A stretch of 64,000 bases of DNA from Heterodontus francisci (taxonomy: Eukaryota), in NCBI RefSeq assembly GCF_036365525.1, contig NC_090395.1, positions 61,331,805-61,395,804 on the forward strand, in the 5' to 3' direction. This document shows positions 1-64,000 of the stretch, piece by piece. The notes beneath the pieces were generated by a model. It was not told the DNA's origin. It did no database searches and saw only the letters and a program-made list of their open reading frames with translations. Made by a program: the position numbers and the translations under genes. The first letter of the stretch is position 1; the number at the start of each line of letters is the position of its first letter.

Positions 1-969
1 TACAAGATGGAGGCGTTGTTCTCCAATTTGCCTTGATCTCTGTGGGAAAGCACTTAGCCTTCCCTCTATGTCTCAACCCCCGCAACATCATCAGATTAAG
101 AGATCACCAAGAGAAGTGAAATTATATAGACATTCTAAAACAGTTTACCAACTTGTTAAAATGGCATCAAATGGCACCAGAGGAATTTTTCCCGTTATAT
201 TTATGATGTCATTAAGACAAGGCAACAAGAACCCACACCCTTCTTTGTGCGGGGAATGCTACAAATCCTGTTCTCTACCACTTCATGAAGTAGGGCCGCC
301 CCGAGATCCTGCCCGATCCTCAAGGCGGCCAATTAACATTGCTCATTGAAAGCTCATTTCGGGGCATGTTTTGATTTTGACAGGGCCACACAGGCTGAAT
401 GCGCTGTCTGGGGCAGACCAGCTGAACGGAGGTGGATACATAGCGGGAGCCAATAATGGCCGCCCCAGGGAATTAGCTGGGCCCCACGAAAGGGTGAACG
501 ACGCAGAGTGGGACATAGCCATTAGGAAACAGGTGCCATCGTGTCAGAAAGGAGGAGAGTGGGCTGTAAGTGCCCGGGTAGTGCAGGGGGTTGTCACCCT
601 GCTGGCATTGTGGAGACTTAAGAGGAAGGGCAAGGCTGCCAAGCACAAATAGGGACCACCTGAGCATAAGGAAGCAGCATCTGGCAATGGGGGCACAACT
701 CTCAGATTTTGTTTCCTATGGCGATGAAGAGCAACAACTTCTGCAGGAAGGGCAGAGCCCCGGACATCAAGAGGGCAGAGGATAGGAACCAGGGGCTGGA
801 AGGAGATGGAGGCCATAACCTCAGCCTAGAATCTACTGCTAAAGAAGGAGCAACCTGGAGATGACCAAGGACCAGTGCCAGAGGAGACTGGGACTTTCCG
901 GGGAAATGGTCACAGAGATCTGTGTCCTCATCAGCGAAGACCTCACACCTGGCAACAATGCTTACTAAA

Positions 970-1590
970 CCCTGCCTGTAGCCCTCAAAGTCACTATGGC
1001 CCTGAATTTCTTCACTTCTGGCTCCTCCCAAGGATCACATGCGGACCTTGGTGGCATCTCACAAACGGCTGCACACCACTACATCTCGCAGATCACTGAT
1101 GCCCTATTTGTGAGAGCTGGAGAATACATTCAGTTCCAGACAGATGTGGCCTCTCAAGCAGAGAGGGAAATTATTGGCCAAAAAAGGGCCTCTTCCTGCC
1201 GCCGCTGGCATTTTACCAGTGGCGGGTGCCTCTGTCATGTGAGGACACTGCCCAGTAACTCTAGGCGGCCTCTGTGTGGGCTGGTTGGGGGGGGGGGGGG
1301 GGGGCGGTCCCTCCTCCATGGGCAATCTGATTGGCCTGCAGCTCTTGGAGGCGGGATCCCTGTTCTTAAAGGGACGTGGACCCTGACATTGGGCAGTTAA
1401 TTGCCTGTGTGCCATAAGATGCAGCCAGGGGTCCTCTAAACAGCCGAGGTGGAGTTCTCCGTGCCTTTTGGCCTAGTGTCGGGACCCCCGCTGGTTGCTT
1501 AAAATCCAGCGTGCGGTTCCAGTGCCTGGATTGGTCAGGTGATGCCCTGCAATATACTCCTGCAAGAGTCTAACTCATTGAGGTGGTCTG
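970..1590 (+). pseudogene. HARBI1-like Harbinger transposase remnant (catalytic middle missing)
   Basis: LPVALKVTMALNFFTSGSSQGSHADLGGISQTAAHHYISQITDALFVRAGEYIQF (HTH region), then after a MITE fragment RFQCLDWSGDALQYTPARV*LIEVVC (C-terminal motif). Confidence 0.8.
1170..1511. mobile_element. Harbinger-type MITE fragment inside the transposase
   Basis: GC-rich with a poly-G run, ends in TIR-like taaaatccagc, and shares motifs (ctgattggcctgcagctctt...gcggg) with the MITEs at 61347 and 62145. Confidence 0.6.
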
Positions 1591-1899
1591 CTTATCAGAG
1601 GAAGAGGAGGAACAGGTTGTAGAAGAGGAGAAGAGCAAGAGGAGGTGGAGGAGGAAGAGGCAGAACAATGGAGGTGCCCTGGCTGCACAAAGGAGTGGAC
1701 CAGCCTGGCATGGGGCTGAAGAGTCTCATCAGGATGCCAATGTCAGGGTTCACCTGATCCAGACAAGTTTCGACTGAGCCAAAGAGGCCCATAATCATGA
1801 TGGTGCACTGTCATCCTCCTCGGTGATTGCCTCAGCCCTTGGCTGGCGCTCTAAATGGCTGGAGGGGACCAGCTTCAGCCCAACTGGCATCCCCTCCAG

Positions 1900-3740
1900 A
1901 CATCCCTGCTCCATTAGAGTCAAGGCTATGTGCACTTCCTACATGCCCTCCAACGATGCCGCATCTGGCTCTCCATGAGGTTGGCCACTCTCTCAATGGC
2001 AGAGCTCATGTGCTCAAAGCCCTGAGACATGGCGGTGCACATGAGCTGAATGGACTCCTGCATCCTCAGCCCATGACCCTGCACTGCCTCAGGGAACTCC
2101 GACATGTGGGAGCAAATCTCCTACTGCTGTTCTAGATGGAGACTCATTTCCTGTTACTCCTAAGGCCATGCATCTGTGCCTAGCTAAGCAGGGATGTGTT
2201 GGGTCCTCCATCCTCTGGGGGCTACCCACAACTGGCGCTGCCTCTGGCACCTCCTCCTACACACTAGTGCCATAATTATCACCCATGCCACCCTATCAAA
2301 CCGTGTGCAAGAACCCATTGCGTTGACTGCATCTGCACTGGTGGAGGGTGCGCTTGTAATGTGTGACTGTGCCTCTTCAGAGCTTTGCTGTTGCTGCACA
2401 TGGCCCGGTGGTGCGGCAGATGGTCTAATTGCCTCAACATCAACACAAGAAGGGATCATGAGAACTAGTCTTGGAACGCGGAGCCTTCCAGTGTCTGGTT
2501 TGCTGCCGGATGGGGTGGAGTGCAATGTATCCACTTAATGAACACATTGTACTCTCTAATCACCATCTCCACCCTGGATGCCCATATCACCTTGCCCGAT
2601 TTGCTCTTCATCCGTGACCTTGCATATGTCCATGACACCCTCCTCCATGGTGGTGATAACGTGAAGGTAGGGAAGGCCTCCTCCCATTTGGGCCCTCTCG
2701 TGAGCATTATGTGCCCTTTTCTCCTGCAAGGTCAAAAGAGAGCGTGATAAGGCAGTGCTGATCTCTATTGCCAATGACAGCTACACCAATTCATTTAAAG
2801 CTGCTGAAAGGTCCTCAGTATCACTGTAGCTCTGAGCCTTTGAGGAGTCGGTAAGTGTCCTGGGCACACACTCTACAAGGCACAAGTCAGGAGTGTGATG
2901 GAATACTCTCCACTTGCCTGGATGGGTGGAGCTCCAACAACACTCAAGAAGCTTGACACCATCCAGGACAAAGCAGCAGGCTTGATTAGCACCTCATCCA
3001 CAAACATTCACCCCCTCCACCACTGACGCACAGTGGCAGCAATGTGTACCATCTACAAGATTCACTGCAGCAATGCACCAAGGCTCCTTAAGCAGCACCT
3101 TCCAGACCCGCGACTTCTACCACCTAGAATGACATGGGCATGGGAACACCTCCAAGCCACACATCATCCTGACTTGGAACTATATCGCCGTTCCTTCACT
3201 ATAACTGGGTCAAAATCCTGGAACTCCCTTCCTAACAGCACTGTGGGTGTACCTACCCCACATGGACTGCAGTGGTTCAAGAAGGTAGCTCACCACCACC
3301 TTCTCAAGGGCAATTAGGGATGGGCAATAAATGCTGGCATAATCAGCGATGCCCACATCACACGAACGGATAAGAAAAAAAATCACTCCTCCCATGTTCA
3401 AGAGGAGCAAGTACCCTCAGGCTCCTCAGCTGGTGTGTCTGCTAGAGGGTGAGTACCCAGAGGCCTATCCTGAGGGTTGGGGCTTGCACTCACCTTCAGC
3501 AAGGTGATCATTGAACCTCTTCTAGATCCAACTTCTGCACACCACACTGCTTCTGCTGACTGTGTCAGCGATCTCCGTCCAGGTCTGCTTTATCTGGGTG
3601 AGTGGCCTCCTCTTGCCACCCTCCGGGAAGAGGACCTCCCTCCTCTCCCTTATTTCCTCGAGTCGGACCTCCAGGTCCAGATCGGAGAATCGAAGGACTG
3701 CCCTTTCCCGGGTTCCAGGCCTCCACCTCTCCTGAGACAT
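1900..3740 (-). pseudogene. Harbinger-associated Myb/SANT-like DNA-binding protein gene remnant, intron-containing
   Basis: ATG 3740: MSQERW...RFSDLDLEVRLEEIRERREVLFP...WTEIADTV...RSW. Donor gtgagt at 3493-3488. Acceptor cttgcag then EKRAHNAHERAQMGGG from 2723, the usual ...ERxxTGGG motif of these proteins. The 3' boundary is approximate. Confidence 0.75.
2866..3382 (+). mobile_element. 3' end of a CR1/L2-superclade LINE, inserted in the Myb gene intron
   Basis: YKAQVRSVMEYSPLAW...KKLDTIQDKAA...SKSWNSLP...FKKVAHHHLLKGN*, then 3' UTR gggcaattagggatgggcaataaatgctggc and an A-rich tail. Confidence 0.8.
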
Positions 3741-4854
3741 TCTTTTATTTGAAGATTCAGTGATGTTCAAGACTGGTGGTGAAGCTGTGAAACAGCAGCC
3801 ACAGTAATGGCTGCCATGGTCTGTTTAAATTGGGCCCACACTTGCACAGTCCCCCCTCCGTTCCCACCCTCACGGCTACTAATGAGCCCCAAACTCGTCT
3901 CCATGCTGATTAAGGGAGTGCCCCCGTCAAAGTTGGGGCCGATGACTGCTCCCCCCAAGGGGCAGGTTTGGGACCCAGAAACGGTCCCGACTTCTGTTTC
4001 CCACCCCCGAAGGAAAGTCCTGCCTTCTTGCAATAACTCCTTTGGCAGTAACTGTTTTTTTTTCAAAAAAGAGAGTCTGCTCTTGATTTGGAGTCTTACT
4101 TCATGGGACTGAAAAATTGGGAGTCTTACGAATTGGGCATGCTAACCTTCATACCAAATTCTCTAATGCAATTATTCACCTCCAAGACTCTGTGCCATGA
4201 AAATAGTCTTCAAAGATTCACTGTCCTGTCAGATTCAATGTTGATTGGCAATAACTGTTACAGTTTGAGTACAATCCTAAACTTTTTCTAATGTTCCCAG
4301 GCTGACTGCAGTTTCCATCAGTAGACACTGTCCTTTATGGACCAGACCTGTGTCGATATTATTTGTTGGATATGGACGAAGTTTAGCCATTAACCCCAAA
4401 TTTAAGTAAATTATTTACTGGAGCAAACATGGGATGTCCACAACATTCTTCCATCGTCTAGGAAAGATGGAGAAATAAAATGCCATTTGACCACTATACA
4501 TCCGAGATTATTGTCCAAATTTATTTATGTATTTAGTATATATATAGGAACAGAAAGAAATAACAGGGGACTAATGCAGTGCAACAATCAAACTTACAAA
4601 ATGCTAATTTTTTTCAAGTCCATAATTCTCAAAGCCTTTCTCAGCACATTTTGGTGGCATAACCCTTTATAATGGTTACTTACTAAGCTCCTATTCCTCT
4701 GAATGTGGGTGAGGGTTGGGCAGGATATTAAATCTTGGGATCAGTTAGGTTCTTGTTGCTCCCAGCTCCACATTCAGCTATTTTAACAAAACCTTCCTTA
4801 ATGGCGGTGGCCTGTAACAGTCCCTTTCTGGACTGTCAGTTGGCCACAAATAGA

Positions 4855-5013
4855 ATAAAAACAGAAAGGGACATCAGTTTTGATAAAAGGTCACAGACCT
4901 GAAAAGTTTACTCGGTTTCTCTCTCCACAGATGCTGCCAGACCTGCTGAGTATTTCCAGCACTTTCTGTTTTTATTTCAGATTTCCGGCATCGGCAGTAT
5001 TTTGCTTTTATTT
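4855..5013 (+). mobile_element. Penelope-like element 3' terminal repeat fragment with degenerate hammerhead
   Basis: Matches the terminus at 17094-17233 (ccacagatgctgccagacctgctgagt...gtattttgcttttatt). Short inverted arm aataaaaacagaaag at about 4855. Confidence 0.7.
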
Positions 5014-6198
5014 TAGGCCACATATAGACCTGGTTGGGGAAGTGACAGCGGCATTAGGCCCTTTGAATATGCAAATACGGGTTCTAACATCTGTTTCAGG
5101 CATGGGCTCCAGATGACTTTTTTTGCTCAAAACAATATGGTGAATGGCACACTCCAGCGCGTGTTTCCTGTCTGCTATATTGGAGGCTTAGGCACCCGTT
5201 TAGCGCCAGGAAAAACATCAGGTGCCATCTAATTTCTCGGCCAAACTTTCATTGTGCTACTTTAGTTTAATTTGCAGCAAAGCCCTGAATCACTGTACAA
5301 CTACCTTCCCTGCATTTTAAAGGAGGCATTTTATGAGCTGCACAAAACAATCTTTCAGGGAGCTTCGTTTGAACCAAAGGTGGTACTTTCTCATGGCTCT
5401 TTGAAAGTGAGATACTTATCGAATAAACAAAAGCTGGATTTTAAACCTTTTTTTAAAAAATGAGGAATATACTTCCTTTCTGCGAAATTACTTATCGGCA
5501 GGACATATGAAAACAGGATAAAGTCATGACCGTACAGGAAAAGTAAACACTGGATTAAGTATTCTGTGGAAGCATAAGGAAGCCTTTGAAGGTCTGTTCT
5601 TCTGCAGTGCATACTTTATAACCTGTTCAATACTTCTGAGAAATGATCCAGTCACAAAGAGATATCCAAAAGACCAAGGTCTTTTACCTAAAAAAGCCCG
5701 TTAACTTTTTATGCTCATGAAGATTGTAGAATCAAAGAATGTTTGAAATGCCAACTTTGCTGGTGTTCTTGGGTTTCAATTGTGTGTTGTAAAAGCTTCT
5801 TCACAATGAGCTATAGCTGCCTCCTCCAAGATTATATTGTCCTTCAGGTATAATGAGAACTCGGATGTCGAAAAAAATGATCTGTAGTATGATGAAGCAA
5901 AGAGTTTTTCTTATCTAGCATAGTACATTTCATCAACAGAGAACTCCAGCACAGTATGAATTTGGAATATCAGAGTTAATGGTGCAAACTGACCAAAAAG
6001 TCAGTAATTACGGACCAAGAACGGTTACACATTCTTCACAGAACTTGCACAGTTGCAACAAATTATAAATTGTAACAGTGCATTTTATACATTTCATTAT
6101 ACTAATTAGAGACTGTTACTAGGTGAAGGTTTTACAAAATAAAGTGACGCTCACCTGAATCAGATATCTGAAAAATAAGGGCCTGCATGTCATGGAGG

Positions 6199-6759
6199 CA
6201 TAGAGTCATTTACAGAAGGTGACCATTCGGCCCATTGAGTCCATGCCGGCTGTCCATGAAGCAATCCAGTCAGTCCCACTCCCCCGCTCAATCCGTGTAG
6301 CCTTGAAAGATTATTTTGTTCAAGTGGCCATCCAATTTCCTTTTGAAATCATTGATTGTTTCCGCTTCCACCACTCTTGTTTGCAGCGAGTTCCAGGTCA
6401 TTACCACTCACTGAGTAAAAAAGTTCTTCCCCACATTTCCCCCACATCTCTTGCCCAAAACCTTTAATCTGTGTTCCCTAGTCCTTGTACCATCAGTTAA
6501 TGGAACAGTTTTTCCTTGTCAAATGTATCTGAACCTATCATAATCTTGTACATCTCTATCAAATCTCCCCTCAATCTCTTTTGCTCCAAGGGAACAATCC
6601 CAGCTTCTCCAACCTAACCTTGTAAGTAAAATCCCCCATCCCTCGAACCATTCCCTCTCAAGGACCCTCACATACTTCCTAAAGTGTGGTGCCAGAGCGG
6701 GGCCTAACCAGAGCTTTATAAAGGTTCAACATAACTTCCCTGCTTTTGTACTCAATGCC
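6199..6759 (-). mobile_element. CR1 LINE 3' fragment
   Basis: Reverse complement of the RT C-terminus (ctctatcaaatctcccctcaatct = RLRGDLIE) and the CR1 3' hairpin ccattcggccc. Confidence 0.75.
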
Positions 6760-6992
6760 ATTTATATAGCATCTTCAATGCAGTTAAGTGTTCTGAAGTG
6801 CTTCACAACAGGGTAATCAGCCAAAAATTGGCACTGAGAGTAAAAAGGAGACATTAGGACAAGTGACCAAAAGCTTGGTCAAAGAGGTAGATTTTAAGAA
6901 GAGTTTTAAAAGAGAAAAGTGGAGAGATGGAGAGATTTAGGGAGGAAATACCAGACTTTAATGTTGAGATGGCTGAAGACATGACCATCAGT
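6760..6992 (-). mobile_element. L2 LINE 3' fragment
   Basis: Tail atttatatagc and the motif gaccaaaagcttggtcaaagaggtag shared with 18240 and 31120. Confidence 0.65.
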
Positions 6993-8821
6993 GCAACATT
7001 TTTCTTTTATTCATATTACTCTGTCCATCTTAAGTTATTTATCAAAAACAAATAAAATCATTTGAGTTACAACACTGTTCTGATTCTGCCGCGTTGCTAT
7101 TCCTTGTTATTCAAGCAGTATATGACATAAGTTGGCATGTGTACCACGAATAGTAACACATCAAGAGATTCAAATTAAATGAAATCAAAATATCTGCCCA
7201 AGCTTTGCTTAGAGTTCATAGCATCACCTGAACCCTTGCTATGTTACTGATTTGAAACACATTTTTAGTTTTATGTTTTGGCAACCTAACCCACTCAAAT
7301 CATATTTATAAGATATTTAGAAATGTCAACATGAGCAAAGTTTTCTAATTAAAATAGACAATAATTACATGGAGCTCTCCATTAGTAACATTTTACAATC
7401 TGACCACACCCTTTTATAGAACTGTTCAGACATTAGTAAAGTAATTTTTGTCACACTTCTGGGAGAAATTTGAGACGACAGTTAAGGTTATCCCTTAAAC
7501 TGGAAACAGAAGTGCACCCAAAGAGGTTAAACTCAGTACTGTCATTTGTTCCATCTCCTTTAACACACCTGCTTTACCAATTATGCATGGAAATCTGTTG
7601 AAGTTTTATATTGCAATATGATTAAACTCAGAGCTTGAGCTTGCTTTAAAACATACAGGTCCAAAACTTACTGACTGTTTTCAGAAAAGTCTTCACAACC
7701 TATCTCCCAACGACTATAAAAAGGAGAATTGAAATACAGCTTTAATAACATATTAAACTATCGAGGTGTTCTTTTGCCTGAAAGTAAGTACCTTTGTCTA
7801 TAAATTAAAAGAATTTGCTGAGCATTATTGCATTTCTTGAATTTAATTTAAATTAATTCAGATCGGAAGGTAATGCCCGTTTGTTAATTAATCTATCTTT
7901 GAAATTATTAATGATTTGGAAGACAATCAAAGATCATTGCGATTAAGAAAATCCACAGAATAGAGTTTGACTTTGTAGTCTGCAATAATATTCTTTAATT
8001 TTGCAAAATATAATAAATCCTTACAGAACTTGCCCATTAATTTGATGGAAAATGTAAGTCAGCTTATGGTTCTTCAATACTGGAGATCTTTAGATGTGTA
8101 GATTGTAACCCTTGGCATGTAGGTGCACTTGAGAAAAACCGGTTATAAATAAAGTTTCTCACTTTAATATCGAATCCTGAGGTGAATCAGTAGAAAATAA
8201 AGAGTGAGAAAAGCTATAAAAAAAGAGACTATGTATTTGATTGATTGATCATGGACGGATGCCTCAATGAATTCTGTAATACCCTGCAATCCACTCTTAT
8301 CTGCATGAAGGGAACCAAATAAATAGCATTGGCGCCTGGCAATTCTGCAGTGACTGGTTAATGCAGCCAATGTTTACTCAGAAACCTGATTAAACTGCTC
8401 CAATTTGACATTTGTGGGCCATCTTTCTACCTGTGCTTGACAGCATTAGTTTTCAGTTAGAATTAACCTTTGATAACTACAGACAGAGCTCCAAATTTTG
8501 TTAATCCCTGCTACTTTAACATTAACTCTATAAAGTTTATGCTGTGGTGAATATGATTGTTCCCATTAAGACAAAATGTGAAAAATAATAGTTATTACTT
8601 ATAATATGCAGTGTAAATACAAAGAGATTTGTGTTCGATTCTACCCCTATACTCACACAATTGTGCTATTGGAAACAAGTGAAATCTTGAAGTTTTTAAA
8701 TGAGTCACAACTCTTTAAAGACTATTTTTAAATTGCATGCATAAAAAAAAAGACAAAAAATTGAATCTGGCATGATGATAATTTCAGAACAATTAGACCG
8801 GCGCTTTGAAATTATAAGTTC

Positions 8822-9055
8822 TCTGGTTGTTGCCCGTGCCACGTGATAGCGAAGCGAGGAATAGGGAGAGAGAGGAGTTGAACACGTGGCTGCAGGGATG
8901 GTGCAGGAGGGAGGGTTTTGGTTTCCTGGATAACTGGGGCTCTTTCTGGGGTAGGTGGGACCTCTACAAACAGGATGGTCTTCACCTGAACCAGAGGGGT
9001 ACCAATATCCTGGGGGGGGAGATTTTCTAGTGCTCTTCGGGGGGGTTTAAACTAA
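8822..9055 (+). pseudogene. CR1 ORF1 C-terminus (SGNH esterase-like)
   Basis: LLPVPR...LNTWLQGWCRREGFGFLDNWGSFWGRWDLYKQDGLHLN, with an apparent frameshift in the G-run at about 9012-9019. Confidence 0.85.
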
Positions 9056-11947
9056 TTCAGCAGGGGGATGGGAACCTAAATTGTAGTGCCAGTGGACAGG
9101 ATGTTGAGAGTATTGAGGTCAGGGATAAGGTTACAAGGACGCAAGAGGGCACTGGCAAGCAAGAACCTGGTTTAAAGTGTGTCTACTTCAACGCCAGGAG
9201 CATCCAGAATAAGGTGGGTGAGCTTGCAGCATGGGTTGGTACCTGGGATCTCGATGTAGTGGCCATTTCGGAGACATGGGTAGATCAGGGGCAGGAATGG
9301 ATGTTGCAGGTTCCGGGATTTAGATGTTTCAGTAAGAACAGAGAAGATGGTAAAAGAGGGGGGGGGGGGGGTGTGGCATTGTTAATCAAGGAGAGTATTA
9401 CAGCGACAGAAAGGACGTTTGAGGACTCGTCTACTGAGGTAGTATGGGCCGAGGTTAGAAACAGGAGAGGTGAGGTCACCCTGTTGGGAGTCTTTTATAG
9501 ACCTCCAAATAGTTCCAGAGATGTAGAGGAAAGGATAGCGAAGATGATTCTCGACAGGAGCGAGAGTAACAGGGTAGTTGTTATGGGGGATTTTAACTTT
9601 CCAAATATCGACTGGAAATACTATAGTTCGAGTACTTTAGATGGGTCAGTTTTTGTCCAGTGTGTGCAGGAGGGTTTTCTGACACAGTATGTAGACAGGC
9701 CAACCAGGGGCGATGCCACATTGGATTTGGTACTGGGTAATGAACCCGGCCAGGTGTTAGATTTAGATGTAGGTGAGCACTTTGGTGATAGTGATCACAA
9801 TTCGGTTAGGTTTACCTTAGCGATGGGCAGGGACAGGTATATACCGCAGGGCAAGAATTATAGCTGGGGGAAAGGAAATTATGATGCGATTAGGCAAGAT
9901 TTAGGATGCGTAGGATGGGGAAGGAAACTGCAGGGGATGGGAACAATCGAAATGTGGAGCTTATTCAAAGAGCAGCTACTGCGTGTCCTTGATAAGTATG
10001 TACCTGTGAGGCAGGGAGGAAGTTGTCGAGCGAGGGAGGGAGCCGTGGTTTACTAAAGAAGTTGAAGCGCTTGTCAAGAGGAAGAAGAAGGCTTTTGTTA
10101 GGATGAGACGTGAAGGCTCAGTTAGGGCGCTTGAGAGTTACAAGCTAGCCAGGAAGGATCTAAAGGGAGAGCTAAGAAGAGCAAGGAGAGGACACGAGAA
10201 GTCATTGGCGGATAGGATCAGGGAAAACCCTAAGGCTTTCTATAGGTATATCAGGAATAAAAGAATGACTAGAGTTAGATTAGGGCCAATGAAGGATAGT
10301 AGTGGGAAGTTGTGTGTGGAATCAGAGGAGATAGGGGAAGTGTTAAATGAATATTTTGCGTCAGTATTTACAGTAGAGAAAGAAAATGTTGTCGAGGAGA
10401 ATACTGAGATTCAGGCTACTAGGCGAGATGGGATTGAGGTTCACAAGGAGGAGGTGTTATCAATTTTGGAAAGTGTGAAAATAGATAAGTCCCCTGGGCC
10501 AGATGGGATTTATCCTAGGATTCTCTGGGAAGCTAGGGAGGAGATTGCAGAGCCTTTGTCCTTGATCTTTATGGCGTCATCGTCGACAGGAATAGTGCCG
10601 GAAGACTGGAGGATAGCAAATGTTGTCCCCTTGTTCAAGAAGGGGAGTAGAGACAGCCCTGGTAATTATAGACCTGTGAGCCTTACTTCGGTTGTGGGTA
10701 AAATGTTGGAAAAGGTTATAAGAGACAGGATGTATAATCATCTTGAAAAGAATAAGTTCATTAGCGATAGTCAGCACGGTTTTGTGACGGGTAGGTCGTG
10801 CCTCACAAACCTTATTGAGTTTTTCGAGAAGGTGACCAAACAGGTGGATGAGGGTAAAGCAGTGGATGTGGTGTATATGGATTTCAGTAAGGCGTTTGAT
10901 AAAGTTCCCCATGGTAGGCTATTGCAGAAAATACGGAAGTATGGGATTGAAGGTGATTTAGAGCTTTGGATCAGAAATTGGCTAGCTGAAAGAAGACAGA
11001 GGGTGGTGGTTGATGGCAAATGTTCATCCTGGAGTTTAGTTACTAGTGGTGTACCGTAAGGATCTGTTTTGGGGCCACTGCTGTTTGTCATTTTTATAAA
11101 TGACCTGGAAGAGGGTGTAGAAGGGTGGGTTAGTAAATTTGCGGATGACACTAAGGTCGGTGGAGTTGTGGATAGTGCCGAAGGATGTTGTAGGGTACAG
11201 AGGGACATAGATAGGCTGCAGAGCTGGGCAGAGACATGGCAAATGGAGTTTAATGCGGAAAAGTGCGAGGTGATTCACTTTGGAAGGAGTAACAGGAATG
11301 CAGTGTACTGGGCTAATGGGAAGATTCTTGGTAGTGTAGATGAACAGAGAGATCTTGGTGTCCAGGTGCATAAATCCCTGAAGGTTGCTACCCAGGTTAA
11401 TAGGGCTGTTAAGAAGGCATATGGTGTGTTAGCTTTTATTAGTAGGGGGATCGAGTTTCGGAGCCACGATGTCATGCTGCAGCTGTACAAAACTCTGGTG
11501 AGACCGCACCTGGAGTATTGTGTGCAGTTCTGGTCACCGCATTATAGGAAGGATGTGGAAGCTATGGAAAGGGTGCAGAGGAGATTTACTAGGATGTTGC
11601 CTGGTATGGAGGGAAGGTCTTATGAGGAAAGGCTGAGGGACTTGAGGTTGTTTTCGTTGGAGAGAAGGAGGAGGAGAGGTGACTTAATAGAGACATACAA
11701 GATAATCAGAGGGTTAGATAGGGTGGATAGTGAGAGTCTTTTTCCTTGGATGGTGATGGCAAACACGAGGGGACATAGCTTTAAGTTGAGGGGTGATAGA
11801 TATAGGACAGATGTCAGAGGTAGTTTCTTTACTCAGAGAGTAGTAAAGGCGTGGAACGCCCTGCCTGCAAAAGTAGTAGACTCGCCAACTTTAAGGGCAT
11901 TTAAGTGGTCATTGGATAGACATATGGATGAAAATGGAATAGTGTAG
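9056..11947 (+). pseudogene. CR1 ORF2 (AP endonuclease + reverse transcriptase), two disablements
   Basis: ORFs 9214-10056, 10103-11059 and 11069-11947 are collinear parts of one ORF2. Frameshift at about 10033-10040 (agggaggg duplication) and a TAA at 11057-11059 replacing Q of GVPQGS. Confidence 0.92.
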
Positions 11948-13281
11948 GTCAGATGGTTTCACAGGTCGGCGCAACATCGAGGGCCAAAGGGCCTGTACTG
12001 CGCTGTAATGTTCTAATTCTAAGTTCCATATTCAGACAAGGTCATGTAAATACAGAAGTTTTGGTTTCTGAAAGAAACCTAAGGGATCAGCCACTGTAGG
12101 CCTGGGATGTGATTTTACTCAATGCTCAATTATCTTAAGCAATCTTATCAGACTGAAACTGAATGATATCTGCCAAGTTCAGAGGCCCGCGGAGCTCCAA
12201 AATAAGCTACAGGCACCAGTTTAAAATGTTAAACTAAATGGTGTTGATGGCCTCTAATAAAAAGACTTTAATGGCAATTTGTAACTGGAGTTGTGGAAAG
12301 CTAATGACCCAGACAAGACTGAAACTGAAAATTAGGAAGGCCTTTAAATTTAAACGAAGAGTGTTGGTGGAAGAAGGGCAGGAATTTTTGAGCGGATCCA
12401 GAACTTTAGACCAGGGATCTGCTCACATTGCTCTTCTTTTGGGTTCTCTGCCCTCATTTGCTGTCAGAGAGAGATGCACCCAGCTAGTGTTTACTGCAGC
12501 AATGCAAATGTGCAGATTCATATTGCATGGAGTCATCCCTCCTCAAGTCTGTCGTTTGTACCCTTCCCTTTACTCATGCAAACTACTCTAGGATTAAAGT
12601 AACAATTTTTCTGTTGGTCTTAGAGACAAGGGGTAACTGGTTTCTTAAAGAAGAACTGCATGACTATCGTCCTTCAAAAGCTTCAGGTAGCTGTAATTTT
12701 TGTTTGCCTAGGGCAACCTTGAAAAAATTCTCGAACCAGTGAGAGTTTAAGCTTCATTTTGCGGATTCCTAAGGAAGTGCATTTCCAGTAAGAAAACTTT
12801 GGAAAAGTGTTCAAAGGAATGTGTCAATATTAATTTATCAGCAGCGTTATCTGAGTGAAATAAAAATAAAAGCTTTTGATATACTTTACATTGCACAGTA
12901 CTCCAGTAGTAAAAGAACTCCCAGCGTTACAATGTTACCAGTTATATAATGCATATTTTCAATTCCAGTCATTCCTATCCATAATAACCCTTCAATTAAG
13001 GAACAGGTTTACTCTCCCTTACATCAGGTCAACATCACCGGTCAATAACGTGAACTGGAACCAGCAACTCAAACTCAGAAATGGTTTCAGAACAAGGCTC
13101 TTGTGATCCACCTCCTCTTTACTTGTGCCCCTTAGCAGATATGATTTCTCATATTTTTGGGATCTGTCTTCACAGACCTTTGGATTTGGGATGTTGCTGG
13201 AGCTACATATAGGCCTGTCAGCAGCAAAGCCATGGTGCTCACTCCTGACCTCTTAGAAAGCTGCCCACGAAGATCTAGTGA

Positions 13282-13959
13282 TCACTCTGGATTTCCCCTT
13301 TCCTGACAATAGTTTGAATCTGGCACCAAGTCAAGGGGATCTCCAAGTATCTATCAGTACTGATGTCATCATGCAGGGTAAGCAGCCAATCACAGTGATG
13401 TATGCTCACAGACAGCAAACCAAGTATTAAAAAGCACTGAATCCCTTCGCTTTCCATTTTAAAATTTTTACAGATAGCAAAATAAGTAATTGGGACATAC
13501 ACATAGGTTTAAGGTGGAAGCTAAAATATCATAAACAAACTTTCAAAACATTTTTAAAATGTGTAATTTATCATAATGGAGACATTTGACACTCAACGGA
13601 TATAAAATTACTCTTTCAGAGCCAGTGAGGTTTTTTAGCAGCAATTATGAACGTAGCCCGCTCTTAAAAACCCAGTCACACCTCATTCAACAAGGCGTAA
13701 CTTTTTCAGGGGCTTTTGCTATGAGACTAGTAGCATAAGAGTGGAAGTTCTCATCAGTTCAATGATTTCCCATTGATTGCATTCTGGGGGAACCTCAACA
13801 GTGCACTCTATAGAGAAGAGTAGAATTACCAACAGCAACATCTGGAGTTCTGCGTTTAACTACGCATATGTGGACTCCAGAGGTTACTACCAGTTTTACA
13901 GTAGTAATGACAGTGAACACTGGCAGTTTTGTCATCATTGTTATTACAAAATCCACGGC
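13282..13959. mobile_element. Probable non-autonomous DNA transposon
   Basis: Starts cactctggatttcc and ends ttacaaaatccacggc, resembling the GGATTTT-type termini of the MITEs here. No coding capacity. Confidence 0.35.
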
Positions 13960-14138
13960 TAGGTTAATTAAATAGGTATTGGGATTGTAGCTCTTGACAA
14001 AAAGTTAATGAGTAACTCCAGTTTAAAAAAGAATCACAAATGTCCAAATTTCTTCTACAAATTATCTTCATGGTTACAATGCTATTACAACTCCTCAATT
14101 CAGTCAGTCCCACTATTGAACATCTAATATATTCTTAT

Positions 14139-14370
14139 CATAGAATCAAAGAATGGTTACAGCACAGAAGGACGTCGTTCGGCCCATCAAGTCCATGCCA
14201 ACTTCCTGCAAGAGTAATTTAGTGAATCCCACTCCCCCACCCTTTTTTCTCTTCAGTTGATTATCCAATCCGCTTTTGAAAACCACAGTTGAATCTACCT
14301 CCACCACACTCTCAGACAGTGAATTCCAGATCCTAACCACTTGCTGCATAAAAAAGTATTTCCTTATATT
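14139..14370 (-). mobile_element. CR1 3' end fragment
   Basis: ORF 14146-14349 reads VVRIWNSLSESVVEVDSTVVFKSGLD; catagaat tail. Confidence 0.75.
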
Positions 14371-14394
14371 GCAATATATTCTATATATTTTTGG

Positions 14395-14740
14395 AAGCTC
14401 CCTTGATGGTTAAACTGTCTTATCCCAGTAGTAGCTGATCTATAAGCAAGCAGGATATCCCTGGTTCAATCCCAAATCTGCACTGAGTTTTGCCAGCACG
14501 TGTGATGACAGAGGTTTGGACCAGTGAGGGGAAAAATCAAAATTACTCTGAATTAGTATCTAGTGACCAATGGTAGAAGGACAATTATGGGTGTCAGTTG
14601 AGGACAGCAGCTTGTCATGCCCCATATGAACCAAAGAACCTGCTGATGCTCCCCGTCAAAGCTCATAAATGAATAATGTTCACTTAAGAGAATTGCTGCA
14701 CTGTTACCAGCAGTCACAGAATCACACCCCAAGATGTAAA
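14395..14740 (+). mobile_element. Old tRNA-derived SINE (family also at about 21535-21900 and 48480-48730)
   Basis: B-box-like ggttcaatccc followed by ...ctgcactgagtt..., collinear similarity to 21535-21900. Family not assigned. Confidence 0.4.
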
Positions 14741-14754
14741 TTTGCCTTTATAAA

Positions 14755-15365
14755 TAAAGACACGGCGTACAAAAGCAAGGAAGTTATGCCAAATGTTTAT
14801 AAAACACTGGTTAGGTCCCAGCTGGAGTATTGTTTTCAATTCTGAGTACCACACTTTAGGAAGGATGGCAAGACCTTGGAGAGGGTGCAGAAGAGATTTA
14901 CTAGGTTGGTACCAGAGAAGAAAGATTTCAGTTATATGGAGAGAGTGGGGAAACTGGGTATGTTCTACTCAGATCAGTGAAGGATAAGAGGGGATTTGAT
15001 AGAGATGATAAAAATCATGACTGGTTTTGACAGAGTAAATTAGGAGAAACTGTTTCAAATGGCAGAAGGGTCAGTAACCAGAAGATACAGACTTAAGGTG
15101 ATTGGCCAAAGAACTAGAGGTGACATGATGAAAGAAAGAATTTACACCAATGATCTGGAATGCATTGTCTCAGAGCCTGGAGGAACCAGATTCAACAATG
15201 AGCTTCAGTAAGGAAATTAGATAAATACTTGAAGGGAAAGCATTTACAGGGCTATAGAGAAAGAGCAAGGGAAGACGACTAATTGGATAGCTCTTTCAAA
15301 AAGCCAGCACCGGCTCGATGGGCCGAGCGATCTCCTGCTGTGCTGTATCAATCTATGATTGTATG
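14755..15365 (+). mobile_element. CR1 3' fragment immediately upstream of SLRP coding exon 1
   Basis: tataaaacactggttaggtcccagctggagtattg (YKTLVRxxLEYC), gggccgagcg...ctgtgctgta terminus and tctatgatt tail. Confidence 0.8.
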
Positions 15366-15481
15366 TGGCACAATATTTTTGTAATAGTTTAATAAAAGTA
15401 AACTGCATTTCTCATTTGCAGAATTAAAATATTTCCGAACACCTTTTCCAAGGATCTCCTGAAACTATGCATTCTATACAA

Positions 15482-16103
15482 ATGGATGTCAAGTTTGTTC
15501 ACGCCCTAATAACATTAGTCTCTATTGTACAGTGTACAAATGGCTAGCCTGACTACGGTGGGATACCAGTTTTATTTAACAACGAAGAAGGAGATCCCAC
15601 GGTGTTGTCACTCAGTGGAAGAATCACTTCTGACTACTTCAGATACTTTGGTATTGAAGATTATCCTTTAGAATGTGACTGTCTTATCCATTGGCCCACT
15701 GCAATGTTTTGTGATAACAGGGCACTGCTGTATGTACCATTGATGTTGCCATTTAGAAGCCAGTATCTGTACATCCAAGGCAATTGCATCCAGCACCTTC
15801 CTGAAGGGGGTTTCAAGAACACGACTGCCCTAAAATGGATGATCTTGGACAGAAACAACATTAGTAGTAAGAATATTGGTAAAGACGTGTTTTGTAGTCT
15901 TAACCAACTTGAAAATCTGTACATGAATTACAATAACTTGATAGAGGTACCAGCACAACTACCTCGCAGCTTAAAACAGCTGAGACTGGCACACAATAGA
16001 TTTAAAAAGCTCTCCCAAGAACCATTTGAAAACCTAGAGAATTTAGTGATGTTACTGCTTCATGGCAATCAACTGACAACAATCAATGGCGGTGATATGA
16101 AAG
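15482..16103 (+). CDS. SLRP pseudogene coding exon 1 (signal peptide, Cys cap, LRR1-5), with in-frame TAG at 15545-15547
   Basis: Acceptor tttctcatttgcag ends at 15421. ATG 15482 (another in-frame ATG at 15467) gives MDVKFVHALITLVSIVQCTNG*PDYGGIP..., in frame with ORF 15602-16156. LRRs QYLYIQGN, KWMILDRN, ENLYMNYN, KQLRLAHN, VMLLLHGN. Donor AAG|gtgaaa after 16103. Confidence 0.88.
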
Positions 16104-16339
16104 GTGAAATTAATTTGTTTAATATTAATTTATCACAGAGTTTACTTCACTCTTAATAAAATGTGTAGGTCATTCTCATCACAAGTAAATGGACTTTTGC
16201 AACAAAAAAAAAGCTCTCAATTGAAATAGACTCTCATCAAAAATTGACTCTCCCATTCTCATTGATTAACTAAAATGAATTGGTTAAGCAATCTATTTTA
16301 AATAGAGTGCAACAACAAAAACAACTTGTATTTATAGAG

Positions 16340-17233
16340 ACAAGAAATGCTGGAACCACTCAGCAGGTCTGGCAGCATCTGTGAAAAGAGAAGCAGAGTT
16401 AACATTTCGGGTCAGTGACCCTTCTTCGGAACTGACAAACATTAGAAAAGTCACAGGTTAGAAGCAAGAGAGGTGGGGGTGGGGCAAGAGACAACAAAGG
16501 AGGAGGTGTAGATTGGACAAGGCCACATAGCTGACCAAAAGTTCATGGAACAAAGGCAAACAATATGTTTGCGGAACATCTCCGCTCAGTCCGCAAGCAG
16601 GACCCTGAGCTTCCAGTTGCTTGCCATTTCAACACTCCCCCCTGCTCACATCTCTGTCCTGGGATTGCTGCAGTGTTCCAGTGAACATCAACGCAAGCTC
16701 GAGGAACAGCATCTCATCTACCGATTAGGCACACTACAGCCTGGCGGACTGAACATCGAATTCAATAATTTCAGAGCATGACAGCCCCCCATTTTACTTT
16801 CATTTTTAGTTATTTTTTCTTTTACATTTATTTCATTTCATCTTAGTTTGTTCAGTTTGCTTACCCACTTTTTTTTCAGGTTTGCACTTGCTGCTATTCA
16901 ATATTCAGTCCGTTAACACCTAATCTGTACTAATGCTTTGTCTTTCAACACACCATTAACATATTGTTTGCCTTTGCTCCATGACCTTTTGGTCAGCTAT
17001 GTGGCCTTGTCCAATCTACACCTTCTCCTTTGTTATCTCTTGCCCCACCCCCACCTCACTTGCTTATAACCTGTGACTTTTCTAATATTTGTCAGTTCCG
17101 AAGAAGGGTCACTGACCCGAAATGTTAACTCTGCTTCTCTTTCCACAGATGCTGCCAGACCTGCTGAGTGGTCCTAGCATTTCTTGTTTTTATTTCAGAT
17201 TTCCAGCATCTGCAGTATTTTGCTTTTATTTTA
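16340..17233 (+). mobile_element. Penelope-like element, 5'-truncated with inverted terminal repeat and GIY-YIG C-terminus
   Basis: EHLRSVRKQDPELPVACHFN...HISVLGLLQCSSEHQRKLEEQHLIYRLGTLQPGGLNIEF* (16570-16781). Inverted arms about 16340-16569 and 16958-17187. 14-bp TSD ttgtatttatagag at 16326-16339 and 17234-17247. Confidence 0.9.
17094..17130 (+). ncRNA. Minimal hammerhead-ribozyme-like motif in the Penelope terminal repeat
   Basis: AGTT-CCGAAGA-A-GGGTC act GACCC-GAAA-TGTT-AACT: helix I, core (CUGANGA with U>C), helix II, GAAA, short helix III. Mirror copy on - at 16397-16433. Confidence 0.6.
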
Positions 17234-17292
17234 TTGTATTTATAGAGCATCTTCATCATATTAAAACGTCTCAAGCCGCTGCACATGGGGCA

Positions 17293-18186
17293 TGTCATGC
17301 TAGGCCCCCACCTGCCAAGAATGAGGCACTTTAAATTTTGTCATGAACATTGATCTTTAACTGTTGCTGGAATGAGGAAATGACTTGTTAAATAGATCAG
17401 CCGTGGCTGGAAAAATACATTTGCATATTAACAGACAGTGCTAGGGACCATTTCCTGACACATTCAACTCACAATGGACCTTGATCACCAGATATTGTGG
17501 GTAAGAGGAGCATTCCAGAGACTGCTAAGGTGATACAATCCAGGACTGGTTAGACCAACTGGTCATATGACTAACCGGCTGCTCCAGGGTTTATTGAATT
17601 GGCCACAGAGAGTTTGAACTCAGGAACACTGTTTGTTCCTGGATTGAGAAGATCTCTCTTGTCTGTTCCCAACTCGTTCTCATGGAACTCCAAATACAAT
17701 GAAGACACATGAACCCCAAGAGAGAAAAGTCTCCTACAGCGAACAAGGCTTAAGAATAATACTGGGCCCCAACGAAAAGCAAGATCTTCCTACAATCAAG
17801 AACTCTACAGTGAGCTGGAGGAACTGTAACAAAAACTCTTCAGCTATTGCCTCAAATTTTTCCACTTTATTTTTCTACTGCTCTCTTCTGTCTCTATTTG
17901 CATGCGTGTATCCCGTATGCATGCTAGCGTGGGCATGTCGTGTACCCATAGGCATCAACTGAATTAGAGTTTAAGTTAAAGTTCAATAAATTTCAATCGT
18001 TCTTCTTTAAACCTAAGAAAACCTGTTTGTGCTGGTTTCTTTGCCTTATAATTGGAAAGTGGTGAACAAGGATTCACCAAGGGGGAGCTAAAAACACGGT
18101 GTGTTTAAAAATTAAACCCTGTTACAGTAAGACCAGGTGAAGACTGAAAGGGAACCCCTAGACCTCTTTCGCACCTGGTCGTAACA
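17293..18186 (+). mobile_element. Solo LTR related to the Gypsy element at 52977-58248
   Basis: TGTCATG...GTAACA termini, AATAAA at about 17985, 5-bp TSD gggca (17288-17292, 18187-18191), and collinear similarity to the reverse complement of 57435-58248. Confidence 0.9.
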
Positions 18187-19349
18187 GGGCATTATAAAGC
18201 AAAATATGAGACCGAGCCACATAAGGAGATATTAGGGCAGATGACCAAAAGCTTGGTCAAAGAGGTAGGTTTTATGAAATGTCTCAAAGGAGGAAAGGAG
18301 AGGCAGAGAGGTATAGGGAGCAAATTGCAGAGCTGAGGGCCTTGGCAGCTGAAGGCTCGGCCACCAACGATGGAGCAATTAAAACCGGAGATGCATATGA
18401 GGCCTGAATTAGAGGAGTGCAGATATCTCGGAGGGTTGTGCGGCTGGAGGAGATTACACAGATAGGGAGGGGCGAGGTCATGGAAGGATTTGAAAACAAG
18501 GGTGAGGATTTTAAAATTAAGTCATTGCTTAACTGGGAGCCAGTGTAGTTCAGCGAGCACAGGGGTGATGGGAAAACGGGACTTGGTGTGAGTTAGGCCA
18601 CGGGCAGCAGAACTTTAAATGACCTCAAGTTTATGGAGGGTAGAACATGGAAAGACAGCCAGGAATGCCCAGTAAAATACAAGCATTCGTAAATTAATCA
18701 TCGATTAGGGATCTGGGAGGTAAAATAATTACAGAAATGTTATAATCAACTAATATACAAGCACTGTACAACTTCACAGGATCTGAATGGCACACAAATG
18801 TAAAATTAGTCATCATCACATTATTAGATTACTTCAAATACAAACACAAGCAAATTCAAAAAGTAGCTGCATTAAGGCTTAGAGCAAGGTTTGCTGATTA
18901 AGTAGAGTGGGAGAGGACAGAAAACAGAATTGCAGCAACAGCGAGAGACCCTGCAAGATCTTCTATAATGCAAACAGAGGGATGGAATTCAAGCAGCAAA
19001 GGCACAAGGACAAGACAGCTGAATAAAGCAGAACTTTAATATGTGATGTTTAAATAACCCGAGATACCAAAGACCTTGTTAATATAGTTAATTATGATCC
19101 AACTATCCTACCGTTACATTTGCTGCAGCACACAGGGGGTTTGGATTTCTGGTCAGTTCAAATAAACAATGCTCATTTTCTTCAATATTCTACTTGTGCA
19201 TGTTGGTGAATTAAAATGACACTATAGCTAATTCTGTTTGTGAATCTTGTGTCTTAAGCACCTTGAATAAACACCAGTCTCTTCCACACTACCTGTTTAT
19301 TGTTTGTTGCTAGATCTCTTTCCAATCAGTCATATATTCTAGAAGGTTC

Positions 19350-20050
19350 TTCTTTGCTGTACTTGACTAGGTTATTCTTGGCTTTCCATCGTTCCCTATT
19401 CCATCGGAGAACTATTTCAGCGCATACTGGGGTATTCTGCATTTTTGACAAGTAATCAACCAACCAAGGAGTTTTTGCTTCACAACTTGGCTTACTAACA
19501 GCAGTTTTGTTCTTTTACTGGCTTTCTGGTTTCACAGATTATCTGTACAGCTGATCCTGAGTCAATTGATGCCAAATGTGTCAAGATTTTCTATGTAGAC
19601 TTTGCCATTGTCTAGAGTTGTGTCATGTAGCCAGGTGGATAACATATTGCTATTGTATAGTTTGATTTTTTTGTTTTGGTTTGCTATTTCTGCAAAATTT
19701 ATTTAGCTTGTCGAAAGCAGTACCCATTTTGCCAACTTTATCTGTTGACTCTCCTCCAATGTAGCATTGCTGCATATGGTATGTACACAATAAATGGAGG
19801 TCTATGTTCTGTGTCTCTAAGCTTGATGTTAAAATTAGTATCATCTGTTCCAACTGTCATGTTTTTTTCTCTCCTGAGATATTTTTAGTCAAACCCATTA
19901 CCCAATTTGTTAATGATGTCTGTTTTTCTTTATATTTCTGGCAATAGTGTTACAACAACCACAAAATCTAGATCATCCACTGTTTGCTCCATCTTTTCTC
20001 TGTTTGTGCACATTAGCTGGTCTCCAACGACTCTAAATGTCAGACTCACT
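19350..20050 (-). mobile_element. Degenerate RTE-like LINE fragment
   Basis: Minus-strand peptide KVGKMGTAFDKL resembles the RTE RIGKAxxAFxxL motif; highly decayed. Confidence 0.4.
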
Positions 20051-20789
20051 AGACACATTCCTGCTTTAATTTTAGCCTCCCCCCCACTGCCCTATCTTCC
20101 ACCATAACAAATTACCCATTCTAATAAGTTCCTAAATGATATTTTTTGCTTTCTGCGGAAATTTATATTAGTGTAAAATTACCACAGTACAAGTCCTTCT
20201 TGGTTATCAAAGTGTACTATAAAATAGATGTTAATGATGAAGTTGATATGTGGTTTATTCATGGTTTTGCCAGGTTATGAAAAATGTCAATGCTTTCTAT
20301 ATGTGACTCTGAGTTGCAGTTAATGACTGAATAATGAGGCAGATTGCAGGCAAAAGGATCACTTTAAATTACTGGGAAAGCACTGGAGCCAAAGCAAAAT
20401 AATGTTTGGAATTAGATGGCGTTTTCAGCACATTAATGTAACTAGGATCACAGGTCATTGACCGAATGGAGTCTGAGAGCTTAATCACATTAGCTCTGTT
20501 AATTTACGGCTGGTTTCCTTTTCATTTTCTTATTTTGGTTTCTCTCATTTTCTTCCTACCCTTTCTTAAGGGAGTGACTTAAGCTAAATTGTAGTTCAAG
20601 CAGCAACAGTAGCTTTCTATTACCTTGTCTAAATGACCACTCTTCATATAGAAGACTAGGTAGTGAGTGTCTGCTGGCTACCCAATCATGGAGGATATAG
20701 TGGATTAACCTGTCCTTATGACCAGATATCTACACATACTTGTGGTAAAGGCCATCAAGAGTGGGAATCTTTGGTGATTTTGTTTTGTC

Positions 20790-21215
20790 AGTTTGTCTCC
20801 ATTGTAGCACTCTTGCCTGAGTCACCAGGTTATAGGTTCAAAGATCACTCTAGGACTTGGGTAGGTCATCTAAGCTGCCACTTCAGTGTAGTATTGAGGG
20901 AATGCTACACTGTCACAGCTATCTTTTGGATAAGGTCTTTCTAGATGAATGTAGAAAATCAAACAGCATTATCTGATAAAGAGCAGGGGACTTTCTACTG
21001 ACGTTCAATCCAACATTTATCCCTCAATCAATAAAATAGATTAACTTGTCATTTGTCTCAATTGCTGCTTATGAGATCTTTCGGTGTCCAAATTGGTTGC
21101 TGCAAATACTTGCATAACAATAGTGGCTGCACATCAAAATAAAATCAATCCATTGATTTTAAAGGACTTTGCAATGCTCCATGGCTTGATAAGATGCTCT
21201 ATTAACGCAAGCGCT
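20790..21215 (+). mobile_element. Deu-domain-type SINE (SacSINE1-like), decayed
   Basis: tRNA-like head (gcactcttgcctgagtca...ggttcaa), ccaacatttatccctcaa core and L2-like tail atgctctattaacgcaag. Confidence 0.55.
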
Positions 21216-22236
21216 TTCTTTCATTTCTTCCTACTCTAGTGGCACTGAGGTTTGCAGCATTCCCGTTGTTGCCCAACTGATATTGGGTAACCAAGGAGCA
21301 GAACTTCTGATCTTCTTGGGCTGTGTAGTTTATTACCACATTTCGTGATCAATATACATAGAGCCATGGGGAACAAGATGCTTGATTGACATTTCTAAAG
21401 CAAAGCACATGATTTCACTATTTCAAGGGAAGACAACAAGATAAGTAAACTCCACCAATGGTATGCCTCATTTTTTTTTTAAACTTTAAAGTCATCTGTA
21501 GAATCACTTGTTCTTTTAAAGGCAATTAGATTGGGGATCCCTCAATGGCTTACAGAGTTTATCTATTGAATGATGAGCCTTAGAAACAAAGAAGGCCCCA
21601 AGTTCATTTACTGGTCTGTGCTGAGTTAGATCATCTCAGGTGCAATAGTAAGGACACTATAATTGGCTTCACAGCTACTGGAAAAGAAGTGGGACATTGT
21701 CCAGGATTCCCACCCAGATAACAATCCAGCAAGCCTTGATGGAAATGCATGTGAAGACAGAAATTGATTCATATGTGTTGTCCTCTCTGTTTAAATGACC
21801 TAAAAAAAAAACTTACTGTCAATATCCATATATGAATAATAACTATTTGAGGTACCATGAGGTGCCCGACACTTATGGGACTGTATCCAACAAGGAGAAA
21901 ACACCTTCATGTCAGGAGTGGAGGAGAAAAAAAAAATAAGAGAAAAGATGCTTTTTTCATAGGACATGAAAATGTTCTAGTTACAAGTTATGTAGCTTAC
22001 ATAAAGATGAATAGATGTTAAAAGCTCCAGAGAAGAAAGTTCAATGTTATTGTAACTATGACTGACTGAGGTGATTTTCCAGCAGAAGTCTTCACCTATA
22101 TTTTCAGCCTTTACATTTATTCACAACTGCCTTGATTCCATTATGTTTGAAGTCTATCAGATGACTGAAGTAAGATAAATGGAGCAATACGTTCAATTCT
22201 GAATAGTAACTCATATTTCCCTTTATACCATCACAG

Positions 22237-22551
22237 GATTGAAGTCTCTTATTCACCTGGATTTAAGTTATCAATTGACTGTGTTCCCCAAGAATCTTCC
22301 AGTTACAATCCAGCAACTCTACTGCACCAACAATTTTTTCGAAACGCTTACAGAAGATTATTTTGCACAGTTTCATAGACTCCTTTACCTGCGGTTGAGT
22401 CATAATAAATTTACCATCAAGGGTCTAGCACCAAATAGTTTCAACATCTCCACCCTGATTGAACTGGGCTTGTCCTACAACAATTTGACCTCCATTCCAC
22501 ATGTCCATAAAAACCTCCGATATCACTGATTTGATTGGCTTCCATATAGAG
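22237..22551 (+). CDS. SLRP pseudogene coding exon 2 (LRR6-10), 3' end disrupted by a micro-inversion
   Basis: Acceptor tttccctttataccatcacag ends at 22236, and phase 1 matches exon 1 (G+GA=Gly). Reads LKSLIHLDLSY-QL...LYLRLSHN...IELGLSYNNL...KNLRY. Inverting 22525-22550 restores LYMEANQIS followed by G|ataaga (degenerate gtaaga donor). Confidence 0.88.
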
Positions 22552-22961
22552 ATAAGAAACTTTTATATGTTGCAAAACCCCTTTTTCTGGGAATTTTCTT
22601 GGGCCTTCTCCTGCACCATCACCATAATTTTGGAAGAAGTTTAGCAAAAACTCTGTTGCCTGTCCCCAGTACATTAAATGTACAAATCCTCATTCTTGTC
22701 TTTAGAATCCTGCACAATCTCATCCCAATTTATTTTTGCAACCTCATAATCTGTCCTGGACCTGATGGACATCTTGATGACCAAGGTGGCAAGATTTCCT
22801 ACCTTGATCCTATTTTCTGCAATCTTCCCCACATTCCTCTGCCTCTCCACTTCCATTTTGACCTTTAAAAACCTTCCCAAAACCATTTTTATTCAACAAG
22901 CTTTCAGATGTCTCCCTCCATTGCTCAGTGACCATTTCCTTACTTTCTGTAGAGCACCCAA

Positions 22962-23215
22962 TAGGGAATTCAGGAGAAACTTCTTTATCCAGACAGTGTT
23001 AGCTTGTGGAACTTGCTACTGCAAGGCGTAGTTGAGGTGACTAGTATAGATGCATTTAAGGCGAAACTAGATAAACGCATTAAGGGGAAAGGAATCGTAG
23101 TATAAGTTGATGGGGTTAGATGAAGAAGGTTGGGAGCAGGCTCATGTGGACCGTAAACACTGGCATCATGGACCTGTTGGGCCAAGTAGCCTGTTCACTG
23201 TGCTGTAAGTACTAC
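22962..23215 (+). mobile_element. CR1 3' end fragment
   Basis: EFRRNFFIQ..W, gcatttaaggcgaaactagat and a gggcc...cctgtt...ctgtgctgta terminus. Confidence 0.75.
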
Positions 23216-23368
23216 ATAATACCTTGGTTCATATATATATATATATATATATATGAACCAAGGTATTATGTAGTACTTACAGCACAGTGAACAGGCTACT
23301 TGGCCCAACAGGTCCATGATGCCAGTGTTTACGGTCCACATGAGCCTGCTCCCAACCTTCTTCATCTA
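23117..23368. repeat. Perfect 252-bp palindrome centred on (AT)12
   Basis: 23117-23230 is the exact reverse complement of 23255-23368, and the central 23231-23254 AT run is self-complementary. Confidence 0.95.
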
Positions 23369-23560
23369 TATACATATATACATATACATATACACACATA
23401 CTAATTTGAATTGCTTTAATCAAGGATTAAAATAATTTGCCCGTATGAAGTAAATATTAGTCAATTATGATGTTTAAAAAGATGTTAAGCTGCCTGATAT
23501 AGAATCACAGACACCAGGGGGGTAATTATGTTCTCAGTGGATGAGCCTCCCTCAGGATCA

Positions 23561-24040
23561 GAGAATCACAGAATCCTTACAGCGCAGAAGGAGGCCATTC
23601 GGCCCATCGTGTCTGTACTGGCTTTCTTAAAGAAGAACTCCCTTAGTTCCATTGCCCTGCCTTCTCCCCATAACCCTGCATATTCTTCCCTTTCATATAA
23701 CTGTCTAATTCCCTTTTGAATGCCTCAATTGAACCTGCCTCCACCACATTCTCAGGCAGCACATTCCAGACCTTAACCACTCGCTGTGTGAAAAAGTTCC
23801 TCCTCATGTCATTTTTGTTTCTCTTACCAAATACTTTAAATCTGTGCCCTCTCCTTCTTGATTCCTTCATAAGTGGGAACAGTTTCCCTCCATCTACTCC
23901 GTCCAGACCCCACGTGATTTTGAATACCTCTATCAAATCACCTCTCAGCCCTCTCCTCTCCAAGGAAAACAGCCCCAACCTCTCCAATCCATCCTCACAA
24001 CCGAAATTCCTCATCCCTGGAACCACCCTCGCAAATTCCT
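23561..24040 (-). mobile_element. CR1 3' fragment
   Basis: ORF 23643-24050 reads LGLFSLERRGLRGDLIEVFKI...FFTQRVVKVWN...AFKRELD. Confidence 0.9.
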
Positions 24041-24519
24041 CCCTACACATACATAATCACAGTTTTATCATGGTGATTTCGTGCTACAGAAGGTGAATAA
24101 TCAAAACTCAGAGAACTCATTACCACACACTGACTGACCAGTTAAAAAACTGAGACTGTCTTACTCTGTCTGCAACTGTTACAGAGTCACATTGTCACGA
24201 ACAAGTTAAGTTAAATATTCACTCCTTGCAGATTCCAATTCATACTATATAAAAGCTTCCTGGAAGCAGTGAATGAAGTCAGTTTATATAATAGAGATGT
24301 GCAACAGCTGCCAACTTTAGTCTGGATGTTAAAATTTGGACTTTATACCAACCCTTCAATTTGTGTTCTCAGCAATGAGCCAGTTTCCATAGGAAACTGA
24401 TGCCCAGATTTTCCTCACCACATTGTTAGATTTTTGGGTGGATAGGGGCCGACAATGGGCAGAAGTCCATGGAATTTTGCTTGCTTTGCAACCGAACATA
24501 CCCTCCAGTCAGTGGGAGG

Positions 24520-24651
24520 GAATTTGATAACAGGTTATCGACCTGAAATATTCACCATTTTTCTCACCACAGATGCTGCCTGACCCATGGAGTGTTTCCA
24601 GTGTTTTCAGTTTTTATTTCAGATTTCCAGCATCTGTAGTATTGTGCTTTT
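24520..24651 (+). mobile_element. Penelope terminal repeat fragment (decayed)
   Basis: gacctgaaa...ccacagatgctgcctgacc...tttatttcagatttccagcatctg... Confidence 0.65.
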
Positions 24652-24660
24652 GACTTAATT

Positions 24661-25203
24661 GGGCTGGATTCTATCGAGCCCTCGACTTCGGGATCCGTGG
24701 CAGCGGAGGGGTGGAGGAGGTCAAATGAGCTTCATGGGCATGTAGGGGATGGTGGGAAGGGTTATAGTTTGATGTTTGTGCACTTTGGAGTGTTGTGGGA
24801 GAGGTCAAATGGTAAAGGTAAGTGTCCTGTGGGGGAAAAGGGCAAAACATTAATTTAATTATTATTGGGTGGGGGGGGGGGGGGGGCGGTTGTGAGAGGG
24901 GAAAAAGATGTTTTTATTTATTTTCAATAACTCTTTCTTTAAATATTTAAATTTGCCATTAGGGCTAACAGCCCATTAAAAATGCCGTCAGCGCCTGCGC
25001 GCAGGCAGTTAACGCTATTGCCGGGGATGGACAGCCCGCCACCTCCATGTGATCGGGGAGGAAGGGGGGGGGGGGGGGGGCGGGGTGCCTACCCAGGCTA
25101 TTTAAATGAGCCACCGTGCTTGGAATTGCAGCTGCTCTTTGGCATGCGGCTCGCGCGGGCGGGCTGCCATTTTCTTTGCCCGCCAACTTATAGAATTCAG
25201 CCC
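24661..25203. mobile_element. Harbinger-type MITE
   Basis: TIRs gggctggattcta / tagaattcagccc (12 of 13 match), GC-rich ends and poly-G runs. Confidence 0.75.
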
Positions 25204-26254
25204 AATATTTCTATAGTGAATAAGAAAGCAAGCATAGATTAATTCAAAAATAACATCCTATAAAATGGCTGCTGTCTTTTCTCACAATAGAGAAGTAAAA
25301 ATAAAACAGTGAAGGATAAACTGTGAATATAATATAAAGGCACAGTAACAGTAGGCATGAACAGTACAAAATCATTACATATTAATATTCATCTAAGATG
25401 GCACCAAAAGGGTTAAATTAGTTACAACTTTGTACATTGGCAAAGATAATTGGACTTGGCTCAAGCAAACTGGGCTATGATACAACATGGTAAATTGCAA
25501 CAGGCTAAGATTATTTAGACCCATCTATTTCATGCTGAATATATTTGTGACTTATCCCTTAGTATGAGATGGCACTCCAACAACAATACATATGCATACA
25601 AAAGAGTTTCATCAAGTTATATTTGGTGTCTATTTAACTAAATAATAACAAAAAACCTATATAGTGACTTCCACAAACTGTGTATTCCAAACTGCATTAT
25701 AGCCAATGGAGGTACAAAAAAATCTAGAGAGAATAGCTTGGGATATTGGGAACATTATCAGTAGTGAGCTCAGATCAGTACAGCTAGCACTTAATTTGCC
25801 ATTGAAGGCAGGCCTGATTTCCGTGACAGTGCAGTTAGGCAAGTGCCATGCTTTTGGTTTTGCTGGGACAGGTTGTCAGGAGCAGACAGAACATTCAGCT
25901 AGCTTGTACTGACCAGTGATGAATTTTATAATCACTGGCCTGAATGAACCTTCAACTGCCACCAGTGAGAATTTGATGGGCAAAACATAAAGTCACAAAC
26001 CATTAATCTGGAGTTGAGGAAACCACTGCATTTTATAATGCAAAGAATTACCCAGTACCAGCAGCCTTAGGATATATTCCAGAACCATTTCAAACAGATT
26101 GATAATAAACCAACACAGCACCAGGTGTCTTCAGGCAAAAATAACACTTCCATCTTGATTCCAATAGAAATAAAAGGGAAACCTTATGTTGGAACTCTGA
26201 AATGAAAACTGAAGAGGCTGGGAATGCAAAGCAGGTCAGTCAGTATATGAAAGA

Positions 26255-26610
26255 AGAAGAACTGGCACTTATATAGTGTTTTCACTACCTTGGGATGTCC
26301 CAAAGGGCATCACAGTTAATGAGTCACTTTTGAAGTGTCATCACTGTTGTAATTTAGGGAAAGCCAATTTTCATACAACAGGGCCCCACAAGCATCACCG
26401 AGATAAATAGCCAGATAATCTGTTTTAGTAATGTCACTTGAGGGATTAACAGGTTGGTTTAACATCCCATCCATCAGCGCACCTGACAGCACAGCACTCC
26501 CTTGGTACTGCATTGATGTGTCAGCCTAGATTATGTGCTCAAGTCACTGGAGTGGGATTCAAAACCACAACCTCTGACTCAGAGGCAAAAGGGGTACCAC
26601 TCGGCTGAGG
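26255..26610 (-). mobile_element. Deu-domain-type SINE
   Basis: Collinear with 29717-30141 (cacctgacagcacagcactccct...tactgca...tcagcctagatt...ggagtggga). Confidence 0.65.
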
Positions 26611-27708
26611 TAAACAAAGATAGATTAATGTTTCAGATGGAACCTATCATTCCAGCATGTTCTGTTTCTAATTCCAATCAAGAATCTACTGCTTTGAAAT
26701 TTCCGTGTGAATACAAAGGGCTGAGTTTTCCAAATCTGGGTCGTTTGCGAGGCACCTCACCCACAGTCAGCATGTGGTAGAAAATTCCAAGTGTTTTGCT
26801 CACACTCTTTCATCCATTTGGATGGTAAATGGCTGGCAACATAGCCTCAATTCTTTGATTCATGCCGACAGTGGACAAGTTTACCTGAACATTGGCGTAG
26901 AGTCGGTAAATGTAGACTAAAGTGCAATAGAGGAAATATAGGAAAATAACAGAAACAAAAGTAAAACACAGGAGTGTTGGAGAAAGCTACCAAAATATTT
27001 CTTCAACCACACTTGTGCCAGAAGATTATTTTATAAAATAATCTACGCAGTCAGCAATTTAAAATTGATTCACTTGCCAGTTGTTCCTTTTGTCCCCCTC
27101 TCCCAAGCTGTTGACCCCTCCCCTAGGTTCATCTCCCCCAAGCCCAAGATCTTTGGAACTCAACTTGAGACACCAGCCTTGAACACTTGCTACTTCCTGC
27201 CCTCTGGATCAATATAAAAGAATAAAATGGCAATGCTTGGACTTCCTCAAATTGATTTTTCCCACCATTGAAGGGTTGAGGTTGAAATCAATTTGCATAC
27301 AGTTGTTGGCACTTCGTGGGCTCACAAGAATAAAGATCATTTGAGATTGAGTTCAAGACAGTAATTTACCTCAAGGGGTTCAGATAACATAATAACCCAG
27401 AAAGCTGGAGCTATTTATGTCTGCTTCCCTTGCCTAGATTACAGCCTTGAAATTACTCAATATGCCTTGTGATGAAGACAGTGTTAATTCCTACAAGCAG
27501 TCAGCAAATTGTCTGAGCTCTATAGGCTTTGGAGGCCACTGATGTATAGGCTGCCCTCCCAATATGGGGCTTTCCCCCAACAGGACCATTTACTTGGTCC
27601 TTGGTCCTACTGGGGCGCTTAGTCTTTTGTCCAGGCAGACTGTACTCATGCAGCTTTCCAATACATATTCCCAATAGGTGAAGCCATGCTGGATGCGCAG
27701 AAGTGGAA

Positions 27709-27905
27709 TATAGAATCTTGCATCACAGAAGGAGATTGGCCCATCCTACCTGTGCCATCTCTTTGAAAAAGCTACCAAATAAGTCTCACTTCCCTGCTGT
27801 TTCTTGATACCCTTTCAATTTTCTCCATTTCAAATATTTTCTCTCACTCAAGTATTTATCCAATTCCCTTTTGAAAGTTACCATTGAATTTGCTTCCATC
27901 ACACT
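27709..27905 (-). mobile_element. CR1 3' end fragment
   Basis: cacagaaggag...ggcccatc and aagtatttatccaattcccttttgaaag motifs. Confidence 0.6.
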
Positions 27906-29487
27906 TTGTACTTACTTTTCCTAATTCAATGTGCAAAAACAGGCTCAGATGTTGAACAGAGTGTATCACAGCTGTGTGCAGGTCAACGGGCCAGTTGAAA
28001 AAAAAAAACTATAAAGCTGTTGTTTTTAGATAATGAAAACACATTTTTTCTAAATTTGCTCCCATATCCAAAATTGGCAGTGGAAGAAGAAACAAGATAA
28101 ATAAAAGATTTAAAACATATATTTTTGTGGAGGAACAGTACATAAAAAAGGTAGATAAAATTAAAAGCAATGTCTTTTAAGTGAATTATTTTAGTTCTGT
28201 TGAACTAATACTCCAGTAACTATACAGTGGAGCTCCATCATCCCAACTTCCTGAATCACAGTCAATTGTTTTGCAAGTGAATGCTATGTGTGACTTGCCA
28301 AAGTACACAATGGTGTTTTATTATTTTGATTGAATGCAGATGGTGCAAGGGGTCTTACTGATTCTGGGGAGAAGCAATGCGAGACTCTCAGTTTGTTTTA
28401 ACGCCTGTGGCATTTAACTCTACTGCATCATCAAACCCAGTTTCAAAAATGACCAAAAGATCTATTGAACCTCTTCCCCTCAACCACTCCCCACTGAGAC
28501 TCTTTGTAGACCAACTTGCTGGATATTTACCTGTTCAGGTGATCTCTCTCAAAACATTTACATTTGAACCCCTAGGAGAGTTGTAAGCATGTATAGATTC
28601 TCTCTTCTGGATGGGAGAATTGTCATTTGAGACCAGAGTATAAATGAGGTATTACCTGACTGGAGCCCATTTTGCATCTACCAGTCTGAGCCCACAGCTT
28701 GGTATAAATGTAGCAAGAAGTACATCATATTTCTTGTATGAATTGTATTCTACTTGTTTTCCTTCCTGTGCTTAGAGGGTCACTCTACCTTACTGCTAAG
28801 ATTCTCACCTATCCACTAAAGGATCCATTCCATTATATCGCCATACTCCTGAGATTGGATTATTACTCCATTATTATTAGTTACTTCCACAATACACCAA
28901 AGAAAGACAGACTTGCATTTATATAGCACCTGACGACTTCATGATGTCTCAAAGCGCTTTGCAGCCAACAACGTTCCTTTGAAGTCGTCAATGATGTACT
29001 GTAGGAGTTTATTTTATCACAGAACCCCATTATAAACAAAATAATTAGAAATATTTACAGCTTATGTAGAAACAGTTCCAAATCAGAAAGTAATACAACC
29101 ATAATTCACAATAAAAGCCAGTTCACTGAGTTTAGAAAGGATTCGTGGTAAAACAATCTGAGTACCAGAAAGTCTGTTGATTGGCCACATGCTTCTCTAC
29201 CTCATTCATTTCCAGTATGTACATAGTTATTTTTCCATTCAGTTTAAATTCCCCTCAAGCTAGTAACCACAGTTTCTTTTTGAAATGCAGAGTTTGGAAA
29301 GGTCGTGTAGTTGAAACACTTCCAGATTACTTTTTTTTTTTAGCATGTTACAGACATAAAGAGTAATAAAAAATGCCACATTTTAATATGAGAAGCTGCC
29401 ATTCCCATGGAGGAATAATTTTTCAATCAGTTTCAAATACATGCAAGTACATATTTACCCTTTTATATATTTTGTGTCTGCAAAATT

Positions 29488-30225
29488 GGGCTTTTGGATG
29501 AGATATTAAACTGAGGACCTATCTGCCAACTCAGATGCATTTAGAAAAAAAAATCCATGGGACCATGGAGAGAAGAGCAGTTGGTGTCCTGGTCAACATT
29601 TCTCTCTAAACATGACTAAAACAGAATATCTGGCTGGTTATTTCATTTCTGTTTATGTGACCTTGCTGTGCGCAAATTGGTTGTTATATTCTCCTACATT
29701 TAAAATGATTACATTTATAGAGCATCTTCCATGCTCTCAGGGCATCTTAAAACGCATTACAGCGAATGAAGTGTAGTCACTGTTGTAATGTGGGAAACAC
29801 GGCAGCCAATTTGCACACAGCAAACTCCCACAAACAGCAATGTGATAATGAACAGATCATTTGTTTTTGTGATGTTGATTGAGGGATAAATAATGTCCAG
29901 GACACTGGGGAGAACGCCCCTGCTCTTCTTCAAAATAGTGCAATGGGATATTTTACATCCACCATAGAAAACAGACAGGGCTTCAGTTTAATAACTCACC
30001 CAAAAGATGGCACCTCCGACAGTACAGCACTCCTTCAGTACTGCACTGGGGTATCAGCCTAGATTTTGGAGTGGACTGGGACTTGAACCCACAACCTGCT
30101 GGCTCAGATGAGAGTGCTACCAACTAAGCCACAGCTGACAACAACAACTACATTTTGCAAATTACTTTATTGATCATGTAACATTGTGGGATGTCTGTGA
30201 TAGCGAAACAGAGCTATATAAAAGG
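29488..30225. mobile_element. Two nested Deu-domain-type SINEs (minus copy about 29717-30141 inside a plus copy)
   Basis: Plus copy body 29488-29716 resumes at about 30149 with its L2-like tail (gctatataaa). The minus copy has a tRNA head (ggacttgaaccc) and is flanked by tacattt. Confidence 0.65.
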
Positions 30226-31039
30226 AACTTAAATAGAAATTATAGCACAGATACAGACCATTCAGGCCAATTGGTCTATGTCTGCATAAACTTCCTCCCA
30301 CCCGATTTCATCTCAACCCATCAGCAAAACCTTCTATTCCTTTATCCTTTGTATTTTTCTAGTTTTGCTTTAAATGTATCAATGCTATTCGCCACAACTA
30401 CCCCGTGTAGTAGCAGCTTCCGTATTCTAACCAAGAATGGTAACAAAGTTTCTCCTGAATTCCTTATTGGATTGATTAGTGACTATCTTAGATGTATGAC
30501 CCCTAGATTCAAACCCCTCCACAAATGGAAAGTTCTTTCTTTCTAAGAGTTAAATACAAATAAGCAAATGCTGCCCGACCTGGGCGTACTGTATATTATA
30601 ACTTGATACAAGGCAGTTCAGACGCAGAACAAATATATTCCAGTGATCACTGCCAGAGTTGCTTGGATAAGGGTCATGAACAAGGATGGAAATATATACT
30701 GGTCCTTAAGTCATTTAATTCAAATGTTTCACAAAAGCAAACCATTTGGATTCAATTCTATAAAAGCATTCTACACAAACATTATAAAATGTTACAGCCT
30801 AAACCCTAGAACTAAAGCTAACAATGTGCAGACTCTCCAAGATTGTTGGACTCTCCAGGACATTGCTGATGACCGTAGCATCCTGGAATAATTCAGATGT
30901 TTCTTTGATGTAAATTGATCTGTGTTCAAGCAATGATGCCCGCAACTGCAATGATATGTTTGCAGAGCATTATACCCCAAGAAGCAAATCCCTTCTCTTA
31001 GAGACTTTACAAAAGGACATTCAATGTTATATTTCAACA

Positions 31040-31230
31040 AAGCCCAAGCTCTGGAATATCCTCCCTACACCTCTCCACCTCACTTTCCCCCTTTACAATG
31101 CTCCTCAAAGCCTATCTCTTTGACCAAGCTTTTGGTCATTTGACCGAACATCTCCTTTTGTCGCTCCTGTAAAGCACCTTGGGATGTTTTATTACGTTAA
31201 AGATGCTATATAAATATAAGTTGTTATTGT
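31040..31230 (+). mobile_element. L2 LINE 3' end
   Basis: ctctttgaccaagcttttggtca...gtaaagcaccttgggatg...gctatataaatataagttgtt tail. Confidence 0.7.
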
Positions 31231-31449
31231 TCTCTCCTGAATGGACTGACTCATGCTGCACACATGCCAATCATCAGATTTTATGCTGACAGCATGCTGG
31301 GAAGTTGTCAGTTAGTTAAAGTTTGCTGAGAAGAATCAGCCCAGACTAGGCCCTCTCTCATCAATGCCACTCATTTCTCTCCCATCACACTCCTCTCTCC
31401 CTCTTAGTCCCTCATTACTGTTCCGCTGCTAATGGACTAGAGTAAAAGA

Positions 31450-31692
31450 AGAACTTGAAGTACTTTTGAAGGGTAGTTACTATCATGTTGTAGGAAATGC
31501 ATCCAATCTGGGCACAGCAAGGTCCCGCAAACAGCAATGCAATAATGACCAGATTATTTGCTTTTAGGTGTTGGTTGAGAGATAAATATTGGCCAGGACA
31601 CCACGGAAAACTCCTCTGCTTTCAATAGTGCCATGGGATCTTTTACTTCAACTGAGAGGGTGGGCGAGGCCTTGGTTTAAATATCTCATCCG
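31450..31692 (-). mobile_element. Deu-domain-type SINE fragment
   Basis: cacagcaaggtccc...aaacagcaatg...ataaatattggccaggacacc...aatagtgccatgggatctttta. Confidence 0.6.
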
Positions 31693-33012
31693 ATCCCCAA
31701 TGCCACTCTTAGAACAAATGCTATCTACCCTGGCCACTATAGGTGGAAAATCTCACGAGAACAGGAGTTTCCAGCTACAAAAGGGATAGAGCTAGGATCA
31801 TTGTCATTAGCTCATGCATTCCACAAGAACAGAAAGTGTTTTGAGATTCAGTCAGAAAGCCAATATTTGCTGATAAAAATCAGTGCAAATAGAGTCCTCT
31901 CATCACAACGTTGCTCCTCTCTCTTCCCTGTCCTACTCTTAACTGAATCTGCCTGCTAATCTACTGGATTTGGGACCTACTTTCCTAAACACCACACTTA
32001 GCATTAATGGTAATCATCTTGGCTGCTGTATACTCTCGAGGTAACAAATAGTAGTAAGTTGGGCAAGGTACGAGAGAGCTACTAGTATCCAATCATTGTC
32101 CTTTCATAAAGCAACCAGAATCACGTACAAATAGAAATGAGTCGATGTTTTATTTGTCTCACATCCACTTCCTAAATCAATACTTTTTCTAGTACTGTAC
32201 AATGTGCCTAATATTTATAACAATCCTACTAGAACATTAAATGTATTTAAATATATTTAATGTAATTTTCCTGTGTTTTTTTAAAACCAGGACAGGGCCT
32301 TGTTATCACAGCTGTTTGCTAACAAACCATATAATATTACTCTGAGTAAAAAGTAACAATATTTAGAATAGACAGAAAAGTTAGGAAAACCTAAAGAGAC
32401 AGAATATACGGGGTTGACATTAACTTTGCGACATGCGATCTGATCATTGCCACAGTAAAAGTTCCCGAGATCTTGGAGGTGCATCGTTACTGCAACTTTA
32501 GTGTTGCAACTAAGTGATTTCCTTGTCATAGCAATGTTCAAGCTGCAGTATAATTCAGAATGGAGCAAGCAGGAGACCTCCCAGAGGAAGCAATCTCATA
32601 CTATTTGGGTGGACACTGCATGAAACTGTCACCCCAATGCAGTGTCAATCCTAGTTAAAAAAGAGCCAGTAGGTCCACTGAAGACTGATATCTGCAGCAC
32701 CAATGTACCCTTAGAAATCTATGTTAAATATGATCAAAAAGTGTCAAACATCAGCAAACACCCACAAATTCATTTCCTCGGACTTTATTGGATTAACTTC
32801 ATTAGAAGTGCAGCAGAAACCCCCAAGGAAATTCAAGGCCTTGGAACATTCCCTCAGAGAAAGTAGACAGTAGTGATCATTCTGATGTTAGTGAAGGCAT
32901 GGTGTGATGAAAATAGTGTCTTCTCATGTTTATAGTTTTCCGTAGGAATCAAGTTTGATAAACCAGTCTTTGTTCATGTCCATAGTAATTTCTTATATGT
33001 TCTTTCACCCAG

Positions 33013-33164
33013 AGTTCAATGTAACCAGTTTCTGTCGCAAAGTAAGCCCAGTGGATTACTCCCAGTTGAGGATTCTCCGGTTGGATGGGAACAAACTAAC
33101 CTCCAGCCAAATTCCCAGTGACTGAATGTGGTGTTTAAGAGCAATTACTGAACTAATTGTGTAG
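33013..33164 (+). CDS. SLRP pseudogene terminal coding exon (ear repeat and last LRR), with in-frame TGA at 33123-33125
   Basis: Acceptor ttctttcacccag ends at 33012. Translation (E)[48 protein letters not shown] is a typical class II SLRP C-terminus. Too short to appear in the ORF track. Confidence 0.9.
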
Positions 33165-34149
33165 ACTGACTTCAAAACACCAAAGACTTGGCAGCAAATG
33201 CAACTGTCTACATGTAACATAGAGCATTATAAGAGCCCCTTGCTATTCAATTTTTGGTATTGTGAATGTTTGCAACCTTGTATAACTGGCCTGATCCTTG
33301 CATATTCTTACTGTCCCCAAAGACCTAATAATTATGGTAAAAGGAAATGTCAGGAATAGTTACAATTAAAAAAGCGACCCGCTGACATGGCTAGTTAACA
33401 TCCCAATATCACATCCCATGGTTCACCCAGAGGAATAGATAGATCAGAAAAAAACCCCAAAAATGTAATCACTGGGTCCCACCAGATAAGTTAAGGGACC
33501 TTTTCTCTTGCTGCAGTTGACTGACTTACTGTGTAATTCTAGCTTTTACTATATTTACTTCAGAGTTCCAGTATTTGTAGGTGCTTTTGAGACAGATAAC
33601 ACAGTCCCAGAAGAAATGTGTGTCTCACCTGACTAACTGCCCATCACTGACATTTGTAACTTTTCAAAAGAAAACTTGCGATATGAAGTTTGCATGCGTT
33701 TTGTCAGCCAGTTTAAAACAAGTTTGTACTGCATGCCAATGAAGGAATTTTCCTTCCTCCCAGATGTGGCAAAGTAGCTTTCGACAGTGAGGAACATAAG
33801 ACTTAGGAGGAGTAGGCCATTCGGCCTTTAGAAGCTGCTCTATCATTCGCTAAGATCACGGCTGATCAGGCTGTGGTCTCAACTCCACTTTCCTGTCTGC
33901 CTCCCATAACCCTAGACTCCCTTGTCTATTAAAATCTATCTAACTCAGCCTTGAATAAATTTAACAACCCAGCCTCCACTGCTTTCTGGGGAAGAGAATT
34001 CTACAGACTAATGACCCTTTGAGACACAAAAAACTCCTCACCTCTGTCTTAAAAGGGAGACCTCTTATTCTTAAACTGTGCCCTAGTTCTCATCTCCCCC
34101 ACAAGAGGAAACATCTGCCTGGTATGCATTCTATCAAGTCCCTTGAGGA

Positions 34150-34544
34150 TTTTTTTTTATTCATTCAAGAGATGTGGGTGTTGCTGACTAGGCCGGCATT
34201 TATTTCCCATCCCTATTTGCCCTTGAACTGAGTGGCTTCCTACACCATCTCAGAGGACATTTAAGAGTTAGCCACATTGCTGTGGATCTGGAGTCACATT
34301 AGGCCAGACCAGGCAAGCACAGCAGATTTCCTTCCCTAAAGGACATTAGTGAACCAGATGGATTTTTACAACAATTGACAATGGTTTCATTAGACTAGCT
34401 TTTTTTTTTTTAATTCCAGATTTATTAATTGAATTCAAATTTCACCATCTGCCATGGTGGGAGTTGAAACCATGACCCCAGAGCACTAGCCTGGGCCTCT
34501 GGACTACTAGTTCAGCGACATTACCACTATGCCATCACCTCCCC
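34150..34544 (-). mobile_element. tRNA-derived SINE whose 3' tail matches the LINE at 2866-3382 and 63605-64000
   Basis: Head with A/B-box-like sequence at 34450-34544. Tail gatgtgggtgttgctgactaggccggcatttatttcccatccctatttgcccttga is shared with the LINE 3' UTR. Confidence 0.75.
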
Positions 34545-34784
34545 GTAATCTTACATGTTAAGATCACCTCTCATTCTAAACTCCAATGGATACAAGCCCA
34601 ACCTGTTCAATCTTTCCTCATAAGATAAGCCCTTTATCCCTGGAATTAGTTGAGTGAACCTTCTCTGAACTGCTTCTAATCCAAATATATTCTTTTTCAA
34701 CTAAGGAGACCAAAACTGTACAGAGTATTCCAGATATTGTCACACAGAGGTCCTGTACAGTTGCAGTAAAACTTCCCTACTTTT

Positions 34785-35092
34785 ATTTATTTAGAGATAC
34801 AGCACTGAAACAGGCCCTTCGGCCCACTGAGTCTGTGCTGACCAACAACCACTCATTTATACTAACCCTACAGTAATCCCATATTCCCTACCACCTACCT
34901 ACACTAGGGGCAATTTACAATGGCCAATTTACCTATCAACCTGCAAGTCTTTGGCTGTGGGAGGAAACCGGAGCACCCAACGAAAACCCACGCGGTCACA
35001 GGGAGAACTTGCAAACTCCACACAGGCAGTACCCAGAACTGAACCCGGGTCCCTGGAGCTGTGAGGCTGCAGTGCTAACCACTGCGCCGCCC
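34785..35092 (-). mobile_element. HE1/V-SINE-type SINE
   Basis: tRNA head (GCGCAGTGGTTAGCAC...GGGTTCAGTTC), V-domain-like GGGTGCTCCGGTTTCCTCCCACA and CR1-type tail GGGCCGAAGGGCCTGTTTCAGTGCTGTATCTCTAA. Confidence 0.9.
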
Positions 35093-35381
35093 TTATTATT
35101 TTGCAGCAATCCTCTATTTTCCTTGCAATAAACACCAATAGTCCATTTGACTTCCTAATCAATTGCTGTACTTACATACTAACCTTTTGTGATTCATGTA
35201 CCAGGACACCCAGATCCCTCTGTACCACTGAGTTGTGCAATCTCTCTCCATTTTAATAGTATACAACTTTTCTCTTCTTCCTGCTAAAGTGGTCAAGTTC
35301 ACATTTTCCCACATAATATTCTATCTGCCAAATTTTTGTCTACTCAATTAACCTATCTATATCCTTTTGTAGACTCTTGTA

Positions 35382-35754
35382 GCAGGATCGCGGACGCCAG
35401 CCCCGGAAGCAAGGTAAGTTTTTGGGACCTCCCTGGAGACAATCGGCCAGGCCCCGGAAAGGCAAAGGGGGTAGGTTGGAGCTTCAGAGGGAGCCCTCCA
35501 TGGTGCACAGATTTTACCTGGGGGTGTGAAGTACCTGCCATCGGTGGTGGGAAGAGGCCCTTAAGTGGCAGTTAATTGGCCACTTAAGGGCCTTGTTTGG
35601 TCTGGGGTGGGCAGGCCGTTTCTCACAGCCACACCCCTGATAAAATTGCATTGGGAACAAGATCCCCCACCTCCCACTCAATTTTACAACTCCCACCATC
35701 ACCAGCCCCTCCTGTTGGGGATGGAGGGGTGGCGGGATCTGTAAAATTCTGGTC
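35382..35754. mobile_element. Harbinger-type MITE fragment
   Basis: Internal hairpin ggcccttaagtggc-gttaatt-ggccacttaagggcc and right terminus gtaaaattctggtc. Confidence 0.55.
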
Positions 35755-35907
35755 TCGGTGTCTGATCCCCAAATATTAGAGTAAGCCAGATGGGATGGTT
35801 GGCTCGTTCTTGGGGATGTGATATTCTCATGAGGAATACACTGCATGTTATCAGGCCAATCTCATTTGCAAGGAGATTTAATTCATAATGTATTGCTAAA
35901 AATAATA

Positions 35908-36097
35908 GAATTGTAGAGCACAGGAGGAGGCCAGGCTCTTTGAGAGAGCTATCCAATTAGTTCCAGTCCCCTGCTCTTCCACTATAACCCTGTAAATTTT
36001 TCATTTTCAAGTACTTATCCAATTCCATTTTGAACGTTACTATTGAATCTGTTTCCACTACCTTTTCAGGTAATGCAACCAGATCAGAACAACTCAC
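35908..36097 (-). mobile_element. CR1 3' end fragment
   Basis: gcacaggaggaggcc...gagctatccaattagt...aagtacttatccaattcc motifs. Confidence 0.6.
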
Positions 36098-36337
36098 GGT
36101 GGCCTTAAATATTAAGTAGGAATTTAAAAATCAATTGATTTAGATCTTTCTTCTGTAAATAACCAACATTCAGGTTGCCCCTTGCTCATGACTGATGAGC
36201 CATTTTAAGATGACAATTGCTTTAAGCCATGTAATGTATAAAGTATTATTCCTCTGTTGCTAAACTTGCCTGTCCCTTTAAAGTCATTAAATGTAATTGT
36301 TGTAACTAAACAAAGATCGAGGTTAGAATTTCATTAC

Positions 36338-36675
36338 TGCAGAAAATGCTGGAAATACTCAGCAGGTCATGAGTCATATATGGCACATAAGGAGGCTATT
36401 TGGCCCATTGAGTCTATGCCAGCTCTCCACAGAGCAATCCAGTCAGTCCCACTCCCCCACTCCAACCCCCGACCACCCTCGTGTGCAGTGAGTTCCAGGT
36501 CATTATCACTTGTTGCGTAAAAAAGTTCTTACTCACATCTGCCAGGACCCCTCACGTGACCTGAAACATTAACTCGATTTCTCTCACCACAGATGCTGCC
36601 AGACCTGCTGAGTATTTCCAGCATTTTGTGTCTTTATTTCTGATTTCCAGCATCTGCAGTATTTTGCTTTTATAT
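36338..36675 (+). mobile_element. Penelope terminal repeat with a short inverted arm enclosing a CR1 3' fragment
   Basis: Inverted arm gaaaatgctggaaatactcagcaggtc (36341-36368), CR1 minus fragment 36370-36555, then gacctgaaacattaact...gtattttgctttta. Confidence 0.65.
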
Positions 36676-38689
36676 TAAAATGTAATTGTTTGGTGAGGGA
36701 AATTTGCCAGATGGAAGGTGCTTGTAAGTCTATGGCTCCAGGTCAGAAAATAAAACATGAATTATTTTCTTTCTATATTGGTATTTTGAAGTGTGATGTC
36801 CGAAATGTAACAGACACTCCAGATAGATTATTTGTGGAGTTATACTTCAACTATCTAGTAAATATGTTGTGAAAACGTTGTTTGTATTTTAAAAGCTCCA
36901 AAGACCCAATGCTATGACTTACGACTAACTGTTGTATCCTTATTACTATGCCATTGTAACCAAGACTTAAACTATTGGATTTTGCAATAGCAATAAATGC
37001 AAAATCACCCTAATTCCCAATACTTATGCAAGTGAACTGTGCAGTGACTTGGAGCATACATAAAAGCTCAGCACCTTTGTACTTCAAGCCTTCAGTTCCC
37101 CAGTAAATCACCATTCTAAGCAGATTATAGTCAGCGAGATTCTTTAAGGGCATTTTTCAGTGACTAGGTAATACTTCAGAGTTTAATTATAACACAGAAT
37201 GACAGCTATTGACTGGCAGAAACATAATTCATTGATTCCCCTTGGTTGTCAAGATGGGCTTTGAAAAATGAAGTCAATACAAAGAATGCATTTCAAATGC
37301 CAGCCTTGGCATGGCTTTAGTATGTAGACATTTTTTTAGCAATATGACCTGCAGATAGTAGCATTGTTTTGGAAAATCATGACACTGAACAACCTTTGAA
37401 GTACCCTTCAACATAAACCAAAGCCTTTTTAAAAAAAAAAAGTGATCTCGGAGTGAATTTGCCCAGAGTTTTGCTCTCTCCACCACAACTTTGGCAGAGC
37501 CAACGGGATTTGTGCCTAATGTCTGCCAACGGAGTGAAAGAAGCCAAGAGGATTCTTTTCCGTTAATGTTATTAGCACATGTCAAAATGAGAAATGTCAC
37601 TGTTGTGGAACTAGACACTTTCTCAATTTAGGAATCCAATAGAAAACATAAGCCAGTCCTAAGCCATAGGACAGATGCAAAGCACATTTCTTTTTTACTG
37701 TGGTGTAACCAAAATCTCAGAAAAGATACTTCCAACAACACTAGTGACATTTCTATTTCCCCCCCCCCCCCGGATATTCCAGGAATTAGATTGAGAATGC
37801 CAGGCCCATTTTCAGCTAGAAAGCTTACAATCACAAAAAGAGAATCAGTCCTCAGTCTTGGGTGGATTTGACATTGTTCCAATGCTAAAATTATAGTTTT
37901 CTGCTGCCTTGGCCCCTCATCCAAGTCATTGTTAAATATCTGTGTGAACAGGATAATTATTTGAATCTACATTAAAGATGCTACTGATTTGAAAAGGGTG
38001 AACTTGCTGAAAGGTAGATGGGAACACACAATGCTGGGAAATTAGGAACATGTTTGCAAGATATTTTGAATGATTTTTATGCTATTTTAACCTTGCATGA
38101 TGACACCAATACCAAATAAAGCCATGGTCTTAGAGCACTAATGTACTGTCCTATACAGCCACAGGATGCAGCTTCCTCCTATGGCTTTAGTTGTGCCATT
38201 AGCTGAGGTATTAAACAGAAATCAAGCACTTTTCATAGAGAGAAACAAGGTACAGAAGGCAATCTACCTACTCTAGTGCACATGAAATATTGTCAGAGTT
38301 GTCTGCCTATTTCCTTAACTAATGAATAGTACATAGCAAAGAGAAACTTAGAGAGAAGTTTAAAAATAAGAGAGAGAGAAAACAATGCTGGTCTTTTTCT
38401 CATCTGTCATGATGGTGCCATAAAAAGTTTGCTACACAACAAAAAGGGCATAGTCAGAAATTAACCTGTATATCATTTCATTGTTGTTGTTTCCAGCATG
38501 GCTGTTGCACTGGTGAACTTGTTGCTCATGTTAAATATCATTAGAACTCTGCTCTTAAACATTTACAAATTATTACATTGGACATTTCCAATTGTTATAA
38601 CACTATACAATTCATAAGAAGTTACCATCAAATAGCTTCCGAACAAAGCCATGTTCATGGCTTTTTGATTTCTTTGAAAATCACTCCTT

Positions 38690-39330
38690 TCTGCTGCAGT
38701 TGATGGCTCATCCTCATTTTCCATTAACTCAGGAATTCTCTAGAGATGGCCCCATTCACCTATTGTCCCTTCACATCAATAGCATCCTATACTCATGTTC
38801 AAACTCTATCCTCTCTTTTGCTGATAATTCCATTTTAAACTCAGTTACTTCCTCCAGCTAACACACCTTCAGTGTTGAAAAAAAAAAGTCAGTGTAATGG
38901 CTGAATCTCAAATCACCTCTTTCTCATTCTTCAAAGGCAGTTTTTCTTTTAAATGACTCTTACAAATTGTAACTGTTCAGTCTTATTTCTCCAGTCTTAA
39001 CCCTTTTTCATTAATCAATGTGGTTCCATTCTTAACATCACCTTCTTCAACTTTAAAAAAAAAGAGAACATTTACAATTCTAACACTACCTCCAAGATTC
39101 TCCTGCTCAACAACTCCTAATTTTATAGCCAATATCCATCCAACACACAAACCCTGCTTAAATATCAGGGAAGATTTGCAAAAACAAAAACCTCATCAGC
39201 TGACAAGCAATCTTGTCCAACCACTCACATCAAACCTGTCTCTACTTAATTATTACTTCTATAACCTCCAGTACTTCTTTTCCCAAAACTTGACAACTAG
39301 CAACAGCCTCCCTACAATTCTTTCCTTACT
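38690..39330 (+). mobile_element. Highly decayed L2-like ORF2 fragment
   Basis: Pyrimidine-rich sequence with L2-style motifs (tccatttt..actc, acattacaa, cctcatcagct...tcttgtcc). No intact ORF. Confidence 0.3.
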
Positions 39331-39704
39331 CCAGTAAACTTCAGACTTTTAAATCTCAAGCTTGGTATCAGCTCATTACACTCCAGGCCTTAGCCTTTTA
39401 CTTTGGTTTTTAAATTAATGCAACTGGTAGTGAATTGATAATTAACAAGTAGCAGATCACTGGCTACATATTAATTAATCTAGTGTCATCAGGCTAACTA
39501 AGCAGCTGAAACTGGTTTGTGAGCTAATTTGTTGGGTGTATAAAAAGAGTAGCAGACATATGTCCTAAACTATACAGTTTATAAAACACCAAAATTTCTA
39601 AAATGAACATTTAACTAGAATGGGAATCAGGTACATAAGGGAAAAACAAGTGCAGAATAGTTTGTTTGACATTTCACTAGGTAAGGAGTATAAACTTGTA
39701 ATTT

Positions 39705-41545
39705 AAAGATACAAAGGGAAGTGAGAGCAGAACTTGTGGAGGCACTGGCTATAATTTTTCAGTCTTCCTTAAATTCAGGGGTAGTGTCAGAGGACCAGAG
39801 AATTACAAATATTACACCCTTGTTCAAAAAAGGGTATAAGGATAAGCCTAGCAACTACAGGCCAGTTAACTTGACCTCAGTGGAGGAGAAGCTTCTAGAA
39901 GCAATAATTTGGGACAAAATTAATAGTCACTTGGGCAAATGTGGGTTAATTAGGGAAAGCCAGCATAGATTTATGAAGGGCAAATTGTGTTTAACTTGCT
40001 GGAGTTTTTTTGATGAAGTAGCAGAGAAGGTTGGTCAGGCCAATACTGTTGGTGTGTACATGGACTTCCAAAAAGCATTTGATAAAGTGCACAACAGATT
40101 TGTGAGTAAGATTATAGCTCATGGAATAAAAGAGGCAGTAGTAACATAGATACAAAATTGTCTGAATGATAGGAAACAAAGTAATGCTTAATGGCTGTTT
40201 TTCAAACCGGAGGAGTGTTTGTAATTGAGTTCCCCAATGGTCAGTGTTGGGACCCTTGCTGTTCCTGGTATATATTTATGACCAGAACCTTGGTGCACAG
40301 GGCACAATTTCAAAATTTGCAGATGATACAAAACTTGGAAACATTGGGAACTGTGAGGAGGATAGTGTGGAACTGCAAAAGAACATAGACTGGTTGGTGG
40401 AATGGGTAGACAAGTGGCAGATGAAATTTAATACAGAGAAGTGTGAAGTGATTCATTTTAGATTAGATTAGATTAGAGATACAGCACTGAAACAGGCCCT
40501 TCGGCCCACCGAGTCTGTGCCGAACATCAACCACCCATTTATACTAATCCTACGCTAATCCCATATTCCTACCAAACATCCCCACCTGTCCCTATATTTC
40601 CCTACCACCTACCTACACTAGTGACAATTTATAATGGCCAATTTACCTATCAACCTGCAAGTCTTTTGGCTTGTGGGAGGAAACCGGAGCACCCGGAGAA
40701 AACCCACGCAGACACAGGGAGAACTTGCAAACTCCACACAGGCAGTACCTGGAATCGAACCCGGGTCCCTGGAGCTGTGAGGCTGCGGTGCTAACCACTG
40801 CGCCACTGTGAAGAACCCAGGAAGACAATATAAAATAAAAGATGCAATTATAAACTGAGTGCAGGAACATGGGGATCTGGATGTATATGTGCATAAACCA
40901 TTGAAGGTAACAGGACAGGTTGAGAGAGTGGGATATTGCATCCTAGGCTTCATTAATAGGGGCATAGAGTACAAAAGCAAGGAAGTTATAGTAAATGTAT
41001 AGAACACTGGTTTGGCCTCAACTGGAGTATTGTGTCCAGTTCTGGGAGCCATACTTTAGGAAAGATATGAAGAGGTTAGAGGGTGCAGAAAAGATTCATG
41101 AGAATATTCCAGGGAGGAAAAACATTGGTTACATTGGATCGGTTGGAAAAGCTGGGACTCTACCCTGGTGAAGAGAAGGTTGAGAGGAGATTTGATAGAG
41201 GTGTTCAAAATCATGAAGGGTTTGGACAGAGTAGATAGGGGAAAAACTAATCCAATTAGTGGGAGGACTGAGAACATGAGGTCACAGATTTCAGGTAATT
41301 GGCAGAAGAAACAATGGCGACCTGAAGAAAAATGTTTTTACACAGAGTGGTTAGGATCTGGAATGCACTCCTTGAGTGTGGTGGAGGCAGGTTCAACTGA
41401 GGCATTCAAGAGGGAATTGCAAGAATGTGCAAAGTTACGGGGAGAAGGTGGAGAGTGGCACTAGGTAAATTGTTCTTTCGGAGAGTCAGTGCAGACATGT
41501 TGGGTTGAATGGCCTCCTTCTGCGCTGTAACAATTCTGTGACTCT
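39705..41545 (+). mobile_element. CR1 RT/3' fragment interrupted by an HE1 SINE
   Basis: NYRPVNLTS, MDFQKAFDKV, SKFADDTKL, RRLRGDLIEVFKIMKG and a CR1 3' terminus at about 41500-41545. Confidence 0.9.
40458..40810 (-). mobile_element. HE1/V-SINE-type SINE (young)
   Basis: Nearly identical to 53971-54324, with a (ttaga)n tail. Confidence 0.92.
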
Positions 41546-42056
41546 GATTCTGTGAGCTAAGATGTGTCCAAAGAATAACAACCCAGGAAGGGACAATGAT
41601 GTGTGATTTCTGCAGAATGTGGGTGGTTTCAGAAGCCAGTGTTGATTTGGACAAAACAGCATTTATTTTGAAGTGATAATTATGGTGAGGGGGCTGTGGG
41701 GAAGTACAATGGAAGTGGTGTATATGAACTTTTTGGAGTACCTTGACAATATAGCACATAGACTTTCATAAAAGGTTAAGGGGTATGGAATTTGAGGAAG
41801 GAAAAAAAATTAGATTTAAAAACTTGTTAAAACAGTTGTTTAAGGCCATTTCTCTGTGTTGATGTGGGCAGTGGTTTTGTTTGACTGCTTCTGTTCACTA
41901 TATTATGTATGGCCTCCTACTGTGCTGCAAATTTCTATGAAAAAAAAATTCTATAAAATCAATGTTTCTATGCCTACACCCAGATCATTGATATTCAAGT
42001 TTGTCTGTGATCCTAAAATGGGAAGCATCGTAAATAATTATAAGCATCCATTAAGT

Positions 42057-42430
42057 ATCATGAAAATTCTAACAGGACTGGACAGACTAGATGCAGGAAG
42101 GATGTTGCTGATGGTGGGTGAGTCCAGGACAAGGGGTCACAATCTAAGGATAAGGGGTAAGCCATTTAGGACTGAGATGAGGAGGGATTTCTTCACCCAG
42201 AGAGTGGTGAACCTGTGGAATTATCTATCACAGAAAGCAGTTGAGGCCAAATCATTAAATATATTCAAGAAAGAGTTGGATATCGTTCTTGGAGCTAAAA
42301 GAATCAAGGGACACGGGGAGAAAGTGGGAACAGGATACTGAGTTGGACGATCAGCTATGATCATATTGAATGGTGGTGCAGGCTCAAAGGGCCGAATGGC
42401 CTACTCCGCTCCTATTTTCTATGTTTCTAT
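42057..42430 (+). mobile_element. CR1 3' fragment
   Basis: KILTGLDRLDAGRM...SRTRGHNLRIRGKPFRTEMRRDFFTQRVVNLWN and a ttctatgtttcta tail. Confidence 0.88.
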
Positions 42431-43411
42431 ATAGATCGGCTGGTAAGATGGGCGGATCTGAGGCGGATGGAGTTTAATCCTGAGAAGTGTGAGGTGATGC
42501 ATATTGGCAGGACTAACAAGGCAATGGAATATACAATGGATGGTAGGACCCTAGGGAGTACAGAGGGTCAGTGGGACCTTGGGGTGCTTGTGCATAGATC
42601 ACTGAAGGCAGCAGCACAGGTAGATAAGGTGGTTAGGAAGGCATACGGGATACTTGCCTTTATTAGCCAAGGCATAGAATATAAGAGCAGGGAGGTTATG
42701 ATGGAGCTGTGTAAAATGCTAGTTAGGCCACACTGAAGTACTGTGTACAGTTCTGGTCACCACACTATAGGAAGGATGTGATTGCACGGGAGAGGGTGCA
42801 GAGGAGATTCATCAGGATGTTGCCTGGGCTGGAGCATTTCAGTTATCAAGAAAGACTAGATAGGCTGGGGTTGTTTTCCTTGGAGCAGAGAAGGCTGAGG
42901 GGGATCATGATTAAGGTATACAAAGTTATGAGGGGCATTGATAGAAAGAAACTTTTTCCCTTAGCGGAGGGGTCAGTAACTAGGGGACATGGATTTAAAG
43001 TAAGGGGCAGGAGGTTTAGAGGGGAGTTGAGGAAAAATCTTTCACCAAGAGGGTGGTTGGAATCTGGACCACACTGCCTGAAGGGGTGGTAGAGGTAGGA
43101 ACACTTAGAACATTTAAGAAGTATTTAGATGAGCACTTGAAACACCATAGCATACAAGGCTACAGGCCAAGTGCGGGAAAATGGGATTAGTTAGGACGGG
43201 TGCTTGATGGTTGGTGCAGGCGAGTTGGGCCGAAGGGCTGTAAACCGTGGCGCGGAGTCAACTCCCCCTTGGCCCCTTTATTCCCTTCACCCACTTGATC
43301 CTGGCCGTCACGTGGGACTAAGTCCTGTTAATTCAGGCTCAGTCTGGGTGTTTGGGATATCGGGGTTACAGGAGAGCCACCCTCCACCTAATCCACCGGC
43401 TACAGTTAATG

Positions 43412-43606
43412 TAAAAGCAAAATACTGCGGATGCTGGAAATCTGAAACAAAAACAAGAAATGCTGGATTCACTCAGCAGGTCTGGCAGCATCTGTGGAAA
43501 GAGAAGCAGAGTTCCGAAGAAGGGTCACTGACCCGAAACGTTAACTCTGCTTCTCTTTCCACAGATGCTGCCAGACCTGCTGAGTGAATCCAGCATTTCT
43601 TGTTTT
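43412..43606. mobile_element. 195-bp Penelope mini-insertion forming a perfect hairpin
   Basis: 14-bp TSD ggctacagttaatg at 43398-43411 and 43607-43620. 64-bp perfect inverted arms 43450-43513 and 43543-43606. Confidence 0.92.
43510..43546 (+). ncRNA. Minimal type I hammerhead-ribozyme-like motif
   Basis: AGTT-CCGAAGA-A-GGGTC act GACCC-GAAAC-GTT-AACT. Palindromic AACGTT helix III as described for Penelope hammerheads; the core has C in place of the usual U4. Confidence 0.65.
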
Positions 43607-45504
43607 GGCTACAGTTAATGGCTCAGTACAAAGAGGAGGAAACTCAGTCCTTTCTTTAACTATCAATTTACTTTATTCACGTTGTTGTACAATGTAAGAA
43701 TAATGCTTATACACCTGGTTAGACAAAAGCATGCAACTCAAACTGGGTTATACAGTTAATAACAAAGCTAGCTAGAATTGATAAGCACACCCACTAGGTT
43801 CCTCTGACCTTTCCCTGACCTAGTCACAGAAAACAAAGGATAATACCCAAAAAAAGGGGAGAGCTGACGCTGGCCAGGCGTTCCGTTCCCTCTCTCTTTT
43901 ACATCGTCGCCGCGTTGCTCACGCAGGGTCTTCCACTTCCGCGATGGTTGGTCTCCAGAGTTTCTCGCTGGCTCTATGCCTGAGATTCTCCATACTTATT
44001 CTCTTTCTTATCTCTTCAAAACTGTACTGTCTCTTTCCGGTTGGTTTAGGCCTGCTCACCTCGTTCGTATCTTCTCCTTATTGTCCCAGGCCCGAAGACC
44101 CCGGTATCACACCGTGTCCAAATAAGGCTCTATTCCTGTGATCTCTCCCTTGTCTTTCACATAAATTAATTAGTTCAAACTGGTTTTTACCAGCACAGGC
44201 CAGTGTCTGAGCTCGGGTTACTTTGGTTCATGAACTATCCAGCAATTTGTAACAGACTCTGTACTTCTTGCAGCCCCTGGCCAACAAGGCCTGTTTCTGT
44301 GCTGTAAAACTCTAACTCTAAGTTGCAAGAGATATTGATAAGCTGGTGGAATAGATAGGCAGAAATAAGTCAGTTTGTTACACTTAGCTTGGATGACTGA
44401 AGAGCCGAGGGATTTGAAGGTTTAAGTTTGATATTAAAAGTGACATCAACTTGACATGATTTTTAAAAGTGAGTTAATGGAATATTGCTTTTATGGAAAG
44501 TGATATATAATAGCAAAGTTGAGATGTACTGAGGAACCTATACAAAACCTTAGTGAAACAAGAGTTAAACTCCACTTTACAGAAAGGATGCTGAGATAAT
44601 AGAGTCTAGTGAAGATTAACAAGGCTGTTGTCTAGAATGAGAAAATAGACATTAAGAATGACTTGGGTGGCGGGGGATAGAATTGAGGCTTTTATTGTTG
44701 GGACAGATGGTATTAAAGGATGGTTGGATAGTAATGTTTCAGATTATGAAGGGATGGGACAAGATAGCTATAAACAGTTTCCAGTGGTCAAGGGGACATG
44801 GGTGTAAGATTAAACCTGAGAGGTTAGAACTCTGTCCCTAATAAGTTCCAATGGAAAGTTACAAACTCTTGCTGAAGTAGATGTCTGGAACAGTCATCAA
44901 ATTATGAAAATAGTGACTTATTTATTGGTAGCCCAGAACAGTTTTTCAAATGCTGGAATTTCCTTCCGGGCTTCTGCTGTTGTAACTTTAAAAACCCATT
45001 TCAATGGGGGTTTCTGCTGATTGTGGACAGTAGCTCCAGGGAACTTAATGCTGCAAGTCTTTTTGTGCTCCGAGCAACCAATATGACTAACTTTGTGAGA
45101 CACTTGTCTCCAGCTGAGAATCTTGCTTCTCAAAATAAAATCTGTTTACCGACCAGTAACTGTCTGAATGGTAGATGTCTTTAAATCTTCTTGTTAGAAG
45201 GTTAGAAGTTCAAGGACCCCAGCTGCTGCTTGTTGTTTCAACTCACAACTGGGTCGCAGAAGGGAAGATGTCAGATTGACTTTCCCTGTTGAATAACTCC
45301 TGGTAAGGATCCATCAAATATCCACTTTGGAGGCTGCAACAGAGAAATCCATGTTCCAGACTTCTTAACTTCTGTCAACAGACAGCAATAACAGACTAAG
45401 TAATAACTAAGGAATGTGGTCAGAAAATAAAATGTCCAAAATTGCCACAGGTATATTTTGCAATGTTATAAAGTGAAAATGGTTCCAAGTATTGACTATA
45501 AATG

Positions 45505-45845
45505 TCAGTGTTGGCTCAGTGGTAGCAGTCTGGCCTCTGAGTTATGTGATCAAGCCACATTCCAGGGTTTATGCACATAATCTAGACTGACACTTCAGTG
45601 CTGTACTGAGGAAGTTAGTTCTTTCAGATGTAATGTTAAACCACATCCCTGTTTTCTATCTTGGGTGAGCTATTCTTTCAACAGCCTGTTCAACATTTAT
45701 CCCTTAACCAAAACTACCAAAAACAGGTTATCTCATTACTGTGAAATTGACAGCAGAGTTTCTCTAAATTTAAGTACTTCATTGGCTGTAAAGCAATTGG
45801 ATTATTCTGAGATTGTGCATGGTGATATATAAATGCAAGTTCTTC
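45505..45845 (+). mobile_element. Deu-domain-type SINE
   Basis: gtcag..ttggctcagtggtagca..ct.gcctctgagt head, caacatttatccct core and gatatataaatgcaagt tail. Confidence 0.65.
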
Positions 45846-46049
45846 CTTCTAGAAATTAATTATTGGTAAATATTGGAAATCATTGTGGTATTTATTAATT
45901 TCTCTGAGGGGAGAATTAATAAGCAACTGATCAACCCTTGAGCTAATTTGTTTTGCTAAGCATTTTTTCTTAGAGAATCTTGATTTAAACAGTGATGAAC
46001 ATCCAAATTATTCCCAAGACAATCACTGTCCTTTTTTTCCCATTAGAGA

Positions 46050-46460
46050 GGAACCCTTGTATTGGACAAACATGTGTCAAAACCACAAAGATCTGATAAA
46101 ATTTACTAGGTAAAGGATTTGCCTGGTAACCCTATTAAATCCCATTCCAGAACTTACTCTCCAGGATGAGGATGCAGGCTGCTTTTTCCATTAATGGTGT
46201 AATGTTTATCAGGGAATTTGGTAATGTCTGTCTGGACCTTTTGAAATCCACTGAAAAATTATCCTTGGCAATTTGCAAATCTGCTTTGTATTAAATGTAC
46301 TAAGTACAATTTTGAAACTCTGCAATACCTTTTGCGAGCAAGGCTCTGGGTGTGGAGTCTGGATCACAATATTGTCCCTATTTAGGATTATAGTCTACCT
46401 CAGACTCGTGCTTCTATTTAGCAAGGTTCCACATCTTGCCTTGCAAAGGTCCATGTGTCC
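46050..46460 (-). mobile_element. Decayed CR1 RT fragment
   Basis: Reverse strand contains ggatttcaaaaggtccagac (DFxKAFD-like) and ggaagattatcc-like motifs. Confidence 0.4.
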
Positions 46461-47029
46461 AGCATTTTATACCTTTTTGAAAAGCACACACATACAACAG
46501 AGGAGTGCAGAGAAGAATAATGCATGCAAAGGAGGTGAGTTATGAAGAAAGATTATGAAAGCTCAAGAAAAATGATAGTTGGTTTGGGGGGGTGTTGTAA
46601 CCTCTTAATACCTTGTATGATTTTAGGGTTACATAAATAAGGTAAACTCAGAATAAATTACTGCATATCAAGATGGGGACAAATCAAAACAAAACTTGAT
46701 ATGGATCATAAATTAGGAGTAATCTTCCAGGAAAAATAATGAGGAAAAAAAATTAGGGATGCTGTAATAGAGATAAATACATTTCATGGGCCAAGTGGCC
46801 TTATCTTGATTTTTCATTTATGCAAATTTTTAAAAATATTACTTGGTTAAAATTTCTGCTCATCAGATGGAAAATGTTAGTTTTTGGTGTAGGGTCTCTT
46901 GCCACTTACCCACCCCTTACCGAAGCCCAGAGAGCATTGGCAAGGTTGAGGGACCATCGCATGTGGATGGGGTACTTCTGGGGGAGTTTAACCAGCTTTA
47001 ACTGTGCAACTTATTAATACAGAATGCTG

Positions 47030-47510
47030 ACAACCTATGCATTGATAAGGATGTCAATCAATTTTCTGGTGCATGGGTGACAGTAGTGTCCTCCTTTTGT
47101 GGATGGGGAAAATAGGCCAATTCTGATTGTGGTAGTTTGTTCAAGTAGAAGGAAGGAAGCTGGCAAGAAAAGAAATGGGGAGATTGAACCTCAAGATGAT
47201 AAAGCTGTGAATGAGAGTTTTAGCAGCAGCAAGGGAGAGGTAGGCACTGAGGCAGGCAATGGCGAAAGAAGGTGGCAATTAATCAGATTGAAGAAAGAAT
47301 TTGATCTCCAGATCAAACAATGCACCCAAGGTTCCACAGCTTCAGACTTGACCTGAGGTGAAAGGCAAGTGTAGACAAACACATTGCGTACTGATTTGGC
47401 TAAGGTTGACGTTGATGGTATCTGTAGTGATATTTGTAGGTCAAACAGTTGCACACTCATCACTGAGGATGATCATATTAGCCCTGAATTGAGAATGTGC
47501 AATAGTGGAA
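47030..47510 (-). mobile_element. Decayed L2-like fragment
   Basis: aaacaatgcacccaaggttcc and purine-rich antisense L2 ORF2 character. Confidence 0.35.
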
Positions 47511-48016
47511 TTAATGGAGGGAAATAGAGTGGCTATAATAGTTTTGACTGTTAATTATAGCCCATTCCAACTTCAGAGGCATACTCCCATTCAACTATTA
47601 AACTGACTAGGCAGGTGCATTAACTTTTTAGTTTTCCGTGATATATGCACATCCTGAATGTCATTCATGGATCATGCTTTTATTGGATTTATCCATCCAA
47701 GAATTATTAGTTTTGTTTTAGATTATTTTGCTAAATAAATTGCGAGCAATTGTTCTGCCCAATACGTATGTTTTGTTCTAGTTCATGTCCATTTGACAGC
47801 AAAGAAATAGGCCGAGGTTGTGACTTTACAGAATTTCATAAACTGCTTGTTGCAATTGTGTATATATTAAAACTTAGTGATAGTAATTTCACAATTTTCT
47901 TTACGCGAGCAATACCATGTTTTAAGATGAATGAAATTGCAGTTCATAAATATAGAAAAATTAGTGTTTAGAACTATATTGTCAAAAAAAGAACAAGTTT
48001 ATTTCATGAAGTTGTG

Positions 48017-48357
48017 AGCGGCACAGTGGTTAGCACCGCAGCTTCACAGCTCCAGCGACCCGGGTTCAGTTCTGGGTACTGTCTGTGCGGAGTTTGCAAG
48101 TTCTCCCTGTGACTGTGTGGGTTTCCACTGGGTGCTCCAGTTTCCTCCCACAGCCAAAGACTTGCAGGTTGATGGGTAAATTGGCCATTGTAAATTGCCC
48201 CTAGTGTAGGTAGGTGGTAGGAGAATTGAGGGAAGTTGGGGATGTGGTAGGAAATATGGGATTAATGTAGGATTAGTATAAATGGGTGGCTGATGGTCGG
48301 CATAGACTCGGTGGGCCGAAGGGCCTATTTCAGTGCTGTCTCTCTCTCTCTCTCTCT
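48017..48357 (+). mobile_element. HE1/V-SINE-type SINE ending in (CT)n
   Basis: gcggcacagtggttagcaccgcag...gggttcagttc...V-domain...gggccgaagggcctatttcagtgctgt. Confidence 0.9.
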
Positions 48358-49674
48358 GACTCTAATACATTGGGTTGTCTTGAGGCAATAAGTTCAATAG
48401 TGGCAACTTTGTTTGAGTACTACTATAGTTGGACTATTTATGCAAAAAAAAACCTTGAGAATAAAGACGATGGTTTATCATGTTCATCCATACTGACTAG
48501 GACAGTCCCAACCTGTTCTCATTTCAGCTGGGATGGGACTCGACTCATTTAAAATTGGCCTTAATATTCATAGATTAGAGAGAAAAATATCAGCTTGGAT
48601 CCTATGATTTCCTGAGCACTACCCAGTGATCCATGAGCAATATTAGATGAGAACGGGGAATGATTTTGAATGTGATGCACAGTGAATAGACTCTCAAAAG
48701 TCAGTCAAGATACGTACATAAATAATGAGTGAAGCATCCGTAATTTCAACTAAAAATGCAGTGGGCGGGGGGTGGGGGGGTGCAATTACATCACCAGACA
48801 GTAACTTTAACCTTTTTAATTAGACCTCCACCTGCCTGGGGTATGCACTTGACATACAGTCAGAAACCAGTGATTTAAAATGATGGGAGGGGAGGAGGGT
48901 GTGGCGCCCCCATAGGCAATTACAATCCTTTGCCCTTTTTATTCCCAACTGTTGTTCTTATTACACATCTGAGTTAAGTTAAAACTTTATATTCTTTATC
49001 TAGTTTAATATCAATGATAAGATAAAATTCACTCTGATATTTTCTGTAATGTTTCTGCTGCCCTTTCAAAGACAAGTAAATTAAATTTGCTGCTTTATAT
49101 CAGATTGCCACGCCCTGCTGCAGCTTTAGCTCCGTCTTTGCTGTCAACACAAGTTGCAAATAACTTCATGGCTGTGTCCTCCCTGCATCCAAAACAATAT
49201 ACTTAATATTTCTGCACTAACATCAATCCATGCATGGTGATATAACATTTTCTGATTTTAATTAATACTTGCACATCACTTCAAAAACATTGTGAAACAT
49301 AAGGCACCAAGGGAAGTGCAGATGGAGCCAAGTAAACTGAAACTAAAATTGAATGTGTTTGAGGCCACCCAGGAGAATATGCTAAGCATTTAGTCATTTC
49401 TGCATCCGTTAACCCTTCTATCAACACAAGTCAACCCTTGGATCTGAATGCCAATAGTTTCCAGCTACAAGACCAGAAATGAGGGGTAATAATAATAGAA
49501 AATAGATACTTTCTGGCCCAGATTAGCAGATCTACCAGTCATTTATCTCCACAAGAGCAGATCCCAGCTGATTGACCAGGGTCAGTCTCATTTACATTTT
49601 TTAGCAAGCTGATGGCAGTATGGCTGCTGCTCTTGGGTTGTCCACCTTTGGATGGAGAGGAAGGAAATACCTGC

Positions 49675-50042
49675 AGACCACCTGCAGTGTCATATAGCAA
49701 GTTCCTATTGTAATGTAAAGACATGTAACATCTAATTTGTGCACAACAAGGTCCCACAAACAGCAATAACCAGATAATCTGCAATATTAATGGACAAACA
49801 TAATATTCCATTATCCACTAGTAGTGTCAACCTTGGCTCTGTTCGGGGTCACAAGTATTGGCCAGGATCAGGTCTTCTTCATAAAGTGTCACAGGAACTT
49901 GATAGCCATGGGAGAGGACTGATACATCTTGGTTTAACATCTCATCTGAAAGACAGCACCTCCGACAGTGCAGCACTCCCTCGGTACTGCACTGGAGATG
50001 GGGTCTGAACTTGTGACTCCGAACTGAGCCAAGGTTGACACT
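49675..50042 (-). mobile_element. Deu-domain-type SINE with an internal inverted duplication
   Basis: cacaacaaggtcccacaaacagcaa...gacagcacctccgacagtgcagcactccctcggtactgcactgg...actgagcc..ggttgacac. Confidence 0.7.
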
Positions 50043-50085
50043 ACTAGTGGATAGCGGAATATTATGTTTGTCCATTAATATCGCA
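49780..50085. repeat. 77-bp inverted repeat (5 mismatches by manual count)
   Basis: 49780-49856 vs 50009-50085. This explains the twin ORFs starting MDKHNIPLSTSSVNLGSVR on opposite strands. Confidence 0.9.
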
Positions 50086-52654
50086 AACAGTCATTTCTAA
50101 TTTATTTTACGTTTGCACTGCCGGTCTTTTTTGTGTAATATAAACAGAGAGTGACAGAAATTAATTTCTACTGTCAAGTCTTTAGCTGTCTTCTCTGTTT
50201 CATTAATTTCCCCTTTGTTACTATTGTCAGTCCCTCACATTAGCAGTCTACAGATGCTTGGGTCATACAGTGGAAAATGTGACCGCAGCTCATCAAATGA
50301 CAGCAAGTAAAATATGAATATTAATGCTTTTAGTTCATTAAAGCCCCAAAGCTGCATAAAATCCAGTTCATTCTTTATGCAGATTGTACTGTTTCTCTAG
50401 ACTGCACCACAGAAATTGGAAACAAGCCATCAGCAATAGCAATGTTTGAAAAATTAAGCAAACAGCCCAAAAAAATCTGAATTTAACAGTGCAACAAATC
50501 TAATCTTTTCCAATCAAAAAGCATAACCATGTTTTAAAAAACCTTGTAAAGTTATTGGATAAAAGCCTTAAATAGAATTTGACCTCATAAAGCAGTGGTC
50601 AAAGGAGTTAAATTAGATGCTTGCTTTTATTGGACATATTTCCTCCGTATTTCTGTGTTTGTCATTGCTTGTTTGTTCACAGCCTGTTGCTGATGGGCAA
50701 TTAGAAGATTTCAAACTACACTTTTGTGCTGGATCAGTACTAATGTTGGCTTGAAACTAGTCAAATGGTGAGTGATGTGAGATTCATCTTGTTGCAATAG
50801 ACTTGGCTGAGAAATATCACAGGTCCTCCTTGATTCTGCTTTTCATCAGCTGATAGAAGGCTAGTAAGCCAAATACCTGTAGATCTTACTCAGGCACAGC
50901 TCAATTGTAGCTCCTTCTAGTTAATCCCCACAGAAGTTCGATGGGATAGCTGCAATGCTGAAACCTTGGGACACTATTGAAATAACCAGTGCCATCATTG
51001 AGACATCATGCAGTGACTTGATACAGCCATGAAGAAGCAGAGATCTATATCACTGGCCTATTTTAGCATCCATTTTTAAATGAGCCTTGAGCCCTAATAA
51101 AGCAAATCAGGTGCTGGGACCACATTATGGGAGAAGGACTGAAATAATTTTTTTTGAAGGTCTTAATAAGCCTAGTCCATGCCTGGCACTCAGATCCTCA
51201 GTGCTGCAGATGCTTCTCCATCACATTATCCTCAAACTATGCACAACAAATACGCAGCAGGGTGCAATTAACCTTAAAAGAATTACATGAGACAATATGC
51301 ATTTGGCTTGAAGCATCACATTATCTGTCTCCTTGCTTTCTTTTAATGGCTCCTCTGAGATCAGAAACTTGTAGGATTTGTAGAATTGCGACCATAAATC
51401 CACATCACACCAAGTGTACAAGTACACCTCATGTTTTAATCGTGTATCAAATTGGGTTGTGATGCAGAAATGCTAATGAGGTGCTTAAATGTTCAAAACC
51501 TGGCAACTATTTTCTACTAGCAACAAAGATGTGCTGCGACAGTTGGTTGTGCTTCATGTTATAATGAGAACGCACAGTAATATGCTGTAACATAAGTGTT
51601 GTATACTCTCCTGATGGGCATTTTGTCTTTATTACTACTTTATACCCACAGGGTTCTCTGCAAACATCACTGCAAATTGATTTTCTGCACCAACTTGTGA
51701 TTTAGCAGCAGATGTTGGAGTTAAGCAGTAATAGGTTTTGGTCAAGGGGACAGTTTTCAGTAAATAGTGGAGTATTGCTTAGACTACCAATAAGTGCCCT
51801 TCAACACTGGCCTTCTGTTCGAGGGAGATAGCAATGATTTCTGCTTAATGGAAAGTAATACTTCTGTGTTACCCAGCAAAATCATCATTACACATCGCAG
51901 TAGCTTATTTTCGTCTCATTCAATTACAGCCCAAAAAGTTCACAGTTTTAAGTTATTAAAGATACCTATTGTAAGAAATGACTCCAGGGAGTGAAATCAT
52001 CCATTTCAATGCATTGTGTATTATTAAGCTCCATTGTGCACTTTTTCCAGTACTTGAACTGTGCCGTGTGGCTCTGTTCATAAACTTGGTGGTAAATATC
52101 ATGGATTGTTAGATGCTCTCTGCATCTGAAGTGCTAATGAAAGTGTCAGCTGAAGACCTCGTGGCACATTAATTGGTTTGCCTGAATTGTAGAACTGAAG
52201 CTGACATATGTGCAGCTATATATATATAAATCTTTCTGGTACCTCTTGGATGCAACTTATGTGCCTAAACTCAACTTGTGCTCATCAGTGGAACTACTTA
52301 GGTGGGGCATGTTGATTCAACGGAGTGTGTTGTGTTCAGCTGCAGACAAATTGACAAATATATTTCTCGACATAAATTGCAATTGTCAATTTTATAAGAA
52401 AGCTATCTAAAACAAGACATACAAAAGCATTAATTACCAATAGTCTGAGTGTGTGGAAACTTTTTGTTCCAATACTCCAGGTGAAAGACGGCAATGCTGG
52501 AGACATTTTTGGCATTCAGTGCCACCATTAAGCAGTACCAAGTTAGGGAATGTCATGGAATAATGCTGAGCTATGCATCCTTTACTGCATCTCAAATGTC
52601 TCTTGACATCAATCTTAGAAGAGCATGAATTATTAGGTCAACGTGAAATTTTCC

Positions 52655-52824
52655 ACTCCATTCAATTGAAGCATTTGAAAGGAACTAGACAGTTATATAA
52701 GGAAGAATGTGCAGTGTTATGGGGAGAAGGCAGGGGAATGGAACTGAGGGAGTTGCTCTTTTAGAAAGCTGGTACAGCACAATGAGCCAAATGGGCACCT
52801 CCTGTGCTGTAACAATTCTGTGAT
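52655..52824 (+). mobile_element. CR1 3' end fragment
   Basis: gcatttgaaaggaactagac...ggggagaaggcagggg...ctcctgtgctgtaacaattctgtga. Confidence 0.65.
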
Positions 52825-52976
52825 GCACCAGTCAACTTTATGCCCTCTCTGAATGAGATGAGCAATCCAGTTCAATTACTACCAAATTACGAGTACTTTT
52901 GTGTTGTGAACCACTGTGCTAATCTACCTCCCAACCCAAATGTACACTTATTGCAAAATCAAATTTGGTATATTCC

Positions 52977-53824
52977 TGTTATGACCAGGTGAGAAAGGTG
53001 TCTAGGTGTCTTTCTCAGCCTTCACCTGGTCTTATTGTAATAGGATTTAATTTTCAAACACACCATGTTTTGAGCTCCCCCTTGGTGGATCCTTGTTCAC
53101 CACTTTCCAATTATAGGGCAAAGAAATGAGCATAAACAGGCTTTCTTAGGTTCAAAGAAGAAAAGTGAAATTATTAAAACTTAAACTATAATTTGGTTAT
53201 GAATACATGCCGCGCCCCACGCTAGTATGCATACGCAATACGTACATGCAAATAGAGACAGAAAAGAACAGGAGAAAAATAAAGTGGAGAGGTTTGAGGA
53301 AATTTCAGAAGAGTTTCTTGTTACTGTGCTTTGAGCTCACTGTAGTCCTTTTGTAGGTAGTTCTTGCTTGCAGATAATTCTTGCTTTTCGTTGGGGCCCA
53401 GTATTCTTCTTAAACCTTGTTTACTGTACGAGACTTTTCTGTCTTGGGGTTCATGTGTCTTTAATGGGACTTCGGTTCCGTGAAAAAGAGATGGGAGCAG
53501 ACAGGAGAGAGATGTTCTCAGTCCAGGAGCAAACAGCTTTCTGAGTTCAAATTCTCTGTCGCGAGTTCAAATTCAAAAAATCCAACAGCCAGTTAGTCAT
53601 GTGACTAAACTGGTCTGATCAGGTCTGTTTGTGTATTGGGGGAGCAGGGACTGGTTTCTTTGTACCAACACTGTCTGCTAAAATGCAAAAAATGCCTTTC
53701 TGGTGAGGGGCCTGGCAATTCCTTGTGCTGGACCCTCTTTTCTTCCCAGCAACAATTTTAAGTTTAATGTCCATGTGGCAAAATTAAGGTGCCTCATTCT
53801 TGGCAGGTGGGGGCCTGCATGACA
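52977..53824 (-). repeat. 3' LTR (848 bp)
   Basis: Direct repeat of 57435-58248, adjacent to the purine tract. Confidence 0.92.
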
Positions 53825-53970
53825 CCTCCACATCCAGAGGAATGAAATGTGATTTGAAAAACATGGCGCATTTCATTTAAAAGGTTTGAAAGAAATGTAA
53901 GATACAGAAAGAAAAAACATGCATTTCTCCATTCATTTCCATTCATTCATCAATCTTAAAGCCTATTAGA

Positions 53971-54324
53971 TTAGATTAGAGATTAGAGATACAGCACTGA
54001 AACAGGCCCTTCGGCCCACCGAGTCTGTGCCGAACATCAACCACCCATTTATATTAATCCTACACTAATCCCATATTCCTACCAAACATCCCCACCTGTC
54101 CCTATATTTCCCTACCACCTACCTATACTAGTGACAATTTATAATGGCCAATTTACCTATCAACCTGCAAGTCTTTTGGCTTGTGGGAGGAAACCGGAGC
54201 ACCCGGAGAAAACCCACGCAGACACAGGGAGAACTTGCAAACTCCACACAGGCAGTACCCGGAATCGAACCCGGGTCCCTGGAGCTGTGAGGCTGCGGTG
54301 CTAACCACTGCGCCACTGTGCCGC
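53971..54324 (-). mobile_element. HE1/V-SINE-type SINE inserted in the Gypsy element
   Basis: Full-length head to tail; 9-bp TSD cctattaga at 53962-53970 and 54325-54333. Confidence 0.93.
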
Positions 54325-54949
54325 CCTATTAGAATTGTCTTTTCTGGGTGCCAGTGCTGCTTTAATTTCTCCTTTTTTTTCATCCCAGTAATCATGTGGT
54401 TCTTTGGGGAAGCTTTTCTTCAGTTTTCCCATTGCCATGACTGCCTAGGGTCTTTGTTCCTGCTGAGGTAATTGTTTTTCAGAAGAGCCAGTAGTGGGTG
54501 GGACTATCCTGAACACACTCTCAGTGCTTTGCTGAGTCATGCAAAGGCTTTTGCCTTCAGGGGATGGGTGTTTCCTTTTTCCTCTGACTATGGAGAAGGA
54601 TTCTTTGTTAATTCCCCCTTTGTTCTCTGGGACATTCCTGCCTGCAGGCATGTGTGCAGGCTTGACTGCACTCTCCTGTGGCACTTTGACTAGGTGAGGC
54701 ATCACACTCATGGTTTCTGTGCCCTCTAGTGATCTCTCTTTGTTTCTGCAACTCTGGTGGGGTGCTTCTTGTGTCTGCATTTACATTGGAGGATGTGGGG
54801 TCTAACTTTTCACATTTTCCGGGGTTGGCTTACCGGGCAGTACGGGTTCTCATCAGGGATTCCTCCCGGACTTCCTTTAACCTGCCCTCTTGGTCACTTT
54901 TTCCCCTTCTCTTTCTAAACTTTTGCCAGCCGTGTGCCTGCCTGTCCTC

Positions 54950-57310
54950 CTTTGTTCTCAGTTGGTGTCCCTTACAGTTCACCAACCCTCTGCTGGAGGG
55001 TCCTCCTAACACCCGGACAGGACTTAGGGGTGCAGGTTTCACTGTAGGTTGAGGTTTCCCCTCAACCTGGCAACTCCTGCAGTACTCCACCACATCTTTG
55101 TAGAGTTTTGACCAGTCAAACTGCTGTCTTATGTGGGCTTTGGCCTTTTGTATACCGACATCTACAGCCTCTGTAGTCTCATGGGCCCTTCTTAATATTT
55201 CTCCTTGGTACCTCTGTGGCACCACTAACTGGTGAAGTACTGTCCACTCCTTGCCCTCAGGTCTGTGAGGAGAACTCCATTTCCTCATCATTCTTTAAAT
55301 AGTAGCAGTCAGGGACTCCCTCTGCTTCACTTTCAGACTGGGCAGCCTGTGCTAACTCTTGCAATACTGGGTCGGCTCGCTGAGCCTCAGCTAGGGAGAA
55401 TCCATTTAATTCATTCCCTAGCTCTCCTAACTTTCCAAAGAAAGTTTTGGACAGGCAGACCTCATGGTCATCTGCCTGCAATGCCAATGCAGTCTCCTCT
55501 GGGGGAGCTGGTTTAATCATGGCTTGATCCACTACACATTCAGGGAAACTGCAGGGGACCGTCTCCTGCCACTACCCTATCTCTCTGACCTCCTGCGTTC
55601 TTTCTTTCACTCCTGGGGGGGGGGCTACTCTTCACCCCCACCAGATCATTACTAGGGTCAATCCCTACAGTCACTGATCCCGAAACTAAGTCGCTCTCCA
55701 GGTGCACTCGGTATACAGGTACAGGCATACACTGCCCTCCAATACCATGCACCATCATTTTGGTGTTCATTGCACTCTCTGGGGGAAAGGTCAGGCCTTT
55801 TCCCAGTATAAGGGATCTAGTGGCCCCTGTGTCCCTAAGAATTACTATGGGCTTGCTTGTCCCACTTGAGGGGTATGGGGTTACTTTCCCTTCAGACACA
55901 AAACCCTGATAACCTTCAGGAATCCTATTAATTAATTCCTGCACTGGCCGTAGTAAGCTTCCTGGGTTGCACTCTTACTGCAGTTAAGGTCACAGCTTGT
56001 TCTGCTGTGCTTTGCATCAGGTCCCCGTCTTCACTGAGTGGGTGTACCCTGATTAACCCTACTGGTTTCCCCTTTAGTTTCCAGCAGTCGGCTGTTAAAT
56101 GCCCTGCCTTATAACAATGGAAGCACACAGGTCTTCGGGTCTCGCTCTTGCTCAGAGTACCTTTCTTTTTGGCTGGAAGTGGACCCCCTGTGTCTCCTGC
56201 TTTCCTTCCTCTCTCAGGACTGCCTGGGCAGAGATCACCTTCCCACCCTTTGTCCTTTTCGGATTTGTGGGGGTGATTAGGAAAGGTTCTCCCCTGGGAA
56301 ATCAACTTATAAATTAAAGCAAACTCATCAGCCAGAACAGCCGCTTGCCGGGCTCCCTGAACCTGCTGCTGCTCTACATGGGTCTTTATTGAGAATGGGA
56401 GAGAGTTTTTAAATTCTTCTAACAGAATTACTTCTCTGAGAGTTTCATAGCTGAGTTGTATTTTTAAAGCCCTCAGCCACTGGTCATAAACCAGCTGCTT
56501 ACTTCTTTCAAACTCCAGATAAGTTTGATTAGCTTACTTTTTGAGGGTTCTAAAGTTTTGGAGGTCGGCTTCGGGTGCTAATTCATATGCCCCGAGGATA
56601 GCATTTTTGGTCAGTTCATAATTTGATGAACTCTCATCTGGCAACAAGGAATAAACCTCATGGGCTTTTCTAGTTATCTTGCGTTGTATTAAAAGTGACC
56701 ATTTTAGCTGCCTTGCCAGTTTCTCAAAAGACACAAAAAAAACGCTTCCACATCTTCCTCATTGAATTTTGAAATTAATTGAGCGAGTGTTAGCAATTTT
56801 GTACCCAGCCCTGAATTCTGCTCCTCCATATTGGCCATGCTTTCACTGGGGTTACTCTGTTGCCTCCCTAGTTAACTCAAACCGCCTCAACTCTCTGTCT
56901 TCGCATTCTTTCTGGAATATTCTTTCTCTCCCTCTCTCTCTCTCTCTCATTCTCTCTCCTGCCTCTCTCTTTCTCTCTCCTGTCTTTCTGTTTCTTCACG
57001 TTCCTTCTGGAAGACTCTCTCTTTCTCCCTCTCTCTTTCCTTAAATTCAAGTTTCCTCTGTTCCAATTGTATCTTTGCTAACAATACCCAGTCGGATTCT
57101 GCTTCTAACCCTGTTTCTGCGTCTTCAGATTCAAGGGAAAAATGGTTGACCACTAGCCTTAGGAGTTCAGACTTCCTGGCCTTGCCACATACTGTGATTC
57201 CCACACTGCATAGCCATTTTTATTAGCTCCTCCATAGATAGTGCTTTTAACTTATCCCAAGTTACTTCACCCTGACTTGAGAGCTACTCACTTCAGTTGC
57301 AGGCATGTTA
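54950..57310 (-). pseudogene. Gypsy gag-protease-integrase (N-terminal part) polyprotein remnant
   Basis: Collinear broken ORFs 56947-57204, 56534-56734, 55928-56305, 55540-55944, 55257-55532 and 54830-55291. Confidence 0.85.
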
Positions 57311-57410
57311 GTATTTAATCACACACAACCACAAGAAAACCTGTATTAATCTTGCTCTTTTTTGATTGGGAACAACTTGTCTTCCCACTTCCAATTTGTC
57401 TGTGGGTAAA

Positions 57411-57428
57411 ATCCCAGATGAGCCCCCA
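57411..57428 (-). promoter_or_regulatory. Primer-binding site complementary to tRNA-Pro
   Basis: Minus strand TGGGGGCTCATCTGGGAT vs canonical PBS-Pro TGGGGGCTCGTCCGGGAT (2 CpG-type transitions), 6 nt from the LTR end. Confidence 0.88.
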
Positions 57429-57434
57429 AATTTC

Positions 57435-58248
57435 TGTTATGACCAAGTGATAAAGGTGTCTAGGCGTCTTTCTCAGCCTTCACCTGGTGTTATTGTAACA
57501 GGGTTTAATTTTCAAACACACTGTGTTTTGAGCTCCCCTTAGTGAATCCTTGTTCACCACTTTCCAATTATAAGGCAAAGAAATGAGCATAAACAGGCTT
57601 TCTTAGGTTTAAAGAAGAAAAGTAAAATTTATTAAAACTTAAACTTTAATTCGGTTAAGGCCTATGAATACACGCCACGCCCTACACTAGCATGCATACG
57701 CAATACGCATTTGCAAATAGAGACAGAAGAAAAATAAAGTGGAGAGGTTTGAGGCAATATCAGAAGAGTTTCTTGTTACTGTGCTTCGAGCTCACTGTAG
57801 TCCTTTTGTAGGTAATTCTTGCTTTCCGTTGGGGCCCTGTATTCTTAAACCTTGTTTACTGCAGAAGACTTTTCTCTCTTGGGGTTCAATGTGTCTTCAA
57901 TGGATCTTCGGTTCCGTGAGAAAGAGATGGGTGCGGACAGGAGAAAGATGTTCTCAGTCCAGGAGCAAAGATCTTTCTGAGTTCAAATTCTCTGTCGCAA
58001 GTTCAAATTCAAAAAATCCAACAGCCAGTTATTCATGTGACTAAACTGGTCTGATCAGGTCTGTTTGTGTATTGGGGGAGCAAGGACTGGTTTCTTTGTT
58101 CCAACATTGTCTGCTAGTATGCAAAAAATGCCTTTCCGGCGAGGGGCCCTGCAATTCCCGCTTATCTGCCCAGCAACAATTTTAAGTTTAATGTCCATGT
58201 GGCAAAGTTAAGGTGCCTCATTCTTGGCAGGTGGGGGCCTGCATGACA
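57435..58248 (-). repeat. 5' LTR (814 bp)
   Basis: Direct repeat of 52977-53824, adjacent to the PBS. Confidence 0.92.
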
Positions 58249-58344
58249 TTCCATTAAATAATTAATAGTAATTACCTTCTGGGATATAAAGGAAAATAAT
58301 CATTACAGCATTCTTGAAGAAATACTTTGAAATTTCAACTCAAT

Positions 58345-58810
58345 GCACCGTTGGAGTGGGTGCAGAGAAGATTTACGAGAATGTTACAAGAAGGTTTAGT
58401 TATATGGAGTTACTGGAGATTCTGGGATTGTTCTCCTCAGAGCAGAGAAGGGAGATTTAATAGATGTATACAAAATTCTGTAGAGTTTTGATAGAGTAGA
58501 TAAGGTTTCCAATGGCAGGAGGGTTGATAACCAGAAGACAAGATTTAAGATGACTGGTTAAAAAAAAACAAGTTGGGGGTGGGTGGGGGGAGGGAGGAGA
58601 AATAGGTTTAAACAGCGCGTAGCAATAATCATGATCAACGGTGGAAGTAGATTCAATATTAACTTGCAAAAGCTAGTTGGACAGATACTTGAAAAAGAAA
58701 AAAATTGTTGGGCACAGGGGAAAGAGCAGGGAAGTGGGACCAATTGGATAGGCCTTCCAAAGAGCTGACACAGCCATGATGTGATGAATGGCCTCTTTCT
58801 GTGCTGTATG
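58345..58810 (+). mobile_element. CR1 3' fragment (tail continues at 59702-59713)
   Basis: gtgcagagaagatttac...ggagatttaataga...gaatggcctctttctgtgctgtatg, then attctatga after the LTR. Confidence 0.75.
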
Positions 58811-59701
58811 TCTTATGACTGAGGCAGAAGGAGTGCACTGTTTATTCTAGTTCCACTTCTCCATAGGTCACATCATATATTTAAATTTTCCCACTTACCG
58901 ATACGGTCAATCATATACTCAATTTTTCCAAGAATCAAACACACGAACCAGGTTTCTTCAATGAACAACAAAAAATCAGTTTCTTATAAAACAAGCCTTA
59001 ACCAGTAATGAAGTAAAACATAAACACACAGATTGAAATTTTTAAAGTTCCCTTTTTACCTTAGCCTCTCACACACATACACTGGTTGACCAGTAAAATA
59101 AAACAAGATTTATATTCAGAGCTCTGTTACAGACAAAAAAACACTTGGGATGAATACTTGCTCATCTTTGAAGAAAATATCAGATGAGATATGTTATGTT
59201 CCAAAACTGGCATACAGTCTGGCCTCTGAGTACAGATAGACAGGTCACAGATCTTTTAGAACAGTTCTTTACAGGCAGTGTTGAGAAATAATTTAGCAGG
59301 CTTTTCTTTAAACATTCAGCAAGAATCTTGTCTCTTCCTCCTTGACATTTCTTCAGCAGGAGGCTGTAACTTTATCTCATTCCGGAAGGTAAACACTGAC
59401 ACTACAACCAAAATCTTGTGAGTTTGCTGCTCTCTTAGGTGCACTCTGCTGCTCCCAGACTTTTCCTGTCACTGGGCACATGACTGTCACCTTTCTGTAT
59501 ATATCTTTCCCAGTTACCAGGGTTTCTGTTCTATGTTTAACTTGAGTCATGTGACAACCAGTAAACATTGTTGCCAAAACAGTTCTTTCAATGTCCTCTT
59601 GATGACCCTCTTGGAAAAAAAACAGGTGCAACATTTCTTCAGTGAGACTAGGAATTCCTCAAAAAATATTTTTACCAAAAAACAGAAGCACTTTCATAAC
59701 A
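58811..59701. mobile_element. Probable solo LTR inserted in the CR1 tail
   Basis: Ends t(c)ttatga...tcataaca form an LTR-type inverted terminus; flanks tatg/taag are a 4-bp TSD with one mismatch; it splits the CR1 terminus. Confidence 0.55.
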
Positions 59702-61346
59702 TAAGATTCTATGAAATGGATTAGTGGTAAATGTATTTTTAATTGATTCATAAAATGTGAGAAGTTTGATCTTTCTTGCTCTTCCTTACATGTTTTAGAT
59801 GTTGGATGAGTTGTGGTTTGGGGCTGGAAAAATAATCCCATTAACTAGCCAGAATCAAGCTGTTGCCTACCTTCCAGAACTGCAAGCAGCTTGATCTCCA
59901 ATCACTCCTTATTTCTTTCTCTGCTTTTCTTCTAAAACAGGGAGTTTATTATCCAATCACTACCAGGTTACTTTTAACAAAATTATCTGCAAACAATGAA
60001 TGTGCAACCTTATAATTTCTTCCATTCTGTTTGAGACAGTGATTCTATTTTCAGTTTTTATTAATTTACTGCAGCTGATCATTAAAGCCTAACCTCTATT
60101 GGACCAGACCCTGAATCTCCACCCTGAAACAGCGAAGGCTCCGAGTACAAATTGTTTCACTTCATAAGCTCTATTGACTATTAAAATCCACTGCCAGTTG
60201 TTAACAGGGTTAGAAGGTCAGAGGCAAAACAGTGGTCCTCTTGCAATAGAAAAATGATTCCACCCATGACTCTACTTGTTATTAAGAAAACCAGAAGAGA
60301 ATAGATTCCTAAGTTATCAAGGTTCTTTTCATACATTTGTGTTCTTTCTACTGAGGACAGATCTGTGATCACGGTTGGCAGGAGACAGACAGTAATATGA
60401 CGAGAGAAAGATCTCAAAAGAAAATTATCAACAGCTGCAATTTTTAATTTGTTGTTGTGGAAATGTAGGTGGAAATGCTCCGCAGCCTTCAAAACAACAT
60501 CTTGTAATAGTCAAATACTGCTGCGTTTGCAATTCATACATGGCAAAGCTGATTGTCGACCAAGAAGCAGGCCATTAGTACTTTAAGCACATATTACACC
60601 TCCTTCCCATCTCAGTCCACTTGACTGCTAATAAACTGCCTGCTCTGCAGAGAGGAGATAAGATTCGCAGTGCACATGCAAGGAACATAATAGGTTGACG
60701 TCCGGAATTGGGACTTCAACCCACATGACTCAGCAGTGAGAATACCATCAACTGAGCCGAGCCGGCACTGTTTACCTTTGGCGCACACCCCTTTTTGCTT
60801 GATAAATGAATAGTTCCATTTATTACTGAGCAACTTAATCTGAAAATGTATACCGTCAATTGCTCTTACCATCTCTATTGCTTTCTTAGAGTTGGAACCT
60901 GCCTCTCCCATCAGCCTCCCTCTCACCTGGCCTAAATAGAATTCTCTTGTGAACCAGTGACTTCTTCAGTTGACCATCATTCCAAAGCCCTCATTTTCTA
61001 ATGCTCCAATAGTTGGTAAGGGCCTTGTTGACAGTGAATGCAAGTTGAAAAATCAATCCCCCTCCCACACATGCCTGGTTCATAGTGAACCTATCTTATG
61101 GACCACATAAGGAGGCCACACTGAGGCAAGGCCTACTTCAAGGGCAACCGAATAGAAATCTCCACAGAAAAAGAGAGCCGTGATGCAATCAGCCCCAGGC
61201 CAGCATCTGAATTTCTGTGAAGCACATCATAGAGATGCTAAAGTAACAATTCCCAAAGACCTCCCCAACGCTGGCACCCCAAAATATACTATACATTGTC
61301 TACTGAAATTCAACTGCCATATCCCGGTTCCCTCAGAGTAACCATT

Positions 61347-61880
61347 GGGCAGGATTTTATCCTGGCCTTGGAGACGGGAATGAAGGCGGGGTGGGTGGGG
61401 GAGGGAGCAAACAAAATTGCAAGCGATGCCATTCCTGACGTTGTCCGGGCCCCCTGCCATTTTCTCTGGGGAGGGGAAGGCCAAGGATAGCCTTCCCACC
61501 CCAGGCCAATTGAGGCAGTTAAGCAGCATGGAAACACTGCCAGGTGAGTGCTGGCGGGGTTGGGGCTGTCCCTACTTTGGGGGTAATCCCCCTCCCGCAG
61601 CAAGACCCAGCCACCCCATCGCTTGGGCCTGCCTAACTGGCTCACACACCTGTCCCAGGGTCTCCAACATCTTCTCTGCAGGCCTCTTGCATTACTGGCA
61701 GTGGCCGGTAGCTCTGGAGGCGGGAGCTCGTTCCTTAAAGGGTCACGTTCCCGGTGATGGGCAGTTAATTGGATGCCTGCCGTTCAATTACAACAGGGGT
61801 CTGTCTGCTGGCTAAGGCGGGTTCTCCCCTGCCTTCCGGCCCACCACTAGTACCCCCATCGCTGGAATAAAATCTGGCTC
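61347..61880. mobile_element. Harbinger-type MITE
   Basis: TIRs gggcaggattttat / ataaaatctggctc and 3-bp TSD att (61344-61346, 61881-61883). Confidence 0.75.
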
Positions 61881-62144
61881 ATTACCTTTCCATGTCCCTA
61901 CCTTAGCCACACAAAGGAGAAATAAAAGATCCATTTTTATTTATGGCGTTTACATAGGTAATGTGGTCTTAAACCTTATATCTTTGTTTCCTCTTAATAA
62001 AGATGTGTCTTTGTGCTCCCTGCATGACAGTAGCAAAATCTTTGGTGACAGGTTCAAGTTGAGTGGTACAGTCCTGTTGGGAAGCTCTTGGCCTTAAACA
62101 CCTATGATTGGGTCAGGTGATGTTTTTGCAAGTGCTGGAACCAT

Positions 62145-62930
62145 GGGGGGAATTTTATCCTTTCCCCTGTGGTGGGTTTGGAGGTGGGGAAACGTATAAT
62201 TGGTTGGGATAGTGGCAGGGACCCCACCAACTTCCCGCCTCCGCCAAAATTAAGTCCGGGGCGGGAAGGCCTGTAAACAGCCTTCCTGCCCCTCTGCCAA
62301 TTGAGGCCCTCAACTGGACAATTAATGCCCAATTAAGGGCCTTATCCTGCCGCCACCACAATTAGCTGAGCGGCGGGCAGGCCAGTCGCTGCACGGGAAA
62401 CACGGCAAGAAAAACCGTGTCGGCTACTTGCTGGCTCCATGGTTGGGGGGGGTGGGGGGGGGGAGAGGTCGGTCCCTCGTTAAAAGGCACAATGCCTGAT
62501 TGAGGGACCTAGCATCAGAAAGGGAAGGTGGCTACTGAGAGCCACCCGCCTGCCCTTGCTACCGACCCCTCTACAGACCCCTCCCTCATAAGACCCCTCC
62601 TGCCCTGACTTACCGGTGGCCTGGGTCCAGAACCACTCCTCGGCCTCGGGTGGGGGCTCCATCAGCAGCAGCCACCACCTCCGCAGTGGTGTTGCCCAAT
62701 TAAAGAGCTGCTGGCCTCTGCTTGGCCGGCAGCTCTTGGGTGGCGGGGGGGGGGGGGGGGGACATCCATCACCGGGGTCCTTGATCCCGTGGAAGGCTCA
62801 CCACTATCCAGTTAAGTGCCTAATTGGCACTTGATTCAACAGGCCTCCCAATAGAAGAGGTGACGCGGGGCTCTCGGCGTCACTTTTGCCAGACATTGAG
62901 ACTCCCATCGCCCGGATAAAATCCCAGCCC
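62145..62930. mobile_element. Harbinger-type MITE
   Basis: TIRs ggggggaattttatcc / ggataaaatcccagccc, internal hairpins and poly-G runs. Confidence 0.7.
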
Positions 62931-63129
62931 ACATGTTGTCGGGCACTTCTTCAATCTTTTGAGGAACCTGTCTGAAGATGCATTGGACATAGTTGCCTCC
63001 TTGAACCGTTCTGTCTTGCCTTCTGCCAGTGTGTTTGTATATCCCATTCTGTCATAGGTTATGGAATTAAATAAATCAGATATATTCAATGTGGGTGGAC
63101 ATTGTTTTCTTGCTCTTCCCAAATAATAA

Positions 63130-63392
63130 TAGAATCATAGAATGATGCAGCACAGAAGGAGGTCATTTTGCCCATCTTGCCTTTGCTGGTTCTTTAGTAG
63201 AGCTTTCTAATTAATCCTACTCTACGTTTTTCCATTCAAGTCTGTACTGAGTTCCCATTTGGAAGTTACTTGGAATCTGCTTCCACTACCCTTTCAGGTA
63301 GTGCTCTCCAGATCATAACAGCTCACTGCATAATTTTTTTGCCTTATGTTGCCAATCATCTTAAATCTGTGTCCTCTAGTAACTGACCCACT
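63130..63392 (-). mobile_element. CR1 3' end fragment
   Basis: tagaatcatagaat tail, gcacagaaggagg and ttaaatctgtgtcctct motifs. Confidence 0.7.
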
Positions 63393-63604
63393 TGCACTCA
63401 CTCACTCACACACACTCACACTCACTCACACCCACAAAAAGAAACATATAGAGAAAGGGAAGAGGTAGGTAGGTTTTTGTGGAGGAAAAGAATTATGATA
63501 AACCTGTTGAATTCTCTTGAGACTTAAAGTCCAGATAGTTGCAAGCCTGAGATGATTGTAGATTTCTCTCTTAATTGAAGGTTCTGTTGAAGATGGTAGG
63601 TCAT

Positions 63605-64000
63605 TTTTTTTTTATTTGTTCCTGGAATGTGGGCATCGCTGGCTAGACCAGCATTATTGCTCATCACTAATTGCCCTTGAGAAGGTGGTGGTGAGCTGCC
63701 TTCTTGAGCCACTGCAGTCCATGTGGGGTAGGTACACCCACAGTGCTGTTAGGAAGGGAGTTCCAGGATTCTGACCCAGCGACAGTGAAGGAACGGTAAT
63801 ATAGTCCCAAGTCAGGATGGTGTGTGACTACGTGGGGAACTTGCTGTTGGTGGCGTTCCCATGTATCTGCTGTCCTTGTCCTTCTAACTGGTAGAGGTCA
63901 CGGGTTTGGTGGAGCCTTGGTGCGTTCCTGCAGTGCACCTTGTAGGTGGTACACACTGCTGCCACTGTGCACAGTGATGGAGGGTGTGAATGTTTGTGGA
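63605..64000 (-). mobile_element. LINE 3' end, same family as 2866-3382 (runs off the window)
   Basis: Reverse complement matches 3000-3380 (cccttgagaaggtggtggtgagct...ggtacacccacagtgctgttaggaaggg); poly-A tail at 63605-63613. Confidence 0.85.

Follow-up and report, generated by a model that had tools for sequence, protein, structure and literature searches.

The window analysed here is a stretch of 64,000 nucleotides from the horn shark Heterodontus francisci. It contains three exons that join into a 367-codon class II SLRP frame, which we assign from the tree and the gene order to LumL (lumican-like). The exons, introns and damaged sites are as follows, in window coordinates.

15422 to 16103, plus strand: first coding exon, with a 45-nt 5' UTR, the ATG at 15467, the signal peptide, the N-terminal cysteine cap and the first LRRs (Pfam LRR_8, E=1.4e-19; 75% to the basking-shark orthologue)
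15545 to 15547, plus strand: premature TAG at codon 27, directly after the signal peptide and 556 nt before the next exon junction (Tyr in orthologues)
15662 to 15664, plus strand: codon for the first CX3CXCX9C cap cysteine reads TAT (Tyr), from the ortholog alignment
16104 to 22236, plus strand: intron 1, 6,133 nt, interrupting the LRR body
22237 to 22551, plus strand: second coding exon in its original extent, with LRRs and the start of the LRRCE cap (76% to the orthologue; single copy at the DNA level)
22269 to 22274, plus strand: site where 3 nt were lost in frame between 22271 and 22272, removing the Asn of LDLSYNQL (Asn in 113/113 bony-fish orthologues)
22521 to 22554, no strand assigned: micro-inversion with a 26-nt spacer (22525-22550) flanked by the perfect 4-nt inverted arms TATC (22521-24) and GATA (22551-54)
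22552 to 33012, plus strand: intron 2, 10,461 nt, acceptor intact and donor gone
33013 to 33164, plus strand: last coding exon, with the remainder of the LRRCE cap and the natural stop TAG at 33162-64 (86% to the orthologue)
33123 to 33125, plus strand: premature TGA at codon 355, ahead of the last LRRCE cysteine (Trp in 113/113 bony-fish orthologues)

Exons 1, 2 and 3 matched the intact orthologue beyond chance, with E=1e-112, 8e-46 and 2.5e-20, respectively. The AG acceptor of exon 1 lies at 15420-21 and the exon ends at a phase-1 donor GT (16104-05). The original prediction had described an in-frame three-exon splice of about 362 aa without frameshift. This was borne out: the read-through has zero frameshifts and comprises 367 aa from the ATG at 15467 or 362 aa from a second ATG at 15482. 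Its leader reached a Kyte-Doolittle value of 2.39 at residue 11 in a simple hydropathy test, used in place of a dedicated signal-peptide predictor. Pfam LRR_8 was found in exons 1 and 2, and the full-length alignment also gave a tandem LRR body. A match of exon 2 to Pfam ATLF stayed below the cutoff (17.6 against 27.4 bits) and was treated as chance. The read-through carries five N-X-S/T sites, and a product is expected only up to codon 26. When the intact orthologue was compared with solved structures, the best match was fibromodulin (5MX0, E=2.7e-86). At the point of intron 1, the FMOD, LUM, KERA, PRELP and OMD paralogues of H. francisci have one uninterrupted frame. A sturgeon gene model (P0002) shows a break at the same codon.

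In the tree, the gene fell into a 14-row clade (support 100/99) with Callorhinchus XP_007897807, Danio NP_001018560 and Latimeria XP_006002319, which are labelled LumL in the supplement of Gil et al. 2025 (PMC11917481). The lungfish protein XP_043932869 was also inside this group, with LUM, FMOD, KERA, PRELP and OMD outside. The gene order on C25 is FMOD at 61.17 Mb, a decorin-like multi-exon gene at 61.25-61.27 Mb, LumL, and PRELP at 61.42 Mb, the decorin-like and PRELP labels being taken from sequence features, tree and order and not from named records. This agrees with the order fmod, dcn2, lumL, prelp of cluster D (Gil et al. 2025, PMC11917481). The tree and synteny checks proposed earlier confirmed a class II SLRP and placed it as LumL between dcn2 and prelp. 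Identity with lumican itself was rejected, since LUM and KERA are on C18 and the window gene is in a separate clade. With the described LumL (zebrafish LOC553753 = zgc:113307 and Callorhinchus XP_007897807; PMC6293640, PMC11917481), the gene shares the orthology group, the place in cluster D and the DYGG-P N-terminal signature. The class II SLRPs fibromodulin and lumican have the CX3CXCX9C cap, the LRR body and the LRRCE cap in common with LumL; in H. francisci, FMOD (C25) and LUM (C18) are separate genes, 42-45% identical, with open main exons and without an intron inside the LRR body. A processed pseudogene was rejected, as both introns are retained and the position is ancestral. The view of a dead, intron-containing, lumican-like class II SLRP gene in a cartilaginous fish is supported.

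The lesions were then compared with the orthologues. The residue aligned with the TAG of codon 27 is Tyr in 4/5 other chondrichthyans and a gap in the fifth, and the source was therefore likely TAC or TAT; the predicted stop is present, whereas its proposed origin from CAG did not hold. The first cap position is Cys in 113/113 bony-fish orthologues and in all four other chondrichthyans compared, in agreement with the predicted loss of this cysteine. The cap motif fails in H. francisci and is present in basking shark, white shark, smooth-hound, elephant shark and zebrafish; this failure is decay. The missing Asn codon in LDLSY-QL and the TGA at 33123, thought likely to derive from TGG, were likewise confirmed by the invariant Asn and Trp of the bony fishes. 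The change of ELDL to ELGL, also counted as a lesion, was ruled out: basking shark, white shark, smooth-hound and bamboo shark all have ELGL, and it is therefore an older shark substitution and not decay. The changes of H. francisci LumL at conserved sites (4/15, against 5/49 in a bony-fish control) were not significantly enriched (p=0.20).

At the end of exon 2, the minus strand of 22525-22554 (30 nt) encodes YLYMEANQIS, with one exact match in the window, and the donor position 22552-53 reads AT. The inversion and donor loss at 22525-22553 were thus correctly recognised, but a third in-frame stop that the inversion creates (TGA, 22527-29) had been overlooked. No GTRAG donor was found in 22401-23000. 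Inversion and donor loss likely arose in a single step. If the polymerase switched templates between two imperfect 4-nt inverted arms, this would have flipped the 26-nt spacer and replaced the G of a presumed ancestral GT donor with sequence copied from the left arm; homogenised arms together with an inverted spacer are the outcome of template switching (PMC8604942). The site illustrates clearly how a single template switch, the likely cause here, can remove a splice donor and add a stop at the same time. Unlike the described LumL, the H. francisci copy is broken; the standard LRRCE motif with its ear repeat (PMC11917481) is common to both in the read-through once the inversion is turned back, but the locus as it stands does not make it.

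A public 'lumican-like' record of 452 aa, the NCBI model XP_067913696, covers this locus. The first 170 residues of the model are assembled from four separate segments, located at 996-1238, 5278-5406, about 6800-6886 and 12624-12686. As acceptor it uses the AG within the premature TAG itself, behind a weak pyrimidine tract, and the predicted protein lacks a hydrophobic leader (0.55 against 1.9-2.4), an intact cap and an LRRCE. That the locus still makes such a protein, by skipping the first stop through splicing and terminating at the inversion, would fit the existence of the model, its GT-AG style joins and its mostly in-frame LRRs; with the scattered N-terminal pieces, the borrowed acceptor and the missing leader, cap and LRRCE, we find this hardly credible. 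The record is a chimeric annotation that works around the stops.

The genome was searched with the intact orthologue. Among 54 matches, from 111 scored of 255 candidates in an assembly of 2,306 contigs that may be incomplete, only the three exons of the window reached 75-86%, the next best being 45%. The exon 2 DNA matched once in the genome, and an LRR motif scan of 160 kb before and 40 kb after the window found no other LumL exon. An intact co-orthologue, which would have spoken for a duplicate pseudogene, was not found, and within the limits of assembly and candidate scoring the gene is therefore a unitary pseudogene: it has three in-frame stops and a lost donor, no intact copy was detected, and relatives have open frames. 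A duplicate whose intact co-orthologue sits in an unassembled part of the genome is favoured by the fragmentation of the assembly and by the scoring of the best candidates only. However, the broken copy occupies the ancestral position between dcn2 and prelp and the flanking scan was empty, which makes a duplicate highly improbable.

Raw reads had been proposed as a check on the stops. Four DNA runs contained 102/102 sampled words of 15360-16320, which supports the exon 1 stretch in one individual, possibly the source of the assembly itself. No RNA data set was listed for the stretch, a blank that does not bear on expression, and three presumed RNA runs of the same sample contained almost none of these words. 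As DNA reads and assembly may share one source, the species could still have a working LumL, the lesions then being errors in the assembly or part of a rare null haplotype. We judge this very unlikely, as five lesions of four kinds are spread across 17.6 kb, none is a frameshift of the homopolymer type, the 26-nt inversion is clean, all sampled exon 1 words recur in the four read sets and a second haplotype copy was not found. No common rare-cutter site was found near the lesions.

According to Gil et al. 2025 (PMC11917481), LumL occurs only in elephant shark, coelacanth and ray-finned fishes; it is absent from tetrapods and was not found in the sampled elasmobranchs, from which one elasmobranch loss was inferred. 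Here, open frames were found in the basking shark (Cetorhinus XP_078402312, 368 aa), the white shark (Carcharodon XP_041051228) and Callorhinchus, the lamniform copies being predicted proteins. The basking-shark LumL keeps the signal peptide, the cap and the standard LRRCE motif. A remnant in the bamboo shark carries Tyr at codon 27 and Arg where the horn shark has its TGA, its LYMEANQI is uninverted, and other cysteines are gone; as it has neither the TAG, the TGA nor the inversion of the horn shark, it likely decayed independently. For bamboo shark and smooth-hound, the evidence consists of gene models that skip parts of the gene. No further shark LumL was among the best 150 matches in 1.84 billion representatives. 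Given an open frame in both basking and white shark and a bamboo-shark remnant that is broken differently, LumL was likely lost late and repeatedly, and not once in a common ancestor. The loss had been predicted to be lineage-specific. This holds for these lesions and not for the fate of the gene, which is also broken in the bamboo shark, did not turn up in the elasmobranch sample of Gil et al. 2025 and is missing in tetrapods. The elasmobranch loss is already published; its timing is new. The published history, inferred from four or five species, is corrected in that two lamniforms keep an open frame and two other orders have separately broken copies.

Regarding the timing, the end branch of H. 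francisci LumL in the tree is 0.11 long; measured from the same node, the lamniform copies are at 0.075-0.096. Compared with the basking shark, the LRR body differs at 53/339 sites and the leader at 14/27 (p=4e-5); the body has changed far less and was therefore long under constraint. The two stops caused by point mutation are compatible with neutral change of 4-6% (95% interval 0.5-20%), which the branch length limits to about 5%. With no frameshift, few stops, this branch length and the constraint on the body, LumL was probably lost late on the horn-shark branch, in line with the fairly recent loss suggested before.

Alternatively, LumL function could have been lost once, early in galeomorphs or elasmobranchs, for example by silencing, so that the open lamniform frames reflect slow decay and the horn-shark lesions late damage to a dead gene. 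Between basking and white shark, 8/22 LumL differences fall on teleost-invariant sites, which equals the blind expectation of 36% and exceeds the 8/77 between gar and bowfin (p=0.007; p=0.08 against two deeper controls). Moreover, 9/105 conserved sites, D291G among them, are altered in all four sharks, and the models are broken or partial in 3/5 sharks. In contrast, differences across orders avoid conserved sites (9/48, 11/54 and 10/47 against 36%, p=0.008-0.025; p=0.05 for two other pairs), the body is much better conserved than the leader, and the basking-shark protein retains its signal peptide, cap and LRRCE over its full length. An early death is unlikely on this balance. We conclude, with a probability of roughly 0.8, that the one LumL copy detected in the genome, which has three in-frame stops and lacks a splice donor, likely became defunct late in the horn-shark lineage and separately from the decay in the bamboo shark.

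It is possible, at somewhat short of even odds, that LumL is in parallel extinction across sharks, with private lesions in horn and bamboo shark, absence in catshark, whale shark and skates, and drift in basking and white shark despite a frame that is still open. If true, the single published elasmobranch loss would become several losses following a shared relaxation, and the sharks would form a natural series in which to ask what skeletal or skin tissue ceased to need LumL. Cone-opsin loss in galeomorph sharks (PMC11886822) likewise comprises several separate losses across the same orders; it has a proposed visual phenotype, whereas LumL is without a known one.

No function or phenotype of LumL (zgc:113307) was found for any species in the literature searched, and a carp 'lumican-like' (PMC5910588) could not be tied to LumL. 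In the H. francisci genome, the main exons of lumican, keratocan, fibromodulin, prolargin and osteomodulin are all open. The loss of a major matrix function, implied by the original prediction, is therefore not demonstrated. The importance of the loss appears limited because no LumL function or phenotype was found in that literature and these five class II paralogues look intact; they may have rendered LumL dispensable. Before it decayed, LumL likely encoded a secreted matrix protein that bound collagen, as fibromodulin and lumican do. Today, translation from the ATG at 15467 would end after 26 residues, which correspond to the signal peptide, and the transcript would be subject to nonsense-mediated decay. 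Human nephrocan (NPC), an untranscribed pseudogene (PMC6293640), is likewise a single-copy SLRP that died at its own locus in one lineage while relatives keep a live gene; it belongs to another SLRP class and another lineage, whereas LumL was apparently lost in several shark lineages.

The broken lumican-like gene (LumL, a class II SLRP gene) consists of three exons joined by phase 1 introns, which were found where the original prediction had placed them.

15422-16103 (+), exon 1, with ATG at 15467 and a second ATG at 15482
22237-22551 (+), exon 2
33013-33164 (+), exon 3

The exons splice without a frameshift, as had been claimed. When the inverted block of exon 2 was turned back, the read-through comprised 367 codons with premature stops at codon 27 (TAG at 15545) and codon 355 (TGA at 33123). 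The loss of a cysteine from the N-terminal cap, the missing Asn codon and the origin of the TGA from a Trp codon were confirmed by alignment, since each of these residues is kept in 113/113 bony-fish orthologues. The TAG itself stands, but its proposed origin from CAG does not, since the position holds Tyr in 4/5 other chondrichthyans. The change of ELDL to ELGL was dismissed as a lesion because ELGL is common to basking shark, white shark, smooth-hound and bamboo shark. As written, the frame ends after a 26-residue signal peptide, 556 nt ahead of the next exon junction, and by the general rule nonsense-mediated decay of the message is expected.

The inversion and the loss of the exon 2 donor were likewise recovered. 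On the minus strand, 22525-22554 translates as YLYMEANQIS, which is how the orthologues continue (LQYLYMEANQINE). The plus strand reads H and a stop, the inversion yielding TGA at 22527-29. The donor site at 22552-53 is AT, and no GTRAG donor was found within 22401-23000. Perfect 4-nt arms, TATC and GATA, flank the 26-nt inverted spacer. If exon 2 formerly ended G/GT, with the ancestral GT inferred, the right arm would have been GGTA, a 3/4 match to the left arm, and one template switch would explain why the spacer is flipped and why donor +1 changed from G to A. Template switching is described as giving arm homogenisation plus spacer inversion (PMC8604942).

Exon 1 matches, at 100% identity, a portion of XP_067913696, a 452-aa protein of Heterodontus francisci labelled lumican-like. 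This model is a chimeric annotation. Its first 170 residues are put together from four scattered stretches (996-1238, 5278-5406, about 6800-6886 and 12624-12686) spliced ahead of the dead LumL. The model joins at the AG of the premature TAG, terminates at the inversion-made stop and lacks the hydrophobic leader and the C-terminal cap (LRRCE). The piece 996-1238 looks like a DNA-transposon relic with a resemblance to Harbinger elements, and no Pfam match was obtained in 969-1397. It sits in a GC-rich stretch close to a Myb/SANT ORF. A Myb/SANT-like DNA-binding domain (PF13873, above cutoff) at 3525-3824 (minus strand) likely belongs to a DNA-transposon relic in the window's first 4 kb.

In a tree of 27 proteins, from which the bamboo-shark fragment was excluded as too partial, the read-through grouped with proteins of Callorhinchus, Latimeria, lungfish and ray-finned fishes (support 100/99), and the paralogues LUM, FMOD, KERA, PRELP and OMD fell outside this clade. 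The clade includes XP_007897807, NP_001018560 and XP_006002319, labelled LumL by Gil et al. 2025 (PMC11917481), where the order of cluster D is fmod-dcn2-lumL-prelp. On horn-shark contig C25, FMOD (61.17 Mb) is followed by a decorin-like multi-exon gene (61.25-61.27 Mb), LumL (61.35-61.36 Mb) and PRELP (61.42 Mb), in agreement with this order. Tree and synteny uphold the predicted lumican-like class II SLRP and place it as LumL, outside LUM. The decorin-like gene (61249200-61266800, minus strand), in which four exons with open frames were seen between FMOD and LumL, matches the chondrichthyan-only dcn2 described in the same study. LUM and KERA lie on contig C18 and OMD on C19, with the main exons open in each. 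The LRR-body intron of LumL is missing from all five horn-shark paralogues.

With the intact basking-shark orthologue as query, a search of the whole genome (6.0 Gb), in which 111 of 255 candidates were scored, gave 54 matches. Among these candidates only the window's three exons reached 75-86% identity, the next match having 45%, and no intact co-orthologue was found. Exon 2 DNA had one genome match. All 102 sampled words of 15360-16320 were present in four DNA runs, so the exon-1 lesions agree with the reads. Read support covers the exon 1 stretch and comes from one sample, which may be the assembly source. We conclude that the gene is a real unitary LumL pseudogene, an ordinary kind of object but new as a member.

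Two contigs of a close relative, from two runs of one sample and presumed to be RNA, match exon 1. One, of 1,063 nt, aligns to 15419-16325 with 37 mismatches and 4 gaps, and the other, of 578 nt, to 15619-16198. Both cross the exon 1 donor into the intron. Since this donor (16101-16109, AAG/GTGAAA, A at +5) is also weaker than the consensus, it is possibly a further splice defect. The longer contig fits from the exon 1 acceptor on and its 72 preceding letters do not, which suggests a spliced exon upstream of exon 1 in the relative.

Gil et al. (PMC11917481) report LumL from elephant shark, coelacanth and ray-finned fishes alone and infer that elasmobranchs and tetrapods lost it. Among the matches listed by our protein searches (one giving the best 120 of 375) and a cluster look-up were four other sharks with LumL.

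Basking shark: 368 aa; leader, cap and standard LRRCE present
White shark: open frame preceded by a spurious N-terminal extension; strict LRRCE pattern disrupted by one substitution
Smooth-hound: model without leader and last exon
Brownbanded bamboo shark: remnant of 199 aa; start Met, cap, middle LRRs and the first cysteine of the LRRCE missing

The lungfish protein XP_043932869 is a full-length LumL of 364 aa, putting the sarcopterygian loss later than the lungfish split.

The bamboo-shark remnant has 0/3 comparable horn-shark lesions (Tyr at 27, Arg at the TGA site, block uninverted). At positions 294 and 308 it has His and Gln, like the lamniform and smooth-hound proteins; in horn shark and elephant shark these positions hold Tyr and Arg. 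Horn sharks are usually placed outside the other three shark orders, which the LumL tree supports with only 81/72. Because the lesions are not shared and these residues fit the horn shark as outgroup, we infer that the two decays are separate. Of the 22 differences between basking and white shark, 8 fall on teleost-invariant sites, just as many as expected blindly; comparison with gar-bowfin gives p=0.007 and comparison with two deeper controls p=0.08. These copies may therefore also be drifting.

Horn and basking shark differ at 53/339 sites of the LRR body and 14/27 of the leader (p=4e-5). Inter-order shark differences fell on conserved sites in 9/48, 11/54 and 10/47 cases versus 36% expected (p=0.008-0.025), and in 11/47 for two more pairs (p=0.05). 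The less changed body and the avoidance of conserved sites indicate that LumL was constrained through much of its time in these sharks. From the common node, the branch ends (sums of printed tree lengths) are 0.11 changes per site for horn shark, 0.075 for basking shark and 0.096 for white shark. Two point-mutation stops would fit a neutral change of 4-6% per site (95% interval 0.5-20%), for which the branch length sets an upper limit near 5%. Conserved sites are not significantly overrepresented among the private horn-shark changes compared with the bony-fish control (4/15 versus 5/49, p=0.20), which counts against a late loss. Repeated late losses are likely in place of the single published one, and the horn-shark pseudogene and the lamniform open frames are useful for this revision. 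LUML is named by Costa et al. 2018 (PMC6293640), and an 'unknown class II SLRP' of ray-finned fish is noted in PMC7310474. In the open-access literature searched, we found no report of a horn-shark LumL pseudogene or of a shark LumL.

A nearly whole LINE ORF2 with endonuclease and reverse transcriptase (9031-11947, plus strand) ends about 3.5 kb before the LumL coding exon; a single frameshift near 10010-10056 and a single stop at 11057-59 interrupt it. At 54833-56533 (minus strand), SCAN and integrase zinc-binding domains belong to the fragmented relic of an LTR retrotransposon. Near LUM and KERA, about 1 kb at C18:12406550-12407512 holds two consecutive LRR-gene ORFs of 367-387 aa with a stop or a change of frame between them. 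These may represent ecm2L. On contig C42, three identical LRR-Ig exon copies spaced about 13.3 kb apart at 11.84-11.87 Mb were either triplicated recently in tandem or duplicated by the assembly.

Follow-up and report, generated by a model that had tools for sequence, protein, structure and literature searches.

The 64,000-base window, that is, the whole stretch of Heterodontus francisci DNA that was analysed, carries on its plus strand three exons of a lumican-like (lumL) gene remnant. Coding exon 1 (15482..16103), which comprises the signal peptide, the N-terminal cysteine cap and the first leucine-rich repeats (LRRs), was located by tblastn with the basking shark protein P0003 (77% over 223 residues) and is followed by a phase-1 GT donor at 16104. 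The remnant of exon 2 (22237..22551) retains an intact AG acceptor (22235-22236), and exon 3 (33013-33164), coding for the C-terminal cap, has a phase-1 acceptor at which AG TTC follows a pyrimidine tract and cccag. Translated exon 1 matches P0001, a protein named lumican-like of H. francisci, with 100% identity. This public model lists the pseudogene as protein-coding, and its pieces at 996-1238, 5278-5406, 6803-6886 and 12624-12686 bypass a TAG codon at 15545.

In a tree of 25 proteins (four rows trimmed, none omitted) the window's model was placed in a four-row shark clade, which together with the chimaera formed a chondrichthyan clade of five rows; the latter nested in a clade of 13 rows that also contained coelacanth, lungfish and the zgc:113307-type proteins of ray-finned fish (support 100/99 for all three clades). 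This 13-row LumL clade was separate from lumican and fibromodulin. The chimaera protein P0005 is XP_007897807, an accession labelled LumL in PMC11917481. Two neighbours share the contig (C25): approximately 177 kb upstream a fibromodulin-clade gene, and approximately 59 kb downstream of exon 3 a gene of the Omd/Kera/Prelp clade. The downstream neighbour is presumably prelp, judging by its proline/lysine-rich start; a protein atlas search with it returned generic LRR matches only. Both neighbours are in line with cluster D, given in PMC11917481 as fmod, dcn2, lumL and prelp. The locus is best regarded as an orthologous lumL remnant. It shares with LumL, a class II small leucine-rich proteoglycan as treated in PMC11917481 and PMC6293640, the tree position, the orthology to chimaera LumL and the location adjacent to fmod, but the horn-shark copy is broken. 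The exon-2 DNA had one genomic match. Three protein matches at 75-86% all correspond to this locus, and the next best reached 45% among the 111 of 255 candidates scored; within that scope lumL appears to be single-copy, and no second, intact gene was detected in the genome.

Several repeats lie in the same window. A perfect palindrome of 252 bases (23117-23368; 126-base arms, 100%) is centred on an AT run. The arm belongs to a high-copy repeat, and the remaining copies that were scored are 78-85% alike, so that the palindrome is either an artefact or a duplication that folded back locally; the contig of run X1 described below ends near 22985, before the palindrome. Two further long inverted repeats, at 43442-43614 (72-base arms at 96%, spacer of 29 bases) and 49780-50085 (77-base arms at 94%, spacer of 152 bases), may represent older template switches or repeat copies facing each other. 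What we take to be a LINE-like element (9031-11947) has frames resembling endonuclease and reverse transcriptase that are interrupted by frameshifts, and decayed frames on the minus strand (54445-57219) presumably derive from an element resembling an LTR retrotransposon.

The end of exon 2 is disrupted. The plus-strand frame, read from 22237, ends in KNLRYH at an in-frame TGA (22527-22529), whereas YLYMEANQISD is encoded on the minus strand, in a frame that spans 22441-22689 and has its first Met at 22674. A previous sequence-only reading had drawn attention to both frames and had proposed that a micro-inversion turned around the missing LRR; both frames were seen again, and flipping 22525-22550 did restore RYLYMEANQIS. 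The 26-base inverted spacer (22525..22550), whose minus strand together with the adjacent arm encodes YLYMEANQIS and which gives the plus strand its TGA, lies between a left arm TATC (22521..22524) and a right arm GATA (22551..22554). The two arms are complementary over exactly 4 bases, as that reading had stated. Since TATC and GATA flank the segment, several breakpoint pairs give the identical sequence, namely the five from 22521/22554 to 22525/22550. The background frequency of perfect 4-base inverted repeats enclosing 26 bases is 0.5% in the window (332 of 63,966 positions).

Comparison with other cartilaginous fishes bore out the expectation that the repeat would be found in forward orientation in related sharks. 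It is forward in all four orthologues examined: the basking shark (P0003) and Mustelus (P0004) share YLYMEANQINE, the chimaera (P0005) has YLYIEANRIDE and the white shark (P0094) YLYVEANQINE. In three of them it continues directly into exon-3 sequence, the Mustelus model ending at this point. At the nucleotide level, a 1137-base contig from organism B (runs X6 and X7, one sample) matched the plus strand over 22213-22520, the minus strand over 22529-22554 (25 of 26 bases, one mismatch) and again the plus strand over 22710-22744, at most 3 bases off the earlier register. The horn-shark segment thus matches the reverse complement of its organism B counterpart at the same place, between colinear plus-strand pieces. 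The opposite-strand match, directly after the colinear exon, is not attributable to chance: 25 of 26 matching bases are expected with a probability of about 1e-13 per position, or about 2e-11 over 200 positions, and the 26 bases exceed the length of about 15 bases below which chance matches arise according to PMC8755829 and PMC5453318. The 26-base inversion relative to other sharks is real and confirmed. A search for short predicted exon-2 proteins in closer relatives yielded one candidate, which was not accepted.

The inverted form was also recovered from reads. A contig assembled separately from the reads of run X1 covers 22150-22750 with 0 differences and carries the inversion unchanged, and no other X1 contig was placed on the site; X1 possibly represents the source sample of the assembly, so that this result tests the assembly and not the state of the population, and contigs drop rare variants. 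All sampled words of 22000-23000 were found in three of the four DNA runs of the X1 sample, and a fraction of 0.94 in the fourth. Run X10, from another sample, placed five reads, all less than 90% alike, on a repeat near 21560-21660, and run X11 placed none; these two runs leave the inversion site uncovered.

The right arm of the repeat coincides with the splice junction, GATA comprising the final exon base and a dead donor, and the window continues after the final base of exon 2 with ATAAGA (from 22552). The phase-1 ending deduced previously for the restored exon agrees with exon 3, whose AG TTC start implies a phase-1 intron and a Glu codon composed of G+AG. Because of the protein junction in the orthologues, the phase of exon 3 and the remaining AAGA, which is still compatible with a donor, the ancestral donor was probably GTAAGA, with GT at the position of the present AT. 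Minor-class introns of the AT-AC type have their own consensus, and this reading was rejected here on the sequence ATAAGA and the acceptor AG. Within 22440-23000, a GT with 4/7 consensus matches occurs only at 22786.

Splicing into exon 2 was seen in one contig of run X5, a run guessed, not recorded, to be RNA. The contig (depth 3.4) joins 21460 to 22237, skipping 776 bases with GT..AG ends, and ends at 22397, short of the inversion. Its upstream part corresponds to a cryptic exon in intron 1 (21240..21460, plus strand) with stops in all three frames, the 5' edge of which was set by an AG at 21238-21239 and a second X5 contig; the 39-base 5' end of the latter had no match in the window or the genome. 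The spliced contig may hint that some transcription persists.

The gene carries at least three disabling lesions, the inversion among them. Besides the TGA at 22527 with the dead donor, a premature TAG (15545..15547) is located where the signal peptide ends, and a premature TGA (33123..33125) takes the place of a conserved Trp ahead of the final Cys. Two lesser lesions accompany these three clear ones. The window departs from the motif Cx3CxCx9C, described for the N-terminal cap in PMC6293640, in that a Tyr (15662..15664) replaces the first Cys, which is kept in the other aligned orthologues, and a 3-base deletion (22269..22270) has removed an LRR Asn present as LSYNQL in P0003 and P0004. The lost first capping Cys is a lesion of decay, and the locus is a remnant and not a working LumL. 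Judged from its sequence, with disabling lesions in a once-functional gene and no intact copy detected elsewhere, the locus would classify as a unitary pseudogene, and the inverted feature itself is predicted to be functionless. At least two other stop codons are present, so that lumL may already have been dead when the inversion arose; the chance that it was the first of the lesions would be roughly 1 in 3 to 1 in 4.

The extent of neutral decay was estimated from the two stop codons. Set against about 44 stop-gain sites, they correspond to 0.045 substitutions per site since the death of the gene (95% range 0.005-0.16), or to 0.023 when one of the two stops is taken as the initial disabling change. 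The exon-2 piece differs from organism B at 38 positions, 32 of which are listed; these were assigned by hand as 19.5 silent and 12.5 residue-changing differences, equivalent to a dN/dS of about 0.14. This low ratio suggests that most of the shared history passed under selection and that decay began late in the horn-shark line, which would leave little neutral time for a coincidental change of the donor.

In broad agreement with the sequence-only reading, which had one replication template switch both invert the codons and convert the donor, we consider it probable that a single strand-switching event both flipped the spacer and overwrote the splice donor with the left arm. The ancestral flanks would have been TATC and GGTA, matching at three of four bases. 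The new strand, growing from left to right, would have halted once TATC was made and annealed to GGTA of the complementary strand. Synthesis would then have run backwards over the spacer and the left arm before returning to its template just beyond the donor. The expected product is an inverted spacer within a perfect TATC/GATA repeat, with an in-frame TGA, a GT-to-AT change of the donor and unchanged length, and a switch starting from TATC/GGTA arms would yield exactly the present sequence. The geometry of the site matches type 3-1-2-4 as described in PMC5453318, in which a perfect inverted repeat flanks an inverted spacer. No hairpin was predicted at the inversion site (minimum energy -1.1 kcal/mol, z +0.97), and this lack of structural support counts against the switch.

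One alternative, two separate mutations in an already dead gene, would combine a G-to-A change of the donor with a clean inversion between short repeats, in either order. The two other stops and several further changes indicate relaxed selection, pure in-place inversion (1-3-2-4) is the commonest type in PMC5453318 (45%), and G-to-A is a common transition that, if earlier, might have favoured the inversion by perfecting the repeat. Yet an independent hit at this donor base has a chance of only about 1.5-3% (d 0.023-0.045, with an assumed transition share of about two thirds at G), or somewhat more if it preceded and promoted the inversion, and a single event requires no coincidence. Because the sole donor change required is the very one that perfects the repeat, the single event is favoured, and two separate mutations are regarded as unlikely, though by no means negligible. 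Another question is what triggered the event. Repair of a double-strand break by microhomology-mediated synthesis overlaps with the favoured explanation and differs from it in replacing the fork slip as trigger. Such repair is proposed in PMC8755829 for microinversions of 17-33 bases with short or imperfect arms, arms of 3-4 bases being considered there insufficient for the polymerase to jump twice, and the horn-shark inversion, with 26 bases and 4-base arms, resembles these; the same paper, however, acknowledges the known ability of template switching to perfect imperfect repeats, as reconstructed here. We regard break repair as quite possible, but not as the expected trigger. Sequence alone does not separate fork slip from break repair, and replication would be a plausible trigger.

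An artefact of assembly or polishing could be suspected from the perfect 252-base palindrome about 560 bases downstream, as such fold-backs can be artefactual, and no second individual covers the site (runs X10 and X11). Against this, the X1 contig spans the site with 0 differences, which argues against the assembly error that the sequence-only reading had named as its possible undoing, X1 being possibly the same sample; no competing X1 contig was found there, and the sampled words of the region recur in the four DNA runs at the fractions given above. An artefact is accordingly thought very improbable. Equally improbable is a living gene whose shortened protein ends in KNLRYH, as P0001 implies. 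That model is annotated with 452 residues, and one contig of the guessed-RNA run X5 was spliced into exon 2, but P0001 enters exon 1 after the TAG at 15545 from four upstream pieces that are unrelated to the orthologues and hence provide no homologous signal peptide. Moreover, the spliced X5 contig derives from the cryptic exon, in which every frame is interrupted by stops, and the capping Cys and the LRR Asn have been lost.

The remnant also bears on the history of lumL in sharks. In PMC11917481, the loss of LumL in elasmobranchs was inferred from four chondrichthyans and a ray transcriptome; Carcharodon is unmentioned in the text and supplement searched, and Heterodontus in the text. The search with P0003 gave three elasmobranch-named clusters, covering four species, among the 120 of 157 matches listed. 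The lumL models of two lamniform sharks, the basking (P0003) and the white shark (P0094), are uninterrupted, both being automatic models. The un-inverted Mustelus model P0004, likewise automatic, keeps the Asn and the Cys lost in the horn shark, lacks the signal peptide and exon 3, and looks truncated. The whole lamniform models and the differing damage in horn shark and Mustelus suggest separate losses, contrary to the loss inferred in PMC11917481, and point to losses in sharks that would have been repeated, separate and later. That the inversion was the founding hit, removing frame and donor in one step in one of several independent shark lumL losses, is doubtful. A literature search for a horn-shark lumL pseudogene found no paper, subscription journals being mostly outside its coverage.

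If losses were several, they would replace the one inferred so far, and the role of lumL in the sharks that retain it would become testable; this history of loss is a better lead than the inversion itself. The latter nevertheless makes a clean teaching case: with the help of the protein code and the splice rule, the earlier sequence can be reconstructed one base at a time, and so can the direction in which copying ran. It is also a marker nearly free of homoplasy by which the death of lumL among bullhead sharks can be dated.

The type of mutation is already known from apes and yeast genes and is rare at this length; it involves no new mechanism or function. Among the 794 filtered human-chimpanzee events of PMC5453318, type 3-1-2-4, which leaves the spacer inverted between the arms of an inverted repeat, makes up 23% together with its mirror 1-3-4-2, next to 45% pure inversions, and the conversion of near-perfect into perfect repeats by template-switch events is described in that text. 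The horn-shark site shares with these types the inverted spacer within a perfect inverted repeat and, probably, the origin of a cluster of differences in one event. Its copied piece of 28-31 bases exceeds the 14-base filter of that paper; it differs in lying in a former coding exon of a shark, with an arm overlapping a splice donor whose state before the event had to be inferred. With the human-chimpanzee microinversions presented in PMC8755829 it has in common a length (26 bases) within the range of 17-33 bases and 4-base arms directly at the edges. None of the 59 definite cases reported there overlaps coding sequence, whereas the horn-shark inversion lies in former coding sequence. The template-switch changes in yeast coding genes, as described in PMC8604942, are alike in that arm homogenisation and spacer inversion took place within protein-coding DNA; they led to amino-acid replacements in 39 genes, whereas the outcome in horn-shark lumL was a stop codon and a lost splice donor.
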